Shown: one piece after another, positions 1 through 64,000 of the stretch
Layout: each line of letters starts with the position of its first letter
Numbering within the stretch: position 1 is the stretch's first letter
NCBI GenBank assembly: GCA_963791045.1
Contig: CAWBQK010000018.1
Span: 1 to 64,000 of the forward strand
Source: Candidatus Latescibacterota bacterium
GTDB lineage: Bacteria > Krumholzibacteriota > Krumholzibacteriia > WVZY01
Direction: 5' to 3'
Length of the DNA: 64,000 nucleotides
Made by a program: the position numbers and the translations under genes
The notes under the pieces: generated by a model
Seen by the model: the letters and a program-made list of their open reading frames with translations, nothing else
What the model was told of the DNA's origin: nothing
Database searches by the model: none

Positions 1-34
1 AAGATGGTGATCTTGAAATAAAGGAGCGCGAGCG

Positions 35-2141
35 ATGAGACGACTTGTATTCGCAATAATAACAATATCAGCCGCGGTTTGCCTTTGCGCCATGGCGGGC
101 ACAGTCCCGCGACTGGTCAACTACCAGGGGATCCTGACGGATACCAGCGGGATGCCGGTCACAGGTACGCCGAATCTGACATTCACTATCTATCCGGATA
201 GCGCCGACAGCGCTCCCACATACTGGACTCAGACCCATACAGGCGTCGTGGTGGAGAACGGTTTGTTCAACGTCATCCTCGGCCCCATGCCAGACAGCTT
301 GTTCGCCGGCGACGAACGGTGGATCGGCGTTCAGATGAACGGGGACTCGGAGATGAAGCCAAGGATGCGACTCACGGCGGTGCCGTACGCGTTCCGGGCG
401 GCAGTGGCGGATACGGCGTTGGTAATCATGGATGTCACTTCCCACAATCACAATTCGTTAGTTGCTACTGCCGGCGACACCACCGTTCATGTTGACTCCA
501 ATGGGAACACCAATATCAAGGGTGGTGTGGCGATAGGGAGCAATTATGGAGCGGCGAGCGCGCCGACTAATAAGGTCGTTCCACAGCCCGACATTGATGA
601 TGGGAAGAAGAAGGGTGTCATTTCTTCACCGAACATTGTTTCGCCCGCCGAAATCCCCAATCGAGTTGCGCCGCCCGCCGATGGCATGATCATCGAAGGC
701 GATGTGGGGATAGGAACGGACTCGCCGGGTGCGAAGCTGGACGTTGCCGGGTCGACAAGAACTCAGGCATTTCAGATGCCCACCGGGGGCCACGTAGATT
801 ACGTTCTCACATCTGACTCGACTGGTGTGGGAACGTGGGAGCCGGTCACGGATGTGACCCGTGTTCCACTAGTCCTGTATGCCGATCAGTTTGCCGGAAC
901 AACCGTAGGCGAGAAAATAACCGCGGCGATTGAAACCATCCCGGTTGGAGCGGGTTACCCCGACACGCCTGGGGCCATTATTGATGCTCGCGGCGCCGTG
1001 GACGACGATGATCCCCAAAAGCGAACGATTGAAAACAATATGTTTGCCACCCTCGGCGATCGCACAATCACTCTTCTTCTCGGTGCGGGGACATATCTGA
1101 TCAATACTGAACAAAAGATCGAGAATCTGACATCAGTGGGTGGTGTGACATTGGTCGGGCTTGGTAGAGCGACAGTCCTCAAGCCGCTACGCGGAATGGA
1201 CGTTCTTACCGGCGATCGAGTGGCGGTATTTGAAATAAAAAACGTGCGATTTTATCTGAACAATACCAATTCGACCGCCATCTTCGCCAGGAACGTGAAA
1301 TGGGCGGAACGATAATTGAACGAATTTGGATCGACGGGTCTTCCGGATCCAATCCGCTCATCAGAGTCGGAGTTGATTTTGACAATGAGTCAGCGATGGC
1401 CGGGGTTGTCAGGGATGTGTGGATCTGGTGGAAACGGTCAATGCGACGGAATTTTGGTAGGGGCTGAAATTACGTTGATCGACAACGTGTCGGTGGCTTG
1501 GTGCGATGTTGCCGTTCAAATTCACGCCGGTACGGATAACGTCATTTCGAACAGTTATCTCGGAGATTGCAGGCATGCGTTGCTTGTGGATGGGAATTCA
1601 CGTAATCCAACCACTATTTCATTCGTGGGAAACGACTGTGAGAGTCGTTTCAGTCAAAGCCACATCAAGATCACTGGCACATACTCGTATCCGGTGCATA
1701 ACATCGTGATCCGAGACAACTATTTCACAATGAACGAACCTCAGATGGATGGCGTAACATTGGAACATGTGAACGGTGTTGTAATCCAAGGAAACATTTT
1801 CCAGGGCGGGTTTCCCGGTGCTGCGGGTGAGGCCGTTGTTTTCGTCGATGATGTCAAAAATGTGTTCATCGCTGGGAATGTTTTGAGACGCTACCAGTCA
1901 CATGCCTGGATACGACACGGAAGCGGGTCTTACGGTTAACGATGTCACGGCAACGCAATCGAGTTCCCGGGGTGGTTTTGGCATGGGGCTGGACGTCGGC
2001 GGACCATTGAGCTGTCCGACATCATAAGGTTGTCGCCCTCTTCAGCGCCGAATGATCCGCGTGCCGGATGACATATATATGGATGAAACCACGTTGAAAC
2101 TCATGGTATTTGATGGCGCTACTTGGCGTTCATGTTGGTAG
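35..2141 (+). CDS. Secreted protein with N-terminal 'NYQGxL' domain, GDVGIGT motif and pectin-lyase-like beta-helix; split by several indels
   Basis: SD AAGGAG upstream, signal peptide, VPRLVNYQGILTD. The ORF-track pieces 35-1315 and 1316-1939 are bridged by an alternative frame (GGTIIERIWIDG...VVRDVWI). Beta-helix-like repeats (IVIRDNYF, VVIQGNIF, VFIAGNVL). The likely C-terminus IYMDETTLKLMVFDGATWRSCW* ends at TAG 2139-2141. Confidence 0.65.
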
Positions 2142-2165
2142 TCGATCGATCACGTGGGGGAGATT

Positions 2166-5100
2166 ATGAAAAAGAATGTATTCGTGTTTCTGATTGTTGT
2201 GCTGTGCATAAGCAGCCTGTTTGTTTCAATTACGGCGAAGAGTGAAGAACAATTTAAAACGGAAGGATTCTCCGATACGACCAAGTGGAACGGTGGGGCA
2301 ACCACTGCGTTCTGGGACACTCTCGGTGGTGCACTTAGGCTCCACCCGTTTGAAATACAGACGCTCGCAAGCAGGACGTACAATGCCCAAGATATCGATG
2401 TCGACGGTGACTACGCATTTGTGGCCATTGGCAGCGACGGGATAGCCATCATTGATATCAGTCACCCTGACACCCTGATGCAGGTCAGTGTTTTCAATAC
2501 GGATGGAGAGGCACGAGGTGTCGCTGTCGTGGGTGATTATGCTTACGTGGCTGACTATTCGCGCGGATTGACCATTATTGATATTGCGAACCCGTCGAAC
2601 CCCGATGAAGTGGGTCAATACGATGGCACGGGCGGCGCTGAAGATGTCGCCATATCTGGAAATCACGCATACATCGCAAACAACTATGAAGGTCTATTGG
2701 TCCTTGATGTCAGCGATCCTGCTTATCCCCAATTCTCGGGGAGTTTTGGCTCAATTGGTACGGCACATGGTGTGGCTGTATCCGGCGATTACGCGTATCT
2801 GGCGACTTCGCAGGGGCTACATCTAAAATGCGTGGCCGACCCGGAAAATCCAACGCACGTGAACGTGAAAATTCTACCAGGAGATGCCCGCGACGTTGCT
2901 GTGGACGGGGGGATGGTGTATGTCGTGTCAACCGAAGGTGCCCCATTATACGGAAGCCTCAGAGTTTTCGAGGTGGACGTCACCAAACAGACCTCTCCGC
3001 AAGAAGTTGGATGCCTTTTCACAGGCGTCGACGTGGAGACCATCGAAATCAATGGTGATTATGCGTATATCGGGTCCGCCGATGGGGTGATCGTCGTGGA
3101 TATTAGCGTTTGTGGTGATGACGGAGCAGGCAATCGAGACCCCGCGGAAGTTGGTCGTTACGAGGCCGTGGGATTGGTAAACGGAATCTGTATTACCGGT
3201 ACTCGTGCTTATCGGCGGGCGCCTCGGGCGTGTATACCCTCAGAGTGGCTGAGCTCAATGTGCCCCCGATTCTGGTCGAGTCCGTTCCGACCGCTGGATC
3301 ACCTTACAGGACCGTCGTTCACGGCGAACGTGCCTTTGTCACGGATGCCAATGGTGGCGAGATCAGCATAGTCGATATCAGCACGCCGACCTCCCTCCCC
3401 ACGCCGATCGTACGGACACTCCTGGAGATGCCAGTCGATTAGCGATCAGTGGAACCAAGGCCTATGTCGCCGATGGAAATCCTGGGTTTTTGGTCTTGGA
3501 TATATCCAACCCGGATGCTCCGACGTGGTATGGCAACGTGGACACGGGCGGTGATGCCGTTGATGTGGCAGTTGTTGGAGACACACTGTTTGTCGCCGAC
3601 GAGTCCACGGGGATTGATTGGTTTAACATCGCCGGTGACAATGAACCGCGCCCGTCAAGCTTGGATGGCGATGATTGGGATGGTACTCCGGAGGACGTTA
3701 TCCTCGTTAGTAATGGATATATTGTGGCCACAGGGGACGAGGGTGTCGTCATGCGCATCTTCGGCGGAGATATACTGCAAGTCGATACTCCTGGTTACGC
3801 ATTCGGATTAACATATGATGAGCGGGGTTATGTTTAGGGTGAGATTCAGATTCAGTTTTCATCCTAGATCCCGAAAATTCTCTGAAAACGATTGGCAAAT
3901 ACGGGACTTCCGGGTTGCACGGAATATCGCGGTCCGAGATTCGATAGCCTACGTTGCCGATGGTGACTTCGGCATGTTGGTGCTGGATGTGAGCGATCCG
4001 GAGTTGCCGGATTCGATTGGGTTTTGGAACCTCGGAGGGCCACCCTACGATATTGTTGTCGGGGAGGCACGATCTTGCTCTGTCCGGAGATTCAGGAGGT
4101 TTGTTGCCAGTTACGCGCAAGGCTTGCGTATAGCAAGCATTGAGACACCGTCAACTCCGGTTTGGGTGGGTTGGGCGAAACCGTCTCGAGATGCTGCTGA
4201 GTGCCGTTTCACGCGAGTTGGCATCGACGGCAGGCACGTGTTTGTGTCGGATGCCAACTATGGACTAATGATCTTCGACATCGATTCGGGCCACTACAAT
4301 CCCATGGATTTGATTGGTGAATGCCGCACGCCGGGTATTATCCATGCGTCCGCGGTTCTGGGCGAACTCGTTTATATCGCTGATGGAGATCGTGGCGTAC
4401 AGGTTGCAGATATCAGTAACCGGACGATGCCACGGTTGTTTTGCCGGTATGATACCCATAGTCACTCATGGAGTGTGGCTGTCGATGGAGACCGCGCCGT
4501 TGTTGCGGATAGAGGATTTCTTCACAACCAAAACGGCCTGCATCATCTCGATGTTTCTGAACCGGTTCTGCCCAGTTTTACTGCCCTTTATCCTGGAGGG
4601 AGCAACTCCGGCTACAATGGCGAAGTTGGTATAAGAGGTCACTATCTTTATTGTGCGGATCCATACACCGGTTTTGGGATTATAAACATTGACAGTCTCG
4701 CAGCCGGAGCGGACGACATTCCGGACACAGCGGTAAATGACCAGACAACCGTTCTCACGGCATTTGAGCTTTGTGGTAACTACGCGTACCTCGTGTCATC
4801 GTGGTACGGGTTTATCCCGCTTGATATTAGCGATCCGATTAACCCTACAGGGACAAACAATGGCAGTTATGGGGCGTCGAACCATATGCACATCGAGGTT
4901 GCGGGCGACCACGCTTTTATTGCGAGCAATGTCAGCGGGCTTCAAGTCGTTGACATCTCAGAACCCACTACGCCTGCGCTCGTTCCCGGCGCGAATCATT
5001 ACACGCCCGCGGCTCGAGGGGTGACACTTCATGGTGACCATGCGTTCGTCGCGGATCTGACAAATGGGTTGAATGTCTTTGCCGTGTATGAAAGACAGGT

Positions 5101-6484
5101 CGAACCGCTCGAAAGACTGGCAGTCTCCAGTACGGTCGTTACTACCGAACGCCATATCGTGCGCGCTGTACTTTCAACCGAACAAGAAGATTCGATCGCA
5201 TGGGAGCTGAATGTTCGCGGCGGGGATGAGGCGAGCTGGGAACATGTCATCCCGGGCGAGATCGATGGTCTGTCAGGTAAGCCGGTTGTATTCGATTCGA
5301 CTGGGACCGATCTCGTGTGGCGGGCCAATCTATATAAAGTAAAACCAACGCCTCCGTCCTGCGATTCTTTAATCATAGATTATTGGTTTGACTGTCCAAT
5401 CATCGACGATGTCGTGGACATTCCTGAAGACCAGGGCGGATGGACACGTGTGTATTTCTCGCGTTCAGGATATGATTTTCCGGATGTCGATCTCCCAGTC
5501 GACGATTATTTTGTGTGGCGGCTTGCGGACGTGGACACGTTCGTTGCCAAATCAAACACTGATGGTCTCCTAACGAGGGACGATAAATCCCTTCCTCAAC
5601 ACTCCCCGAAGCCCAACCAATTGGCGGCCATGCAAGGCCGATATGACACATATGTTCAGGATGGACGGTTTTACCTTATGTCGACCGAGAGCGATTCGGA
5701 TGGGTTTCCCGAGGGGGCATGGGAAGCTGTTGGACGTATCGCCGCCTTGCAGCAAGACTCGCTTGTCGTTGCCGTTCCGACCCTTCTTGATCAGAACACC
5801 AACACGATTCTCCCGTACGATCCGTGGTATACCTATGTTGTTTCCGCACACAGAACTGATCCGAATCTCTGGTATGTCAGCCCGCTTAAGAGCGGTTTCT
5901 CCGTCGATGATGTCGCCCCGGATCCGGTGGAGAGTATGACCGCAACGGCAGTCCCGGGCGGGGGCCTAAGACTGTCTTGGGACCCATGCCAAGCCGATGA
6001 TTTCAATGAGTATCGGTTGTATCGCGGGGAATCCGATGATTTTGTTCCGTCGGAAGCAACTCACGTGAATTCCACGACAGAAACGTTTTGGGACCGACAC
6101 AAATCCACCGTCCCAGTGTCACTACAAAGTCACGGCGGTAGATTGCGCGGCAACGAGAGCGAACCCGCGGTGGCAGAAGTGTCTGAGATCCCGTTCATCC
6201 CGGACCGGTTCGCGCTTCACAACAGCGTCCCGAACCCGTTCAACCCGGTGACGACGATCACCTACGACGTCCCGCCCGGTGGGGGAGTGGTGACCATCCG
6301 TGTGTTCGACGTGGCCGGGCGCCAGGTAAAAACGCTCGTAAACGAAAACCAGTACGTCGGCCGAAAAACGGTGAAATGGTACGGAAAAAACGACCACGGT
6401 GACCAGGTCGCAACCGGGGTGTACTTCTACCGGATGCAGGCGCCGGGTTACGTGAAGACAATGAAAATGACGCTTCTGAAATAA
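2166..6484 (+). CDS. Large secreted LVIVD-repeat (beta-propeller) protein with Fn3-like and FlgD-Ig/T9SS-type C-terminal domains; frameshifted
   Basis: Signal peptide MKKNVFVFLIVV. Many 'GDYAYVAD...GLxIxDIS.P' repeats continue across ORF pieces 2154-3371, 3230-3442, 3490-3837 and 3815-6484. C-terminus NSVPNPFNP...TMKMTLLK. Confidence 0.85.
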
Positions 6485-6615
6485 CGGAGAAAAAACCAAA
6501 AAATACGAACAGATTTGATCGGCAGGCGAATGAGGAAGATGATACCATTGTCCGAGGGGGTTAACATGATTCACGCGCCGAAGCGTAAACCTTGTCACAG
6601 ACTCAGGACAATGAT

Positions 6616-7574
6616 ATGCAACCAACAAAAGAAAATCCCTTCGCCGTTTTCCTGGAGCAGCAAAATGTAATGGTGCTCGACGGCGGACTGGCCACTACGC
6701 TCGAAGCGCTTGGGTACGATCTGAACGATGAATCTGTGGTCGGCGAGGATACTCCTTGAAGCGCCGGATGCGATACGACAGGTGCATCTGGAATTCCTCG
6801 ACGCGGGAGCCGACTGCATCGTGACATCGAACTACCAGGCGAGTTTTCCTGGATTCCACAAGAGGGGGCTGGACGACAAAGCGGGCGCCAGGATAATGCG
6901 TCTCGCAGTCGATCTGGCCGTCGACGCGCGCGACGAGTTCTGGAGCCAGCCCGCCAAACAGCAACACCGGCTTCGCCCACTGGTCGCGGCGAGCGTGGGG
7001 CCATACGGCGCGTATCTCGCCGACGGATCGGAGTTCGTGGGCCAGTACGGGGTAGGCGATGACGTGCTGCGCGAGTTTCATGAGAAGCGCCTGGGTATTC
7101 TCGCGGAAAGCCGGGCGGACCTGCTGGCATGCGAAACCATCCCTTCACGGCAAGAGGCGGATGTTCTGTTGAAGATAATCGGGGAAACGCCCGCCGGGTG
7201 GTCGTGGGTGAGCTTCAGTTGCCGCGACGGTAAACATCTCAGTGACGGCAGTCCAATAGAGGATGTTGCGCGGGATTGTGACGCCGAGCCGCTCGTCGCG
7301 GCCGTGGGCATCAACTGCACATCGCCGAAGTACGTCTCCTCGTTGATCGCCGAAGCTCGCAAGGGGACCGATAAGCCGATCATCGTTTACCCGAATTCGG
7401 GCGAGCGCTACGAGTCGGAGCAAAAAAAATGGGCCGGCGCCGATAGTGCCTGTCGATCTTGCCGGGGCATCCCATGAGTGGGTTCGCCTGGGCGCCGCCG
7501 CTGTCGGCGGCTGCTGCCGGGTAGGGCCGGAGGACATTGTGAAGGTTCGCAAGCAACTTGTTGTAATTGAGTAG
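6616..7574 (+). CDS. mmuM: Homocysteine S-methyltransferase (frameshifted near 6730 and 7460)
   Basis: ATG 6616 gives MQPTKENPF...VLDGGLATTLE, then LWSA, ASVGPYGAYLADGSE, ACETIPS, GINC and VYPNSGE. The Zn-binding GGCCRVGPEDI lies in another frame, which ends at TAG 7572-7574. Confidence 0.9.
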
Positions 7575-7737
7575 GTTAATAGTGCTAGCGTGCGCTCCGC
7601 CCATGGCCCGGATTCGCCCGCTGGAAGCGCCCGCGACCCCGTCGGGAGAGGTGGAAACCCGCTCAAGAACACGATATACGGTCGACGCGTGGAAGAACGA
7701 TTCCGCATAAAATGTCAGTTAAAATTGAAAATTTCCT

Positions 7738-7765
7738 TTGACAAGCCTGATTGAAGTGTTAAGTT
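7738..7765 (+). promoter_or_regulatory. Sigma70-type promoter of RRM gene 1
   Basis: TTGACA (7738-7743), 16-nt spacer, TG-n-TAAGTT (7757-7765). The same layout recurs upstream of RRM gene 2. Confidence 0.65.
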
Positions 7766-7969
7766 GAGATAACTCACGGAATAACCCTGCGCCGCTCGCT
7801 TCCGCAAACTTCACCCCATGCAGTTTCGACACCCGGATCAGAGTCTATTTCACCGAGTTCAACGTGTTTTGCCTTTGGCATTTCACGGTAACCATGTAGC
7901 CGCGGCCGCCGCGATAATATCAAAAGCGCCGCAAGAATTGTTTTCGAGGGGTGAAAAGGAGTTATTCGA

Positions 7970-8251
7970 ATGAGTAACAAAAGACTATACGTAGGAAATC
8001 TCCCATTTGACGCGACCGACGACGCCGTCCGCACCGCCTTCGAGGCGTTCGGAACCGTTCATGACGTGTCGCTCGTCACCGATCGCGAAACAGGCCGCCC
8101 GAGAGGTTTCGGCTTTGTTGAGATGGATGCCTCAGCGGCTTCCGCTGCGATCGAGGGACTCAATGACAAAGATTTCGGCGGACGCAACATCACCGTGAAC
8201 GAAGCGCGCGAGCGCAACTCACGTGGTGGCGGCGGCGGTGGACGTCGCTAG
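7970..8251 (+). CDS. RRM (RNP-1) RNA-binding protein with Gly/Arg-rich tail
   Basis: RNP2 LYVGNL, RNP1 RGFGFVEM, tail RGGGGGGRR, SD AAGGAG. Confidence 0.95.
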   Translation: MSNKRLYVGNLPFDATDDAVRTAFEAFGTVHDVSLVTDRETGRPRGFGFVEMDASAASAAIEGLNDKDFGGRNITVNEARERNSRGGGGGGRR

Positions 8252-8273
8252 GATTTCGAATCGCTATTCAGCG

Positions 8274-8311
8274 AAAAGAAGGGGGTCGCCGTGGCGGCCC
8301 CCTTTCTTTTT
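8274..8311 (+). terminator. Rho-independent terminator (potentially bidirectional)
   Basis: AAAAGAA-GGGGGTCGC-CGTG-GCGGCCCCC-TTTCTTTTT. Confidence 0.8.
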
Positions 8312-8372
8312 CGCTGTTCCCAACAACAAATAAGATGACCAGCCGAGACCTTCTACTCGAGAAAGGCGCACA

Positions 8373-8555
8373 ATGGCAAAACGCGGCAAGTACGGACTCG
8401 ACAAACGCCTTAAAGAAATCAAGAAAAAGAAAAAACGGGATGAGAAGCTCGAGAAAAAACGGCTAAAGAAAGAAGACGCTCTGGCCGAGACCACGGAAGG
8501 TCAGGAAGAATCCGCGGAAACGACGGAAGAGGAATCGGAGACTGAAACCGAGTAG
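8373..8555 (+). CDS. Small highly charged hypothetical protein (Lys-rich N-half, Glu-rich C-half)
   Basis: 60-aa ORF with purine-rich SD (GAAAGG), followed by its own hairpin CCCCGCGG-TCATG-CCGCGGGG at about 8591-8611. Confidence 0.6.
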   Translation: MAKRGKYGLDKRLKEIKKKKKRDEKLEKKRLKKEDALAETTEGQEESAETTEEESETETE

Positions 8556-8919
8556 AGTAAAACGATCGCGTTACACTTCCGACACCATCACCCCGCGGTC
8601 ATGCCGCGGGGATTTCATTGTCAACCCCGCCGGCAATCTCACGAATTTAGATCACCGCACGCGCTTCTCGAAGAATTAGGCACCCCGAATTCAAAAAAAT
8701 ATCCAACGCCCTATGATTGCGAATGACAATTGGTTGTTGCGCGCAATTTCGAATAGATGCGTGTGGTGGTTTCGTAGCGAAGAGAAAAACGAGTGCGTAA
8801 TCCGTCAATAAGCGAACGCATGAATCGTCGACAGCCAAGTGTGTGCTATAATTGAGGAGTTAAAAAGTCCGAAAACAGCTCGGGAAACAGCTTTTCAATA
8901 GGACAACAGGAGGTTCGTA

Positions 8920-11675
8920 GTGGGTGCGATTCTCAAAGGGCAATTTCAAAGAGTTCTTCTGGCTCTCTGTCTCGTGGCAGTCGGGTGTAGTTTGTTGTGC
9001 GTTCCGACTGCTCAGGCCGTTCCTGTGTGGGGTGAACTGTTTGAACTGGAACAACCCGACGGCAGCCGGGTGGAGGTTCTCATCTGGGGTGATGAGTTCT
9101 ACCGTGTCGTTGAATCTCTCGACGGGTACACACTGGTTCGCGATCCCGCCTCGGGTGCGATCTGCTACGCGCGCCTTTCGGCGGACGGGAACGAACTCGA
9201 GTCGACGGGTGTTCGTCTCGGCAGCGCGGACGCGAACACACTTGGAATCGAACCGCACATCCGCATAAACCCCGAAGCGAGCCGCGCCATAATTAATGAA
9301 GCCCGGCGTTACGCGTCCCAGGGAGACCGCGAAGTGATGGAAGGGTTGAACCTCGCGCCATCCGCGGAGGGTCCTCCTTCGAGCGGTGCCGTGGAGGCTA
9401 TCTGCCTGATCATCGATTTTAGCGATGAAGTCGCGACCATCCCCGCGAGCGAAATAGACGACTACTGCAACCTCCCCGGCTATACGGGGTACGGCAACAA
9501 CGGCTCCGTGCGCGATTACTTCTATGATGTATCCGACGGCAACCTCACCTACACGAATTTTGTGCCGACCGCTTATTATCGAGCCATACAACCCAAGAGC
9601 TATTACGATGACTGCGCGGCGCCTTACGGGGAGCGAACTCGAGAACTCATTATTGAGGCGCTCACGGACCTTGACAACAACGGGTTTGATTTCAGCCAGT
9701 ACGATGCAAACGACGACGGTCTGATCGACGGTATCAACTGTTTCTACGCGGGAGTGACCGATTGCGGGTGGGCGAACGGTCTGTGGCCGCACTCGTGGAC
9801 GGTATCATTCAGCGCGGACGGCGTGAGCACCTACAAGTACCAGGTCACGGGTCTTCGAGCCACCGGCCCCACGCTTAGCACGTTCTGTCATGAAAACGGT
9901 CACATGTTGTGTTACTGGCCCGATCTCTACGATTACGACGTTGATCCCTATGACTCGTACTGGCGTTGGACGGTTCTGTCTCATGTGCGCCTCTACATCA
10001 GCAACCAACCCGCAGGAGCCGTGCGCGTATCTAAAAGACTTCTCCGGCTGGGCGACCACTACGGTTTTGACCGCACCGCATACCGAGGTGACGGTCCCTT
10101 CGAATTCGAACACAATATTCAAGTACGAGCATCCGACCCTCGCGAACGAATTCTATCTCTTTGAAAACCGTCAAAAGACGGGGCGGGATTCCGGCCTGCC
10201 CGATGCCGGCCTCGCCATCTGGCACATCGACACCGAGGGCAACAACAGCGATGAGGACATGACACCGGAGTTGCACTATCTTGTCACTCTTGTTCAGGCC
10301 GACGGACGACTGGGATCTGGAAAACTGGGTCAATTACGGAGATCAGACCGACCTTTGGTCGTCTCCCACACACGTCGACTGCACGCCGAACACGAACCCG
10401 AATACGAATTGGTGGGATGGGACCGCATCGGGTTTGTACGCGACCAACATCAGCGCGAGCTCCTCGTCGATGACCTTTATGTTCAACCCAATTTGCGACG
10501 TATTCCCGGAGACGCTCGATTTCAACCCCGTCGCCGTGGGCGACTCGCTCGACCAGACGTTCACGATCGTGAATCTCGGTGCGAGCCCGCTCGTCGGGAG
10601 TGTCAGCGAGACGTGCGATCCATTCACAATCGTCACCGGAGAGAGCTACAATATAGCCCCCGGCGGTTCGCACGATGTCACGATCCGTTACAAGCCGACT
10701 GCCGTGGGCTCCGACGACTGCACGATCGATACCGGATCGATTTACTGCGACGCGGTGTACTGCACCGGCGAGTCGTTCATACGCGAGTGCATTGTCGAAC
10801 CGGACACGCTTGATTTTGGGACGGTGGAGGTGTCATCGTTCTCGCAGCTCTCATTCAAAATCAGAAACGACGGCGCGGAGATTCTGAGCGGAAATCTGAC
10901 CTATGCGTGCACCGGGTTCATTGTTCCAACGACTTCTTATGTTATCGCTCCGGGTGATTCCATATTGGTGACCGTAATGTTTCTCCCGCAATCGCTGGGA
11001 CCATACGAGTGTGTCATCGATACGGACTACGGGCTCTGCAAGGATGTCGTCTGTATCGGGACCGCCGCCGATCTGACGCCACCTCCGCCGCCCGAAGGGT
11101 TCGACGTTGCGTTCAGTAACACCACTGGAAATCTATTGAGCTGGGATTCCTCCCCGGCATCCGATTTTGACACGTTCAAAATCTACCGGTCAGAGAACGG
11201 GGAATTGCTCCTCGATTCACCGCCGGACACGACCTGGCTGGAAGTACATTCGACGCCGGACACGACATGGACCGATCCGATTTCCGACGGCTGGCAGTAT
11301 CGATACGTGGTTACCGCGCTTGACGGGTCGGGAAATGAGAGCCTGCCGGCAGCGCCGACGGTCCTGACCGGCATAACCGGCAACGCGGCCCCGCTCAAGT
11401 TTGCGCTCCACCAGAGCGTTCCGAACCCGTTCAACCCGACGACCACAATATCCTATTCGGTGCCCGCCGGTGGGGGACTGGTCACGATTCGTGTGTTCGA
11501 TGTGGCGGGCCGGCTGGTCAGAACTTTGATGAACGGCCAGGCGCCGCCTGGAACGAACACGGTGACCTGGGACGGGCGCAACGACAACGGCGAAAATGTG
11601 GCCACCGGTATTTTCTTCTGCCGGATGCAGGCGCCTGGTTTCGAGCAGACAATGAAAATGACTTTGCTGAAATGA
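8920..11675 (+). CDS. M6-family (immune inhibitor A-like) metalloprotease with Ig-like/ASH-type repeats, Fn3-like and FlgD-Ig/T9SS-type C-terminal domains; frameshifted near 9960 and 10305
   Basis: SD AGGAGG. Propeptide QPDG...WGDE; NNGSVRDYFYDVSDG; LWPH; zinc motif CHENGH...PDLYD; YLFENRQK...GLAIWHID; two 'P.TLDF..V.V' repeats; QSVPNPFNP...MKMTLLK. Confidence 0.9.
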
Positions 11676-11909
11676 TTTGGAAATGCTTTCCGGCGGGGCG
11701 CGATCGGCGCCCCGTTTCCGGACGCAGGTAAACAGGACGTTATGAAAGCCCGGCGGTACCCGACCCCGGAGAGGTCAAGTCTGGATGGAAGTTCGAAAAT
11801 GCCTGTAAGGATTGTCCGTTTTGTCCGACAAACCTGCAGACACACACCTTTTGAGCAGACATTTATTTTTGACCAACAGCGATGAACAAAGCAGCATTAG
11901 GAGTCGGGG

Positions 11910-12596
11910 ATGAATTCTTTTAAACAGTTGTATGTGATTGCAGCAATTTTAGTTGCGATATCTTTTCTGGTTCCCACGTTCGCGGCGGCCGATCCGTGTC
12001 TTATTGTGTATCCGACGAATCCGGCCTATTACCATTTCGACGTAAACGAATATTACACAGTTAGTGTCGGCGATTCGCTCTACGATCCCATGTACGATCG
12101 GGGCGGGCAGGTGCTTATCGACATCAATAGCGACGAAGTCGCGTTCGATATTTATCAGATTCCCAATCTCCTCGGGTTCGAGGAATCGATGAGCGGCGAG
12201 GAAGGCTATTTCTTCATCGGATCCTACTTCGAGCTTATCGTGGATGGTTTCAATAACGATCCGACGTTGTACACCAACGTACTTCTCGTCTTCGATCCCG
12301 ACCCGGACATGTGCGACCCGACGGTGACCGTGAACGGCAATCCCGTGACCGGCAACACCTATCCATTGGGCGACTTGATGGTCACTTCACCCACCGGTGA
12401 AGGCAACAACTATTCGGACGTCATAACCGTGGACGTTACCTGGACCGGTTGCTACGGGGTTCGGATGTGGGCGTTTGCCGATGAGAACTTCAACGGCGTC
12501 CGCGACGGCGGCGAGTGTTTTACCGCTTTCTCGCACGACGCGACGGTTCCGACAAAGGAATCATCCTGGGGAGCGATTAAGAGTCTTTACCAGTAG
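11910..12596 (+). CDS. Secreted hypothetical protein ending in the SWGAIKSLY motif
   Basis: SD AGGAG, signal peptide, acidic body, C-terminus VPTKESSWGAIKSLYQ*. Confidence 0.85.
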   Translation: MNSFKQLYVIAAILVAISFLVPTFAAADPCLIVYPTNPAYYHFDVNEYYTVSVGDSLYDPMYDRGGQVLIDINSDEVAFDIYQIPNLLGFEESMSGEEGYFFIGSYFELIVDGFNNDPTLYTNVLLVFDPDPDMCDPTVTVNGNPVTGNTYPLGDLMVTSPTGEGNNYSDVITVDVTWTGCYGVRMWAFADENFNGVRDGGECFTAFSHDATVPTKESSWGAIKSLYQ

Positions 12597-12639
12597 TCGA
12601 ACGGCTTTCCTTTATCCAAAACGATAACTAAGTCTCAAT

Positions 12640-12675
12640 AAAAACCCCGCGGATCACCACCCCGCGGGGTTTTTT
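12640..12675. terminator. Bidirectional Rho-independent terminator
   Basis: AAAAACCCCGCGG-N9-CCGCGGGGTTTTTT between convergent genes. Confidence 0.85.
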
Positions 12676-12728
12676 GTCGAGTCGGTTGTGTGCTCGTTCG
12701 TATCGGCTCTGGTCAGTCGAAGTCCCCG

Positions 12729-13637
12729 TCAGTTCGTGTCCCGGATGACCTTTACCACCGTGTTAACTACCATATCCGGTTGGCTGAAGGGAATCATGTG
12801 GTCGCTTTCCTCGGCGACGAGCAAAATGGCTCCGTCGATTGATGCCACAACTTGTTCGTGTGATTTTCGCCAGGCCAACTGTTCTTCGGGCTTTGGCAGA
12901 AACGGTTTGCCGCTGGTGATTAGAAAAACCGGTATTCCTTGAGGGACGGATGTCTTTCTCATGACTTCCGATTTGGGGCCCAGCCCGTCACCCACCATCC
13001 GAACGAGTGCCTTTTGTTGTTTGGTAAGTTTTTCGGGATGAGACGTATCGAAGGGATGTTTGCCCGCCATGGGGTGTTGGTCGAGATACTCGACGCCCAT
13101 TAGATCAACAAACTCGGTTGAGAACGGGTCGATAAACACAATCCCTTTTACCGCTTCCCGATGCTCGTTTGCAACATACCGGATAAACCAACCTCCATAC
13201 GAATGACCGGCCAGCACGACTTTGTTGTCGAGTCCGAGCTGTTGGAGAGCATTCCAGAGCCATTTGGCTTCTATATCAAAAGAGTACGGAGTCCCCGGAA
13301 GATCGCTTTTGCCAAAACCCGCCCGATCGTACGAAACGACTGTGGCCCCGGTTTTGAGGGCGATTTGCGGTCCGATCTTGTCCCATTCGCTCGAATCCAT
13401 TCCTCCACCCGCCTCCAGGACAACAGTGACTCCATTGCCGTAAATCACGCGAAAGTTCAGGCGGCATTCACCGACAGCGATCAATGTGTCCACCGTCTGG
13501 GCGCCGGTATCTGTCCCAGCGCCCGCCGGTGCGGGCAGGTTGCCGCCGGCGCAAAAAGCGGCAAGAATCGCAAACAAAAAGACCCTTTTGGCTTTTCCAC
13601 AGCCGAAATTAGCTGAATATGAATGTTTGATTTGCAT
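12729..13637 (-). CDS. Alpha/beta hydrolase, probably exported
   Basis: YDRAGFGKS, nucleophile elbow GHSYGG, catalytic His in ESDHMIP, N-terminal hydrophobic segment. Confidence 0.9.
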   Translation of the reverse strand: MQIKHSYSANFGCGKAKRVFLFAILAAFCAGGNLPAPAGAGTDTGAQTVDTLIAVGECRLNFRVIYGNGVTVVLEAGGGMDSSEWDKIGPQIALKTGATVVSYDRAGFGKSDLPGTPYSFDIEAKWLWNALQQLGLDNKVVLAGHSYGGWFIRYVANEHREAVKGIVFIDPFSTEFVDLMGVEYLDQHPMAGKHPFDTSHPEKLTKQQKALVRMVGDGLGPKSEVMRKTSVPQGIPVFLITSGKPFLPKPEEQLAWRKSHEQVVASIDGAILLVAEESDHMIPFSQPDMVVNTVVKVIRDTN

Positions 13638-13897
13638 GGTTTCCGCGCTCTCCTGAATTGATTTTAAGGATTCCGTATGTACTGAGTTCCTCAGGTACTA
13701 CGCGTCTTACGGGCGCAAGGTTACATCCCTGTGGAAACGCGTCGGATAGAGCATGTTTGCGGCATTTCGGAAAAAAAGCGAATGATAATTCGGATGGGGC
13801 GAATCGGAGGTAACCTATTTGGTGATTTCGCCGTACACTAAGGAGGGCTACTGATTCGATATATCGGGATGAATCCAAAAACGGAGGCAGTTGGACG

Positions 13898-15148
13898 ATG
13901 AAGAAAAAAATCCTGTTGATTGGCGGCGCGGTGGTTGTCGTGGCCGCGGTCGTGGCGGGCGTTGCGCTGAAGGGAGGCGGGGACAAGCCGCTCGAAGTGC
14001 AAACGACCAAGGTTGATCGGCAGAAGATCGTTCAAAAGGTCAACGCGTCGGGGAAGATCCAGCCGAAGGTGCAGGTCAAAATAAGCGCCGACGTCAGCGC
14101 GAAGATCATGAAGCTCGCCGTGGTCGAAGGGCAATGGGTGGAGAAGGGAGAGTTTCTCCTCGAACTCGATCGCGAACGTTACCTGGCCGCGGTGGAAAGC
14201 GCCGAAGCGACCGTCCGTTCGGCCCAGGCGAACGCAACACTGGTCCAACAAAATCTGAACGTTACCGAGAAGGAATACAAGCGCTCGAAAGAACTGGTTC
14301 CTCAGAACCTCGAGTCACAGGCGGCCTTCGAAGCGAAGGAGGCGGCCTTCCGTGTGGAGTCGGCACGTTACGATTCGGCGAAGAACCAGGTCCAGCAAGC
14401 CAAAGCGGTGTTGAAACAAGCCCGGGACGACTTATCCAAGACAACAATCTATGCGCCGATGTCCGGGACGGTTAGCGACCTGAACAAAGAAGTCGGTGAA
14501 ATCGCGATTGGCTCCCAGTTTCAGGAGGACGTAATCCTTATCGTATCGGATCTCACCGAGATGGAAGCGCAGGTTGATGTCGACGAGAACGACATCGTCT
14601 CGGTTGGGATCGGCCAGGAGGCGGAGATCGAGGTTGATGCGCTGCTCGATCAAACGCTCACTGGGGTCGTCCAGGAGATATCCAACAGCGCCAATGTCGG
14701 CGGCGCGGGCACTGCCGAGCAAAAAACGGAATTCGAAGTTAAAATCGGAATCATCGATCCGCCCGAGACGCTTCGCCCCGGAATGACGGCCAGCGCGGAT
14801 GTGTTCACGAAGACTAATGAGAGCGCGTTGAGTGTGCCGATCCAGTGTGTCGCCGTCCGAACGGTGGATCAGTTGACGATGCCGGGGGAAAGCCGCGAAG
14901 ATGCCGAGGCGCGCTTCACCGCCGACAAGGACGGTTTCGTCGAAATCGTTTTTTGTATCGAGGATGGGAAGGCGGTCGCGAAGCAGGTCAAAACGGGCAT
15001 CCAGAGCGATGAACTTATTGAGATTCTCGAAGGCCTCGAAGAGGGCGAGGAAGTCGTGTCCGGGAACTACCGGGCGATTTCAAGGGATCTCACAAACGGC
15101 GCGATAGTCACCGTAAACAACGAAGAAGACAAATCCGGCGACGCTTAG
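13898..15148 (+). CDS. Efflux periplasmic adaptor subunit (MacA/HlyD family)
   Basis: N-terminal TM anchor, lipoyl-like [32 protein letters not shown]. Confidence 0.93.
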
Positions 15149-15167
15149 TCGGGAGGATCTCGAGGAT

Positions 15168-15875
15168 ATGGACAATACACTGCCAGCGTCGAATGGAGCG
15201 CTTTCACTGAGGGACGTCGTCAAGACCTACGAGATGGGGGCGGACAAAGTGCACGCGCTTCGCGGGATCTCGATGGATATTGAAAAGAACGAGTATGTTG
15301 CCATCATGGGGCCGTCGGGTTCGGGGAAATCAACTTTGATGCACCTCATCGGTTGTCTGGACGTTCCGACGTCGGGTACTTATTCGCTGGAAGGCCGGAT
15401 GGTGGCCGAGATGTCGGAGTCCCAATTGGCCGAGATCCGGAATCGTAAGATCGGTTTTGTTTTTCAGACATTCAACCTGATACCCAGGGCGAACATATTC
15501 AGCAATGTCGAGCTTCCGCTCATCTATGGCGGGGTTGGCAAATCAGAACGCAGGAAACGCACCGAGACGGCGATAGAGCGAGTCGGTCTTGCCGATCGAA
15601 TGAAACACAAACCCAATGAACTCTCCGGCGGACAGCGGCAGCGTGTCGCGATCGCGCGGGCGTTGGTGTTCAATCCGTCGATCATTCTCGCCGACGAGCC
15701 GACGGGCAATCTCGACAGCAAAACCGGCGACGAAATCATGGAGGTTCTCGACGAACTCCACCGCGCAGGGCAGACGATCATACTCGTGACGCATGAAGAT
15801 TATATTGCCAAGCGCGCGAGCCGGGAAGTGCGGCTCAAGGATGGGTCGATCGAAAGCGACATAAGAACCCGATAA
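15168..15875 (+). CDS. ABC transporter ATP-binding protein (MacB/LolD family)
   Basis: Walker [36 protein letters not shown]. Confidence 0.95.
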
Positions 15876-15932
15876 CGAACCGCAAAGTACGCGGTGGCCG
15901 CGCAAACCCGTGAGGCCGGACGAAACACGATC

Positions 15933-17171
15933 ATGAAATGGGCGATTGACATAGGTGAGTCATTTCAAATCGCGCTCGGCGCGCTCAGGGCCAACCGCGC
16001 CCGGGGGGCGCTGACCACGCTTGGAATTATCATCGGAATTGTCGCAGTAATTCTTACGATGACCGCGGCCAACGGGCTCCAGAACCGGTTTCGCCAAAGT
16101 TTTTCCGCTGTGGGCACCGATGTGATCTACGTGTCGCGGATGCCGTGGATCATCATGAATGATTTTTTCCTCTACCGGAACCGCCCCGCGCTCGAACTCC
16201 GACAGGCCGAAGAATTGTCGCGAAAGCTCCGCGGCAGGGCCATAGTGAATCCCACCATGGAGACGCGGCGGGAAATCAAGTATCGCTCCGAAACGATGGA
16301 CGGCGTGAGAATCGTCGGAACGACGGAAAAGCAAACGCTTGTCGCTATTTCCCAGCCCGATCACGGCCGGTTCATGATCGAGTCCGACGTGACATTCAAA
16401 AAGAATGTGTGTGTGATCGGGACCGATGTTCGGGACGGGTTGTTCGGGGTGGCAAACCCGTTGAACAAGAAAATAAAAATAGGCCGAACCACCTTCCGCG
16501 TGATTGGCGTGATGGAGCGCCAGGGCGGGAGTTTTATGGGTGGACCCAATTTCGACAGGCAGATATACATCCCCATCACCTCGTTCGTGAAAGCATACGG
16601 CGGGCACCGGGGACGCCAGCACGTGAGTATCGCCGTCAAAGCCCCCACCCAGGAAGCAATGGAAGATCTCGAATTCGAAGTAATCGGAGAGATGCGCAAG
16701 ATCAGAAAACTTCGCCCGACCGAGGGGGATGATTTCTCGATCAACAAACTCGATACCCTGGTGGGGACATTCAACAACATGATGGGCGTGGTGCTCATCA
16801 TCGGCCTTCTCGTAACGAGTATCTCGCTCTTTGTCGGTGGGGTCGGTGTGATGAACATCATGTTTGTCTCGGTAACCGAACGCACGCGGGAAATCGGAAT
16901 CCGAAAAGCCATCGGCGCCAAGCGCCGGAGTATTCTTATGCAGTTCCTGTTCGAATCGTGCGCGATTTGTCTTCTGGGTGGTGTAATCGGGATCGTCCTC
17001 GCGTCGATCCTGACCGCGGTGATCAATGCCGTCTTGATGCCGGCAAGCGTGTCGATGCCCATCGTCGTTGTCGCAGTCGTGGTGTCGGTCCTCGTCGGCA
17101 CGATCGCGGGTCTCGTTCCGGCGTTCAAGGGCGCCAGGCTCGATCCAATCGAGGCGCTCAGGTACGAGTGA
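15933..17171 (+). CDS. MacB/FtsX-family ABC permease
   Basis: LTTLGIIIGI, periplasmic domain, GVMNIMFVSVTERTREIGIRKAIGA, LDPIEALRYE. Confidence 0.95.
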   Translation: MKWAIDIGESFQIALGALRANRARGALTTLGIIIGIVAVILTMTAANGLQNRFRQSFSAVGTDVIYVSRMPWIIMNDFFLYRNRPALELRQAEELSRKLRGRAIVNPTMETRREIKYRSETMDGVRIVGTTEKQTLVAISQPDHGRFMIESDVTFKKNVCVIGTDVRDGLFGVANPLNKKIKIGRTTFRVIGVMERQGGSFMGGPNFDRQIYIPITSFVKAYGGHRGRQHVSIAVKAPTQEAMEDLEFEVIGEMRKIRKLRPTEGDDFSINKLDTLVGTFNNMMGVVLIIGLLVTSISLFVGGVGVMNIMFVSVTERTREIGIRKAIGAKRRSILMQFLFESCAICLLGGVIGIVLASILTAVINAVLMPASVSMPIVVVAVVVSVLVGTIAGLVPAFKGARLDPIEALRYE

Positions 17172-17193
17172 CCTTGCTCACAAAGGTTTTCTT

Positions 17194-18441
17194 ATGCGTG
17201 GTTTTGACACACTATTCATGTCCTTTGGGGCGATCCTCAGTAACAAGCTGAGGTCGATCCTGACGCTGGTGGGTATCGTGGCGGGCGTCGCCTCGATCAT
17301 CGCGGTGATGACGGCGATCTCAGTCGTTCAAACCACGCTGGAAAAAGAGATGAGTGTTCTCGGCTCGCAGGTTTTCCAGGTTCAGAAATGGCCGGTGGGG
17401 GGATTCAACTCGGATGAGGATCGGCGGCGAGCGATGAGGCGCCCGCCGATCACCGTGGAGAACGCCAACGCCATACGCGAGCAGGTAGAGAACGTGGATA
17501 TCGTCGGGGCCGAACTGTGGAACTTCGGAATTGTCATTAAATACCGCGGCGAAGAAACAAACGCAAATAACACCGTGTGCGGCGGCACTCCAGAATACGC
17601 TCCCAACAACACACATTACATCGGTATCGGGCGCAACATCTCGCAGATGGATGTGAAGAGCGGTCGGCGCGTCGCGGTCATCGGGTATGAACTCGGGCAA
17701 AAGTTCTTTCCGTTCACCGACCCGATGGGCAAGGAAATCCAGGTGGATGGGCGCAAGTACCAGGTTGTGGGCGTTTTCGACGAGAAGAAATCGGCCTTCG
17801 GTTCGAACTATGACAACTATGTGTTAATCCCGATCACATCGTTTCTGGGTACGTACGGAATGGTGGATCAGAGGGGCTTTTCACGGTCGGTCAATGTAAC
17901 CGTGCGCGCCAAAAGTCCCGAGGTCGTGCACGATGCGATCGAAGAGACGCGCCAGGTGCTCCGTCGCGAGCGCGGGGTGCGTCCGAACGAGGAAGACAAC
18001 TTCGAGTTTTTCAGCAGCGAGAGTCTGATCAAGGAATTCAATGAAATGACGATTGGGGTGAAAATCGCCGCGTTCGTTATCGGCATCATCGCGCTCGTTG
18101 TCGCCGGGATCGGGATCATGAACATCATGCTCGTCTCGGTAACCGAGCGAACAAAGGAAATCGGGATCCGCAAGGCTCTCGGTGCCAAACCGCGTTACAT
18201 CCTCACGCAGTTTCTCCTCGAGGCGGTTATTCTCTGTAACCTGGGTGGGATTATTGGCGTGCTTGTGGGGTTCGGTCTGGGGAACGTTGTCACCTTGTTC
18301 GCCTCTTTCGATGTCAACGTGCCCATGGAATGGGCCGTTATAGGTCTCGTGTTCTGCTCGATGGTAGGAATCGGTTTCGGGCTTTTGCCCGCGATCCGTG
18401 CCTCACGGCTCAACCCCATCGACGCGCTTCGCTGGGAATAA
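17194..18441 (+). CDS. MacB/FtsX-family ABC permease (second paralog)
   Basis: GIMNIMLVSVTERTKEIGIRKALGA, LNPIDALRWE; start taken at MRGFDTLF. Confidence 0.95.
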   Translation: MRGFDTLFMSFGAILSNKLRSILTLVGIVAGVASIIAVMTAISVVQTTLEKEMSVLGSQVFQVQKWPVGGFNSDEDRRRAMRRPPITVENANAIREQVENVDIVGAELWNFGIVIKYRGEETNANNTVCGGTPEYAPNNTHYIGIGRNISQMDVKSGRRVAVIGYELGQKFFPFTDPMGKEIQVDGRKYQVVGVFDEKKSAFGSNYDNYVLIPITSFLGTYGMVDQRGFSRSVNVTVRAKSPEVVHDAIEETRQVLRRERGVRPNEEDNFEFFSSESLIKEFNEMTIGVKIAAFVIGIIALVVAGIGIMNIMLVSVTERTKEIGIRKALGAKPRYILTQFLLEAVILCNLGGIIGVLVGFGLGNVVTLFASFDVNVPMEWAVIGLVFCSMVGIGFGLLPAIRASRLNPIDALRWE

Positions 18442-18484
18442 TCTTTCCGTCGATTGAATTCCGCATGCAAACGTGATAGCCGTA

Positions 18485-18515
18485 AAAAAAAGAGAGCCCC
18501 AACGGGCTCTCTTTT
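18485..18515. terminator. Bidirectional Rho-independent terminator
   Basis: AAAAAAAGAGAGCCC-AAC-GGGCTCTCTTTT between convergent genes. Confidence 0.85.
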
Positions 18516-18541
18516 GTCGTGCTCGATTATCGGCCGGGTGG

Positions 18542-20533
18542 TTACTTCAGAATCACCATTTTTCGTGTTTCAACAAAACCGGGGCCGGTCAAACGGTAAA
18601 AGTAGGTTCCCGTCGCCACCGGGTGTCCATTTTCGTTGCGGCCATTCCACATCACCGATTTCTGTCCCGGTGATTCCATCCCGTCGACCAGCGTTCGCAC
18701 GAGGCGGCCGCCGACATCGAAAACGCGAAGCGTAACCGCGCCGCCGTCGGGCGGCACATCGAAGCGAATCGTCGTCGTTGGGTTGAATGGATTGGGAATG
18801 TTCTGATGAAGCGCGAATGTCTCTGCAACTTGATCCGCCGACGGGCGATCGTTTGGGCCCGTGGCGAGAGACTCATTATTTCCCACTATTACGACCGTGT
18901 CCTCTCCGTCGATGACGGTTCCATCGTAGAGTCTCGCCGTAAGACGAAGTGGTACGGCGTCTCCTTTGGAGACACGGCCCATTATCGCGGCGATGTCCGG
19001 GGTGGAGAATTTCATCACCAGATCGTCGAACCCGTCGCCCGACATATCGGCGCACGGGTGTCCGCTGTCGTGGCTCGCCGAAGCCAGGTCGGCGTATCGG
19101 ACCTTCATCGGCGACACGACACCCTCGACGCGAAGTGTCATGAGATTGATGTTTCGGACGTCGATACTCTCCGAACCCATTATGAGAGCTGAATATACTC
19201 CGTTGCTCTTTGGATTGAAGGGGTTCGGGCACGAACCGGGAAGCATGTCAAATGACGCCGGCATTGAAGCGGGTGCGTTCGCCAGTGTGGCGAGCGATGC
19301 GACGCCAACTTTGATGTTGTTGACGGTGAAGTCCGGGTGGACGTAATCGAGGAGATCCCTTGTTGAGTGGTAGTACGGGTTGAAATCAGCATCGTACCAG
19401 TCCCACGACTCCTCGTGGTTGACGCCGGAGTAACCGTTCATCCAGAACCAGAAGTGATCGCCCCACCACGCCCAGTCGTAAACATGGACTTCATAGGGCG
19501 CGTCGGTGTACAGATTGGCCGCGTTGACCACAGCGTCGGCGAGCCAACGCGACGCGCCGTTCGTCTCAATCTCGAGATCTTTTTCCACTCCGGGTTCCCA
19601 GTATCCCATCATGTCGTAGTTGAGAAGTCCGACGATGTCGAGGTTCATTTGTCTCGCCATCGTCGCGTAGAAGTAACTTCCGACCAAACCCTGCTCTTCG
19701 CCGCCGAAGCAAATGAAACGAACGGAATAATCAAATGAGTGCTGAGAAAGGATCTCCGCCGCAGTCAGCACCGCGGCCGTTCCGGAACCGTTGTCGTCCG
19801 CTCCTGGGGCGGATTTCATCGGGGTTTCGCTGACCGAATCAAAATGGCCGCAGATGACCACGTAGGAGTCGGGATAGCGCGTGCCGATTTGAGTGGCCTC
19901 GACATTCCACATCGTGGCGCCGTCGTATTCGAACGAATGCAAGGTCGTTTCTAAGCCATAACCCGCGAACTTGTCACTAATGGACCGCGCCACATCGCCG
20001 TGGTTCGGCGCGTAGCTGTAACGCGTGCCGAAGTCAACCAGCCACTGGATCTTGTCGCTGACACCCGTCCACTCGACCTGGTCGACCATAGCCTCGATGG
20101 CGGGGTCCGGTTCGGTGACTCGACTCCACGACTGGTTGCTCGCGGGTGGAGCTTCCGGCAGTTCATCTAGCGGAAGCACAAGGCAGCCGCGGCGAGACAG
20201 ACCTCGCACGGTCTCGGGATCACCCGATACCAGAAAGACATCCTTGTGTTTGCCGTGAATGACGACACCATCGGCTTCGGTCAATTGTTTGCTGGTACGG
20301 ACAAAAAACAGATCGCGTGGAAGCTTTTTCGTGGACAGATCGAACGCCTTCAGGGCGGGATGCTTCTGGATCTGTTCGGGCTCGAGCGCGTTGGTTTGCT
20401 CTCCGGCGAGCGCCGAACTCGCTGCAAAAGAAAACAAAAGCACGACGAAGAGGAAACATCCAATGTGACTGAAATCGCGAGTCAAATTCCGGACCGTGCG
20501 GGCAGAAGTTGGGTCTGGGCGACGCATGTTCAC
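18542..20533 (-). CDS. Secreted M28-family aminopeptidase with FlgD-Ig/T9SS-type C-terminal domain
   Basis: GHFDS, PGADDNGSG, GGEEQGL, NYDM, YHS; C-terminus QNIPNPFNP...RKMVILK. The start codon is uncertain. Confidence 0.92.
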   Translation of the reverse strand: MNMRRPDPTSARTVRNLTRDFSHIGCFLFVVLLFSFAASSALAGEQTNALEPEQIQKHPALKAFDLSTKKLPRDLFFVRTSKQLTEADGVVIHGKHKDVFLVSGDPETVRGLSRRGCLVLPLDELPEAPPASNQSWSRVTEPDPAIEAMVDQVEWTGVSDKIQWLVDFGTRYSYAPNHGDVARSISDKFAGYGLETTLHSFEYDGATMWNVEATQIGTRYPDSYVVICGHFDSVSETPMKSAPGADDNGSGTAAVLTAAEILSQHSFDYSVRFICFGGEEQGLVGSYFYATMARQMNLDIVGLLNYDMMGYWEPGVEKDLEIETNGASRWLADAVVNAANLYTDAPYEVHVYDWAWWGDHFWFWMNGYSGVNHEESWDWYDADFNPYYHSTRDLLDYVHPDFTVNNIKVGVASLATLANAPASMPASFDMLPGSCPNPFNPKSNGVYSALIMGSESIDVRNINLMTLRVEGVVSPMKVRYADLASASHDSGHPCADMSGDGFDDLVMKFSTPDIAAIMGRVSKGDAVPLRLTARLYDGTVIDGEDTVVIVGNNESLATGPNDRPSADQVAETFALHQNIPNPFNPTTTIRFDVPPDGGAVTLRVFDVGGRLVRTLVDGMESPGQKSVMWNGRNENGHPVATGTYFYRLTGPGFVETRKMVILK

Positions 20534-20712
20534 GAACCTCCCGGGTAACGGGTGGATTGCTGTGTGGGGTGTCGATCGATACGGTGACGGTTTTGATTTG
20601 GTGGGGATGTCCGGTCAGCGGATATTGTAACAGCCTTCGGGGTGCGGTGCAAGTATCGGTTCCCCTGACCAAAATGCGTCGCGCAATGGTCGGGATCTCG
20701 TCAGTTTTCCAT

Positions 20713-21612
20713 CTATTTTAGTAAAAACAGTATCGCGACACCAACGACGGCGATGAGCGAGCCCACGATTTCACGCACACTTACCTTTTCCTTGAAGAAG
20801 AGTATCGAGGGGGGAATGATCAGTACGGGGACGATCGCCATGATCGTGGCGGCGACACCCGTTGCCGCGTACTTGACGGCGACGAGCGAAAACGAAACTC
20901 CCAAGAACGGCCCAAAAAACGACCCCAGTGTCATTGTGCCCATGGCGTTCTTGTCCTGGAGCGCGGAGCCGACTCTTCTCCAAAGACCCATCAGAGTCAC
21001 AACGACTCCAAAACCCAGAGTGCCGGCGATGATTCGGATCTGTGTAGCCCCGAAGGCGTCATAGTCGCCCATTCCGTACTTGCTGAGAACGAGGCCGATG
21101 GCCTGGCCGAGTGCGCCGCCAAATGCGGCGAGGAGTCCGCGCAGTGGATGTGAGAGCTGGACTTGTTTCTGGTTGGGACTTCTTTCGAGAACAACGAGAC
21201 TGATCCCGCCGACCACGAACGCCATTCCCAGAAAGTTTGAGGGGGTGAGTGTTTCGCCCATCACGATCCAGCCGATGAGGGCGGTGAGCGGAGGAACGAG
21301 GGCCATCATTAACATCGATACTCGCGCGCCGACCAGGATGAAGCCCTTGAAGAGCAGGAAGTCACCGATGGTAAAGCCGATCACACCGGAAATTGACAAC
21401 CAGAACCAATGATGAAACGTGGCGTCGAGCGGCAGCGGTTTACCGCGGAACAACGCGAGGAAGATCGTGAGGAAGGCGAAGCCGATGCACAACCGGATGA
21501 GATTGAGCGAAAGCGAGCCAACGCGCTTGCCCGCCGATTCGAAGGCGAGCGCGGTGATCGTCCAGAAGAGCGCCGTCGCCAGCGCCGCTATTTCGCCGGT
21601 ATAGGTTTCCAT
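20713..21612 (-). CDS. DMT/EamA family transporter
   Basis: About 10 TM segments in two EamA repeats; LFFKEKV near the C-terminus. Confidence 0.9.
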   Translation of the reverse strand: METYTGEIAALATALFWTITALAFESAGKRVGSLSLNLIRLCIGFAFLTIFLALFRGKPLPLDATFHHWFWLSISGVIGFTIGDFLLFKGFILVGARVSMLMMALVPPLTALIGWIVMGETLTPSNFLGMAFVVGGISLVVLERSPNQKQVQLSHPLRGLLAAFGGALGQAIGLVLSKYGMGDYDAFGATQIRIIAGTLGFGVVVTLMGLWRRVGSALQDKNAMGTMTLGSFFGPFLGVSFSLVAVKYAATGVAATIMAIVPVLIIPPSILFFKEKVSVREIVGSLIAVVGVAILFLLK

Positions 21613-21866
21613 TCATTTGGCCTCGGGCATGAGTGAGCCGCATAGTACCATATTCCGGGGGTACAGCCAAAGAGAACGCAGGGGACCATCGCAAAGTCAT
21701 CGATGTCGAATTCTCGCGTCGGCGCCATTGCGCTCTCCGAAAACGCTTGTTCAAAAGCCGCCGTAGCCGGATAATTATTGCCGGACTCAGATTTCGCGTG
21801 GAGTTCATTTACATTACGACACGGGCCGAATGTCAGGGGCGGACGCCGCCCGCGGGAGTGACTGCC

Positions 21867-24173
21867 ATGGAGAAACGCACACTCGGAACATTTCTTGGCG
21901 TGTTCACGCCGACGGTTCTCACGATTCTTGGTGTGATCATGTATCTTCGATTTGGCTGGCTCGTCGGCAGTTTGGGGCTGTTTCGCGTTCTCGCCGTCGT
22001 ACTGCTCGCCAATATGATTACGTTTATTACGACGCTGTCTTTTTCCGCCGTGGCGACCAACGCCAAGGTGGGCGCCGGCGGGGCCTATTTTATTATCTCG
22101 CGGAGTCTCGGGCTCGAACTTGGCGGCGCCATCGGCGTTCCGCTTTTCTTGTCGCAAGCGTTTTCCGTGACGCTGTACGCATACGGTCTCGCGGAATCAT
22201 TTCGTATCATCTGGCCGGAGCTTCCCATCCAGCCGGTGACGTTTCTCGTCATTGCCGCCGTCGGGCTTCTTGCCGTTGCGGGAGCGGATAAAGCCCTCCG
22301 GATACAAGTGATCTTCATGGGGTTTGTCGGCATCTCGCTTATTGCCCTGGCCGCGGGCGTGTTTGCGAGGTCGTCCGAAGTGCCAATGGTGATTCATCCG
22401 CCCTCGGGTTCGGTCGGATTCTGGGCTGGGTTTGCCGTGTTTTTCCCAGCGGTGACTGGGGTGATGGCGGGTTTGGGATTGTCCGGAGATCTGCGCGATC
22501 CCGGCCGATCGATTCCGCTTGGATCGATACTGGCTGTATCGGTCGGATTCCTGATTTATATGATCGTCCCCGTCTTGCTGGCGTTTGGCGCCGATCCCAA
22601 CGAATTGAGGGAAGATCCGCTCATCTGGACTCGAATATCCGTTTTGGGACCGTATCTCGTGCTGCCCGGTCTGTGGTCGGCGATTTTTTCATCGGCGGTG
22701 GGGTCGATACTGGCGGCGCCGCGAACCCTGCAGGCGCTGGCCAGGGATGGTCTCGCGCCGCGTCGTTTGTGGAGACCAACCGGTGACTGGCGTGAGATTC
22801 TCCCCGGACTTGCCGTTTCGCTCGCGATTGCGTCCGCCGCCGTTCTTCTTGGCAACCTCAACGCCGTCGCCGCCGTGGTATCGATGTTTTTTCTCACCGT
22901 GTACGGCACTATAAATATTGTCGCCGCGTTCGAAGTGTTGAGCGGTGACCCGTCATGGAGGCCGCGAATCCGCGTCCACTGGATTGTGAACCTTTTCGGG
23001 GGGATTGCATGCGTATTCGTAATGGTCCTTATAAACCCACTGGCGGGTATAGTGGCCTTCGCCGCCGAATTATCGCTATGGATGTACTTGTCGCGGCGGG
23101 TACAGAAGGCCCGTTGGGGTGACGCGCGCCGGGGGCTTTATGAGAATCTCATCCGGTGGGCGCTGATTCATCTCGCCATGCGGCCCTTGAGCCCCAGAAA
23201 CTGGCGGCCGCACGTCCTTGTTTTCGTGGACGATCCGCTGCGTGAACTCGATCTGATTCGTTTCGGTGACTGGTTCAGTCAGGGGCGCGGCGTCGTAACC
23301 GTGTGCCATCTTATTGTCGGCGACCTCATGTCCGAGGACCTCAACCTTGCCGAGAAAAAGCAGGAGATCCAGCAGGTGATGAACGACGAGGAACTCGTCG
23401 TGTTCGCCGAAACCGATGTGGTCAATGACGTCGTCGAGGGAATGGTCGATGTCGCGCAGGCGAACGGGATAGCGGGTCTTACCAGCAACACGATAGTGCT
23501 TGGCTGGCCCAATGATCTCGGAATGCGTTGTGAGTTTCTCCGGGCGCTCCCAAAGCTCGAGCGGCTCAAGAAATCACTGGTGTTGGGGCGGATCAAACCG
23601 AAGTATGTGTATCATCGCGAGAAGCGAAAGATCCAGGTTTGGTGGGGTGGGTTGGAGCAAAACAGCGACCTTATGCTTCTTTTGGCTTACCTTCTTACGC
23701 GGAACCACGAGTGGAGAGATGCGGAAGTCGAAGTGATGAGTATCGCGTCGAGCGAGATGGTCAAAACGCGCACCGAAAAATATCTTGATGAACTCATCCC
23801 GGAGATTCGAATCGAGGCGACCAGCCGGGTGATCTTGAAGCCCAAGGATCTGACGGTAATGCAACTGATTCAACGTGAAAGTGCCGAAGCGGAGGTTGTT
23901 TTTATGGGTCTCGGGACACCCGCTCCCGAAGATGTGGAGAGTTACGCGGAGCGTTTGGAGGAACTTGCAGGTGACCTTCCCGTTGTTTTCTTCGTCAAGA
24001 ATGCCAGCATGTTCGTCGGAGAATTGCTCGAGCCCCCGGAAGAAGAGTTTGACGCCGATGTACCAGAAGACGAAACGGTCAGATCTGAGGAATCGAAGAC
24101 CGGCGAAGAATCGCCTCCGGCCGAGAAGCCTCCACCAGGAACATCGGACCATGCCGGTCCCGGTGACGGTTGA
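21867..24173 (+). CDS. SLC12/cation-chloride cotransporter-like protein (APC superfamily)
   Basis: LGTFLGVFTPTVLTILGVIMYLR, GGAYFIISRSLG, FFPAVTGVMAG, RNWRP, IQVWWG and a cytoplasmic C-terminal domain. Confidence 0.9.
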   Translation: MEKRTLGTFLGVFTPTVLTILGVIMYLRFGWLVGSLGLFRVLAVVLLANMITFITTLSFSAVATNAKVGAGGAYFIISRSLGLELGGAIGVPLFLSQAFSVTLYAYGLAESFRIIWPELPIQPVTFLVIAAVGLLAVAGADKALRIQVIFMGFVGISLIALAAGVFARSSEVPMVIHPPSGSVGFWAGFAVFFPAVTGVMAGLGLSGDLRDPGRSIPLGSILAVSVGFLIYMIVPVLLAFGADPNELREDPLIWTRISVLGPYLVLPGLWSAIFSSAVGSILAAPRTLQALARDGLAPRRLWRPTGDWREILPGLAVSLAIASAAVLLGNLNAVAAVVSMFFLTVYGTINIVAAFEVLSGDPSWRPRIRVHWIVNLFGGIACVFVMVLINPLAGIVAFAAELSLWMYLSRRVQKARWGDARRGLYENLIRWALIHLAMRPLSPRNWRPHVLVFVDDPLRELDLIRFGDWFSQGRGVVTVCHLIVGDLMSEDLNLAEKKQEIQQVMNDEELVVFAETDVVNDVVEGMVDVAQANGIAGLTSNTIVLGWPNDLGMRCEFLRALPKLERLKKSLVLGRIKPKYVYHREKRKIQVWWGGLEQNSDLMLLLAYLLTRNHEWRDAEVEVMSIASSEMVKTRTEKYLDELIPEIRIEATSRVILKPKDLTVMQLIQRESAEAEVVFMGLGTPAPEDVESYAERLEELAGDLPVVFFVKNASMFVGELLEPPEEEFDADVPEDETVRSEESKTGEESPPAEKPPPGTSDHAGPGDG

Positions 24174-24215
24174 ACTTCCGGTTCGGCGTGGACTCTCAAG
24201 TCATGACCGGGCTCG

Positions 24216-25085
24216 TCACGCCTCTCCGTCTGGGGGATCGAAGTGGATGGGATCTCTCAGGTTTTGCAACGCGCGATAGTAAAACAGCACCGTCGGTTTT
24301 TTGCGGTCGAACCGGAGCCGGCGCAGAAAATCGATCTCGGAATCACTCGCGTCGCCGCTCAGCGCCTGATCGGCGAGAAACTTTTTGAATCCCGGTTGCG
24401 AGTCGCCGGGATATTCCGCCTCTGTTTCGATCAACTCGAACGTTTTTTCATGCCCCGGGGTCAGCCTCGGATCGGTCGTGATTTCGACGGCAAATGTCGA
24501 GAGATCGACATCCCATCGATCAACAAGGACATCCAATAATAGAGCCAGGTCCGTCCCGTTGGCGGACAAAATGTCCGAGTTCAAAACCTTCTCCATCATT
24601 GCCCGGAGATTCTCATTGCTCACCCCCGCCGTTTCTCCCACAGCGTTCATCCATTCCATGTGGTCAATATCGGCGCGGATGATGTTTTTTATGACTTCCA
24701 AAAGTTTCTCGGCGACTACGCGTTCAACAACCCCGAACGATCGCCGGTTGAAAACGTCCCGGACATGGCCGGCCGATCGCGGATCGCATTTTATGAGGAT
24801 GGTCTCGCGGACCTCCGGAAAAAGAGGCTTTGGAGCGGGTGCGACCTCCTGCCTTGAGTCGGGTTTGGCGTGGGCGGCCACCAGGGAAGAGAGTGTGCCT
24901 TTTTGGAGTTGGATCACTTCTTCGATGCGATCGTAAAAATCGGTCCGCGCGGGCGAAGGGGGCGGCTTTTTACCTCTGAGTATCTGGGAGATATAGGAGG
25001 GGGTAACCTGTGCTGCAGTAGCCAGATCCGACTGTTTGAGCCCCAATTCCGCCAACCGCTGTGCGACGAGAGTCTTGAAATCCAC
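24216..25085 (-). CDS. XRE-family helix-turn-helix regulator with long C-terminal region
   Basis: N-terminal LKQSDLATAAQVTPSYISQILRG HTH; GTG start with SD AAGGAG. Confidence 0.85.
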   Translation of the reverse strand: MDFKTLVAQRLAELGLKQSDLATAAQVTPSYISQILRGKKPPPSPARTDFYDRIEEVIQLQKGTLSSLVAAHAKPDSRQEVAPAPKPLFPEVRETILIKCDPRSAGHVRDVFNRRSFGVVERVVAEKLLEVIKNIIRADIDHMEWMNAVGETAGVSNENLRAMMEKVLNSDILSANGTDLALLLDVLVDRWDVDLSTFAVEITTDPRLTPGHEKTFELIETEAEYPGDSQPGFKKFLADQALSGDASDSEIDFLRRLRFDRKKPTVLFYYRALQNLRDPIHFDPPDGEA

Positions 25086-25099
25086 GGGAAACTCCTTGT

Positions 25100-25174
25100 G
25101 ATTAACTTAGTGAGGTTAATCTATACAAAAACAATTCGCTTGACAAGCTCTAAATATGAACTAATATTAGTTAA
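25100..25174. promoter_or_regulatory. Two related inverted repeats (AAC-N8-GTTAA) overlapping the divergent promoter region
   Basis: GATTAAC-TTAGTGAG-GTTAATC (25100-25121) and TGAAC-TAATATTA-GTTAA (25157-25174); TTGACA at 25140-25145. Confidence 0.6.
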
Positions 25175-25357
25175 CCAGCGACGCGTGGCCATACACCAGT
25201 GGAAGCAATTGTTACATAGATAGTTACGAATCCTTGTGCGCCAAAATGAAGGAGGTAGGCGGCAACAGAGTGCAAATGGCCGGTTTATTCGGCCGGGGTT
25301 CGGGTGCAGGTCCGGCTGGGGGAAATTGAAAATTTCTAAAATACGGAGAATAATAAA

Positions 25358-26833
25358 ATGAACATGACAAAATTAATTTCGATGATCCTGATTTCCGGAG
25401 TTGTGGCGTTGGCTTTCCTTGCTCCGGCAATGGGACAGGGAGATATAAAAGCATCACTCTTTGCCGTGGCGGACAGCGCGTTGTCAAACGCCAAAAAGGC
25501 GCAGGCGGATATCCTGGCGCCGAAGAGCTTTGACCGCGCGATGAAATTGTACACCGATGCCGAAAAGGATCTCGAAAAAGGCAAAAACCTCGACGACATT
25601 CGCAAGAAATTGACGGAGGCGGGATCATACTTCGACAAGTCAACCGAAGCCAGCGAACTCGGCCGCCTCACACTTGAAAAGGCGATTGCGGCGCGAGAGG
25701 ATGCGAAAGAAGCGGGATCCGCAACGTATTCGACTGAGACTTGGGGCAAGGCTGAAGCCAAGTTTCGCGAGGGCGCCGCAAAGCTAGAAGACGGTGACAT
25801 CAACAATGCGAGGAAAAAGGGCGGGGAGGCCGAGCAGATTTACCGGCAGGCGGAACTCGAAGCCATTAAGGCTAGTTATTTGAAGGAAACGTGGGGCCTT
25901 CTCGAGACGGCGAACGACAAATACCGACGTCGAAGCCGCGAAGACCATTCTCGCGCTGACAAGTTGGCCAAGGAGGCCGAGTCGGAGCTGATTGAGAACC
26001 GGTATGACACCGACCGTCCGCGAAGTCTGGCGCGTCAGGCAAATTATGAGGCCAAGCACGCGATATATCTTGGAAAAACAGTTCAAGAAATGGAACGCGG
26101 AAAAAAGAGTTTTGAAGACGCGATGCTGTTGAGCGAGGAACCGTTGAGGGAGATAGCCGCAGTGATCGACATTGCCGCCGAATTCGATGAAGGATACGGG
26201 AAAACAACCGGGCAAGTGATCGAGCACCTCAAATCCCTGCAGGATGCCAACGCAAAGCTGACTCAAGATGTCACGGACCGCGACGAGGAACTGAAGAACA
26301 TGGGCGCGAGGGTTGTTGAACTCGAAGCCCAACTCGGTGGAATAGCCCAGGAAAAAACCGCGCTGACAAAACAGATGGAAGCACAGGCGGAAATGCGTGC
26401 GCGGTTCGCGGCGGTCGAAGGTATGTTCGACAGCGAGACGGCAAATGTATTCCGTGACGGTAACAAAGTCATCATTCGCGTGACGGGAATCAATTTCGCT
26501 TCCGGGCGTGCGGACATCAATCCTCAGAACTTTGAACTGCTGACGTCGGTCGAGAAGGCGATCGATACGTTCCCGGCATGCCACATCACTGTGGAGGGAC
26601 ATACGGACTCATACGGCAGCGATGAAAAAAACCTGGAGCTCTCGGAAGAGCGCGCCGTGGCGGTTAAAGCGTATCTGATGGCAAACATGAATCTCGATTC
26701 AACCCGGATCGACGCGAGAGGGCTCGGCGAGACGTATCCGATCGCCAACAACGAGACCCCCGAGGGTCGGACCAAAAACCGTCGTATTGAGGTCATCATT
26801 CAGCCGCAGACGGGGGCCGAAGCGGGTATGTAG
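25358..26833 (+). CDS. OmpA-family protein with long helical/coiled-coil N-terminal region
   Basis: Signal peptide; C-terminal OmpA domain VEGHTDSYG...NLELSEERA...GRTKNRRIEV. Confidence 0.9.
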   Translation: MNMTKLISMILISGVVALAFLAPAMGQGDIKASLFAVADSALSNAKKAQADILAPKSFDRAMKLYTDAEKDLEKGKNLDDIRKKLTEAGSYFDKSTEASELGRLTLEKAIAAREDAKEAGSATYSTETWGKAEAKFREGAAKLEDGDINNARKKGGEAEQIYRQAELEAIKASYLKETWGLLETANDKYRRRSREDHSRADKLAKEAESELIENRYDTDRPRSLARQANYEAKHAIYLGKTVQEMERGKKSFEDAMLLSEEPLREIAAVIDIAAEFDEGYGKTTGQVIEHLKSLQDANAKLTQDVTDRDEELKNMGARVVELEAQLGGIAQEKTALTKQMEAQAEMRARFAAVEGMFDSETANVFRDGNKVIIRVTGINFASGRADINPQNFELLTSVEKAIDTFPACHITVEGHTDSYGSDEKNLELSEERAVAVKAYLMANMNLDSTRIDARGLGETYPIANNETPEGRTKNRRIEVIIQPQTGAEAGM

Positions 26834-26869
26834 CGAGATGGCGGACATTTCGTAGTGTATCGAATTTGG

Positions 26870-26908
26870 AAGGCGGCGTGGGTTACAAGATTCACGCCGC
26901 CTTTTTTT
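26870..26908 (+). terminator. Rho-independent terminator
   Basis: AAGGCGGCGTG...CACGCCGCCTTTTTTT. Confidence 0.85.
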
Positions 26909-27022
26909 GACGGACCTGCAATTTTTCCTTATTCACTGCGGTGATCCGTTTGCCTTGACATTGGCCTCCGGAATCACAATTTTTAGAAACCATTACTTTT
27001 TGATAACAACAGGAGGAAAACT

Positions 27023-28030
27023 ATGTTTAACGCATACGCCGCCGACAGTGCCGAAGGAAAACTCAAACCCTTCGAGTACGACCCGGGCGCGCTTCGCGCC
27101 GACCAGGTGGAGATTGATGTCGACTATTGCGGGATCTGCCACTCGGATCTCTCGATGCTCAAGAATCACTGGGAAATGACGGGTTACCCGTTTGTGCCCG
27201 GTCACGAGGTTGCAGGGCGAATCGCCGCCGTCGGCGACAACGTCAAGCATCTCAGTGTGGGGCAGAGCGTCGGGCTCGGGTGGTTTTCGGAGAGCTGCAT
27301 GACATGTCCGCAGTGCATGTCGGGCGATCACAACCTCTGCGCGACCATCGAGCAGACGATCATCGGTCGCTTTGGCGGGTTTGCCAATAAGGTTCGCTGC
27401 CATGCCGGGTGGGCCATTCCGCTCCCCGAAGGTGTGGACTCGGCCAACGCGGGGCCGCTCTTTTGCGGCGGCATCACGGTGTTCAATCCGATTACCGAGT
27501 TTGGCGTGAAACCGACGGATCGTGTCGGCGTGATCGGCATCGGTGGGCTGGGGCACCTGGCCGTCCAGTTCCTCAACAAGTGGGGTTGTGAAGTGACGGC
27601 CTTTACGTCGACCGGGCCGAAGGCCGAAGATGCCCGGCGCATGGGCGCGCACCACATCGTCAATTCGAGGAGCGACGACGAGATCGGCAAGATCGAAGGC
27701 TCGTTGGATTTTATTATCTGTACGGCCAACGTGGCGCTCAACTGGGACGCCTACATCGCGGCGCTTGCCCCCAAGGGAAAGCTCCACGTCGTTGGCGCGG
27801 TTCCCGAACCGATCCCCGTGCACGTGTTCCCGCTGCTCGTCGCACAGAAGTCGATTTCGGCTTCGCCACTCGGCAGCCCGCAGACCACGGCGACGATGCT
27901 TGATTTCTGTGCGCGGCACGAGATCGCCCCGGTGACCGAGGAATTTCCAATGTCGAAGGTCAACGAAGCGCTCGATCACCTCGAATCAGGAAAAGCTCGT
28001 TATAGAATCGTTCTTAAGAATGATTTTTAA
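27023..28030 (+). CDS. Zn-dependent NAD(P)H alcohol dehydrogenase/aldehyde reductase (Ahr/YjgB-like, CAD family)
   Basis: CGICHSD, PGHE, structural Zn CxxCxxCx7C, CGGITV, GIGGLGH, ARYRIVL. Confidence 0.93.
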   Translation: MFNAYAADSAEGKLKPFEYDPGALRADQVEIDVDYCGICHSDLSMLKNHWEMTGYPFVPGHEVAGRIAAVGDNVKHLSVGQSVGLGWFSESCMTCPQCMSGDHNLCATIEQTIIGRFGGFANKVRCHAGWAIPLPEGVDSANAGPLFCGGITVFNPITEFGVKPTDRVGVIGIGGLGHLAVQFLNKWGCEVTAFTSTGPKAEDARRMGAHHIVNSRSDDEIGKIEGSLDFIICTANVALNWDAYIAALAPKGKLHVVGAVPEPIPVHVFPLLVAQKSISASPLGSPQTTATMLDFCARHEIAPVTEEFPMSKVNEALDHLESGKARYRIVLKNDF

Positions 28031-28139
28031 CTTATTGCTAATTAAGTAATAAGGCGCTTGGTGGTGGATGCCCTCCGCACACGAGCGATTTTGAGGTTGC
28101 AGACCTTTTGGCCGGACGGTTAATTTTAAGACAAGAAAT

Positions 28140-28400
28140 CCGCACCTGAGTGCGGCGGCTTCGGCGGCCTGGGCGGCCGACGGGGCCGGGTGAGGTGGGT
28201 CTCACCGAATTTGGGCACGCCCGGCAAGGAGGTGATCCAGTGAAATCTGACAGATGCGGCTTAGTGGAGGTGGCGTCCCTGTAGAGAGGGCACTCCCGAG
28301 CGCGTGGCGCTAGTCAGGGATCACCCCGTGCGGGGTAACCCAACGCCACCGATACTGAAGCAAATGAGGCTCCGCGACGTTTTGTCGCGGAGCCTCTTGT
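28140..28400 (+). ncRNA. Putative structured small RNA or small-ORF transcript with extended 16S-complementary sequence
   Basis: Series of GC-rich stems; AAGGAGGTGATCCAG at 28226-28240; multibranch domain closed by GGTGGCGT (28269-28276) and ACGCCACC (28343-28350); 13-bp terminator stem. No long ORF. Confidence 0.6.
28240..28284 (+). CDS. Putative 14-aa peptide MKSDRCGLVEVASL
   Basis: GTG start 7 nt after GGAGG of an exceptionally long SD; TAG at 28282-28284. Confidence 0.45.
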   Translation: MKSDRCGLVEVASL

Positions 28401-28403
28401 TTT
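28366..28403 (+). terminator. Rho-independent terminator (may also serve the convergent minus-strand gene)
   Basis: GAGGCTCCGCGAC-GTTTT-GTCGCGGAGCCTC-TTGTTTT. Confidence 0.85.
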
Positions 28404-28433
28404 GCGAGCATGGTGCAGCGTCTGAAAAGTCTG

Positions 28434-29036
28434 TCAGAACGCCAGACCCATAAAGGTAACGAGAACTGAAATCGCATTCACTTCAACCTCGGTGGCCTGG
28501 ATTGTCTTGCTTGGTTTTCCCCAGTTCACGGTTGCTTCCAACGACCAGTGTTTTGTGAACTCATAACCGATACCGCCGGTTACACCAAATCCGGTGAACG
28601 TCTCGGAGTCGGATTCGAGCGGAGCGGACCAGGTTGAGACACCGATGGCTCCGACCACGTACCAGGCCGGGGCCTCTGTTTTGAAATAATATGAGATGCC
28701 AACCAATCCTACGCTGGATGCGATGGTGACATCTTCTTGAAGAAGGGAGTCACTCGTGACACTGCTCGATTTGAACCAGGCGACTCGATTCACATAGTAA
28801 ATGAGAAGTTGATCGTTGATGCCGGCGCCGATCTTGAAATCGGTTCCGATGGCAAACTTGCTTTCGCGATCACCCGTTTCATAACCTTCCACGTCACCCT
28901 GGAAAGAACTCCATCCCGGTCCGACACCGAAGCCGAGCAAAAAGCCCTTTCGTTCCCCATTGAATGCCTCTGCTGAGGTCGTCATCACTGCGATCGCAAT
29001 CAAGATAAGAAGTGCGGTGACTGCTCGAAAACGCAT
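28434..29036 (-). CDS. Outer-membrane beta-barrel protein
   Basis: Signal peptide, amphipathic strands, GIGYEFTKHW, terminal Phe. Confidence 0.8.
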   Translation of the reverse strand: MRFRAVTALLILIAIAVMTTSAEAFNGERKGFLLGFGVGPGWSSFQGDVEGYETGDRESKFAIGTDFKIGAGINDQLLIYYVNRVAWFKSSSVTSDSLLQEDVTIASSVGLVGISYYFKTEAPAWYVVGAIGVSTWSAPLESDSETFTGFGVTGGIGYEFTKHWSLEATVNWGKPSKTIQATEVEVNAISVLVTFMGLAF

Positions 29037-29153
29037 TTCGTGGCCCCCGTTGTGGAGATGTGGATTATGCTATTGTGCGCTCAGGTGAGATTCTTACGTT
29101 GATAGTTGAGTCCTTGCACAGAATCCGCGTTGTGTCAAGACAGGTTTGGCCGG

Positions 29154-29843
29154 CTAATCGGATTGTGCGAGAGTGTGTTTGACCCAGAACACAACAGCCA
29201 GAAGCGTGTAGAAGAACGAATGAATCACGTAGGCATAAACAAACCCGCCATCGACTTTGAGAATCAGGGGAGGGAATACGAGCCCCGATACAATAGCCGC
29301 GACGACATAGAATCTCGCGAATGATTTCGCCTGATCGCCGAACAGGTTCATCAGGGGGATGTGTGCGATCGAGAACACGACCGTGTAAATAAGGATGACA
29401 TACAAGAGACTTTCCGTCTCCCGATGGATCGTCAATACCAACGCCACAATCATCGTCTGCTGGAAGAGGACTTCAAACGCTTTCGAGAACAAATAGCGGT
29501 AGTCCAGGGTAAGGAAGAATTCCTGGGGATGCCGGGCGATCACCTTCTGTGGTTTTCGCAGATATTGCCGGGACACGAAATAAAGAACGGGCTGGAGGGC
29601 GATCATCATTGCAAGGATGGTGACGGAGGTTCCGGTAAATGTGTCCGCGAGTGGGAGAAGAGTCGTCATGAATATGACGGCGGCGAGAGCCGTCAGACAA
29701 AGAAAATACGCGGACGTTAAAACAAACTTATCCACGTAGTTAATGCGTCTGGAGCTCAGAGGGCCATAAAACAAGCGCCAGGCTGCTACCCACAGGATCA
29801 GCCAGGTGAGGAGTATCGCGACAGGTCGAAGAAATGCGGTCAT
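29154..29843 (-). CDS. Integral membrane hypothetical protein (possibly CPBP/Abi intramembrane protease-like)
   Basis: Multiple TM helices; FEVLFQ, FSIAH and IHS motifs loosely resemble CPBP motifs. Confidence 0.6.
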   Translation of the reverse strand: MTAFLRPVAILLTWLILWVAAWRLFYGPLSSRRINYVDKFVLTSAYFLCLTALAAVIFMTTLLPLADTFTGTSVTILAMMIALQPVLYFVSRQYLRKPQKVIARHPQEFFLTLDYRYLFSKAFEVLFQQTMIVALVLTIHRETESLLYVILIYTVVFSIAHIPLMNLFGDQAKSFARFYVVAAIVSGLVFPPLILKVDGGFVYAYVIHSFFYTLLAVVFWVKHTLAQSD

Positions 29844-30049
29844 TTGTTTCCCGTAATTAACCGTTACCTTGACAATCTCTCTTACTCATGATAACTTAAA
29901 TGTAAGCCCGCAGCCTGAGTTCCGCACAGTATACCATCTTAGCGTACATCCTTCCTGGCCAACAAAAACAACCCGACGGGGCGCTCCAAAGCGTGCCGTG
30001 GCGCCGTTATTTATACGGATTTTCGTCTTTTTCTGTAAAAGGGGGGAGC

Positions 30050-31030
30050 ATGATGAGAGTCTTGTTTAAGGTGAGTCTGGTGGCCGTGGCCGCGCTGTTT
30101 CTCGTGGCGGCAACGGCGGTCGCACAGCCGTGTCTCGTGAATTGTCCCGCGGGGGACGGCGGACCGATCGGTGCGCCCGGGGCGGGAATCAAGAGTCCGG
30201 ACCTCAACGCGGACACTTTCGTCAATATCGTCGACCTATCGATTTTTGCAGGGCACTGGCCGCCGAACCCGTATGACTATTGCTGCGATTTCTTCTGCGA
30301 CGGCGTCATCAGCCTTCAGGATCTCGCAATCTTCGCCGCCCACTGGCTTCACTCTGGACCTGTGCCTGGATACTGTCAGCCGGCGATCGATCACTACAAG
30401 GTCTACAACGCGCCGGGTGTGTGGTTTCCCGGACCGATTACTTTGAGAGATCAGTTTGGCGAGAGACAAATCTTCGAGCTTCAGTTGACAAAATTTGCCA
30501 CCCCGGTGTCGAAAAACGGGGAGATGATTTTCGATGAGGTCGCCCACCAGGCCTGGTGGGAATTCCGCCATCCGGAGCCGCAACGGATGATCGTGGTGCA
30601 GGATCAGTTTGGCACGCACGAGTGGCTGCTCGGTGATGCCGTTTACCTCTTGAATCCGGCGTTCAAGAATTTGGATGATCCCAGCCTGCCGCTTCCCGAA
30701 CTCAATCATTACGATTGCTATGAGGCGGAGGGTCCGCCGATTCTGTTGGAGGTTATGTTGGCCGATCAGTTCGATCAGGTCATCGTCCTGGTCCTCGAGG
30801 CAAGATACTTCTGTAATCCGTGCGAAAAGATAACTCCGGACGGTATGGTGTATCCAATCATCGACAACGACGCCCACCTGACTGTTTACTTTGTGGAGAA
30901 TCCATTCCCTTACAATATCCAGGTTCGAATCCGGGACCAGTTTGTCGACGAGCCGCTGATTCTATTCGAGAACCAGCTTCTCGCCGTCCCCGCCATAAAG
31001 AAAGAGGTGATCGATCCGCAAGACGAGTAG
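30050..31030 (+). CDS. Secreted protein with dockerin/EF-hand-like pair and duplicated 'HY..Y / DQF' domain
   Basis: Signal peptide; DLNADTFVNIVDL and DFFCDGVISLQDL; four 'DQF' subrepeats in two tandem units. Confidence 0.75.
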   Translation: MMRVLFKVSLVAVAALFLVAATAVAQPCLVNCPAGDGGPIGAPGAGIKSPDLNADTFVNIVDLSIFAGHWPPNPYDYCCDFFCDGVISLQDLAIFAAHWLHSGPVPGYCQPAIDHYKVYNAPGVWFPGPITLRDQFGERQIFELQLTKFATPVSKNGEMIFDEVAHQAWWEFRHPEPQRMIVVQDQFGTHEWLLGDAVYLLNPAFKNLDDPSLPLPELNHYDCYEAEGPPILLEVMLADQFDQVIVLVLEARYFCNPCEKITPDGMVYPIIDNDAHLTVYFVENPFPYNIQVRIRDQFVDEPLILFENQLLAVPAIKKEVIDPQDE

Positions 31031-31120
31031 TGAGAAAGAAATTACCCAGGCGTGGAATGGGACCCGTCCCGCGTGCGAGGTGACGCCGCGTGCGCGACAG
31101 GTTTCCACGTCGTCATATGA

Positions 31121-31161
31121 AACGGTGGGCCGCATCGAGAGGACGGCCCGCCGTTTTTTTT
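31121..31161 (+). terminator. Rho-independent terminator
   Basis: AACGGTGGGCCG...CGGCCCGCCGTTTTTTTT. Confidence 0.8.
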
Positions 31162-31419
31162 GTGCGTCGGCCGGGGTCCGGAGGCAGGTGAGTGGGTGGG
31201 GGGCGTCGTTTTAACTCTTATATTCGATTGAAGTTTAGGCGACTTTGTGATAAAATGCACGAAGTGCAGCGCCCGACCGGGTTTGGGGGTATCGACATCA
31301 CATCTCCCGCATTCACACCTTCCCTCGGAAACGGCGATTCAGCCGCAAACCCACGTCATTTGGGCGCAGATCGTCGCCTGGCAACAACTCTCCATACTCG
31401 CTCCGAAGGGGGATCATCC

Positions 31420-33837
31420 ATGGGAAGGCTCGCTTTACCAGCTGCGCTCTTCGCCGCCGTCCTTGTGGTTGTGGGGGCTTCTCCTGCTTCCGCCACCTGG
31501 GTGTACAACGGTGTACCCATGAGCTCGGCATCAAACTACCAAATGAACTCCGAAATCGTTTCAGACGGCGCCGATGGCGCAATCGTTGTCTGGGAGGATT
31601 GGTCGGGGGCTTCGGTGGACATCTACGCCCAGAAGGTCGATTCGTGGGGCGACATCCAATGGCCGGTAAATGGCATCGCCGTTTGCACGGCTCCGGGAAC
31701 ACAAATGCTTCCCAAGGTCTGCACCGACGGGGCCGGCGGTGCGATCATTGTTTGGCTCGATACGTCGGGTCTGGACTGGGACATCAAGGCGAGGAGAATT
31801 GACGCCAACGGCAATCCTCTCTGGGCGGCGACGGGCGCGACGGTGTGTGTTTCATTGGGCGTTCAACAAAACTATGATATTTGCTCCGATGGCGAGGGTG
31901 GTGTGGTCGTTATTTGGGAAGATTATCGAAACGGAAACGCGGACATTATGGCTCAGCGAATGCTCGCCGACGGTTCGACCGGTTGGGTTGCGACAGCCGT
32001 CGAGGTTTGTGTGGTGCCGGGAGAACAAACGTACCCGCAGATTATACAGGACGGCGAGGGTGGTTACATCGCGGCATGGAAAGATGTGCGAACGGCGGGG
32101 ATCGGTATTTACGGGCAGAGAATAACGTCGGACGGGACGATTTCCTGGGGATCGATGGGGGTTGCGTACTGCACGGTTCCCGCCACGGGACTTGGCTGGC
32201 CGCAGCTCATTTCCGACGGGTACCACGGTGCGATCGTCGTCTGGCACGATGAACGAACATCGGTCGATCAAAATATATACACACAGCGCGTGGACTATGA
32301 CGGAAACATGCTGTGGGGGCCCGACGGCACACTCGTATGTATCGCGACGGGGGATCAGCGTTACCCGGTCCTCACATCGGATGGCGACTACGGCGCCATT
32401 ATTACGTGGATGGATGCGAGCGGCGACTACGATGTATACGCTCAGCGCGTAAACGCGAACGGCGTTCCGAGATGGACGCACAACGGAAAGCCGGTGTGCA
32501 CCAAGGACGGGTATTCCAACCAGATTCAGATCACGACCGATGACGCGGGCGGCGCGATCATCGCCTGGCAGGACGCGCGGCTGAGTAGCCAGTATGATCT
32601 CTGGGCCCAGCGGATCGATCACGATGGTGATCCCGTGTGGCGTGTGGATGGCGTTATCGTGTGCGCGGACTATCCCGAGGACCAGACCCATCCGCGCATG
32701 ATCCCCGACACGAAAGGCGGAGCGCTCTTCTGCTGGGACGACGACCGGAACACTCCATATTACGATGTGTACGCGATGCGCGTCGAACGGGCGGGATACT
32801 ACGGGTATCCGTGTCCGAGAATCACGTCGGTTGAGGACGTCCCGGGCGACCAGGGTGGTTGGGTGGATGTCACGTGGTCAAGTTCGAGTCTCGATGAAGA
32901 CGGCGAGCCGGTGATTGACTATTCGGTATGGCGGAAACTGAAAAGCTACACGGTGTCGTCTCTGCTCGCCAGCGGGGCGAAAGGTGTGGACGAATGGGAG
33001 TTCGACAAAGCCGCCGCCGGACCGATCTACTTCTTTGAAGAAGTGGGAGGAACAACTTACGGATGGGAGTTCATGACGATGACTCCAGCATTCCAGCACA
33101 ATAGTTATACGTTGACGATTCCTACTCTGAACGACCTGTCACCCCAAAACATGGGTTATCACTATTTCAAAGTGATCGCACACACCGCCGAACCGACCAC
33201 ATTCTGGGAATCGCCGGAATTTCAGGGCAATTCGGTCGACAATATTTCGCCGCCCGAAACCTCCGGCCTTTCGGCCGAGCAGAGCATCAGCCCTGCCGGG
33301 TTGAAGCTCACGTGGAATTCGAGTACCGCCCCCGATCTTCTCTATTACAAGATCTACCGCGGAACACCGGCGGACTTGACAATGAATGTCGAAATCGTCC
33401 TGGCGACGACGCCGGACACCACGTACTTCGACGACTAGTGGCGTTGGGACGACATCTACTACTACAAGGTGGTTGGAGTCGATATCCACTATAACGAAGG
33501 CCCGCCCGTCTGGATAGGGAGGGAAGAGGTCATCGGCATCGACCCGCCCGATATTCCACTCACTACTTATATGGAGCAGAACTATCCCAACCCGTTCAAC
33601 CCTTCGACGACGATCAAGTTCGGGTTGAAATCTCCCACGGATGTCACGCTCCGTGTGTACGACGTCTCGGGACGGCTGGTGCGTGAGATTGTAAAAGAGA
33701 ATCGCCCCGCCGGTACGTACAAGGAGAGCTGGAACGGCAGGAACTACACGGGTAAAGAAGCGGCGAGCGGCGTGTATTTCTACAGGCTCAAAGCCGGCGA
33801 TTTCATTGAATCCAAAAAGATGATTTTAACCCGTTGA
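31420..33837 (+). CDS. Secreted repeat protein ('DGxGGAIIxWxDxR...DIYAQR' repeats) with FlgD-Ig/T9SS-type C-terminal domain; interrupted by in-frame TAG at 33436-33438
   Basis: Signal peptide and seven repeats. ORFs 31192-33438 and 33469-33837 are in the same frame and align with the downstream paralog across the stop. QNYPNPFNP...KKMILTR. Confidence 0.85.
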
Positions 33838-33864
33838 CGGTTGGACAAATGGAGGTGAATACAA

Positions 33865-36249
33865 ATGAAATTCAGAAGCATAAATAGAAGTAAAAACCAA
33901 TCGTCAGGGAGAGGATCAATCATGCGAAAGCAAATCATGAAGCTGGGCATCCTGGCCGCGCTCGTCGCGCTCAGCGCGATCGTCGTCGTGCCGGCAAGTC
34001 ACGCCGAGTGGGTGAAGGACGGAATCCCAATCGCCGTGTATGATGGCTACCAGGGTGACCAGGACGTTCTCGACGACGGCTTTGGAGGCGTGTTCATAGT
34101 CTGGCAAGACGCTCGCTTCGGCGATGACGATGTCTACGCACAGCGCGTCGACGCACTCGGCAACGAGCTGTGGACTCCCGGTGGTGTGAACGTCTCGGGA
34201 CCGCTTGCCGGCGAGCAGCGAGTGGCGCGGATGGTGGCGGATGTATCGGGCGGTTTCATCGTCGTATACGAAGACAACAACAGTGGAAACTATGACATCA
34301 AGGCACAGAATGTGGACGCCGGCGGCAATGTGCTGTGGACGCCCGGCGGTGTGACGCTCTGCTCCGAAACCGGCGATCAAAAAAATGTCGTCGTGGTATC
34401 CGACGGCGCCGGTGGGGTGATCGCTGTTTGGGAGGATTCCCGCTTCGGCGGCAAGGATGTTTACACACAGAGAGTCAACCATTCCGGGTTCGTTCAATGG
34501 GCGGCGAACGGTGTTGTCATTTGTGATGAGGCCAACGACCAGGGGGCTATCGCGGCGGTTACGAGCGGATCCGGAGGAGCATTGATTGCATGGCAGGATT
34601 TTCGCAGCGGCACGAACTTTGACGTTTACGCCCAGAGAGTCAACTCGAGCGGCGCGAGCCAATGGACAGCCGATGGCGTCGTCGTGTGCGACCAGGCGAA
34701 CAGCCAGTATTTGTGGACAATGGTGACAGACGAAGCGGATGGCGGAATCCTCGCGTGGACGGATTTGAGGAACGGAACCGACGACGATGTGTACGCACAG
34801 CGGATACTCGCGGACGGCAGTCTTGACTGGCCGGTCGCCGGTGTTGGCATTAACACGAGTTACGGCGATCAGTCGTACCCGGCCGCGGTGGCGGACGGCT
34901 CCGGAGGAGCCATAATCGCTTTCACCGCCTATGGCGGACTCAACGAGGACAACATCCGTGTGCAACGGCTGAACTCAAGCGGTTCGGCCTTGTGGTCTAC
35001 CGGTGGAAAAGAAATCTGCGGGATGGGTGGTGTCCAGGAGTTTGTGTCAATTATCCCCGCCGAGGACAGCGGCGCTTTTATCGCCTGGGAAGACGAGCGG
35101 TGGGGAAATGTCGATCTGTACATCCAGAAAGTGGACAGTCTGGGCGCCGCATCTTGGGTAAATGATGGTGTTCCAATAGTCCGCGCCGCGGACCTCCAGG
35201 TTAACATTCGTATGGCCGAAGCAAGCGACGGTGGGTGCATCGCCACGTGGATGGACAGAAGAAATGGATACTGGGATCAGTACTGCCAGCGCATAGACAA
35301 GTCGGGCGAGTGGGGTTACATGGCGCCGAAAAACCTTGTCATCAAAGACGTGCCCTACGATCAGGGTGGTTATGTGACCCTTACCTACGATGCCTCGATT
35401 CTCGACGCTTACCCGGGGACCGAGATCACGCAGTACGTAATTTATCGAAGTCTGACCGGTCCACCGTCGTACGCGTGGTCGGGTGTGGCGTCGTTTATCC
35501 CCACGTATCAGGAAACCTACACCTGGACTGAGGCGACGACGGCTGACTCGAGCGGGTCGGGGCCAGCGTACCATTACTACAAGGTTCGCGCGGGCACGGC
35601 GGATTGGGAATTTTATTGGGAGACGCTTCCCGACAGCGGCTACTCGGTGGACAACACGGTCCCGGCGGCGCCGTCGCCCGTTATCGGCGAACAAAAGATG
35701 GATCCGGGCGGGCTCGAGATCACATGGGCGGCCGGATCTGAGCCCGATCTGTCGCACTATGCCGTCTACAGGGGCACGAGCGAGGGTTTCGCCGCCACGC
35801 CCGATAACCGGATCGCGGTGCCGACCGAACCGCGTTATCTCGATAACGAATGGCAGTGGAGCAGCGGTTACTGTTACAAGATCGCAGCCGTGGATATCCA
35901 CGACAATCAAAGCGCATTCGCCGTTCTTCTTGCCGACGACGTGACCGGCGCCGACACGCCGGCCGTTCGTTACACCAATGGGCTCGAACAAAACGCGCCG
36001 AACCCGTTCAACCCGACAACTCGGATTACCTTCGAGATTGCCGACAGGGCGGATGTGTCGCTGAAGATATACGACGCACAGGGAAGGCTCGTCCGCGACG
36101 TCGTCAACCGGGCAATGGGACCGGGCCGCTATGAAGAAATGTGGGACGGCCGGGTTCACGATGGAAGTCCGGCTGCGAGCGGCGTGTATTTTTATAAATT
36201 GACCGCTGGATCGTTTATCGAAACCAAAAAGATGATCCTTCTCAAATAG
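33865..36249 (+). CDS. Paralogous secreted repeat protein with FlgD-Ig/T9SS-type C-terminal domain
   Basis: Same seven repeats, DVPYDQGG module, QNAPNPFNP...KKMILLK. Alternative start at 33922. Confidence 0.9.
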   Translation: MKFRSINRSKNQSSGRGSIMRKQIMKLGILAALVALSAIVVVPASHAEWVKDGIPIAVYDGYQGDQDVLDDGFGGVFIVWQDARFGDDDVYAQRVDALGNELWTPGGVNVSGPLAGEQRVARMVADVSGGFIVVYEDNNSGNYDIKAQNVDAGGNVLWTPGGVTLCSETGDQKNVVVVSDGAGGVIAVWEDSRFGGKDVYTQRVNHSGFVQWAANGVVICDEANDQGAIAAVTSGSGGALIAWQDFRSGTNFDVYAQRVNSSGASQWTADGVVVCDQANSQYLWTMVTDEADGGILAWTDLRNGTDDDVYAQRILADGSLDWPVAGVGINTSYGDQSYPAAVADGSGGAIIAFTAYGGLNEDNIRVQRLNSSGSALWSTGGKEICGMGGVQEFVSIIPAEDSGAFIAWEDERWGNVDLYIQKVDSLGAASWVNDGVPIVRAADLQVNIRMAEASDGGCIATWMDRRNGYWDQYCQRIDKSGEWGYMAPKNLVIKDVPYDQGGYVTLTYDASILDAYPGTEITQYVIYRSLTGPPSYAWSGVASFIPTYQETYTWTEATTADSSGSGPAYHYYKVRAGTADWEFYWETLPDSGYSVDNTVPAAPSPVIGEQKMDPGGLEITWAAGSEPDLSHYAVYRGTSEGFAATPDNRIAVPTEPRYLDNEWQWSSGYCYKIAAVDIHDNQSAFAVLLADDVTGADTPAVRYTNGLEQNAPNPFNPTTRITFEIADRADVSLKIYDAQGRLVRDVVNRAMGPGRYEEMWDGRVHDGSPAASGVYFYKLTAGSFIETKKMILLK

Positions 36250-36275
36250 TTTGAGGTTCTGCAGTGGGCTCGCGC

Positions 36276-36315
36276 AAAAACGCCCGGCGGCCGAGAAGTG
36301 GCTGCCGGGCGTTTT
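36276..36315 (+). terminator. Rho-independent terminator
   Basis: AAAAACGCCCGGCGGCC...GGCTGCCGGGCGTTTT. Confidence 0.8.
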
Positions 36316-36395
36316 CCTGCTATTTTGATTCTGATGATATCTTGATATGGTATACTACCGGCGCGACCCCACGCACCCCAATCGGAGGAATCGGT

Positions 36396-37454
36396 ATGTT
36401 GTTTCGATCACTGCTATTGGCAGGTTTCGTACTTCTTTTGTTCGCTCCCGTGCGCGCACAGGTCGATGGCCCCGTCGGAGCCGAGCTTGGCGATCTCGAG
36501 GAACTCTTCATAAAACCGTTTGGTGTCCGCAATCAGGGTATGGGTTGGGGTGGGGTGGCCGATGGAACGGTTGCTGCAAACTTTTACTACAATCCCGCTA
36601 ACCTGTTGTCTCACCGTGGGTTCGAGCTTGCTTTCGAAACCCAGAACTGGATGGATGAGCTCGATTTTTACAACGGCGGCGCGGCGGCGAGATTCAAGAT
36701 CGGTAAAAGCGAAACACGGAAGTACCACATCTCAACGGCGATATGGAACGGGCGGCAAAAGAACGTCTACCATAGCATGGGCGAAACGATTGAAACGACA
36801 AACTGGTATCTGAATTGCGCCCTGGCGTTCGGAATGCAAACCGAACGTTTCGAAATTGGTGTCGGCGCCGCCGTCAAGCCGGCGTTTGTGGAGTTCGAGT
36901 CCTTCGATCAGGACGCCACAGCGTGGGCGTTCGATGTCGGTTTCAAACTTGGTGGTCTTCTGATGGACAAGAGAGGGCACAAGCTTGCGGGATATGGCGG
37001 GGCCAGCATCCTCAACTTTGGTAGCGACGCCGAGTCGCAAGACGCGATGTCCGAGCTTCCGACCGACATACGCGCGGGCGTGTCGTTCCGTTACAGCTCG
37101 CCGCCGACGAGCACACGCGCGCAGACAATGATCTCCGCTCTCACCATCACAATGAATGCCGAAATCGTCGACCGGTCGCTTCGGCGCGAGATCGACATGT
37201 CGAGCGGTGCGAAGAGCCCGCCGATGGGATCGATGATTGGCGCCGAGTTGTGTTTTTACAATGTTTTCAATTTTCGTTACGGTTACATGGACGATGGCAT
37301 CGGCAGCGGAATCAATTCCGAGACTTACGGCGCCGGGTTGCAGTTCTCCAGCGAAAAGTTTGAGGCGGCCCTGGATATTTCTCACCTTCCGGAACTCTAT
37401 TCGGGTGGTTCCGGCGTGACATCGACGGGGTTCAGTTTGGCCTGGTTCTTCTAG
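36396..37454 (+). CDS. PorV/PorQ-like (FadL-type) outer-membrane barrel
   Basis: Signal peptide, N-terminal 'I.P.GVR..GMG...VA......YYNPA.L' signature, AFDVG, FRYGY, terminal FF. Confidence 0.75.
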   Translation: MLFRSLLLAGFVLLLFAPVRAQVDGPVGAELGDLEELFIKPFGVRNQGMGWGGVADGTVAANFYYNPANLLSHRGFELAFETQNWMDELDFYNGGAAARFKIGKSETRKYHISTAIWNGRQKNVYHSMGETIETTNWYLNCALAFGMQTERFEIGVGAAVKPAFVEFESFDQDATAWAFDVGFKLGGLLMDKRGHKLAGYGGASILNFGSDAESQDAMSELPTDIRAGVSFRYSSPPTSTRAQTMISALTITMNAEIVDRSLRREIDMSSGAKSPPMGSMIGAELCFYNVFNFRYGYMDDGIGSGINSETYGAGLQFSSEKFEAALDISHLPELYSGGSGVTSTGFSLAWFF

Positions 37455-37566
37455 GGGATTGTCTCGGCCGGGCACGCGGGACTCTTACGAGTAGTCTACG
37501 AAAAGAGCGGGGGGCGCTTTGCGCTCCCCTATATTATATAGTCACGAATTTTCAAAGAGAGTAACC

Positions 37567-39075
37567 ATGCTTTCCAAAAGATATCTCATCCCAATCATTG
37601 CGCTGGTTCTTCTCGCCGCCAGCGGCCCCGAGGTCTTTGGTGGGGAAAGATCGCGGCGGCACGCGCGTGAACTCGATCGCTACATGACGAGGCTCAACGA
37701 GATCGAGCGGCTCAACGGCGCCGTTCTCGTTGTCGAAGATGGCGGGGTCATTTACAAAAAGGCGTTTGGTTTTGCGGATTTTGAATGGAAGACACTGAAT
37801 ACGACGGACACGAGTTTCCGTGTCGGGTCGATTACGAAGACCTTCACAGCCGTCCTCACAATGCAGCTCGTGGAGGAGGGAAAGATCGATCTCGACGGTG
37901 TTATAAATGATTATCTCCCTGACTATCCGCCCAAACAGGGGGGTAAGGTCAAGATCCGCCATCTCGTCACGCATATGTCGGGGATTCCGAATTACGTGAG
38001 GGATATTCCCGAAATGCGCGGCGAAAATGCTCCCTGGTGGACCACCACGTATGAGCCCGGCGAGTTTATCGATTGTTTCTCGACACAGGAGTTGAGATTC
38101 GAACCGGGGACGAAGTTCGAATACTGCAATTCGGGTTTCTACCTTCTCGGGGTCATTATCGAAAAGGTGACCGGCAAAACATACGCAGAACTCCTCGATG
38201 AAAGAATACTGACACCGCTCGAAATGTCCGGAACCGGATATTGGGATATGCGGATGATTGTTCCTAAAAGGGCGAAGGGTCACTATCAGAGTCTCGAGGG
38301 GTACCAGAACGGCAGATACGTAAGTCAGACGGTGATGTTCTCCGCGGGCGGGATGTGTTCGACGGTCGAAGACCTCTACCGATACGATCGGGCGCTCTAC
38401 ACCGATATCCTGTTATCCGAAGAATCGCGGGCATTGATGTTTTCGCAGCACCATCGAAACAAGAAGACCGGACGCGGTTACGGCCTTGGCTGGTTTGTGG
38501 GTGCGCTAGACGTGCCTGGGTTGGACAGAAAATTGCCGTATGTCGGGCACGCGGGTGACGGGCCGGGGTTCTTTGGTTACATGATGCGGTTCGTGGAGGA
38601 TGACGACATGGTCGTGTTTCTCACCAACACGAATGGACTCAATATGAACAACTCCGCGGATATCGTTGCGTCGGTTGTTTCCATCCTCAACGACATACCG
38701 ATTGATACACCAAAACAGTCGATTATGCGCGTACTTTACAAAACGATAGATGAGGACGGTATCGAAGCGGCGGTGTCCCAGTACCACGATCTCAAAAAAC
38801 ACCACGCCGGTTTGTACTTGTTCGACGAGTCCGAATTGAATCGGTTGGGATATTCGTTTCTTGGGGACGGCCGGTTTGATGTCGCGATAGAAATATTCAA
38901 ATTGAACGTGGAGGCGTATCCTGAATCCGCAAACGCCTACGACAGTCTTGGTGAGGCATACATGAAGAGCGGCGAGAAATCGCTCGCGATCGACAACTAC
39001 AGAAAATCCCTCGAACTCGACCCTGACAGTGAAAACGCGGTCAAGATGCTCGAACGTCTCGAGGCCGGTGATTAG
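37567..39075 (+). CDS. Serine hydrolase (beta-lactamase/peptidase S12 family) with C-terminal TPR
   Basis: SxxK (GSITK), YxN (YCN), HAG; TPR AYDSLGEAY...NYRKSLELDP. Confidence 0.92.
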   Translation: MLSKRYLIPIIALVLLAASGPEVFGGERSRRHARELDRYMTRLNEIERLNGAVLVVEDGGVIYKKAFGFADFEWKTLNTTDTSFRVGSITKTFTAVLTMQLVEEGKIDLDGVINDYLPDYPPKQGGKVKIRHLVTHMSGIPNYVRDIPEMRGENAPWWTTTYEPGEFIDCFSTQELRFEPGTKFEYCNSGFYLLGVIIEKVTGKTYAELLDERILTPLEMSGTGYWDMRMIVPKRAKGHYQSLEGYQNGRYVSQTVMFSAGGMCSTVEDLYRYDRALYTDILLSEESRALMFSQHHRNKKTGRGYGLGWFVGALDVPGLDRKLPYVGHAGDGPGFFGYMMRFVEDDDMVVFLTNTNGLNMNNSADIVASVVSILNDIPIDTPKQSIMRVLYKTIDEDGIEAAVSQYHDLKKHHAGLYLFDESELNRLGYSFLGDGRFDVAIEIFKLNVEAYPESANAYDSLGEAYMKSGEKSLAIDNYRKSLELDPDSENAVKMLERLEAGD

Positions 39076-39205
39076 TGCCGCGGGGGGCGTTTGAACTCCG
39101 TTGCATATTGTTGAGCAATGACTTAGAATGAGCGCTTAACGATACTGGGAGCGGATAACCAGTTCGAATACCCCACCAGATTTCAATCCTCAGAAGGAGC
39201 ACCTG

Positions 39206-40991
39206 ATGGACAAACGTGTATTCTTTGCCGTGTTTGCCTGTATAACCATGGCGCTTGCCGTCGCGACGCCGGTGAATGCGCAAAATATCGACGCCAAGGA
39301 GTACCGGCTCGACAACGGCATGCAGGTTTTGATGGTCGAACGCCACGAGGCGCCGACGATCATGGCCTCGATATTCGCCAGGGTCGGTTCGGCAAACGAA
39401 ACAACGGGGATTACCGGAATCTCCCACCTGTTCGAACACATGATGTTCAAGGGAACCGCAACAATCGGCACCAAGGATAGCAAACGCGACCGCGAAATCA
39501 TGGCCGAACTCGACTCGCTCAGGGTGCTCATGCGCGCCGAAGAGAGGATCATGCGCGAGAAACTCCGGCGCGGCGAGATCGACGACATGCTCGATCCGGA
39601 AGCGAAGACGGATCGCTACCGCGAACTCGACAAGGTATTCGACGCGTTGATCGACGAACAACATGAATTGATCATCAAAGATCAGCTCGACGAAATCTAC
39701 ACGAAGAACGGCGGGTTTTTCCTCAACGCGTTCACATCGGACGATATGACCGGGTATTTTATCCGGCTTCCAAAAAACAAAATCGAATTATATATGTGGC
39801 TCGAATCGGATCGTTTCGGCGGCCCCGTCTTCCGCGAATTCTATTCCGAGAGGGATGTTGTGCGCGAGGAACGCCGGTTGGGCGTGGATTCGACGCCGAC
39901 GGGACTGTATCGAGGAGGATTTCCGGGCGATGTTCTGGAAATCGTCGTCGTATCACTGGGATGTGATTGGCTGGTCGTCCGATTTGGGGAGCATTACCCG
40001 TGAGCAGGCCAACCAGTACTTCGGCACGTACTACGCCCCGAACAATCTCACCATGATCCTTGTCGGCGACCTCGAACCCGACAAGATGATAAAACTAGTA
40101 AAGAAATACTTCGAACGTATCCCGCGCGGAACGACCGAGCCGCCCGACGTGGTCACTCTCGAAGAGAAGCAGTACGGTGAAAAACGTTTGATCGCCGAGG
40201 CGGAGACGTCTCCGCAGGCGGAAATCTGGTATCACACCGTGGCCTGGAAACACGCGGACAGCTACGCTCTCCAGGTGCTGGCCGGAGTCATGAACGGCAA
40301 GACGGGCCGTTTGTTCAAGAAGCTCGTCGAGGAAAAAGAAATCGCCAAGAGCACGGGACCCGGCGGGATGCGAATGTTTGGGGGCAGCGATCTTGCGGTC
40401 AACGCTTCCCAAGAATCCATGAAGTACGCCGGCGCTTTTCAGTTGAGCGCCGAGGGTGTTTCCGGCGTTCGTGCCGAGCAACTTGAAGAAGCCATATACG
40501 AGGTTATGGATGATCTCAAGACCAACCCCGTCTCCGACGAAGAACTCCAGAAAGTGAAAAACCAGCTTCGAGTGGAGTCGATACGTTTTATGGACATCAT
40601 GTCGGGGATCGGTGTCTTGTTCTATCTCGGGCAGCACGCTGCGTTGGGCGACTGGACGGAGGCGAACAATAACCCCGAAATGTGCGATCGTGTAACGGCG
40701 GAGGATGTCCAGCGCGTCGCCAATGCTTACTTTGCCAACGATCAGCGAAACGTTTTGATTATCAATCCCAAGAGCGACGGGGAAGGAGAAGAGCCGGTTG
40801 ATCCACGATATGCTCAGGCGCTCCAGATGATCGAATCGATAGACGATCCCGCCCAGATGGAACAAATGATCGGTATGTTCTCCTCTCGAATTGACCAGGT
40901 CGAGGATCCCGAGCAAAAGGCACGGATGGAAAAACTGCTCGAGATCGCCAATGAACGACTAAAGAAACTCAAGGCCGCCGAGAAAAACTAA
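39206..40991 (+). CDS. M16 (pitrilysin/insulinase) peptidase, catalytic subunit; +1 frameshift near 39908
   Basis: HLFEH (HxxEH), NAFTS, ERDVVREERR; continues in ORF 39855-40991 (VIGW, YYAPNN). Confidence 0.9.
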
Positions 40992-41006
40992 GAAGGAGAA
41001 TTACAA

Positions 41007-42515
41007 ATGAAAAAGTTTTTTGCAAAGCGGTTTTCCATTTCGGCTGTTTTTGTGACGGCCGTAGCGGTGGCCGCGGTTCTGGTCGTATCGTCAGCCGCAT
41101 GGGCGGGGAAGATTGTCGACCACCCCGACAAGCTCAAATACAAAGAGTTGAAATATCAGCCGCCGAAGCCGGACGGATACCGGCACACACTCGAGTGCGG
41201 CGCCGTGGCCTATATCGCGGAGAACTCCGAAGTCCCCACCTTTGACCTCACGGTGCTGATCCGCACCGGTTCGATGTACGAACCTGTAGACAAGGCGGGT
41301 CTGGCCGATATGACCGCTCGTCTGATGCGAGAAGGCGGCGTCGAGGGAATGACGGCCAAGGAGCTTGACGAGAAACTCGCATTCCTGGCCGGCGATATCT
41401 CGATCACGATTGACGGATCGCGGGGCGCGGCCACTCTCTTTTGCCTGTCAAAAGACATGGACGAGGGTCTCGATCTTTTTAAAAAGGTGTTGCGGTCGCC
41501 GGCCTTCGATGACGAAGCGCTCAAACGCTACCGCACCGACGTGCTGTCGGAGCTCGAGCAGCGGAATTCGAGCACATCCTCGATAGAGTCCCGCGAGTGG
41601 CAGTTTCTCATGTACGGTGCCCACCCCTGTACGATGCCGTACCGCCGCACCGGAGAGACAGTCAACTCGATCACGCGCGAGGACATGGTCAATTTTCACA
41701 AAACCTACTTTTTCCCGAAGAACTTCATTTTTGCCGTGTCCGGTGATTTCAAAACGGATGACGTGCTGAAGAAGCTCAATGGTTTGCTCGCCGGTTGGCC
41801 GGATCAGCCGCTCGACCTCGCGGTGGTCCCGGCCGAGATCCCCGACCCAAAACCCGGTGTCTATATGATTGCGAAAGAGGATGTTAATCAGTCGCGTATC
41901 CGCCTGGGGCATATCGGCGTCACGAGGGATATTCCCGACCAGTACGCGCTTATGGTAATGAATGACATACTCGGCGGCGGCGGGTTCACCTCACGGATCG
42001 TACGCCGTGTGCGGTCGGACGAGGGTCTTGCCTACAGCGCGGGAAGCCGTTTTGACCGGCCCGTCTTGTACCAGGGAACATTCCGTTCCTGGTTCCAGAC
42101 CAAGCATGCGACGGCGGCGTTCGGCACCAGGTTGATCGTCGATGAAATCGACCGTATCCGCACCGAAAAATGCGATGAAGAAATTGTCGAAAACGCCAAG
42201 GCGAGCTTTATCAGCAATGTCGTCAATCCGTTCAGCAGCACGAAGAACATCGTCGGCACGTTTGCGAGCGATGACTTCACGGGACGGCCGGACGACTACT
42301 GGCAGCAGTACACAAAGAACATGGGTGCGGTAACCCCCGACGATGTTCTTGCCGTGGCGAAGAAATATCTTCACCCCGACAAACTCGTGTTCCTTGTTGT
42401 CGGCGACCCGGAGGCGGTCAAGATGGGTTCTGACAAGCAGGACGACCGTTTTACCGATTTTGGTGAAATCACCATTTTGCCCCTGCGTGACCCGATGACT
42501 CTCAAGGCCGAGTAA
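41007..42515 (+). CDS. M16 peptidase, non-catalytic partner subunit
   Basis: No HxxEH; ILGGGGFTSRI..RVRSDEGLAY motif. Confidence 0.9.
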   Translation: MKKFFAKRFSISAVFVTAVAVAAVLVVSSAAWAGKIVDHPDKLKYKELKYQPPKPDGYRHTLECGAVAYIAENSEVPTFDLTVLIRTGSMYEPVDKAGLADMTARLMREGGVEGMTAKELDEKLAFLAGDISITIDGSRGAATLFCLSKDMDEGLDLFKKVLRSPAFDDEALKRYRTDVLSELEQRNSSTSSIESREWQFLMYGAHPCTMPYRRTGETVNSITREDMVNFHKTYFFPKNFIFAVSGDFKTDDVLKKLNGLLAGWPDQPLDLAVVPAEIPDPKPGVYMIAKEDVNQSRIRLGHIGVTRDIPDQYALMVMNDILGGGGFTSRIVRRVRSDEGLAYSAGSRFDRPVLYQGTFRSWFQTKHATAAFGTRLIVDEIDRIRTEKCDEEIVENAKASFISNVVNPFSSTKNIVGTFASDDFTGRPDDYWQQYTKNMGAVTPDDVLAVAKKYLHPDKLVFLVVGDPEAVKMGSDKQDDRFTDFGEITILPLRDPMTLKAE

Positions 42516-42645
42516 CGACTCTGTTGCAAGCCAAACACTTAGTAAAATCCCCGTTATGGGGCTTTTGCTTTGTCCGGGGACGGTGTATCGTTGCTCCCGT
42601 CGGCAAAGTGCTTGCCGCACGCCTTGTTCACCCAGGGAGAAATTG

Positions 42646-43317
42646 ATGAGAATGACGATTTCGCGCGCGGTTATTGTTGGCTTTCTTGTGCTCGTGCTCT
42701 TTGTGAGTCTTCCGACGAGCTCCTCGGCGGCCGAAATGCGATTCGGAGCGACCGCCGGGCTCAATTGGACGAGCCTCAACGGGGATGCCCCGGCAAACGC
42801 AAAGTACAATCGCGCCATGGGATTTGGCGCCGGGTTGCTTGTTGATTTTGAGTTGACCGAGGATGTAGCCCTTAGCGTTCAGCCGATGTACGTCCAGCGT
42901 GGCACCAATATCGCCTACAAAGTGGGGGACGAGGAGCCGCGGGACAGTCTCGAAGTGCGGATCGATTACATCGATTGTCTTGTCCTCGCGAAAGTGTTCA
43001 CGGACAGCGAGCGTTTTTATGTCTCCAGCGGGTTGGGTTTCGGGATTGTGACCAGCGCGAACTTGAAAGATATTCACGCGGGGGATACAGATGCGAAATC
43101 GCTTTTCGCGGATTACGATATATCCGTCGTTTTTGGCGTGGGGTATGTGATACCGGCGAGGAGTTCGCTTTTGACCGTTGAGCTGCGTTATCAGCAGAGC
43201 CTGCGCAGCGTGGCCGACCCCGATGCGCTTGCGTCGGAGAGCGGTCTCACTCCGCGGATGCGGTTCAGCGGGTTCCAGGTATTGGCGTCGGTGATGTTTC
43301 CAAGGAATCACAAATGA
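42646..43317 (+). CDS. Outer-membrane beta-barrel protein (PorT-like porin family)
   Basis: Signal peptide, FGATAGLN, VQPMYVQRG, IDYI, ELRYQ. Confidence 0.75.
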   Translation: MRMTISRAVIVGFLVLVLFVSLPTSSSAAEMRFGATAGLNWTSLNGDAPANAKYNRAMGFGAGLLVDFELTEDVALSVQPMYVQRGTNIAYKVGDEEPRDSLEVRIDYIDCLVLAKVFTDSERFYVSSGLGFGIVTSANLKDIHAGDTDAKSLFADYDISVVFGVGYVIPARSSLLTVELRYQQSLRSVADPDALASESGLTPRMRFSGFQVLASVMFPRNHK

Positions 43318-44384
43318 CACTCCGCCTGAGGAAGGTACCGATGAAGATCTTTTGTGAAAGACGGTCGGCATTCTCGATACCGATGAATGGATGGGGCTGT
43401 CTGTTTCTTTTGCTCCCCGTGTTGGCGATACTCGTTATTGGTCCGTCCGCCGCCACGGCGCAAGAGGAGCCGCCCGCCCTGGACGAGACGCGGGCCAATT
43501 ATCTGGTTCCCCAGCCCACCGCTCCGACGCTGATCGGGCACCGTTTCATTGAAACGACCAATATTCGCAGCCCTTTTGTGAGAACGCAGTTTCGTAACAC
43601 GATTGGTGTTGGCGTCTCGTCCGGGATTTCGATTCCGGCGATTGAAATCGGAGGAGTGGAATATAATTATGAGACCGGGAGCCTCCTGTATTCGACGATC
43701 GGAGTGGAATATCAGAACGCGGTGAAAGACTGGTTGGCGGTGTCGATTCAGTTCCGCATCGTGGGGCGACTGGGGACCGAAACCACCTCGTTGCTGACGC
43801 AGGGCGTCACTGTCGCGAACGGTTTTGATTTCGGCTGGCTTCTCAAGATCTGGGAGAGAGACGACATGATGCTCTCCGGGGCGATACGGGTCAACAAAAC
43901 GAGTTATACCGCTGTCGATCTCGTCGGTTTTATTAAGGGGATCATCGAAGATGTTCCGGAGTCGGAGAATTCGCTCGTGCACACCGTGCCCCTCCTCGTG
44001 GGGACGACTGGACTTCGTTATGCCTGGGCAATAAACCAGGTGGTTGGTTTGACGGCAGCGGGGGGCGTTGGATTTGGGGATGCACCGGATCGCAGGGCGG
44101 AGAACCAGTGGTATTTCGACATTGGTGCGCTGGTGGATTTTGACCTCCGGCAAAAATTCTCCGCGCCGGTTGGACTAGCGCTCGGCGCTAATATTGCTAA
44201 TCTGGCCGATCAGGACAAGGCGCTCGACGGAAGCGTGTCCACTACGGTTGTCAGGGTCGATTACATCGGGCGTATCGATTTCAATCTCGGGCTCGAAGTT
44301 ATGAGCCAATGGTATGACCATGACAAATTTGAAAAATCGCTGAGATTTACCACGATGATGATGGACTTTCGCTACTATTTCTAG
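43314..44384 (+). CDS. Hypothetical outer-membrane protein
   Basis: Hydrophobic signal segment, beta-rich body, terminal YYF. The start codon is uncertain. Confidence 0.7.
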   Translation: MTLRLRKVPMKIFCERRSAFSIPMNGWGCLFLLLPVLAILVIGPSAATAQEEPPALDETRANYLVPQPTAPTLIGHRFIETTNIRSPFVRTQFRNTIGVGVSSGISIPAIEIGGVEYNYETGSLLYSTIGVEYQNAVKDWLAVSIQFRIVGRLGTETTSLLTQGVTVANGFDFGWLLKIWERDDMMLSGAIRVNKTSYTAVDLVGFIKGIIEDVPESENSLVHTVPLLVGTTGLRYAWAINQVVGLTAAGGVGFGDAPDRRAENQWYFDIGALVDFDLRQKFSAPVGLALGANIANLADQDKALDGSVSTTVVRVDYIGRIDFNLGLEVMSQWYDHDKFEKSLRFTTMMMDFRYYF

Positions 44385-44499
44385 GCGCCTCGCTCAAGAC
44401 AGACGCCACGCACGTTCAGAGAACCGAAAGAGCCGGCCGCCGGATCGTTGAGACCCGGCGGCCGGTTTTCGGTCACAAGCTTCCCCATGCGGGCGGATT

Positions 44500-47010
44500 T
44501 TACTTTAGCATCACAACTTTTTTGGTCGACTGATACGACCCGGCCTTGAGATGTACGAAGTAGACACCGGTCGCAACCTGCCGTCCGTCGGAATCATGCC
44601 CGTCCCACAACGCGTTGTGGAGACCCGCCGGCATGACCTGGTCCTTGAGGGTCCGCACGAGTTCACCGTTCGCGTTGTAGATCCTGAGCACAACCCGCTC
44701 CTGTGATACCAGGTTGAACGGGATTGTGGTTGATGGGTTGAACGGGTTCGGATACGCCGACCGAAGCGCGGTCATCGTCGGTATATCTTCATCCCTCGGT
44801 TTCGGCTGGTCTTCCGTCCGTCGGATGACGATCGTCGGAACGAGCGGGACTGGCTCTCCAAGCGCGAAGATATCCGGCGCGAGGAAATCCAACTCTCCGA
44901 CGCCGGTGTAATGGAAACCGATGGGACCGTAGTCGACATCGAGGTCGATTTGTTCGTCGTCGGTCGGTGTCGACGCGGCGAGCAGCATATTCACTTCGGC
45001 CGCGGAATAATAGAGAGCGAGGTCCATCAGATCCATCGGCGTTGTTGTCGATCTCAAGCGTTTCCTTCGGGAAGAATGACGTCGTAGAGATTTCCAATAT
45101 AGGCCTGTTCAAGATCGATGGACGTAGCGTCGAAAGGAGCGGTTACAACGACCTGTTTCCATCCTTGTCGATTTGTATTCGCCCGGCCGCGAAGGAAGAA
45201 CCACGGCAAACCTGTCAAGCGCGGGGTCAAACCCGATGCCTTCGCCGTCGAATCCTGTCGATGCGAATATCAAGCCGGACTGGTCGTGCGGGACGCGAAC
45301 ATGTTTGATGACGTTGGTGGGGTTGCCGACGCAATCACGGGCCCTGAAAGCCAGCCGGTACACTCTGCCGTCACCGCCGCCGGCGCGTTCCGAACGAAGC
45401 TGGATATGGCGGCGGTTGATGATCTGGATATCGTTGACGGTGTTGCCGTCGCCCTTGCCGTTGTCCGGCTCATCGCTGGTGACGCTCACCAATCGCCAGT
45501 TGGGGGTCTCGCAGCAAACATCTGTCAGTTGGACGGTCACCCTGATATCCGCCATCTTGTGATTTGGCGGCCACAATACATGGCGGTTGAGTCTCACAAT
45601 GAATTCGGGGGGCGTCGTGTCCTCGACGGTAACGTCCGCGCTGCAGGTAGCCGTAAGCCCCGCGCAGTCCGTTGCCGTGAAAGTGACCGTCGTCGTTCCA
45701 AGCGGGAAGCAATCCGGAGCGTCGTTCTCCACGGTGACATCGCAGCAGATATCGTCCGCCGCGACGGCGCCAAAGAAGCCGGTGAGCTGATCGTCCGCCG
45801 GCGTCGTACCGCAGAAGCCGGTGCATTCAACCGTAATATTCATTGCGCAGGCTGTGAAAAACGGAGGTGTTGTGTCTTGAACGGTTATGTCGACATAAGC
45901 GACATCCTCCGCGTCACCGTCGGACACCGTCAACGTCACCGTTGTGGTTCCGAGAGGGAAGCTCCCCGTCGGCGTCGATGATGCGGGGTTGTCGAATGTA
46001 ATACCGGGGGCCGTCCACATGAACGACAACGGATCACCATCGGGATCGTACGATCCCGTGCCATCGAGAACGACGGGTGTGGTTGCCCCGGCGCATTCGA
46101 CGGTTTGATTGGGCCCGGCATCGGAAACCGGCGGATTGTTCAGGCTAATGATGCCAAAAAAGGTTGCGCTGTGGATGCCCCATGCGTCGCCGTTTGTCAG
46201 CGGGTGGAAATCTTCCCAACGGATGGAGGCGACGGGCGCCCACGTATCGAGGCAGCCGTACTGGTTGTTGCCTCCGTCGTCACGCCAGCCGACGACGGTG
46301 ACGAAATGGTCCGTGCCGCCGTTGCCGTCGCTGTCGACGAGGATGACAAAGGGACGGCCCGCGTTGATCTCATTTTTGACATCGTCCCAGGTAAAGTTGC
46401 CCCATTCTCGATAGATTGAAGTTGAGGAGTAGTGGGCCGTGTAAGCGGTGTTGGCCCACGCGACGTATTCGTCCATGCCGTTATCGATCATATCGGAGTA
46501 GGACCATCCATAGTAGAGTCCGTCAATCGAGAATGACGTGTGCATGAAGTCGCCGATACAATTGCTCGCATGCTCGTCACCAGCCGGGGCTTCGGACAAG
46601 TCCGGCTGCACGGGGTTGGGTGAACCGTCGATTGGGAGCGAGTAATCTGAATAATGGGTGTTGGCGCCGTCTCCAGTGGCTATCGCCTGATCGACATCAT
46701 TGGTCTGTGTCAATGCGTCACCCGGGATGAGGAGCGGAAATCCATTTGCATCCCAATAGCCGATCACCATACCAGCGGCCGTTGGTCCGCACCCGTGCCG
46801 CCACAGGTACCCCGGCACGCCGCCGATGATTGTTTGTGACGTTGTGGATACCGATCCCAGATATGGTTCGTATCCTTTCACTGGCGCGGGACCGGTGGGT
46901 GTGTATTCGCTATGAGCTCTCTGCGCCCATGACGATTGCGCCATCCCAAGCGTCATAACAGAACACACCAAAAAAGCGACCACAATGGGTCGCCACATTC
47001 GAAGCCTCAT
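44500..47010 (-). CDS. Secreted papain-like (C39/C10-like) cysteine protease with PKD, HYR, 'LWPPNHK' and FlgD-Ig/T9SS-type domains; frameshifted at 45060-45180
   Basis: SD GGAGG; GCGPTAAGMVIGYWD (Cys) and INAGRP...HFVTVVGW (His); DAGPNQTV...DPDGD (PKD); FPLGTTTVT twice (HYR); SAYPNPFNP...KKVVMLK in ORF 44500-45057. Confidence 0.8.
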
Positions 47011-47228
47011 TTCGACCTCCTCGTTGGGTTTGGAAGGGAGTTGCACCGTTTCCGTCGTCCTCAGGTCGAGCGCGTTGTCTGGCAAGATGCATCGCTGGAT
47101 GTGAATCAATGTGCCGGCTGAGAGGGTCGTATTATACCACAAGTCTATGCCGCTGTTAACCGGTTTTGGGCGATTGGGATGCGGGAAAATCGGTGTGTGC
47201 GGATCGGAGATCCCGGCAAGTTCTCACA

Positions 47229-48494
47229 TTACAATCTGCCATCCACGATCTCCGGGGCGAGGAATGATTTCACGTCATATATGACGCCATCGGCGCCTAT
47301 GAGTGAGGACACGTCGAGGTCGCGGAACTTTTCGTGCGCGACGGCGAGCACTACGGCGTCGTAGCTACCGGGGGCGAGGGCGCTGGATCCGACGAGAGGG
47401 AATCCGTGCTCCTTGACCACTTCGTCGCTGTCGGCCCACGGATCGCAGACATCGACTTCACAACCGAAGTCTTCGAGTTCGCGCACGACATCGACGACAC
47501 GCGAATTGCGGATGTCGGGGCAGTTCTCCTTGAAGGTCGCGCCGAGGACCAGCACGCGCGAGTCTCTCACCTTGTGACCTTTGTGGATCATCAACTTGAC
47601 GATCTGACCGGCGATGAAATTCCCCATGTTGTCGTTGATGCGGCGGCCGGAGAGGATCACCTCGGGGTGGTAGCCGATTTCTTCGGCTTTGTGTGTCAGA
47701 TAGTATGGGTCAACACCGATACAGTGGCCACCGACGAGTCCCGGTCTGAAGGGAAGAAAGTTCCACTTGGAACCAGCTGCTTCGAGGACTTCGAGTGTGT
47801 CGATCCCGAGACGGTCGAAGATGAGGGCGAGTTCGTTTACAAATGCGATATTGATATCCCGCTGTGAGTTTTCGATGACCTTTGCCGCTTCGGCGACTTT
47901 TATCGAAGATGCGAGATGGGTTCCGGCCGTGATAATCGACCGGTAAAGGTCATCCACTTTTTGTGCAATTTCGGGCGTCGATCCGCTTGTGACCTTTTTG
48001 ATTTTTGTAACGGTATGCTGCTTGTCTCCCGGGTTGATCCGTTCTGGAGAGTACCCGCAAAAGAAGTCCTTGTTGAAGACAAGCCCTGAAGTGCGTTCGA
48101 GAATCGGTACACAGTACTCCTCGGTACAACCGGGATAGACCGTCGATTCGTAAATGACGACGTTGCCTTCCGAGAGAACCTGCCCGACGGTCTCGGAGGC
48201 TCGTTCGATCGGGGTGAGGTCCGGCCGATTGTGACCGTCGATAGGTGTCGGCACCGTGATGATATAGAAATCGCACGATCTGATATCCTCGATATCGGTG
48301 GTCACCAAAAGCTTTTTGGCTGAGCGAATATCTTCGGGACTCGCTTCAAGCGTGCGGTCCACTCCATCCTTGAGTTCCTCGACGCGGATCTTGTTGATGT
48401 CGAATCCGACCGTATCCTGATGCTTTCCGAACTCGACGGCCAGCGGTAGCCCCACATAACCCAGACCGATAACGGCGATTTTCGTGCTGCTCAT
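47229..48494 (-). CDS. Nucleotide-sugar dehydrogenase (TviB/WbpO-like UDP-GlcNAc/GalNAc 6-dehydrogenase)
   Basis: [50 protein letters not shown]. Confidence 0.93.
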
Positions 48495-48651
48495 CACGTG
48501 CTCCTGTTGTGGATATTGGTGATTATTAAATCGACGGGATATGGTAAAGCCTCTGCGGGCCTCTTGTCCATTGTGAAAGCACACGGGCAAAAGTGCCGCT
48601 CACGGATGAGCGGCATTGGTGAAAGAATTCTGCTTGGGGATTGACCGGATA

Positions 48652-49893
48652 TTAACGGCGGCGGGAGCGGCGGCGGGCCATTGAACCGCGGCCTTTTGAC
48701 CTCCGGTTCGCCGATGATTTGCTCGATGATTTGGCCATGCACATAGCCCCGAGCGACGGCGAGTGGTACGGATGGTCGTCAACCGCCGTAAGGGACGATT
48801 TCGTCAGTCTTTCGATTGCCCGGAGCATCGACACTTCCTGAAAATCGCAAAACGAAAGCGCCACACCTGCAGCTCCAGCGCGGGCGGTCCGGCCGATTCG
48901 ATGGACGTAGCTTTCCGGGTCGTTGGGTAGTTCATAGTTGACCACGTGTGAAATTCCTTCCACATCAATCCCGCGCGCGACGATGTCGGTCGCGACGAGC
49001 ACCTTTATCGTGCCGCGGTCAAAGGCGGCAAGCGCACGCTGCCGCATCTTCTGGGGTTTGTCGGAATGGATCGAATCCGCGGAAATTCCACGCTCCGACA
49101 GCTGACGCATAACCCTGTCCGCCTGGTGTTTCGTCCTCGTGAATACCAGCGTGCGTCCGGTGTCCGCATCATTCAGGACACTCGAGAGAAGTTCGATCTT
49201 GTCACTGCGTTCGACAAAAAGAACCTTCTGCGCGATGTTTCCCGATACCGTTGCCGCCGGCGTCGCTTCGAGATGAGATGGATTTCTGAGCATGTCCGAC
49301 GCAAATCTCGCGATATCTCCCGACAATGTGGCCGAGAAAAAAGCGGTCTGCCTGTTCTTGGACACCTTGGACACGATCCGGCGTACGTCGTGGACAAAAC
49401 CCATGTCGAGCATTCGATCCGCCTCATCGAGGACGAGCATGTCAACACGGTCAAGAGTGAGTTCGCGACGGCTGAGGAGGTCAAGCAAGCGCCCCGGTGT
49501 TGCGACGAGTATGTCGGGCGACCGGCGAAGCGCCTTAATCTGAGCGCCAATCGATACGCCGCCAAGAAGCACCGTCGAACGAATCGGGAGGTACCGGCCG
49601 TATGTGCGAAAGCTCTCATCCACCTGTATCGCGAGTTCGCGGGTCGGTGTCAAAACGAGCGCGCGGATGTGCCGCTTCTTCTCCAGGCTCTGGTGGAGAA
49701 GTTCAAGAATTGGAAGGGCGAAAGCCGCGGTTTTCCCCGTCCCGGTCTGCGCCGTCGCGAGAATATCTTTTCCTTCGAGCATTTCGGGGATGGCCGTCAG
49801 CTGTATTGGTGTCGGGGTCTCGTAACCTTCCCGTTGGAGGGCGCGAAGAATGGGTTTTCCCAACTTGAGTTCTTTGAAGTTATCGATGTTCAT
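48652..49893 (-). CDS. rhlE: DEAD-box RNA helicase (RhlE-like)
   Basis: AQTGTGKTAAF, PTRELA, TPGRL, DEADRMLDMGF, SAT, HRIGRTARAG. Confidence 0.9.
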   Translation of the reverse strand: MNIDNFKELKLGKPILRALQREGYETPTPIQLTAIPEMLEGKDILATAQTGTGKTAAFALPILELLHQSLEKKRHIRALVLTPTRELAIQVDESFRTYGRYLPIRSTVLLGGVSIGAQIKALRRSPDILVATPGRLLDLLSRRELTLDRVDMLVLDEADRMLDMGFVHDVRRIVSKVSKNRQTAFFSATLSGDIARFASDMLRNPSHLEATPAATVSGNIAQKVLFVERSDKIELLSSVLNDADTGRTLVFTRTKHQADRVMRQLSERGISADSIHSDKPQKMRQRALAAFDRGTIKVLVATDIVARGIDVEGISHVVNYELPNDPESYVHRIGRTARAGAAGVALSFCDFQEVSMLRAIERLTKSSLTAVDDHPYHSPSLGAMCMAKSSSKSSANRRSKGRGSMARRRSRRR

Positions 49894-50315
49894 TTGTTCC
49901 TGTTCGAATGACCGAGATAAACGGCGGCTGATTCTCGGTGAGGTTTGCAAAACAGGTCCACGTGCCGAGGAGTGACGCAGGGAATCGTCGGAAGGTTATT
50001 ATAATTTGGTTGGTTTAACTCGTTGAAATATAGAAAAATGTGGCCTCCAATGCAACACATTTTCGCGCAATCGGCCCCCCTCGCTCCCTCCATCTTAGAA
50101 GTGAAGAAACGCCCAAATCGTCGCAGTTTGGCTGCAATTCATTCAATCATAAGTAGATACGATCTGATTCAAATCAATTCTTTGGTCCAGATCCATTTGA
50201 TTTGGACGCCAAAGTCATGGTATTTACGTGGTTACAATACCTCATCGGGGTGAAATCAGGAAAGTGTTTTTGTTGCCGGAAGAGGGTGTGGTGGGTGAAT
50301 TCCAGAGCACACGGC

Positions 50316-50344
50316 AAAAAAAGGGGACCGCGTGAGCGGTCCCC
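50316..50344 (-). terminator. Rho-independent terminator of RRM gene 2
   Basis: Minus strand GGGGACCGC-TCAC-GCGGTCCCC-TTTTTTT. Confidence 0.85.
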
Positions 50345-50372
50345 AATCATAGTCGAACGGATGCAGTCGCGG

Positions 50373-50630
50373 TTATCTGCTGCGACGCTCGCGCGCCTCG
50401 TTCACCGTCAAGTTGCGACCGTTGAAGTCTTTGTCATTCAGGCCTTCGATGGCAGCGGTGGCGCCTTCGACGTCCATTTCGACAAAGCCAAAGCCTCTCG
50501 GGCGACCTGTTTCACGATCTTCGACGAGCGACACTTCGTGAACGGTACCGAAAGCTTCGAACGCCGCGCGGATATCGTCGCGCGTCGCACTGAACGGAAG
50601 ATTGCCGACATAAAGTCTCTTGGTTGACAT
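50373..50630 (-). CDS. RRM (RNP-1) RNA-binding protein, paralog of 7970-8251
   Basis: LYVGNL, RGFGFVEM; lacks the Gly-rich tail. Confidence 0.95.
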   Translation of the reverse strand: MSTKRLYVGNLPFSATRDDIRAAFEAFGTVHEVSLVEDRETGRPRGFGFVEMDVEGATAAIEGLNDKDFNGRNLTVNEARERRSR

Positions 50631-50842
50631 GGAGGTTAACTCCTTCTTTCGCCCTCTCGACTCTTGCGATCACAAACTTTCTAATTCACGGGAACCGCAA
50701 CTGACCGCAGTTGAGGTTCGCCCGTTGAGGATATCGTTTCCTCTTATCAAACTCGGGAAATGTACTCCGGAACCGACTTTCGAGACAGCGGGGCGAAATC
50801 TGCGGAAACGAAACGTGGCAGGAGAATTCTCTGAGTTGATAG

Positions 50843-50871
50843 AATTTAAACCCAAAAATCGGTATTTTCAA
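50843..50871 (-). promoter_or_regulatory. Sigma70-type promoter of RRM gene 2
   Basis: Minus strand TTGAAA-N17-TAAATT, preceded by TTTCCT as in the RRM gene 1 promoter. Confidence 0.6.
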
Positions 50872-50914
50872 AGGAAAAATTACCGATCTCGAGATTTTTT
50901 TTGCCGTGTGGAGA

Positions 50915-51997
50915 TCAGGGCATTTTGTAGATCAACGCGTTGATATTCATTCCAGCGCCGACCGATGCAAATGCGATTGTTTCTCCGGATTCCAAATGAT
51001 GATTGTCGAGTTTTTTCTTAAAAATAAGGTCAACCAAAGTCGGTAGCGTCGCCACCGAACTGTTGCCAAGCCACGATATCGTCATCGGCATCACCCATTC
51101 GGGTGCTGGATTATCTCCGAAGAGCTTGAACAATCTCGTGAGAATGGCTTCGTCCATCTTGGCGTTCGCCTGGTGGATGAAAACTTTGGATACGTCGGTG
51201 ATTGACAAACCGGCCTTGACGACGCATTCCCTGACAACTCTTGGCACTGTCCGAAGTGCGTACTGATAGAGCTTGTGGCCCTGCATTTTCAAGAACAAAT
51301 CGCCGCCCTTGAAGTCGGGGTTGTACGACGGGCCCATGCGAAGCATGTGCGCGTGCTCAAATGTATCCGAGCGGCTGGCGTGTGACAGGATACCTACCGG
51401 AGCTTCGTTCTTGACCCCTTCGACCACACAGGCGCCCGCCCCGTCGGCGTAGATCATACTGTCGCGGTCGTGTGGATCACTGACCCTCGAAAGAACTTCG
51501 GCGCCAACAATAAGCGCCCGTTTGGCGTCGCCCGATCGGATAAAATAATCCGTTTGGATTAACCCCTGGAGCCAGCCGGGGCACCCGAACGGAAGATCGT
51601 AGCATACGGTGTTTGGATTTCGAATCCTGAGCCTGTTTTTGATTCTGGCGGCGATCGACGGCACCAGGTCCGAACGGCGATTACCGGCCTGAACGTCGCC
51701 GAAATTGTGCGCGACGACAATATAGTCGAGGCTTTCCTTGTCGGTATTTGACGATTCGAGAGCATCCCTGGATGCCTCGTACGCGATGTCGGAGGTGGTG
51801 AGATCGTCACTCACGTACCGTCTTTCATCGATTCCCGTAATCGCCTGGAACTTGTCAATAATTTCCTGTGTGGACCGGTCGAACCGCTTGCCGTTCTCGT
51901 CGAAAAATTCGTGGTCGAGAAAATAAGAGTTGGGGATTCTCTCTGTGGGTATGCAGCATCCGGTTCCAACGATGATCGTGGCTGTGTGGCTACTCAT
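50915..51997 (-). CDS. fabH: 3-oxoacyl-ACP synthase III family protein
   Basis: TGIDERR, catalytic Cys in FGCPGW, ADGAGA, HQAN, GNSSVAT. Confidence 0.88.
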   Translation of the reverse strand: MSSHTATIIVGTGCCIPTERIPNSYFLDHEFFDENGKRFDRSTQEIIDKFQAITGIDERRYVSDDLTTSDIAYEASRDALESSNTDKESLDYIVVAHNFGDVQAGNRRSDLVPSIAARIKNRLRIRNPNTVCYDLPFGCPGWLQGLIQTDYFIRSGDAKRALIVGAEVLSRVSDPHDRDSMIYADGAGACVVEGVKNEAPVGILSHASRSDTFEHAHMLRMGPSYNPDFKGGDLFLKMQGHKLYQYALRTVPRVVRECVVKAGLSITDVSKVFIHQANAKMDEAILTRLFKLFGDNPAPEWVMPMTISWLGNSSVATLPTLVDLIFKKKLDNHHLESGETIAFASVGAGMNINALIYKMP

Positions 51998-52298
51998 AAC
52001 GAAGATTGATTTGCCTTTCGTGTCAGATTTTGAACGGCGGTCATTGTTCCGCACAAGTTATCATAGGCAGTTGGGCTCGTCTCGCGACGTCATTTGGTCT
52101 GGGCAGGGCCATATTACACATCCAGCCGCTGCTTGTCGAACATTTCTTGACCCTCCACGGGCTTCTCTCAGCCGTGGAGGAACCCTGGACTTTTTCGACG
52201 CTCTCAGTAGGTGCCCCTGTTCGCGTCACGGGGATCGAACAGCGTTGCATGTCGCGGGTATTCGTAACTAATTGGAATAAATACAGTTCCCGTGATCC

Positions 52299-52327
52299 TT
52301 GACACGCGCTGGCGGATCACATATCTT
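52299..52327 (+). promoter_or_regulatory. Sigma70-type promoter of the PPIase gene
   Basis: TTGACA-N17-TATCTT; the -35 lies within the inverted repeat GTGATCC/GGATCAC. Confidence 0.55.
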
Positions 52328-52449
52328 CGAAATCAATATACGGCACGTTCTGGAAGCCTGCACCAAGCCTCATAACACGCAGGCAAATATTTGGACCCGG
52401 TGGCAAGGCCGGGTTATTACTTTATTTATAAAGAAGGACAGGTGGCGAC

Positions 52450-52875
52450 GTGGCCAACGCTAAAGACGGCGACAAAGTAAAAGTAAACTACACGGGCAAG
52501 CTCTCCGACGGGTCTGAATTCGATTCCTCCGCTGACAGGGAGCCGTTGGAATTCGTAATCGGAGAGGGTGGAATCATCCCCGGTTTTGAGAAAGCGGTTG
52601 TTGGAATGGCCGCGGGAGATAAAAAATCAGTAACGATTCCGGTCGAAGATGCTTACGGCCCACGTCGTGAGGAACTGAAGCTCACGATACAACGCAGCGA
52701 GTTGCCGCCCGACCTGGAACCGAAGGTCGACGACATGTTGGAGATGCGGCAGGGCGAGCAAGTTTTTCCCGTCCTGGTGACCGCAGTTGCCGACGATGAA
52801 CTCTCACTCGACGCGAATCATCCGCTTTCCGGCGAAGAGCTGCACTTCGATATCGAGTTGGTTGAAATCGTCTAA
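52450..52875 (+). CDS. slyD: FKBP-type peptidyl-prolyl isomerase (SlyD-like, no His-rich tail)
   Basis: YTGKLSDGSEFDSS, IIPGFE, DAYG, DANHPLSG. Confidence 0.85.
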   Translation: MANAKDGDKVKVNYTGKLSDGSEFDSSADREPLEFVIGEGGIIPGFEKAVVGMAAGDKKSVTIPVEDAYGPRREELKLTIQRSELPPDLEPKVDDMLEMRQGEQVFPVLVTAVADDELSLDANHPLSGEELHFDIELVEIV

Positions 52876-52912
52876 TTAACTCGATTTAAACCGGCTTTCT
52901 TGAAATTTTTGA

Positions 52913-52947
52913 CCCCGCGCGTCGCGAGCCGCGCGGGGCTTCTTTTT
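52913..52947 (+). terminator. Rho-independent terminator
   Basis: CCCCGCGCG...CGCGCGGGGCTTCTTTTT. Confidence 0.75.
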
Positions 52948-53067
52948 ACTCGCCAGCTGTCCCAAATCCTATATATTCCACATATTTATTTTAGAATCTC
53001 AGGGGGCAATTCGCTAAGCCATGGTATTGTAATGCATTAGAGTTTATGGCCGAGCCTCGGTTAGGGC

Positions 53068-53124
53068 TTGACAAATGCACATATGTGCACTATTCTTCTG
53101 TTATGAAACGCACATAAGTGCATT
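53068..53124 (+). promoter_or_regulatory. Sigma70 promoter with two palindromic operator sites
   Basis: TTGACA (53068-53073)-N17-TATTCT (53091-53096); perfect palindrome TGCACATATGTGCA (53076-53089) and second copy GCACATAAGTGC (53110-53121). Confidence 0.8.
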
Positions 53125-53135
53125 AGGAGGTTTGA

Positions 53136-53582
53136 ATGAGAGGCCCGTATCGAAAACGTCGCATAGATATGCCGCCGCGGTTTGGACATTTCAAGCCCGC
53201 GGGGGTACCCAAAAGATATCTCGAACGGGTCGATTTGACGGTCGATGAATTCGAAGCGATTCGCCTCGCCGACTACGAGCAGCTCGAACATCTCCAGGCG
53301 TCGGAGAAGATGAACATTTCTCGCTCGACATTCACTCGCCTTATTGAACGCGCGAGGCAAAAACTTGCCTCGGCGATCATCGAGGGAAAAGAACTCGTGA
53401 TCGATGGTGGCAACGTAGACTATGTCAACACTCTGCACCACTGCAGGGACTGCGGGGAAACGTCCCCCGGACCGGCCGATGAGGACACGGGAAATTGTCC
53501 GGATTGCGGGTCACCAAATGTTGAGGATGTCGCGACACGGTTTCATGGTCGAAGGGGCAGGAGAGGGCAGCGGGATGATTAG
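53136..53582 (+). CDS. DUF134 (UPF0251) HTH protein with C-terminal zinc ribbon
   Basis: FKPAGVP, DEFEAIRLAD, MNISRSTFTR; CRDCG...CPDCGS. Confidence 0.9.
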   Translation: MRGPYRKRRIDMPPRFGHFKPAGVPKRYLERVDLTVDEFEAIRLADYEQLEHLQASEKMNISRSTFTRLIERARQKLASAIIEGKELVIDGGNVDYVNTLHHCRDCGETSPGPADEDTGNCPDCGSPNVEDVATRFHGRRGRRGQRDD

Positions 53583-53594
53583 GAGGAATCACTG

Positions 53595-54452
53595 ATGAGG
53601 ATTGCCGTGGCAAGTGGAAAAGGGGGAACGGGGAAGACATTCGTTTCCACCAACCTCGCGAATGTGGCGAGCAAGACCGGTACCGTCGGGCTCTACGATC
53701 TTGATGTCGATGAGCCAAATTGTCATCTGTTTTTCGAACCGAAAAACGAATCGGTCGAGACGATCACGATGATGATTCCGACGGTTGACAAGGACAAGTG
53801 CACCGGGTGCGGAGTGTGCAGCGAAGTTTGCGAGTACAACGCGATCGTTTCGCTGCCGGGTGACGTGCTCGTTTTTGCTGAACTTTGTCACAGTTGCCAC
53901 GCGTGCGTGGAAATGTGTCCCGAGCACGCGTTGGAAGAGGGGGCAAAGGAAATTGGAACGGTCAGCGTTTCCCAGACGGGCTCGCTTTGTCTCGTCACCG
54001 GGCGGCTCGCGATAGGTCAGCCGGCAACGACGGCCCTGGTTCGAAAAACAAAGCAACGAGACGTTCCAAATGCCGATATCATATTGTACGACTCACCGCC
54101 GGGAACGACGTGTCCGGTTATTGAAGCGGTCAAGGATGTTGACTATGTCGTTCTCGTGGGAGAGCCCACACGTTTTGGGATCCATGATCTCGATCTGATG
54201 GTCAAGACCATTCGTCAGTTGGGACGGCCGTTTGGTGTCGTCGTAAACAAGGCTGCCGATGGTTATCCGCTCGTCGAAGAATACTGCGCCAAAAACGGAA
54301 TCGAGATCGTCCTTACGATACCGGAAATGGCCGAGATTGCCGGGGTGTACTCGCGGGGCGAACTCGTTACCGAGTCAATGCCGGTCATGGAGAATCTTTT
54401 TTTGCGGGCCCTGGAAAACATCAGCGAAGCTGTTCGGGAGGTGAAGGTATGA
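53595..54452 (+). CDS. MinD/CobQ-like P-loop ATPase with inserted 2x[4Fe-4S] ferredoxin domain
   Basis: ASGKGGTGKT, DLDVDEPN, CTGCGVC..VC, CHSCHAC...CP, DSPPGTTCP. Confidence 0.92.
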   Translation: MRIAVASGKGGTGKTFVSTNLANVASKTGTVGLYDLDVDEPNCHLFFEPKNESVETITMMIPTVDKDKCTGCGVCSEVCEYNAIVSLPGDVLVFAELCHSCHACVEMCPEHALEEGAKEIGTVSVSQTGSLCLVTGRLAIGQPATTALVRKTKQRDVPNADIILYDSPPGTTCPVIEAVKDVDYVVLVGEPTRFGIHDLDLMVKTIRQLGRPFGVVVNKAADGYPLVEEYCAKNGIEIVLTIPEMAEIAGVYSRGELVTESMPVMENLFLRALENISEAVREVKV

Positions 54453-55330
54453 ACGAGATCGTCGTAATGAGTGGAAAGGGAGGGACGGGAAAAACATCGA
54501 TTGCGGCGGCGTTGGGAGTGCTGGCCGGACGCGATGCCGTTGTCGCGGACTGCGATGTCGACGCGGCCAACATGCATCTCCTATACGCTCCCGATACGCT
54601 TCGGGTGAATGAATTCTGGAGCGGCAAGACGGCGGCGATCGACACCGACAGGTGCATGAACTGCGGGTTCTGCGAGGTGAAATGCCGCTTTGATGCAATC
54701 CACGAACGCAATGGGGCGTTCGTTGTCGATGAGGTCGATTGCGAAGGTTGCTCGCTTTGTTACTACATGTGCCCGGAGAACGCCATATCGATGACAGATA
54801 ACCATGCCGGTGACTGGTTTGTATCAAAGAGCCGATTCGGGCACTGGTTCGTCCACGCGCACCTCGGGATCGCTCAGGAAAACTCAGGAAAACTCGTCAG
54901 TCAGGTGAAAAGTGAAGCCTCACAACTCGCCGCCCGCGAGCGGATTCCGTTTGTCATCATCGATGGCCCTCCGGGAATAGGTTGCCCGGCTATCGCTTCG
55001 GTTTCGGGCGCCGCCCATGTTCTTGTGGTGACCGAGGCCACTCAATCCGGTCTGCACGACCTCGAACGGCTGATCGATCTCATCGAGTACTTCAAAACAA
55101 GCGCGTCGTGCGTGGTAAACAAATTCGATGTCAATCCGGAGGTAGGGGAGAAGATCGCCGACCTTTGCCGGAAGCGTGGGGTCGATGTAATTGCGACGAT
55201 TCCCTACGACCCGATATTCAACGACGCGCTACGCGACGGAAAAACTCTGGTCGAAACCAAAGACCTGGCAATTACACAAAAGATCGAGGATATCTGGAAT
55301 CATTTGAAAAAGACGGGAGGTTCGGTATGA
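54449..55330 (+). CDS. Second MinD/CobQ-like P-loop ATPase with 4Fe-4S domain
   Basis: SGKGGTGKT, DCDVDAAN, CMNCGFC..KC, CEGCSLC...CP, ENSGKLV, DGPPGIGCP; ATGA overlap with the previous gene. Confidence 0.92.
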   Translation: MNEIVVMSGKGGTGKTSIAAALGVLAGRDAVVADCDVDAANMHLLYAPDTLRVNEFWSGKTAAIDTDRCMNCGFCEVKCRFDAIHERNGAFVVDEVDCEGCSLCYYMCPENAISMTDNHAGDWFVSKSRFGHWFVHAHLGIAQENSGKLVSQVKSEASQLAARERIPFVIIDGPPGIGCPAIASVSGAAHVLVVTEATQSGLHDLERLIDLIEYFKTSASCVVNKFDVNPEVGEKIADLCRKRGVDVIATIPYDPIFNDALRDGKTLVETKDLAITQKIEDIWNHLKKTGGSV

Positions 55331-55668
55331 AGATAGCGATCACGGCAACCGGCAATGGCTGGACTGAGACCATGGATGAGAGGTTCGGAAGAGCGAAGGG
55401 TTTTTTTGTGTGTGACACGGAAAACGATGAAACCTCGTACATCGACAATCTCAAGAATGTTAATGCCGGTCATGGCGCCGGGACGAGCACCGCACAGGCG
55501 GTTGTCGATTCGGGAGTGAAAGTCGTCATTTCGGGAAGGGTTGGACCCAAGGCGGGGTCGGTGTTGAAGGCGGGTGGTGTGAAGGTTTTTGTCTGTGGAG
55601 ATTCCCCGACAATAAAGGACGCTTTCGAGCGTTTTCGGGACGGGAAACTCCAGGAAGCAAGTGAGTAG
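55327..55668 (+). CDS. NifB/NifX-family (dinitrogenase FeMo-cofactor-binding-like) protein
   Basis: MKIAITA, RFGRA..F, GHGAG, SGRVGPKA; ATGA overlap. Confidence 0.9.
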   Translation: MKIAITATGNGWTETMDERFGRAKGFFVCDTENDETSYIDNLKNVNAGHGAGTSTAQAVVDSGVKVVISGRVGPKAGSVLKAGGVKVFVCGDSPTIKDAFERFRDGKLQEASE

Positions 55669-55691
55669 TCCAGAAATGGAAGGAGGCAGTC

Positions 55692-56021
55692 ATGCCAGGC
55701 GGAGATAGAACAGGACCGCAATCGCAAGGTCCGAAGACAGGCAGAGGACTTGGATATTGCACCGGAAGCGATCAACCGGGATACGCCAATCCGGGGATCG
55801 GTGGTCGTGGATTCGGCCGTGGGTTGGGCGGCGGATTTGGCAGGGGCCGAGGACGCTGGTTTGGGCGTGGATTGAGACAAGGGTTCGAACCATTGCCGAT
55901 GTCTGCGACCGAAGCCGCACGTACCGATGAATCTAAGTTAGCGAACATGCAGGCGGAGATTGCAGATCTCAAGACAAAGATCGAGAAGCTGCTCAATCGG
56001 ATTGAGTCCGAAGGGAATTGA
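55692..56021 (+). CDS. DUF5320 family protein (RGG-rich, C-terminal coiled coil)
   Basis: MPGGDRTGP..QGPKTGRGLGYC, GRGFGRG repeats. Confidence 0.88.
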   Translation: MPGGDRTGPQSQGPKTGRGLGYCTGSDQPGYANPGIGGRGFGRGLGGGFGRGRGRWFGRGLRQGFEPLPMSATEAARTDESKLANMQAEIADLKTKIEKLLNRIESEGN

Positions 56022-56092
56022 TCGAAGCGGGGGCGACGTGATTCGATGACGCGCCGATCGCCGAAATTCCAAATCTGAACGGAGGAGAGGAC

Positions 56093-56464
56093 ATGCGGAT
56101 CGCCGTTGCATCGGACGATGGCAAAACCGTGGCGCTGCATTTCGGTAAAACGCGCGGGTTTCTTGTATTTGAGGTTGATGGAGGCGAAATCCGGAGCCGC
56201 GAATACATCTTGAACACGTTTACCGGTCACGCGAGGGGAATGCGTGGGGTGGATCAATCCGCCGATCGTCACGGCCCAATCCTGTCCGCGTTGTCAGGCT
56301 GTGAAGCGGTTATCTCGCTCGGAATGGGTAAGAGTCTCTACGAAGATCTCAGGAGCGCGGGAATAATCGCCTATGTGGTAAACGAGACCGATGCGGATGC
56401 AGCGTTAAGTTTGTATTTGCGAAACGCGCTTACCGATCATCCGGAAAAAGGATGCGATCACTGA
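56093..56464 (+). CDS. NifB/NifX-family protein
   Basis: MRIAVASDDG, HFGKTRGF, GCEAVISLGMG, C-terminal CDH. Confidence 0.88.
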   Translation: MRIAVASDDGKTVALHFGKTRGFLVFEVDGGEIRSREYILNTFTGHARGMRGVDQSADRHGPILSALSGCEAVISLGMGKSLYEDLRSAGIIAYVVNETDADAALSLYLRNALTDHPEKGCDH

Positions 56465-56490
56465 ACGACACGTAAAGTTGGAGGTTTGAA

Positions 56491-56694
56491 ATGAGCGATG
56501 AAACATGTGGTGGTTTCGAAGAGGGAGGGCACTGTGTGTGCCCAAGGTGCTCACACCAGATCGATCATGGTCGTGGAATCCCGTGTCAGGAAGAGAACTG
56601 TCCGGTGTGCGGCACAAAAATGCTGGGTGAGGGGGTAGGTCCCCAGGACCATTTGCTCGACGTATTGAAAGAAAAACCCAAAAAGGATAACTGA
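56491..56694 (+). CDS. Small Cys-rich (zinc-ribbon/rubredoxin-like) protein
   Basis: SD GGAGG; CVCPRC..H.RGIPC...CPVCGTKM. Confidence 0.8.
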   Translation: MSDETCGGFEEGGHCVCPRCSHQIDHGRGIPCQEENCPVCGTKMLGEGVGPQDHLLDVLKEKPKKDN

Positions 56695-56723
56695 TCCGGG
56701 GATCGGTAGAGACAGGAGGCAAG

Positions 56724-58577
56724 TTATCCAATGTCGGAAAGCCGCTCATCGAATTCATGGGCGGCTTTCTCATAGGCTTTCGTCGCTTTTTCGAGATTCT
56801 CGAAAGCCGCGTCGATATCCTTCGTGAGTTCCTCGTGTCGCCGTGAGTGAGTGCCGATCGCCTCGCCGTCGCCTGCGACGGAGGCCGATTCGAGTTTCGC
56901 GAGGACGTCCGCTGCTTCCGCTTCGAGTGTCTCGATGCGTTGTTCCAGTTCTTTGACTGTTTTCTCGATCGGGCCGACGGCCCGAGATCGCTCCTGGACG
57001 ATCTGGGCACGCGCCTGACGGAGGGACTTCTTGCCAATCGTGGGCGCGGACCGTTTGTCGTCGGCCGACGAGTCCTTCTGACGCAGCGTTTCATCGAGTT
57101 CCCACCCGATCTTGTCCAGAAAATCCTGGTAGCTTCCCGCGAAATTAATTATCCGTCCGCGGTCGAACACGATAAACCGATCGGCGAGCGACCGGAGAAA
57201 CATCTCGTTATGCGTAACGATAGCGACGGCGCCTTCGAACGCATCGATGGCGGCGAGAAGGGAATCACACGAATCGATGTCGAGATGATTCGTGGGCTCG
57301 TCGAGAAGCAACAGGTTGCACGGCGATGCGAGCAATTTGCCGAGCATCACTCTGCTTTTCTCACCGCCGGAGAGGACCGATATCAGTTTAAGCGCATGAT
57401 CATCTTCGAACATCATTGCCCCGGCGATATCACGAGCCGCTTGTCCGACGCAGCCGGCGTTGGCGAGTGTGATTTCGTCGACAACGGAATTGGATGGATG
57501 CAGCGTATGGACATTTGTTTGCGCGAAGAATCCCGTTCGCAAACGCGGGTGACGTGATATCGTACCGCGTTTCGGCGTCAGATCTCCGGCAAGGAGCCGC
57601 AGCAGTGTTGACTTGCCTTTCCCGTTCTGCCCCATAATACAGATGCGGTCGCCATGACCGATTTCCAGTTCGAAGCCTTGTATGATGGGCTTGTCCTCAT
57701 CGTACGAGAACGCGAGCTTCTCGGTTTTCATGAGCACCTTGGCGGGAAAAGGCGCGCTGTTGAAAGAAAACGCGAGCGTCTTGATCTTGTCGAGTTTGTC
57801 CATCGGTTTGTGCTTGGCCAGCATTTTGACTCGCGACTGCACGAGAGATGCCACTTTCTTCTGTGCCCGGAACTGAACGATGAAACGCTCGACTTCTTTG
57901 CGTTTCTTCTCGTCGTTTGTTCTGGTTTTTTCGTAGACCTCTTCTTCCCTGAGGATCTGGTCGTAGAGTTTTCGAGTGCCCCCTTCCATTTTGCGCGCTC
58001 TTTGCCGGTGGATCGCAACGGTGTGTGTCACCACGCTGTCCATAAACGAGCGATCGTGTGTGATAAGGAGAAGCTCCGAACGCCAATCACGAAGAAAGCG
58101 AGCCAACCACCGAATCGAAACAATATCGAGATAGTTCGTTGGCTCGTCAAGGAGAAGAAGGTCCGGCTCGGAAATCAACGCCTTGGCGAGATTGAGTCGC
58201 ACCTGGAACCCACCCGAGAACACTTCCGGAGGCCTCTCCATGTCCTCTGCAGTGAAACCGAGGCCGAAGAGGATTTTCTCCGCTTTCCACGCGTGGTCCT
58301 TGTACTCCCTTGGGAGGGCCTGGCGGGCTTCACCGATGACGGTGTCTTGCATAAAATGAATGGACTGGTCGAGGTGGCCGATCCGGTATTTCTTGGGAAT
58401 GATAATCGTTCCCGCGTCGGGTTCCAACTCGCTGAGAATCATGCGAAAGAGGGTGCTCTTACCGTGGCCGTTGCGTCCGACAAGGCCGACGCGTTCGCGT
58501 TTGCCCACGTCGAACGTCAACTCTTTGAAGAGAAGTTGATCGCCGAAGGATTTTGAAAGACCGGAAATCTTTATCAT
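56724..58577 (-). CDS. ABC-F family ATPase
   Basis: Two ABC domains (GRNGHGKST; GQNGKGKST; LLLDEPTN twice), no TM segments, C-terminal coiled coil. Confidence 0.95.
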   Translation of the reverse strand: MIKISGLSKSFGDQLLFKELTFDVGKRERVGLVGRNGHGKSTLFRMILSELEPDAGTIIIPKKYRIGHLDQSIHFMQDTVIGEARQALPREYKDHAWKAEKILFGLGFTAEDMERPPEVFSGGFQVRLNLAKALISEPDLLLLDEPTNYLDIVSIRWLARFLRDWRSELLLITHDRSFMDSVVTHTVAIHRQRARKMEGGTRKLYDQILREEEVYEKTRTNDEKKRKEVERFIVQFRAQKKVASLVQSRVKMLAKHKPMDKLDKIKTLAFSFNSAPFPAKVLMKTEKLAFSYDEDKPIIQGFELEIGHGDRICIMGQNGKGKSTLLRLLAGDLTPKRGTISRHPRLRTGFFAQTNVHTLHPSNSVVDEITLANAGCVGQAARDIAGAMMFEDDHALKLISVLSGGEKSRVMLGKLLASPCNLLLLDEPTNHLDIDSCDSLLAAIDAFEGAVAIVTHNEMFLRSLADRFIVFDRGRIINFAGSYQDFLDKIGWELDETLRQKDSSADDKRSAPTIGKKSLRQARAQIVQERSRAVGPIEKTVKELEQRIETLEAEAADVLAKLESASVAGDGEAIGTHSRRHEELTKDIDAAFENLEKATKAYEKAAHEFDERLSDIG

Positions 58578-58764
58578 GTCGAATCTTGTCGCGGGGTTCG
58601 CTTTTTATTAACGTTCATTTCGCATTAAAAGTTCGGGTGTCCGAATTTAGTAATTATAACACGAGGCATGGTCCGGCGCCAAATTCGTATACATCGCGAT
58701 CAAAGTCTGTATAATTAATCGCCTCGATGTGATGTCACGTTGATTTGCATGAACAGGAGGGCTC

Positions 58765-60120
58765 ATGGTTAACAGACTTCTGATATTCCTCGTGTTGGGG
58801 GCCGTCGCGCTCGCCGCATGGGGTGGTGTCGCCGGGGCGGCCGACACTCCAGAAAAGGGCGCCGGGGCGATGGCCGCCGATGAAGCCTACAACAAGGCGA
58901 TGACGGCGAGGCGTGCCGTCGAACCTATCGAAGAGAGACTTGCCATTACCAAGAAGTTTCTCGATGATTATCCCGAGAGTAGCCATACGGCGAACGCGAT
59001 AAGTGCGGTCGTCTATTACCAGGGAAACGCGCTGGATGATATGGACGGCGCTATCGCATATGCCGAAGCCATCCGTGCGAAGATTACGGATCCCGACGTT
59101 GCCGACGCATTGGATAAAGAGCTGATGGTCGTTTATGGCGAGGCGGGCAAGATGGACAAGATGCTCGCGATTGCCAACACGATGGAGGCCGGCGATAAGC
59201 TCAAATTCAATGACTACTGGAGCATTATCGAAAGCGGTATGCAGGCCGAGGAATGGAAGCTGGTCAGAGACTACTGCGTTAAGGCAAAGGGCATGGCCAA
59301 CGCCGAGACGTTCAAATCCGACTGGCCCGACAACGACGTGAGCGGCGAAGAGCTCAAGGTAGCGGGAGACAACCGCACCGGCATGCTGATGATCGCCGAC
59401 GGTTGGGCGCGCGCGAACCAGGGGGAGACCGACGAGGCTCTCGCCGATTTCGCCGCGGCCGACAAACTTGTGCGGCGTTCGATGTTCGATCGCCCCGAGT
59501 ACAATCTCAACACGTACTGGGCCAAGACATCGCTGATGAAGGGCGACTACCAGGCGGCGATCGACCGTTGTGCGATCGATGCCCTCGTTATGAAAAACAA
59601 GGACGCCCTTGCCGGTTTGAAGACGGCATACGCCGGACTCAACGGTAGTGAAGACGGGTTCGATGCGTACACCAAAGATCTGCACAAGAAGATTGCCCCA
59701 CCGGTGGAAGACTTCGAGCTGGCAGATTACGACGGAAAATCGCACAAGTACGGAGATCTAAAAGGGCAGGTGACACTACTCGCTTTCTGGTTCCCCACCT
59801 GAGGCGGCTGCCGCGTGGAGTTACCACGCCTCGAGCCCCTCTGGCAGAAATACGGAGACAAAGGTTTCTCGGTCATCGCCGTTGAGATCGCACGCGATCG
59901 CGAACGGGCGACCAAGTTCATCGATGAGAACAAACTTACGTACCACCTTCTCGAAGACAACGAGAACGAAGCCGTCGTGCGCGAGCAGTTTGGTGTTGGA
60001 GTATTCCCGACGTCGTTCATGATCGACAAAGAAGGTAAGATCATGTACTGCCACATCGGTTTTGACAAAGGCGACGAGGAAAAACTCGAGAAGGAAATCC
60101 TGGAACTCGGCGGATTTTAG
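58765..60120 (+). CDS. Exported TlpA/redoxin-domain selenoprotein (UxxC) with helical TPR-like N-terminal region; 451 aa with Sec at codon 346
   Basis: LLAFWFPT-TGA-GGC-GGC-TGC-CGC-GTG-GAG = T-U-G-G-C-R-V-E-L-P, in frame with ORF 59815-60120 (cis-Pro motif VFPT). A hairpin lies just 3' of the UGA. Confidence 0.9.
59803..59837 (+). promoter_or_regulatory. Putative bacterial SECIS element
   Basis: GCGTGG-AGTTA-CCACGC (59813-59829) starts 10 nt after the TGA (59800-59802); lower pairing GGCT/AGCC. Confidence 0.7.
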
Positions 60121-60333
60121 GCTTTCCTGGTTGCAGAGAGATTTGAAAATGACGAAGCGGCCGGCGCGAAATCGCCGGTCGTTTCGCGTTTTGAGCGAGT
60201 TTTCGACGGCCCCAAACAATACTTGAATTAATCGGGGTTAAGCGATAAAGTGGCTCGGATATCCACGGCATTACGGCACACACCGGCCCGCCCGGGTCGG
60301 GGGAGGTTTTTTTCAGAAAGGGAGGTATGCCTG

Positions 60334-61584
60334 GTGGAGAAACGTACTGCATCTTTTATCACTACACTTCGTTGTCAGAACCGAACCGGAAACATCATTG
60401 TGATGATCGCGTTTGTTTGCGCGATTGCCGCGGCGTTTGTGACGGTTCCCGGCGAAGCAAGGGCGGACGAGGCGCTGAAGTTCAAGGTCTATGGGTTTTT
60501 GCGGTTTGACATTATGTCGAGCGATTCGCGAATGAATAACAACCTGGTGCCCATGTGGGTGTTGAACGAGTACACGCCCGATGCGATTAAGGACGATGCG
60601 AGCCTTGCCTATCATCCGCGTCTGACGCGGGTCGGTATGAAGTTCCAGGGTCATCCGCTTAGCGACAAATGGTCGCTCGACGGTGGGGTGGAGATTGACT
60701 TCCAGGTTTTTGACGCGGGCAGTGAGTCGCGGCAGGTGCCGCGAATGCGGCTTGGATTCATGCGGCTCAATTACAATGATCTTCATATTCTCGCCGGCCA
60801 GCATTGGGACGTCATATCGACGCTGTATCCAAACGTCAACCTCAACGGTGTCAACTGGAACGCCGGTAACACCGGTGACCGCCGGCCGCAACTTCGAGTG
60901 ACATTCTCGCCCGAGGTTGGGAACGGAAACATCAGGCTTACAGGAGCGTTGACGGAAGCGGGCGCCGTAAACATGTCGGATGTCGACAAGAACGGCGTGC
61001 CCGATGGGATCGACAGTTCGGTTCCCATGCTTCAGGGTTGGTTTGGAACCGAACAGAATATGGGAGAAAATGGGAGTATCAAAGCGGGTGTGTGGGGTCA
61101 CTACTGGGAAGAGAAAGACCTGCGCATTCCTCCCACTGTTCCTGAAATCGGAGACACGACGCTTGCAGATCTTACGTCGTGGAGTGTTGGAATCGATTTG
61201 AGAGTCCAGGCTGTTGAGTGGCTGATGTTCCAAGGCGAAGCCTGGACCGGCGAAACTCTCGGCGATATCCGAGGTGGCATCGGACAGACGATCAACGCTG
61301 ATGGCGAGGCGATTGGCGCCACCGGTGGATGGGTCGAGGCCGACATATCTCTGGGCGAGAAATTCGTACTCATCGGCGGATACACAATGGACGATGTCAA
61401 AGATGACGATATATCGGACGGGATGCGGGCGAAGAACCAGGCTCCTTACGGTGCTCTCCGCTGGAAGCCTTTCAAGAAACTGATGTTGTCGTGTGAGTAT
61501 ATCCGCTTCGAGACGACATACAAGAGTTACGAAGAGACATCGGTCAACAACCATATTGACCTCAATATGATGTACTTCTTTTAG
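60334..61584 (+). CDS. Outer-membrane porin (DcaP-like)
   Basis: KVYGFLRFD, TRVG, VEIDF, RMRLGF, GQHWD, RRPQLR, terminal YFF. Start inferred from SD GGGAGG. Confidence 0.75.
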   Translation: MEKRTASFITTLRCQNRTGNIIVMIAFVCAIAAAFVTVPGEARADEALKFKVYGFLRFDIMSSDSRMNNNLVPMWVLNEYTPDAIKDDASLAYHPRLTRVGMKFQGHPLSDKWSLDGGVEIDFQVFDAGSESRQVPRMRLGFMRLNYNDLHILAGQHWDVISTLYPNVNLNGVNWNAGNTGDRRPQLRVTFSPEVGNGNIRLTGALTEAGAVNMSDVDKNGVPDGIDSSVPMLQGWFGTEQNMGENGSIKAGVWGHYWEEKDLRIPPTVPEIGDTTLADLTSWSVGIDLRVQAVEWLMFQGEAWTGETLGDIRGGIGQTINADGEAIGATGGWVEADISLGEKFVLIGGYTMDDVKDDDISDGMRAKNQAPYGALRWKPFKKLMLSCEYIRFETTYKSYEETSVNNHIDLNMMYFF

Positions 61585-61618
61585 TCTATCGCGTAACTTG
61601 TTGTCATAATGCAAGAAA

Positions 61619-61655
61619 TGACGGCCGCCCCCGCAAGGGGCGGCCGTCGTCATTT
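61619..61655. terminator. Terminator hairpin between convergent genes
   Basis: GACGGCCGCCCC-CGCAA-GGGGCGGCCGTC. Confidence 0.7.
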
Positions 61656-61713
61656 ATGCTCCGGGCGCTATCAGAACGGTCGGCGCCGATGTACGGAAGG
61701 GGTGGTCGGCGGC

Positions 61714-62745
61714 CTATTTTTCGCGGACGACGATCGATCCGTCGTTACCCATAATGCGGACCAGCGGTCCGCCGTTGTTGATCGAACCGCGGAGGGCGTG
61801 ATCTGACACGCGGCCGTCAATATTCAGTTTTGCGCGAATTCTGACATCGCCGCCGCCGAGGTCGAGATCGAACCCGGTACCCTTCGGCAGAGTGAGCGAC
61901 ACGTCACCGTCGTCGACATCGATGTCGGCCTCCATGGCTTCGAGGAGCGACACGTCGACGTCTCCGTCCGAGCAATTGATTTCAACCCGTTCACCGGACA
62001 CTGCGACCTCGAGATCTCCGTCTGCCGTTCTTATTTTCGTGATGGCGGACTCGACACGAGAGGCGAGAATGTCTCCATCCTCTGTAAGGATGTCGGCGCG
62101 TTTCGCTTTGAGATTATCGATCTCGATGTCGCCGTCCTCGGTTTCAACCAGGACTTCTTTGCCCCGAAGGGATTCCGCTTCGACATCGCCGTCCTCGGTG
62201 CGTATCTCGATCGAGGCGCCTTCGATCTCAACAATCTCGATATCGCCGTCTTCTGTGATCACCGAGGCGTTGCCTGACACTTTGTCGATTCGGATGTCAC
62301 CGTCTTCTGTGTCTATGTCAATATTGGTGTCACCGGGGATGGTAACGACGACCCACACGCGGGGGTGGCGAGTTCCAAACCAGGTCTTCCAACCTTCATG
62401 CTTGGCGTCGCGGCTGCTGATCTCCAGTGTGCCGCCATCAAGCCGGGCCTCGAATCGCATTCGATCGAAATAATCGCGGGTGTCATCGCGATCGTCTCCG
62501 GAAACGTAGACCACGACGCTCGCGTTTCCGCCATTTTTTGTTTCCAGGATGACGTCCATGTCCGCTACGTCGACGAGGAGATTCCCGCCTTTGCCAAGCG
62601 CGAACTCTTCTTCAAATACGATGTCTTTGGCGTGTTTGCTCGATTGTGATTTCTTGGCGGATTCTCCTGAAACGGATGTGGCGGCGAAGATGGCGATCAT
62701 CGCGATACACACCGACAACCGGCATCCCGGCAGGGAGCGTCTCAT
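61714..62745 (-). CDS. DUF4097 family beta-strand repeat protein
   Basis: Signal peptide; tandem 'TEDGDI' repeats; SD AGGAGG before MRRSLPG. Confidence 0.85.
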   Translation of the reverse strand: MRRSLPGCRLSVCIAMIAIFAATSVSGESAKKSQSSKHAKDIVFEEEFALGKGGNLLVDVADMDVILETKNGGNASVVVYVSGDDRDDTRDYFDRMRFEARLDGGTLEISSRDAKHEGWKTWFGTRHPRVWVVVTIPGDTNIDIDTEDGDIRIDKVSGNASVITEDGDIEIVEIEGASIEIRTEDGDVEAESLRGKEVLVETEDGDIEIDNLKAKRADILTEDGDILASRVESAITKIRTADGDLEVAVSGERVEINCSDGDVDVSLLEAMEADIDVDDGDVSLTLPKGTGFDLDLGGGDVRIRAKLNIDGRVSDHALRGSINNGGPLVRIMGNDGSIVVREK

Positions 62746-63044
62746 AGTTACCTCCTGGGCAGACTCGAATCGTGACAAGGGTTTGGAGCGAGGGCGGTCA
62801 GCGTACACCAGTATCCAGGCTCCCCCGGGACGGGTTCTTATTGTTTTAGACGGGAGAATCGCCGAAAAAGTTGCAAAAAAGACGAATACGTCGTGAGAAA
62901 TCAGCTTGACCGGCGTGGACGGCGTGATTAGGTTGAAATCGGTATTAGCAGGTCGAAAACAGCATAAATGGAAAGAGTCAACAGGGACTTGGCGATAACC
63001 AGGCCCCTTTTTGTTGGATAACGGGATAGAACGGAAACGCCAGT

Positions 63045-64000
63045 ATGGACGACAGGAATAACACCGTCGACGCAAAAACGCGGAAATCCAGATTGATGCA
63101 GGCCCTCGCGCCGTATCAAATACCGAGTATGGCGAGAAGTATTTTTCAGATTGCGAATTCTCTCATTCCTTATGTTGCGCTCTGGTGGCTCGCGTACAGG
63201 CTTCTCGATGTCTCCTATTGGGCGACGCTGGGCGTGTCGGTTCTTGCCGCTGGTTTTCTCGTGCGGTTGTTTATAATCTCGCATGATTGCGGCCACGGAT
63301 CGTTCTTCAAGTCAAAGAAAGCCAACGGCATCGTCGGCAGCATCACCGGTTTCTTCTCGTTTGTCCCGTACTATCGGTGGAAACGCGAACACTCGATTCA
63401 TCACGCCAGTTCGGGTGATCTCGACAATCGCGGTGTGGGCGACATCGAAATGATGACGGTGGCCGAGTACATGGCGCTCCCACGCGGGAAGCGGATTGCG
63501 TACCGGTTGTACCGCAACCCGCTGGTCATGTTTGGTATTGGGCCCTTGTTTATTTTTCTGATTAACCACCGGTTTTTCCCCAAGAACGCGACTCATCGTG
63601 AAAAGCTCAGCGTCATCCGCACAAACATTGCGATGGCCGCCGTGGTTACGATCATGGCGTTGACGATTGGAATCAAAGCGTTCGTGCTCGTCCAACTGCC
63701 GATTATCGCATTCGCCGCGACCGCCGGCGTGTGGCTTTTTTACGTGCAGCACCAGTACGAAGGCGTGTATTGGGAAAGGCATGAGAAGTGGGATTTCCTG
63801 GCACAGGCGCTCGAGGGGAGTTCGTTTTACCGGCTGCCGCGTGTGCTCCAGTGGTTTTCGGGGAACATTGGTTTTCACCACATCCATCACTTGAGCGCGC
63901 GCATTCCCAACTATAACCTGGAACGCTGCCAGAGGGAATTGGCGGAACTTCAGAGCGTGCCGGTATTGACTCTGTCACGAAGCCTCAAGTCGTTGGCGTT
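63045..64000 (+). CDS. Membrane fatty-acid desaturase (Bacillus Des-like); partial at window end and absent from the ORF track
   Basis: ATG 63045 gives MDDRNN...LAPYQIPS; His boxes HDCGH, HSIHH and FHHIHH; FYVQHQ; RIPNY. Confidence 0.92.
   Translation, partial: MDDRNNTVDAKTRKSRLMQALAPYQIPSMARSIFQIANSLIPYVALWWLAYRLLDVSYWATLGVSVLAAGFLVRLFIISHDCGHGSFFKSKKANGIVGSITGFFSFVPYYRWKREHSIHHASSGDLDNRGVGDIEMMTVAEYMALPRGKRIAYRLYRNPLVMFGIGPLFIFLINHRFFPKNATHREKLSVIRTNIAMAAVVTIMALTIGIKAFVLVQLPIIAFAATAGVWLFYVQHQYEGVYWERHEKWDFLAQALEGSSFYRLPRVLQWFSGNIGFHHIHHLSARIPNYNLERCQRELAELQSVPVLTLSRSLKSLA

Follow-up and report, generated by a model that had tools for sequence, protein, structure and literature searches.

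Genomic context and limits of the predicted RNA gene

The 64,000-nucleotide stretch of DNA analysed here (the window) contains a gap between convergent genes from 28031 to 28433, in line with the gap of about 400 bp described in the first-pass annotation. An ADH-type gene on the plus strand (27023-28030) lies upstream and an OMP beta-barrel gene on the minus strand (28434-29036) lies downstream, and the gap holds a predicted free-standing RNA gene of about 270 nt. A promoter-like site on the plus strand (28097-28126) consists of TTGCAG (28097-28102), an 18-nt spacer, and TAATTT (28121-28126), and is A/T-rich just upstream. A generic promoter scan called no promoter at the locus; the arrangement TTGNNN-N16-19-TANNNT occurs 12-16 nt before the first hairpin of the RNA (P1) in 24 of the 55 family members that have 70 nt of upstream sequence, whereas shuffles average 0.8 and reach at most 4. 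The 5' end of the RNA would lie near 28132-28134. An intrinsic terminator-like hairpin on the plus strand (28366-28404) has a stem-loop at 28366-28396 followed by TTGTTTT; this is the terminator annotated earlier, with a stem counted here as 14 pairs rather than 13. Terminator stems are found in aligned relatives, though the stem sequences diverge.

The transcript, including both ends and its strand, we infer from these features. Six sequencing runs are listed as containing DNA of 26500-30000, each in a small share (0.05-0.11), and they are of DNA or of unknown kind, none of RNA. Folding energy cannot pick the strand, because relative to shuffles the minus strand (z of -7.30) is no less stable than the plus strand (-4.93); the predicted strand is chosen by the Shine-Dalgarno sequence (SD), the reading frame, the T-run, and the promoter-like site. 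A synteny comparison of family loci found no conserved neighbour gene, with the largest flanking-ORF cluster holding 7 of 103, and downstream ORFs vary in family and strand among relatives. The promoter-like site, the terminator, and the absence of a conserved neighbour support the earlier suggestion that this would be an independent transcript. The accompanying claim that it is not an attenuator leader also holds, as the next gene is convergent and downstream ORFs are not constant among relatives; a ribosome-dependent attenuator leader was rejected for want of a same-strand regulated gene downstream.

Extended Shine-Dalgarno sequence and short reading frame

Positions 28226-28240 of the plus strand carry an extended SD, AAGGAGGTGATCCAG, that is a 15-nt exact complement of the organism's own 16S 3' tail. 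The 16S gene ends in ...GGTGCGGCTGGATCACCTCCTTTCT (reverse strand of L001) and forms 15 Watson-Crick pairs with the SD, with only a G-U pair at the next position, which confirms against the genome's own tail the complement that had been noticed from the letters. Two copies of the 15-mer are present in the assembly of 3.66 Mb, one at the RNA locus and one in the 16S gene itself; about 0.007 are expected by chance. The predicted duplex energy is -27.2 kcal/mol, compared with -7.0 for GGAGG/CCUCC. The pairing is thus far longer than that of a normal SD, as the first-pass annotation stated, but it would not reach into helix 45; the duplex would span the single-stranded 16S tail and stop at what we take to be the boundary of that helix. 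The 16S tail is conserved, and that of E. coli would permit about 13 pairs with this SD. Among 58 family members, all scored against the 16S tail of the window's genome, the exact complement is 15 nt long in 29, 14 in 20, 13 in three, 16 in two, 17 in two, 11 in one, and 7 in one.

The SD leads into a short ORF on the plus strand (28240-28284) with a GTG start (28240-28242), 14 codons encoding MKSDRCGLVEVASL, and a TAG stop (28282-28284). The earlier reading had the correct peptide but placed the GTG after the 15-mer, one base off, since G28240 serves both as the last base of the SD and as the first base of the start codon. The frame is retained in all 58 members, with 14 codons in 24 and 15 codons in 34; 57 begin with GTG and one with TTG, and stops of all three kinds occur. 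A second SD-like heptamer, GGAGGTG, lies in frame on the plus strand (28266-28272), 9 nt before the stop. It is invariant in 57 of 57 aligned sequences, and its distance to the stop is 9 or 12 nt in all 58 members. The in-frame length variation is +3 nt, and the distance from the start to this heptamer is 26 or 29 nt. Little or no variation is seen across the family alignment in the SD, the GTG, or the second GGAGGTG.

At 28318-28325 the plus strand carries, as had been annotated, GGATCACC, which repeats part of the 16S tail and can pair with GGTGATCC of the SD (28231-28238). This fold-back appears in the window's minimum-energy fold, and GGATCACC is the top SD partner for the window and the relatives closest to it, though not across the family as a whole. 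An SD partner stronger than in shuffled sequences is found in only 27 of 58 members, and the predicted partners vary by member. Occlusion of the SD by GGATCACC was therefore rejected as a family mechanism and is considered clade-specific.

Conserved RNA structure

The predicted structure has a 5' domain of four hairpins (P1-P4) and a 3' domain (P5 and its arms), all on the plus strand. P1 (28140-28155, CCGCAC/GTGCGG) has compensatory changes in five of six pairs and 91.5% of cells paired across 57 sequences. P2 (28156-28188) is a long hairpin with the loop UGGGC; the outer part (28156-28162 with 28182-28188) has compensatory changes in four of five pairs and 96.5% of cells paired, and the inner part (28165-28169 with 28175-28179), which MAFFT aligned poorly, has 70.8% of cells paired. 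P3 (28189-28206, GGTGAG/CTCACC) has compensatory changes in three of six pairs and is 99.1% paired, and the GGG of its loop GTGGGT (28195-28200) is invariant. P4 (28212-28223, TGGG-CACG-CCCG), a short hairpin directly before the SD, is weakly supported, with 67-73% of cells paired. In the MAFFT alignment of 57 sequences 86.2% of cells are paired, compared with 38-48% when partners are slid, and none of 500 shuffles reaches the observed pairing values; P1, P2, P3, and P5ext (below) are supported. The hairpins CCGCAC/GTGCGG and GGTGAG/CTCACC of the first-pass annotation are thus present as P1 and P3, and the covariation by which it proposed to check them is found. The helix GCCGGGTG/CGCCCGGC that it also listed can form in 83.5% of cells, but 85 of 500 shuffles reach its level of covariation, which therefore does not exceed that of shuffles, and it is in competition with P2, P3, and P4, three helices for which covariation is seen.

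P4 and P5ext are separated by an interval of 35-41 nt, most often of 37 nt (43 of 59 members), with a constant SD-to-P5ext distance in 53 of 59. The SD and GUG within these approximately 37 nt are unpaired in the conserved structure; against this, thermodynamic folding makes the SD mostly paired, with a mean unpaired probability of 0.36 and values below 0.5 in 54 of 58 members.

The 3' domain (28261-28358) would form a four-way junction (P5ext, P5, P5a, P5b, and P5c) in a model-guided alignment of 59 sequences. Compensatory changes are found in five of five pairs of P5ext (28261-28265 with 28354-28358), two of eight pairs of the closing helix P5 (GGTGGCGT/ACGCCACC, 28269-28276 with 28343-28350, 99.4% paired), three of four pairs of P5a (28277-28280 with 28287-28290), which has the stop codon in its loop, five of five pairs of P5b (28299-28303 with 28307-28311), and four of five pairs of P5c (28323-28327 with 28332-28336). 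In this alignment, which is biased towards its own model, 89.3% of cells are paired, compared with 39-51% when partners are slid. The closing helix and the three arms are present as annotated earlier, and the first arm does have the stop codon in its loop. Compensatory changes thus support P1-P3, the extended closing helix, and the four-way junction as predicted elements; when the 3' domain is folded in isolation, the four-way junction appears in only 18 of 58 members and a rod in 37 of 58.

The junction strand AACCCAA (28337-28343, plus strand), with an invariant CCC, is complementary to the P3 loop. The loop-junction pairing has 94.7% of cells paired, three of its five pairs never vary, and one pair shows three compensatory cells against 13 unpaired cells; none of the 11 relatives of L118 shares the compensatory case seen in that genome. 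A P3 loop-junction pseudoknot is sequence-compatible and possible, and is treated here as hypothetical.

Distribution and selection

Of 208 genomes of the window's phylum, in which named relatives carry the label Candidatus Krumholzibacteriia, 70 match a sequence pattern for the RNA, each exactly once, and by BLAST the RNA is present in 26 of 41 relatives, counting the window's genome. In a second lineage, which is labelled Acidobacteria, the 3' domain model detects the RNA as a single copy in 20 of 41 genomes; 19 of these score 58-85 bits and the twentieth, on a short contig, scores 29 bits. The 12 second-lineage loci inspected have the same layout of P1-P4, SD, 14 codons (12 of 12), and P5. 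A metagenome pattern scan with the gap N{24,32}, a range that excludes the common spacing of 23, found only four loci, each with 15 codons. The relatives called for in the first-pass annotation therefore exist, and preserve the long SD, the ORF length, and the stems.

The C-terminal half of the peptide, G-[LS]-[VA]-E-V-A-S, is conserved in the family, and codons 2-7 are unrelated between lineages (KSDRCG or SYDRSG vs DDxxxG). The conserved C-terminal codons coincide with the 5' strands of P5ext, P5, and P5a. P5ext is TTAGT/ACTGA in the window and TCTGCG/CGCAGA in the second lineage, which changes LV of the peptide to SA, while the compensating changes sit in the non-coding strand, outside the frame. 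Since the peptide changes where the helices co-vary, the RNA rather than the peptide is, as judged from these alignments, what selection keeps in this family, and the peptide differs in sequence from one lineage to the other.

Relation to Rfam families and rre genes

The Rfam gathering-threshold scan of the whole window gave no matches, as far as any family at its cut-off is concerned, and the E-value scan gave only sub-threshold CC2171 plus chance matches; the CC2171 model (RF01867) scores 22.7 bits against the window (E = 0.009, cut-off 75). The tRNA/tmRNA scan of 27000-29500 found none. RF01867 finds nothing at E <= 0.01 in the relatives, and its cut-off is passed in none of 151 genomes of the window's class, while the Caulobacter control passes. 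There are nine sub-threshold matches in the class, and of the three inspected L040 is a true member and L032 and L037 are without the SD core. Seven of 14 named Alphaproteobacterial loci pass the RF01867 cut-off, all of the 21-25 codon MSHC... type, and rreB- and rreR-type loci score 28-42 bits. The first-pass annotation could assign no recognisable family; a described class does exist, the rre small mRNAs and RF01867 CC2171, though the window falls below the RF01867 cut-off.

In Hahn et al. (2016, PMC5711450), rre genes are defined by a 16-17 nt 16S complement. The 15 nt of the window fall short of this length, and only four of 58 members have 16-17 nt; the last base of the complement is the first base of GTG as in rre genes, and a short ORF, of 14 or 15 codons in every one of 58 members, is predicted on a small free-standing gene. 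The same paper reports that full-length rreB RNA co-sediments with 30S subunits, and that rreB shows weak translation and start-codon-dependent decay, which are demonstrated for rreB only. It also describes the synthetic RreB and RreR peptides as unstructured, their over-production as without phenotype, and the growth of Bradyrhizobium as unchanged by rreB over-expression (PMC5711450); given the unchanged growth, plain ribosome sequestration is unlikely as the function. CC2171 was first catalogued as an sRNA, and a Northern signal in Methylorubrum is described in a preprint (bioRxiv 10.1101/2022.01.24.477521). The passages searched out in the Caulobacter ribosome-profiling paper (PMC4117421) hold no statement on CC2171, and the papers found citing the rre work are from the same laboratory on other topics. 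In the literature searched, rre/CC2171 RNAs are described so far only in Alphaproteobacteria; the supplementary alignments of Hahn et al. may list more lineages.

The 17-mer AAGGAGGTGATCCAGTG extends this distribution. Among the first 120 loci listed for it in genomes, 113 have a frame of <=30 codons, and in 91 of those 113 a terminator-like site is present at a distance of up to 280 nt. At least 27 of the 113 rre-like loci listed carry non-Alphaproteobacterial labels, including Acidobacteriota, Planctomycetota, Krumholzibacteriia, Burkholderiales, and others; separate types belong to Phycisphaerae, to Acidobacteriota (with six codons), and to Burkholderiales. The 3' domain model scores 75-166 bits on four loci of its own family among the 120 listed and <=26 bits on all others; on Alphaproteobacterial rre loci it also scores <=26 bits. 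It thus finds no homology to rreB or rreR outside the SD, and the peptides are unrelated.

Interpretation

The locus is probably the gene of a ribosome-binding small mRNA of about 270 nt, of the rre kind but in a separate structural family. In the conserved structure P1-P4 precede an unpaired interval of approximately 37 nt carrying the 15-nt complement and GUG, and the frame of 14-15 codons enters the 5' strands of P5ext, P5, and P5a and stops in the P5a loop. The long SD may capture the single-stranded 3' tail of free 30S subunits; with the first helix 21 nt past the start codon, an initiation complex would fit the interval with nothing melted. The strong SD duplex and the GUG start would hold translation slow, and a ribosome reading the frame would have to open the 3' domain, so that the RNA would be remodelled and its lifetime coupled to ribosome engagement, with the peptide as a by-product. 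The 30S-binding RNA listed among the possibilities of the first-pass annotation gains support by analogy from the experiments on rreB, the closest analogue (PMC5711450). A bolder version of this reading is rather unlikely: the RNAs, under at least five phylum-level labels, would be dedicated ligands of the 16S 3' tail rather than mRNAs, the 5' and 3' domains would be tied by the P3-loop/junction pseudoknot around a 37-nt pad holding an idle 30S, and a terminating ribosome would be caught again by the second SD-like site, which precedes the stop by one SD-to-start spacing. Such an RNA might act as a parking or checkpoint factor (e.g. for storage or proof-reading of the mature 3' end), with translation of the tiny frame as its switch for release and decay.

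If the 14-residue peptide were the functional product, with RNA structure merely tuning its synthesis, then a frame, length, and in-frame stop kept in 58 of 58 members and 12 of 12 second-lineage loci, length differences of +3 nt, and the conserved C-terminal half would be expected. That half is exactly the 5' strands of P5ext, P5, and P5a, however, its LV to SA change is compensated outside the frame, codons 2-7 are unrelated between lineages, and the unstructured RreB and RreR peptides gave no phenotype when over-produced (PMC5711450), so that a micropeptide gene seems unlikely. We give similarly little credence to a sensor RNA, in which P1-P4, with three UGGG motifs, would bind a protein or small ligand and the P3-loop/junction contact or a GGGYG:CGCCC helix would gate access of the 30S to its interval. 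Besides the SD-like blocks the main invariants are indeed the mutually complementary P3-loop GGG and junction CCC, the alternative helix is formable in most cells as given above, and the Alphaproteobacterial and Burkholderiales versions are without the 5' domain, which makes the domain an add-on; but neither the pseudoknot nor the alternative helix co-varies beyond conservation, there is no match to an Rfam riboswitch or protein-binding family, and the unconserved neighbours suggest no ligand or partner.

The size, the terminator, and the lack of a conserved neighbour would also suit a trans-acting sRNA that pairs with other mRNAs through GGATCACC or the CTCC after P5a and has an incidental ORF, as would the first listing of CC2171 as an sRNA and its Northern signal (bioRxiv 10.1101/2022.01.24.477521). 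This is very unlikely, since the anti-SD-like stretches are not conserved in the family while the SD, start, and second SD-like site are invariant, and retention of start, length, and stop throughout the 58 members would hardly be expected of an incidental ORF. Least probable are a type I toxin-like mRNA, an rRNA operon remnant, or a chance match, even though the RNA has a short ORF on a structured mRNA, the window has an SD fold-back partner, and the 15-mer exactly matches the 16S end read on its reverse strand. Type I toxin mRNAs encode hydrophobic membrane peptides, usually of about 20-60 residues, and have an antisense RNA partner; 14 residues with a GRAVY of 0.34 are too short and polar for a membrane toxin, and with a peptide that is not conserved between lineages the toxin-like mRNA suggested earlier finds no support. 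The rRNA remnant was rejected because only the 15-mer is common to the 16S locus, with no similarity past it and a next best match of 10 nt, and chance is countered by the expected 0.007 matches per genome and by conservation with covariation in two lineages.

Comparison with known systems

6S RNA, which is small and abundant, binds a core machine by mimicking the nucleic acid that this machine normally takes as its ligand, and its productive use as a template releases and destabilises it. Unlike the window RNA it targets RNA polymerase, and there is no sequence or structure relation and no Rfam 6S match. CC2171 (RF01867) is closer: its 5' consensus contains GAAAGGAGGUGAUCCAGUG and its model ends in a terminator, and the window matches both ends, but the middle of the model is skipped in the alignment. 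rreR of the Rhodobacter/Roseobacter group likewise has an extended SD ending in a GTG start, a short frame, and a terminator, and 16 of 27 rreR-like loci (a raw count that ignores shared ancestry) have a second SD-like site 6-8 nt before the stop. It differs in its 18 codons, its peptide MSRxVLERGVGT..., its lack of a 5' domain, and its dissimilar 3' domain.

The rreB RNA of Bradyrhizobiaceae, as described in PMC5711450, is like the window RNA a free-standing small transcript with a terminator, a very long 16S-tail complement ending in the G of GTG, a 14-codon frame, and a genomic context conserved only among close relatives. The sampled loci of the rreB type (peptide MSFxKRCHLAGIAR) share an identical 17-mer. 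In contrast to the window RNA, rreB is described there as 165 nt long, and no 5' domain precedes its SD, which lies some 10 nt in from the 5' end. The complement of rreB spans 17 nt rather than 15, the peptide and 3' part are unrelated, and rreB belongs to a different phylum. The rre/CC2171 RNAs are thus already known, as a published curiosity, and what is new is an rre-like distribution beyond Alphaproteobacteria, one family with a much larger covariation-supported architecture common to two lineages, and the keeping of RNA structure, not peptide sequence, by selection in that family. The recurrence of a maximal SD, GUG, a tiny frame, and a terminator in unrelated RNA bodies argues for a general ribosome-directed function, and several independent natural versions are on hand for experimental comparison.

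Locus, Extended Shine-Dalgarno Sequence, and Predicted Transcript Ends

In the 403-bp gap (28031-28433) between two convergent genes, encoding a zinc-type alcohol dehydrogenase (27023-28030, + strand) and an outer-membrane beta-barrel protein (28434-29036, - strand), the + strand carries an extended Shine-Dalgarno sequence (SD), AAGGAGGTGATCCAG (28226-28240). The 3' end of the organism's own 16S gene, on its own strand, reads ...GGTGCGGCTGGATCACCTCCTTTCT; the 15-mer is therefore the exact complement of this organism's tail, and the first-pass annotation was right to claim a 15-nt complement of the 16S 3' end. The 15-mer occurs just once otherwise in the 3.66-Mb assembly, at the 16S gene end (reverse strand), the chance expectation being ~0.007 matches per genome, and the predicted energy of the SD duplex is -27.2 kcal/mol (core GGAGG/CCUCC: -7.0). 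Position 28240, a G, is both the last base of the SD and the first base of a GTG...TAG frame (28240-28284, + strand) encoding MKSDRCGLVEVASL; the 14 codons and the peptide had been annotated correctly, with coordinates one base off at this shared G.

A 14-pair hairpin (28366-28396) followed by TTGTTTT makes a terminator-like site (28366-28404, + strand), and a promoter-like TTGCAG-18-TAATTT (28097-28126, + strand), missed by a generic promoter scan of the window, lies 5' of P1, the first of four 5'-domain hairpins (P1-P4). Sites of the form TTGNNN-N16-19-TANNNT ending 12-16 nt 5' of P1 are found in 24/55 family members (shuffles: mean 0.8, maximum 4), often with an A/T-rich stretch on their 5' side. 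The position of the promoter-like site argues that P1-P4 are part of the transcript, whose ends we infer to be at ~28133 and ~28404. Both strands fold well under shuffled energies (+ strand, z = -4.93; - strand, z = -7.30), so fold energy gives no choice of strand. On the minus strand the 28366-28396 hairpin is listed too, its T-run (ATTTGCTTCA) being weak, and it may double as terminator for the outer-membrane protein gene. That gene and an OmpA-family gene (25358-26833) flank the region; no link of either to the RNA was seen.

Conserved Structure

When the nested structure derived from the window was placed on a MAFFT alignment of 57 distinct members, 86.2% of cells were paired, compared with 38-48% when partners were slid by 1-3 columns, and none of 500 shuffles matched any of five measures. 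Compensatory pairs in this alignment number 5 of 6 in P1, 4 of 5 in outer P2, 3 of 6 in P3 (99.1% paired), and 5 of 5 in P5ext, the first helix of the 3' domain; P5, the closing helix, is nearly invariant, with 99.3% of its cells paired. MAFFT aligns the central part of the 3' domain poorly, and a covariance model of this domain was therefore built from 10 sequences. The alignment of 59 matches to it is biased towards the model; 89.3% of its cells are paired, and its compensatory pairs (P5a 3/4, P5b 5/5, P5c 4/5) bear out the multibranch domain that had been proposed, whose first arm carries the stop codon in its loop. Against this, single-sequence folds of the 3' domain give the four-way junction in 18/58 members and a rod, with P5a strands paired to P5c strands, in 37/58.

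The helix GCCGGGTG/CGCCCGGC of the first-pass annotation could be formed by 83.5% of cells, but its covariation does not exceed that of shuffles, and in nine sequences where a C-G pair of P3 has become U-A it gains just a G-U. The proposed pairing of GGATCACC with the SD is stronger than in shuffles in 27/58 members, and thus does not extend to the whole family. GGG in the P3 loop and CCC in the junction AACCCAA are among the few invariant blocks besides the two SD-like sites; a pseudoknot between them is attractive, but the counts at its sole variable pair (3 compensatory versus 13 unpaired cells) do not prove it. Within 28185-28225, GGGYG on the 5' side of P3 has CGCCC on the 3' side of P4 as an alternative partner in almost every member, the core pairs being at least 90% G-C or G-U and lacking covariation support; a conformational switch beside the SD is possible.

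The gap between P4 and P5ext is 37 nt in 43/59 members (range 35-41), and GGAGGTG stands 33 nt from P5ext in 53/59. A frame is present in all 58 members examined, with 14 codons in 24 and 15 in 34, starting with GTG (57) or TTG (1) and stopping at TGA (25), TAG (20), or TAA (13). A second GGAGGTG within the frame is invariant, its end 9 or 12 nt before the stop codon. Exact complementarity to the 16S tail spans 15 nt in 29 members, 14 nt in 20, 13 nt in three, 16 and 17 nt in two each, and 11 and 7 nt in one each.

Distribution and Selection

Judged by sequence comparison, the gene for this RNA is conserved. A BLAST search with 28130-28405 gave a single homologue in each of 26/41 related genomes from several families, the window's genome counted (73-89% identity, ~200 nt aligned); homologues keep the SD, the frame length, and the stems. 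Among 208 genomes of the window's phylum, 70 have exactly one match to a pattern of SD, GTG, 20-32 nt, and GGAGGTGG, and its reversed control has no matches in the same genomes. By group, the counts are 4/12 (f1), 17/23 (f2), 43/91 (f3), 3/7 (f4), 2/10 (f7), 0/43 (f5), 0/12 (f6), 0/8 (f8), and 0/1 (f9); divergent members such as loci L040 and L026 slip past the pattern. Flanking genes are common to close relatives only, the biggest cluster holding 7 of 103 flanking ORFs. Records carrying the RNA are titled Candidatus Krumholzibacteriia (L098, L133), "Fibrobacteraceae" (L051), and "Acidobacteria bacterium" (L118); the L133 stretch is identical to that of one genome from the window's class.

The L118 genome (6.6 Mb) and 40 relatives yielded one match each to our model in 20/41, all 20 genomes lying outside the 208 of the window's phylum; 19 score 58-85 bits and the twentieth, on a short contig, 29 bits. 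P1-P4, the SD, the P5 domain, and the terminator are all present in the 12 loci inspected, and the frame there has 14 codons (MDDxxxGSAEVASS). P5ext is TCTGCG/CGCAGA in this lineage versus TTAGT/ACTGA in the window, the peptide changing from LV to SA with the compensating bases outside the frame, and codons 2-7 are unrelated between the two lineages. From these comparisons we conclude that selection keeps the RNA helices and translation of a frame of fixed length, not the peptide sequence. A tRNA gene lies less than 100 nt from the L118 locus.

Proposed Mechanism

The best reading is that the RNA is a ribosome-binding small mRNA that would act like rreB, an extended-SD small mRNA. The conserved structure would present the 15-nt SD and GUG in a 37-nt unpaired window. 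An initiating 30S subunit covers ~15 nt of mRNA downstream of the start, and the first helix, which starts 21 nt past the start codon, would sit beyond that span. The long SD duplex and the GUG would slow exit from the start, and an elongating ribosome would have to open P5ext, P5, and P5a. The last codons are preceded, at one SD-to-start spacing, by the second SD-like site, with which a terminating ribosome could re-pair. Landing, slow exit, melting, and re-pairing are all predicted steps. Against an open landing window stands the ensemble fold, in which the SD is mostly paired (mean unpaired probability 0.36), with partners that vary among members. Among the interpretations first offered, an independent small mRNA that probably binds 30S subunits is retained, and a toxin mRNA is rejected.

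Comparison with Known Extended-SD RNAs

A scan for AAGGAGGTGATCCAGTG, with one genome per species, gave at least 120 loci, and in 113 of those listed the GTG opens a frame no longer than 30 codons; among these listed matches a terminator-like site lies no more than 280 nt away in 91/113, and 27/113 are non-Alphaproteobacterial by record title. The peptide types among the matches listed are rreR-like (18 codons), rreB-like (14), MSHC... (21-27), Acidobacteriota/Acidiferrales (six, MRYGLR; L044, L058, L076, L126, L129, L139, L147, L151), Phycisphaerales/Phycisphaerae (9-12; L059, L077, L081, L085, L087, L094, L145, L149), Planctomycetaceae/Pirellulales (16), and Burkholderiales (24-26, starting MRD; L080 and L092, with Burkholderiales and Bordetella titles), with single loci in Lujinxingiaceae and Methylomirabilis records and four from the window's own family. 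The Phycisphaerae loci have the same 17-mer, a frame (e.g. MIDRCTQGLRA), a terminator, and a conserved 5' domain of their own (GGGCGATGTGCC...GACGG...), and have no match to our 3' domain model; by these features they are a separate extended-SD family. The six-codon family has a TATAAT-like box ~45 nt upstream, one hairpin, the 17-mer, and a terminator shortly after the frame. In the Betaproteobacterial L080 and L092 a promoter immediately 5' of the SD is followed by the frame and a terminator. An SD-like site of -7 kcal/mol or lower, 6-12 nt 5' of the stop codon, occurs, in counts uncorrected for ancestry or composition over the 113 loci, in 27/27 rreR-like loci (16 at 6-8 nt), 4/4 of the window's family, 21/48 MSHC, 2/2 Burkholderiales, and L155, L157, and L071; among the loci listed it occurs in 0/9 rreB-like, 0/8 six-codon, and 0/9 Phycisphaerae loci.

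According to Hahn et al. (RNA Biol 2016/17; PMC5711450), the rreB mRNA of Bradyrhizobiaceae measures 165 nt and is complementary to the 16S end over 17 nt; the final base of this stretch is the G of the GTG that starts a 14-codon frame. The RNA pellets with ribosomes and sediments together with 30S subunits, its translation is weak, and its lifetime is ~10 min versus ~37 min with the start codon replaced (PMC5711450). In the same paper, rreR is an 18-codon form from Rhodobacterales, analogues are reported only from Caulobacterales, Rhizobiales, Rhodobacterales, and Rhodospirillales, and the function is termed elusive (PMC5711450); the literature searched contained no functional follow-up of rreB, rreR, or that paper. 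The rreB gene adjoins a tRNA gene in the same source (PMC5711450), as do the rreB-type loci L113, L123, and L148. CC2171, a Caulobacter sRNA (RF01867), was detected by Northern signal in Methylorubrum (bioRxiv 10.1101/2022.01.24.477521).

The window has no Rfam match at gathering thresholds; the best by E-value is RF01867 at 22.7 bits (cut-off 75), an alignment confined to the model's terminator and to its 5' end, where GAAAGGAGGUGAUCCAGUG is found. RF01867 exceeds its cut-off in 0/151 genomes of the window's class, and the Caulobacter control passes. Of 14 named Alphaproteobacterial loci, seven are over the cut-off, all of the MSHC... type, two more score 65.5 and 69, and rreB- and rreR-type loci score 28-42 bits; L080/L092 have the top sub-threshold score outside Alphaproteobacteria, 32.1 bits. 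Under our own model the four loci of the window's family score 75-166 bits, and no other locus among the at least 120 listed exceeds 26. What the window's RNA has in common with rreB and CC2171 is the SD and GTG, which are dictated by the 16S tail, and the overall plan, and from these sequences common descent with either cannot be shown. In Alphaproteobacteria and Burkholderiales the promoter stands immediately 5' of the SD, and these versions lack a 5' domain. On these sequence features the kind of RNA is already known (rre-like), while the family is new: absent from Rfam 15, it has a new architecture and is found in new phyla.

Follow-up and report, generated by a model that had tools for sequence, protein, structure and literature searches.

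Does the TGA at 59800-59802 end a gene, or is it read as an amino acid? In the window (the whole 64,000-nt stretch of DNA that was analysed), the sequence and its ORF list have this codon closing an ORF of 345 aa (58765-59802), and a second ORF of 101 aa with a GTG start (59815-60120) follows in the identical frame. An earlier note on this DNA took the two ORFs for one hidden selenoprotein gene, in which the TGA occupies the first Cys position of a thioredoxin-fold motif and a hairpin with a G-containing loop begins 10 nt downstream. Its observation of the split frame, the TGA codon and the hairpin is real and confirmed: the shared frame runs through the TGA within FWFPT-U-GG-C-RVELP, the hairpin lies at 59813-59829, and translation with the TGA decoded yields the proposed product of 451 aa. 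As argued below, 58765-60120 very probably forms a single gene for an exported selenoprotein of this length.

One Frame and One Redoxin Domain

The complete selenoprotein gene (58765-60120, forward strand) comprises 451 codons followed by a TAG stop, with the in-frame TGA as codon 346. It is preceded on the same strand by a Shine-Dalgarno-like AGGAGGG (58755-58761, 3 nt 5' of the ATG, from reading the sequence) and by a promoter-like TATACA-16-TATAAT (58688-58715, about 50 nt 5' of the start codon), the latter a pattern match only from a consensus scan (10/12). When the 451-aa read-through product is compared with Pfam, the Redoxin profile (PF08534) matches aa 314-443 with 72.3 bits (cut-off 26.6) and AhpC-TSA matches aa 313-428 with 69.7 bits, both across the TGA, so that each ORF contributes one half of a single domain. 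Judging from the sequence, chance juxtaposition would not produce two ORFs that share a single Redoxin domain. Tblastn matches likewise continue through the TGA in 44 loci.

According to Pfam, Foldseek and phmmer, this domain (aa 313-451; 59701-60117, forward strand) belongs to the TlpA/ResA/DsbE type of thioredoxin folds. The predicted structure resembles 3gl3 (DsbE) with a TM score (target) of 0.89 and an rmsd of 1.8 Å, and also ResA (1st9, 2f9s) and TlpA (4txv), with TM scores (target) of 0.82-0.90 to 3gl3, 4nmu, 1st9 and 2f9s; phmmer against the PDB retrieves 3gl3 at 6.8e-19. In alignments, the counterpart of U346 in 3gl3, 2l5o and 4nmu is the first Cys of the CxxC, the site matching WCGPCRQSFP of 3gl3, so that the placement of the TGA at the first Cys of the motif holds. 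The motif U346-G-G-C349-R-V-E352-L-P354 is present, and with it the CxxC-type pair, [RK]-x-E-x-P and the Pro loop. E352 is presumably the counterpart of the Glu of ResA (E80), and 2h1b ('ResA E80Q') is among the Foldseek matches. P415 (codon 60007-60009, forward strand) lies in a conserved F-P-T-S loop and is invariant in 37/37 and 16/16 sequences; we take this loop to be the place of the cis-proline of thioredoxin folds, the cis conformation being putative here. The profile, sequence and model comparisons together show a predicted TlpA/ResA/DsbE-type thiol-disulfide oxidoreductase fold for the C-terminal domain, and its enzymology is not expected to depart from that of other TlpA-like redoxins.

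Instead of a protein-disulfide reductase, the same selenoprotein gene might encode a periplasmic peroxidase of the Prx-like or GPx-like kind, with peroxide detoxification as its role. Peroxidases are typical users of Sec, the AhpC-TSA score is near that of Redoxin (69.7 vs 72.3 bits), and there are weak matches to thiol peroxidase and GSHPx models; in addition, a table in PMC13188914 includes among the selenoprotein families a 'Prx-like thiol:disulfide oxidoreductase, PF00578, UxxC'. However, the top structure and sequence matches are DsbE, ResA and TlpA, and no Prx-type chain ranks above position 39 (Bcp4, 3hjp). Peroxidatic Cys residues of peroxiredoxins stand in the context P-x-x-x-[TS]-x-x-C. 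This Prx spacing (P-x-x-x-T-x-x-C) is absent, despite the 69.7 bits for PF00578: the local F-W-F-P-T-U-G-G-C has TlpA-type spacing, and W-x-x-x-U-x-x-C-[RK]-x-E-x-P is the pattern of TlpA/ResA proteins. We consequently regard a peroxidase as unlikely and retain a selenocysteine-containing TlpA-like oxidoreductase as the preferred reading.

Conservation of the TGA Codon and Its Cysteine Counterparts

The earlier note had asked whether homologues carry Cys or UGA at this column. We compared 45 gene copies, i.e., the window and 44 genome loci from Latescibacterota/Krumholzibacteriia, Acidobacteriota and one Fibrobacteraceae MAG; the search pattern for these loci was positioned 5' of the TGA codon and left the identity of the codon free. 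All 45 copies possess TGA at codon 346 (59800-59802, forward strand, in the window), the position of the N-terminal redox residue of U-G-G-C, and TAA, TAG, TGC or TGT occur in none. It is followed by xxC in 45/45 and then by 103-115 open in-frame codons in 44/45, and the terminal stops of the family are mixed (TAG 18, TGA 14, TAA 12; n = 44). In the protein sequences of more distant read-through homologues, Cys occupies both the U346 and the C349 columns (15/15), and their motifs differ (CGPC, CIGC, CGEC and others), which argues for true Cys forms. A conserved TGA with aligned Cys is, at the sequence level, the classic Sec/Cys signature.

Selection is also evident beyond the codon itself. C349, E352, P354 and P415 are invariant in the 37 aligned full-length homologues. 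C349, the resolving Cys of UxxC (TGC at 59809-59811, forward strand), is encoded by TGC in 28 and by TGT in 9 of these 37; its invariance with use of both synonymous codons indicates that selection acts on protein here, within an annotated 'intergenic spacer'. Gene callers would be expected to split such a gene, and 91 of the 92 database family members indeed end exactly at ...W[FY]PT. The assignment of selenocysteine to codon 346 is thus supported by the comparison of sequences.

A Probable SECIS Hairpin

The hairpin GCGUGG-AGUUA-CCACGC (59813-59829, forward strand) starts 10 nt past the TGA and consists of a 6-bp stem (GCGUGG/CCACGC) and a 5-nt loop (AGUUA) with G at position 2, followed by U. 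The bSECIS model in section 5 of PMC13188914 specifies a loop of 3-9 nt, a stem of 4-16 bp, a G within the first two loop positions, 16-37 nt between UGA and loop, and an MFE of -7.5 kcal/mol or lower. Here the loop measures 5 nt (A-G-U-U-A/G), the stem 6 bp and the UGA-loop distance 16 nt, and the isolated hairpin (59813-59829) folds at -8.8 kcal/mol.

Folded on its own, the window sequence is only modestly distinctive: the segment 59795-59865 reaches a z-score of -1.70, its fold being equalled or bettered by 17 of 200 shuffles. A single sequence would, therefore, not prove the structure, but the comparative data do. Across the 45 sequences pairing is intact in 270/270 cells with none broken, and both-sided, i.e., compensatory, changes occur in 6 cells affecting 3 of the 6 pairs (L009, L025, L033, L041). 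The normalised codon entropy of the six hairpin codons is 0.077, compared with 0.668 for 112 other conserved columns, which makes them the lowest 6-column entropy window of the gene (Mann-Whitney p = 2.9e-5). Because the peptide RVELP is also retained in several Cys forms, part of the nucleotide conservation of the hairpin reflects the protein. A SECIS covariance model scores 69.9 bits at 59813-59829 and finds no second SECIS in the window at E<0.8 (next best 11.8 bits, E 0.88), and Rfam yields no family at gathering scores across the whole window, nor at E<=10 over 59700-59950. The TGA conservation, the Cys homologues, the covariation and the synonymous constraint together support the earlier proposal of UGA as Sec in a UxxC motif with a SECIS directly 3'. 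The near-invariant 17-nt SECIS core offers an easy way to probe for the element that SelB recognises in these lineages.

We also considered a possible longer lower stem with the UGA inside it (59798-59844, forward strand; MFE -26.5 kcal/mol), a fold that is specific to the window and not conserved. Its 15-pair structure has 85.5% of cells paired versus 84.4% in shuffles, with several lower-stem pairs broken in 12-26 of the 45 sequences, and the claim is kept to the 6-bp core.

Sec Machinery and Other Readings of the TGA

None of the 50 window ORFs is selA, selB or selD, and the 64-kb window has no tRNA and so no selC; no tRNA-Sec was detected in the 44 loci with their flanks. The absence of Sec machinery from the window and the 44 loci would accord with recoding of the UGA outside a Sec system, either by near-cognate Trp, Cys or Arg insertion stimulated by the hairpin or by reassignment of TGA, and stimulatory 3' hairpins do exist for other recoding events. 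However, the codon falls on the catalytic Cys of CxxC, where homologues have Cys, an active-site Trp or Arg would kill a redoxin, and the hairpin agrees with the bSECIS model down to the G-U of the loop. Moreover, TGA acts as an ordinary stop elsewhere in the window, e.g., in a FabH-like gene (50915-52054) that ends at profile position 321 of 322, and since it terminates other complete genes the codon has not been reassigned. Recoding without Sec therefore seems very unlikely.

The frequent use of TGA as a stop, which ends 22 of the 53 complete ORFs listed for the window, would at the same time suit two separate genes, in which the TGA is a true stop and a 345-aa TPR-like protein is followed by a 101-aa protein starting from the GTG at 59815. 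This matches the gene-caller annotation, a GAGG lies about 10 nt 5' of the GTG, and one database protein (P0240, 102 aa) starts with VELPRLE. Nevertheless, both halves are required for the Redoxin domain: the first product would stop inside the fold without either redox residue and the second would begin past both of them. Furthermore, protein-level conservation extends over the 'spacer' codons GGC-GGC-TGC-CGC, with TGC/TGT variation at Cys349, the internal stop is uniformly TGA where true stops are mixed, and the Cys forms are uninterrupted. Two genes are thus highly improbable. That the gene is a pseudogene, or that 59800-59802 holds a sequencing or assembly error, has practically no chance of being correct and is effectively refuted, since the identical TGA recurs in 45/45 independent assemblies from several phyla with purifying selection on both flanks, even though damaged copies exist (a TAG 19 codons past the Sec codon in L004; interrupted N-terminal parts in L035, L036, L042, L043 and L044) and another window gene looks frameshifted.

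Two candidates for a second selenoprotein, drawn from the window ORF list with TGA read as U, were rejected: the one at 6728-7477 (homocysteine S-methyltransferase) is a frameshift and not Sec, and the one at 15894-17243 is a normal permease with a TGA end.

Putative Export Signal and TPR-Like Domain

The N-terminus of the selenoprotein is hydrophobic and, as read from the sequence, includes a putative signal peptide (aa 1-25, MVNRLLIFLVLGAVALAAWGGVAGA; 58765-58839, forward strand) with A-G-A, an A-x-A site, before the putative cleavage site; pLDDT is <50 for aa 1-27. This agrees with the exported location proposed before. A lipobox-like motif is present in 28 of the 37 aligned full-length homologues, its Cys column corresponding to W19 in the window copy. 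The remark that an exported location is less usual for Sec redoxins is weak. Thiol:disulfide interchange, DsbG-like and TlpA-type families are periplasmic. Selenoproteins of all three kinds already stand in a table of PMC13188914, a paper in which the word 'periplasm' does not occur.

The helical domain of about 300 aa that had been suspected upstream of the redoxin is recovered in the AF2 model (pLDDT 92.3, pTM 0.85; 91.4 for the N-terminal part modelled alone) as an all-helical unit of 16 helices spanning aa 33-310 (58861-59694, forward strand). Its best Foldseek matches are all TPR proteins (9qhc at E 1.6e-4, LapB 4zlh, LGN), and these are generic matches (E 1.6e-4 to 6e-3, TM 0.2-0.5) that point to no specific relative. 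Over aa 1-312, Pfam returns no family at E<=0.1, TPR profiles included; a CpoB profile matches weakly at 0.012. The ESM Atlas matches of the domain, at scores <=0.88, are all Acidobacteriota clusters that are either unnamed or TPR-bearing, which is a lead only. As modelled, the N-terminal domain is TPR-like.

The genomic neighbourhood was rejected as a clue to function, as no conserved neighbours (DsbD/CcdA, ccm) point to a pathway. The 109 neighbour clusters around the 44 loci are mostly singletons, the largest being common to 11 of the 44, and Pfam reveals no DsbD/CcdA, cytochrome c maturation or sel genes among 81 representative flank ORFs.

Proposed Mechanism

By analogy with established Sec decoding, a ribosome meeting the UGA at codon 346 would find in the hairpin 59813-59829 a bacterial SECIS, which would recruit SelB-GTP-Sec-tRNA(Sec), so that selenocysteine would be inserted and termination avoided. 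The putative signal peptide would then direct transport across the inner membrane; the window copy is probably a soluble periplasmic protein and most Acidobacteriota homologues are probably lipoproteins. There the selenolate of U346 would attack and C349 would resolve, giving a selenenylsulfide, with the family features Glu352 and Pro415 kept. The TPR-like solenoid would most likely bind a protein substrate or partner and bring it to the redox centre, and recycling would presumably proceed via a membrane reductant of the DsbD/CcdA type, none of which is encoded nearby.

A more specific reading, which we offer tentatively and consider rather improbable, is that of a periplasmic 'chaperedoxin' in an ancestrally Sec family. 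Chaperedoxins, i.e., CnoX/YbbN, are thioredoxin domains fused to a TPR domain, CnoX being cytoplasmic and not known to contain Sec. The TPR-like solenoid would here hold unfolded or oxidatively damaged envelope proteins, and the selenolate centre would reduce sulfenic acids or wrong disulfides of these clients. As to the origin of the family, Sec and Cys forms are interleaved on the tree, with at least 3 changes. The family could be ancestrally Sec; as the Sec clades of three phyla share one SECIS core, the interleaved Cys forms would then be repeated Sec-to-Cys reversions, a direction that PMC13188914 (a 2026 review) describes as rare in bacteria. In which direction Sec and Cys are exchanged could be tested on these interleaved forms.

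Novelty and Significance

UxxC redoxin selenoproteins are a known kind, and the window protein is therefore a new, unannotated family member. The family, which comprises at least 92 protein clusters (90% identity) and 44 genomes at species level, is an unannotated addition to the selenoproteins of phyla barely covered by selenoproteome work. Our literature search returned no relevant paper on Latescibacteria together with selenoprotein or selenocysteine, none on the motif, and none on selenoprotein, tetratricopeptide and TlpA combined. Public records contain a 'hypothetical/TPR repeat protein' and, in at least one record (P0240), a small ORF starting past the redox motif. A whole gene family is cut in two in public annotations, and as a result domain architecture, redoxin counts and selenium dependence are misreported for these organisms.

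Comparison With Known Systems

The window protein shares with TlpA, ResA and CcmG (DsbE) the fold, the position of the active site, the Glu 3 residues past the second redox residue, the Pro loop and, as read from the sequence, a putative extracytoplasmic signal. It differs in having Sec for the first Cys, in a TPR-like domain of about 280 aa in place of their membrane anchor, and in the lack of ccm, res or cox neighbours among the window ORFs and the 81 flank ORFs. NCBIfam scores far below the cut-offs (ResA 81.8 vs 170, TlpA 55.8 vs 230, DsbE 46.3 vs 123.15) indicate that it is not an orthologue of any of the three.

Among the UxxC redoxin selenoproteins tabulated in PMC13188914, the 'Prx-like thiol:disulfide oxidoreductase' family (PF00578) and the 'Thiol:disulfide interchange protein' family (PF13098) likewise combine Sec first in UxxC, a thioredoxin fold, Cys homologues and a bSECIS directly 3'. 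That paper describes no TPR-like domain for them, the term 'TPR' being absent from it; the window family may overlap with the broad PF00578 selenoprotein class. NF041054 (ResA-like WAxxUGC, 'UGC-containing TlpA'), NF053656 (TUGYCR redoxin) and NF040769 (SelL-related) also pair TlpA/redoxin-type folds with an active-site Sec, and NF053656 resembles the window protein locally in T-U-G-x-C-R. The scores of the window protein lie below the respective cut-offs (46.7 vs 300, 13.6 vs 100 and 22.9 vs 120), and it is accordingly not a member of these families; compared with NF041054, moreover, the spacing is UxxC instead of UxC.

CnoX/YbbN gave no sequence or fold match among the matches listed. Compared with the cytoplasmic CnoX, the window protein has its domains in reversed order, but both unite a thioredoxin fold and a TPR-type helical domain in one protein, and this CnoX-like pairing hints at a redox module that works together with a module for binding clients.

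A single gene across an in-frame TGA

The gene under study (58765–60120, forward strand) is annotated as two forward-strand ORFs, an upstream one of 345 aa running from the ATG at 58765 to the TGA at 59800–59802 and, in the same frame, a downstream one of 101 aa with a GTG start (59815–60120). When the TGA is read as selenocysteine (U346), 451 codons are open and the peptide reads ...VTLLAFWFPT-U-GG-C-RVELPRLEPL... A single Pfam domain, Redoxin (72.3 bits, aa 314–443), bridges the TGA, as does the match to AhpC-TSA (69.7 bits, aa 313–428). One thioredoxin fold is, therefore, divided between the two annotated ORFs, which bears out the proposal of an earlier note that they form one gene. The downstream ORF alone would start 3' of both redox residues, U346 and C349. 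On the same strand, a Shine-Dalgarno-like AGGAGGG lies 3 nt upstream of the ATG at 58765 and a pattern match to a promoter-like TATACA-16-TATAAT at 58688–58715; between the two ORF halves no promoter-like or terminator-like site was found.

Conservation of the TGA among relatives

Searched by word index, 5.8 billion proteins yielded 99 matches, 92 to the N-terminal part (P0002–P0093) and 7 to the redoxin domain alone. The sequence ...W[FY]PT is the exact C-terminus of 91 of the 92 N-terminal-type matches, the sole exception (P0012, 367 aa) carrying another tail, and the gene is thus indeed split by standard annotation, as had been predicted. These entries carry the names ‘hypothetical protein’ or ‘TPR repeat protein’; the organism, where stated, is Latescibacterota.

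DNA copies were sampled by the peptide pattern T[LV]L[AT][FL]WFPT, with each species represented by a single genome; the pattern sits upstream of codon 346 and so leaves that codon unconstrained by the selection. Of 57 stretches fitting the pattern, 44 were confirmed as relatives (loci L001–L044), all of them MAG records labeled as Latescibacterota/Krumholzibacteriia, Acidobacteriota (Thermoanaerobaculia, Sulfomarinibacteraceae, Holophagae), one Fibrobacteraceae and one ‘Chondromyces’; in most of the 44 loci the tblastn alignments cross the stop position and reach approximately residue 448. All 45 copies (44 loci and the window) have TGA directly after WFPT, then two residues and Cys, and 103–115 further codons are open after the TGA in 44 of these, the exception being L004, which has a TAG 19 codons past the Sec codon (L004:3197–3259).

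The N-terminal part is open for just 60–236 codons upstream of the Sec codon in L035, L036, L042, L043, and L044; together with L004, these seemingly damaged copies are either decaying genes or MAG assembly errors. The proteins of L012 (a record titled Chondromyces sp. MAG) and L013 (a Thermoanaerobaculia MAG) are near-identical (tree branches of 0.03 and 0.039). L012 is a 3.3-kb contig whose myxobacterial label probably reflects faulty binning and not gene transfer.

If the TGA were a true stop it would be expected to drift, since the terminal stops of 44 of these genes are mixed (TAG 18, TGA 14, TAA 12). Cys349, located in the ‘spacer’ between TGA and GTG, is invariant and encoded by both synonymous codons (TGC in 28, TGT in 9), which indicates that selection in this ‘spacer’ acts on protein; the reading of the gene as a pseudogene was rejected. 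Reassignment of TGA is ruled out, as it is an ordinary gene end in the window, terminating 22 of the 53 complete ORFs listed, among them a FabH-like gene ending at profile position 321 of 322.

Two other apparent in-frame TGAs in the window proved to be a frameshift and a normal gene end. A homocysteine S-methyltransferase gene (6728–7579; NF007020, 298.8 bits, profile positions 34–267 of 306) seems frameshifted near 7470, its expected C-terminal ...VGGCCRVGPEDI... lying past the TGA at 7475–7477 in a different frame; this TGA was accordingly rejected as a Sec codon. Either the gene has decayed to a pseudogene or the assembly is wrong here.

A nearly invariant hairpin with SECIS features

The 54 nt around the TGA align without gaps in the 45 copies. 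The 6-bp stem 3' of the TGA (59813–59818 with 59824–59829, forward strand) is paired in all 270 cells, one of them G-U, and pair-preserving changes on both sides occur at three of the six pairs (G-C to U-A in two sequences, C-G to U-A in one, U-A to C-G in three). Of the 45 copies, 43 have AGUUG as the 5-nt loop, and the other two, the window and L030, have AGUUA. The fold of the window also predicts a longer lower stem, which is not conserved across the alignment and was, consequently, left out of the claimed element.

The bacterial SECIS model has four criteria (2026 review PMC13188914, section 5): a loop of 3–9 nt with an upper stem of 4–16 bp, a G at loop position 1 or 2 that as a rule has G or U after it, a UGA-to-loop distance of 16–37 nt, and an MFE of at most −7.5 kcal/mol. 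The hairpin agrees with all four (loop 5 nt, upper stem 6 bp, loop start A-G-U, distance 16 nt over 59803–59818, MFE of the core alone −8.8 kcal/mol), so that, with the covariation, the earlier proposal of a SECIS at this site is supported. Taken by itself, the window sequence folds just modestly better than shuffles (z = −1.70), and no Rfam match to the hairpin was found.

Normalized codon entropy, computed over 123 columns in which a degenerate amino acid is conserved, is 0.077 at R350-V-E-L-P-R355 versus 0.668 in the 112 columns outside 347–358, making 350–355 the lowest-entropy 6-column window of the whole gene (Mann-Whitney p = 2.9e-5). The hairpin codons are near-invariant (CGC, GTG, GAG, TTG, CCA, CGC), and Leu and Pro codons vary freely in the rest of the gene. 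Protein constraint contributes to this conservation, as RVELP is also kept in several Cys forms.

Cysteine homologues and the origin of the Sec form

With phmmer run exhaustively against 1.84 billion cluster representatives, 132 proteins were obtained at E ≤ 1e-30. Query residue 345 is where most of the 150 top-ranking matches end; 15 proteins align past it and also cover the N-terminal domain, 12 of them full-length (P0103, P0105, P0119, P0120, P0126, P0127, P0133, P0137, P0143, P0184, P0233, P0242) and three fragments (P0111, P0136, P0146). All 15 have Cys at both the U346 column and C349, so that the alignment of homologues called for in the earlier note returned TGA in every DNA copy and Cys in every read-through protein. 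Their motifs (CGPC, CIGC, CGEC, CAFC...) and preceding residues (WNPA, WSPS...) are unlike WFPT-U-G-G-C, which argues that these homologues, known as protein sequences only, genuinely carry Cys, as opposed to being Sec records in which the letter was changed. C-R-V-E-L-P, the peptide of the hairpin, is kept exactly in P0103, P0105, P0120, P0143, P0242, and P0111 (alignment A5); in these proteins it could be either what is left of a former SECIS or a motif with a function of its own.

In a quick maximum likelihood tree of 37 Sec and 12 full-length Cys forms (IQ-TREE, LG+G4, SH-aLRT only, midpoint drawing) the two forms interleave, with 7 Sec/Cys changes by parsimony, at least 3 of which are forced by well-supported branches. 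The window copy clusters with L001, L002, L003, and L005 (support 98), with the Cys form P0103 as sister (support 99). Since all Sec clades have the same SECIS core, the simpler reading would be that the Sec form arose once, with later Sec-to-Cys changes or transfer; this reading is tentative, as the tree has long branches and no outgroup.

Domain structure and probable export

The AlphaFold2 model, built from an alignment of 37 read-through proteins (pLDDT 92.3, pTM 0.85), has a disordered N-terminus (aa 1–27), 16 helices (aa 33–310), and a thioredoxin fold (aa 318–449). In Foldseek searches of the PDB the C-terminal domain resembles Chlorobium DsbE (3gl3; target TM 0.89, rmsd 1.8 Å), ResA (1st9, 2f9s), StoA, and TlpA in complex with CoxB (4txv). 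U346 corresponds to the first Cys of the CxxC of 3gl3, 2l5o (FWFPSCPGC), and 4nmu (phmmer against PDB sequences), and C349, E352, P354, and P415 are invariant in all 37 proteins. Modeled separately, the N-terminal part (pLDDT 91.4) matches generic TPR proteins only (designed CTPR, E 1.6e-4; LapB; LGN), with TM of 0.2–0.5, and a Pfam TPR profile match was sought and not found; the model makes it fair to call this domain ‘TPR-like’, without a specific relative.

The N-terminus resembles a typical signal sequence (a basic residue, ~15 hydrophobic residues, A-G-A), and our own lipobox-like pattern L-x-[GAS]-C is present in 28 of the 37 aligned homologues. From these features we infer export, probably as a soluble protein for the window copy and as a lipoprotein in most Acidobacteriota homologues; the exported protein with a helical domain foreseen in the earlier note is thus supported to this extent. 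In the window copy W19 (58819–58821; alignment A3, columns 30–34) occupies the lipobox Cys column, and several close relatives likewise have ...AWGG or ...GWGG there, which points to a change from a lipoprotein to a soluble protein of the periplasm inside the Latescibacterota branch.

Genomic context

The neighbors in the window are a divergent ABC-F ATPase gene (56724–58577) and a 444-aa ORF (60250–61584, forward strand) without a match in Pfam or NCBIfam, whose hydrophobic N-terminal stretch and C-terminal ...MMYFF suggest an outer-membrane barrel; a 446-aa ORF on the reverse strand (60313–61653) overlaps it almost fully. The neighborhood is not conserved over the 44 loci (109 neighbor clusters), the largest cluster, with IF-2B-like, phytase-like, and RF-1-domain genes, being common to 11 closely related loci. 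Among 81 representative flank ORFs run against Pfam there was no DsbD/CcdA, ccm, or sel gene, and an NCBIfam scan of 50 window ORFs gave no selA, selB, or selD; ARAGORN found no tRNA in the window, and none of the 44 loci yielded a tRNA-Sec. The selenoprotein gene seems to stand alone, so that its surroundings do not reveal a pathway.

In Sulfomarinibacteraceae-like loci a small RF-1-domain gene (PF00472, peptidyl-tRNA hydrolase/ArfB type) lies directly 3' of the selenoprotein gene (L007:4366–4830, L026:3277–3876, and relatives; 11 of 44 loci), which is probably no more than gene order kept between closely related genomes, though curious beside a UGA-recoding gene. Several window proteins have type IX secretion sorting domains (TIGR04183), and a PorV/PorQ-like gene is also present (18542–20533, 33469–36249, 36264–37454, 44500–45057); these genes fit an organism of the FCB group, to which Latescibacterota, the source of the nearest homologues, belongs.

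Comparison with known selenoproteins

The thiol:disulfide oxidoreductase and DsbG-like selenoprotein families are periplasmic. The exported location does not look exceptional given such families, contrary to the earlier view that it is less usual for Sec redoxins; a ‘Prx-like thiol:disulfide oxidoreductase’ (PF00578, UxxC) and a ‘DsbG-like protein’ are listed in the family table of PMC13188914, and a UxxC TlpA-like selenoprotein is thus of a known kind. That review mentions neither the periplasm nor ‘TPR’. The protein falls below the curated cut-off of every NCBIfam model it touches, including the selenoprotein models NF041054, NF053656, and NF040769. Among the papers searched, none joins selenoprotein, tetratricopeptide, and TlpA; Latescibacteria and selenoprotein or selenocysteine have separate mentions only, and the motif strings occur in no relevant paper. 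Sec use in Acidobacteriota has precedent in Occallatibacter riparius, with three known selenoprotein genes in Table 2 of the deep-Sep paper, and in Sec-type hydrogenases reported from Acidobacteriota MAGs.

The split gene described in the earlier note is real, and its interpretation as a UxxC selenoprotein is supported. It represents a new, systematically mis-annotated family, although selenoproteome surveys could already list it in their supplements. Among UxxC thioredoxin-fold selenoproteins, which are a known class, this family is set apart by its fused TPR-like domain and its nearly invariant SECIS.
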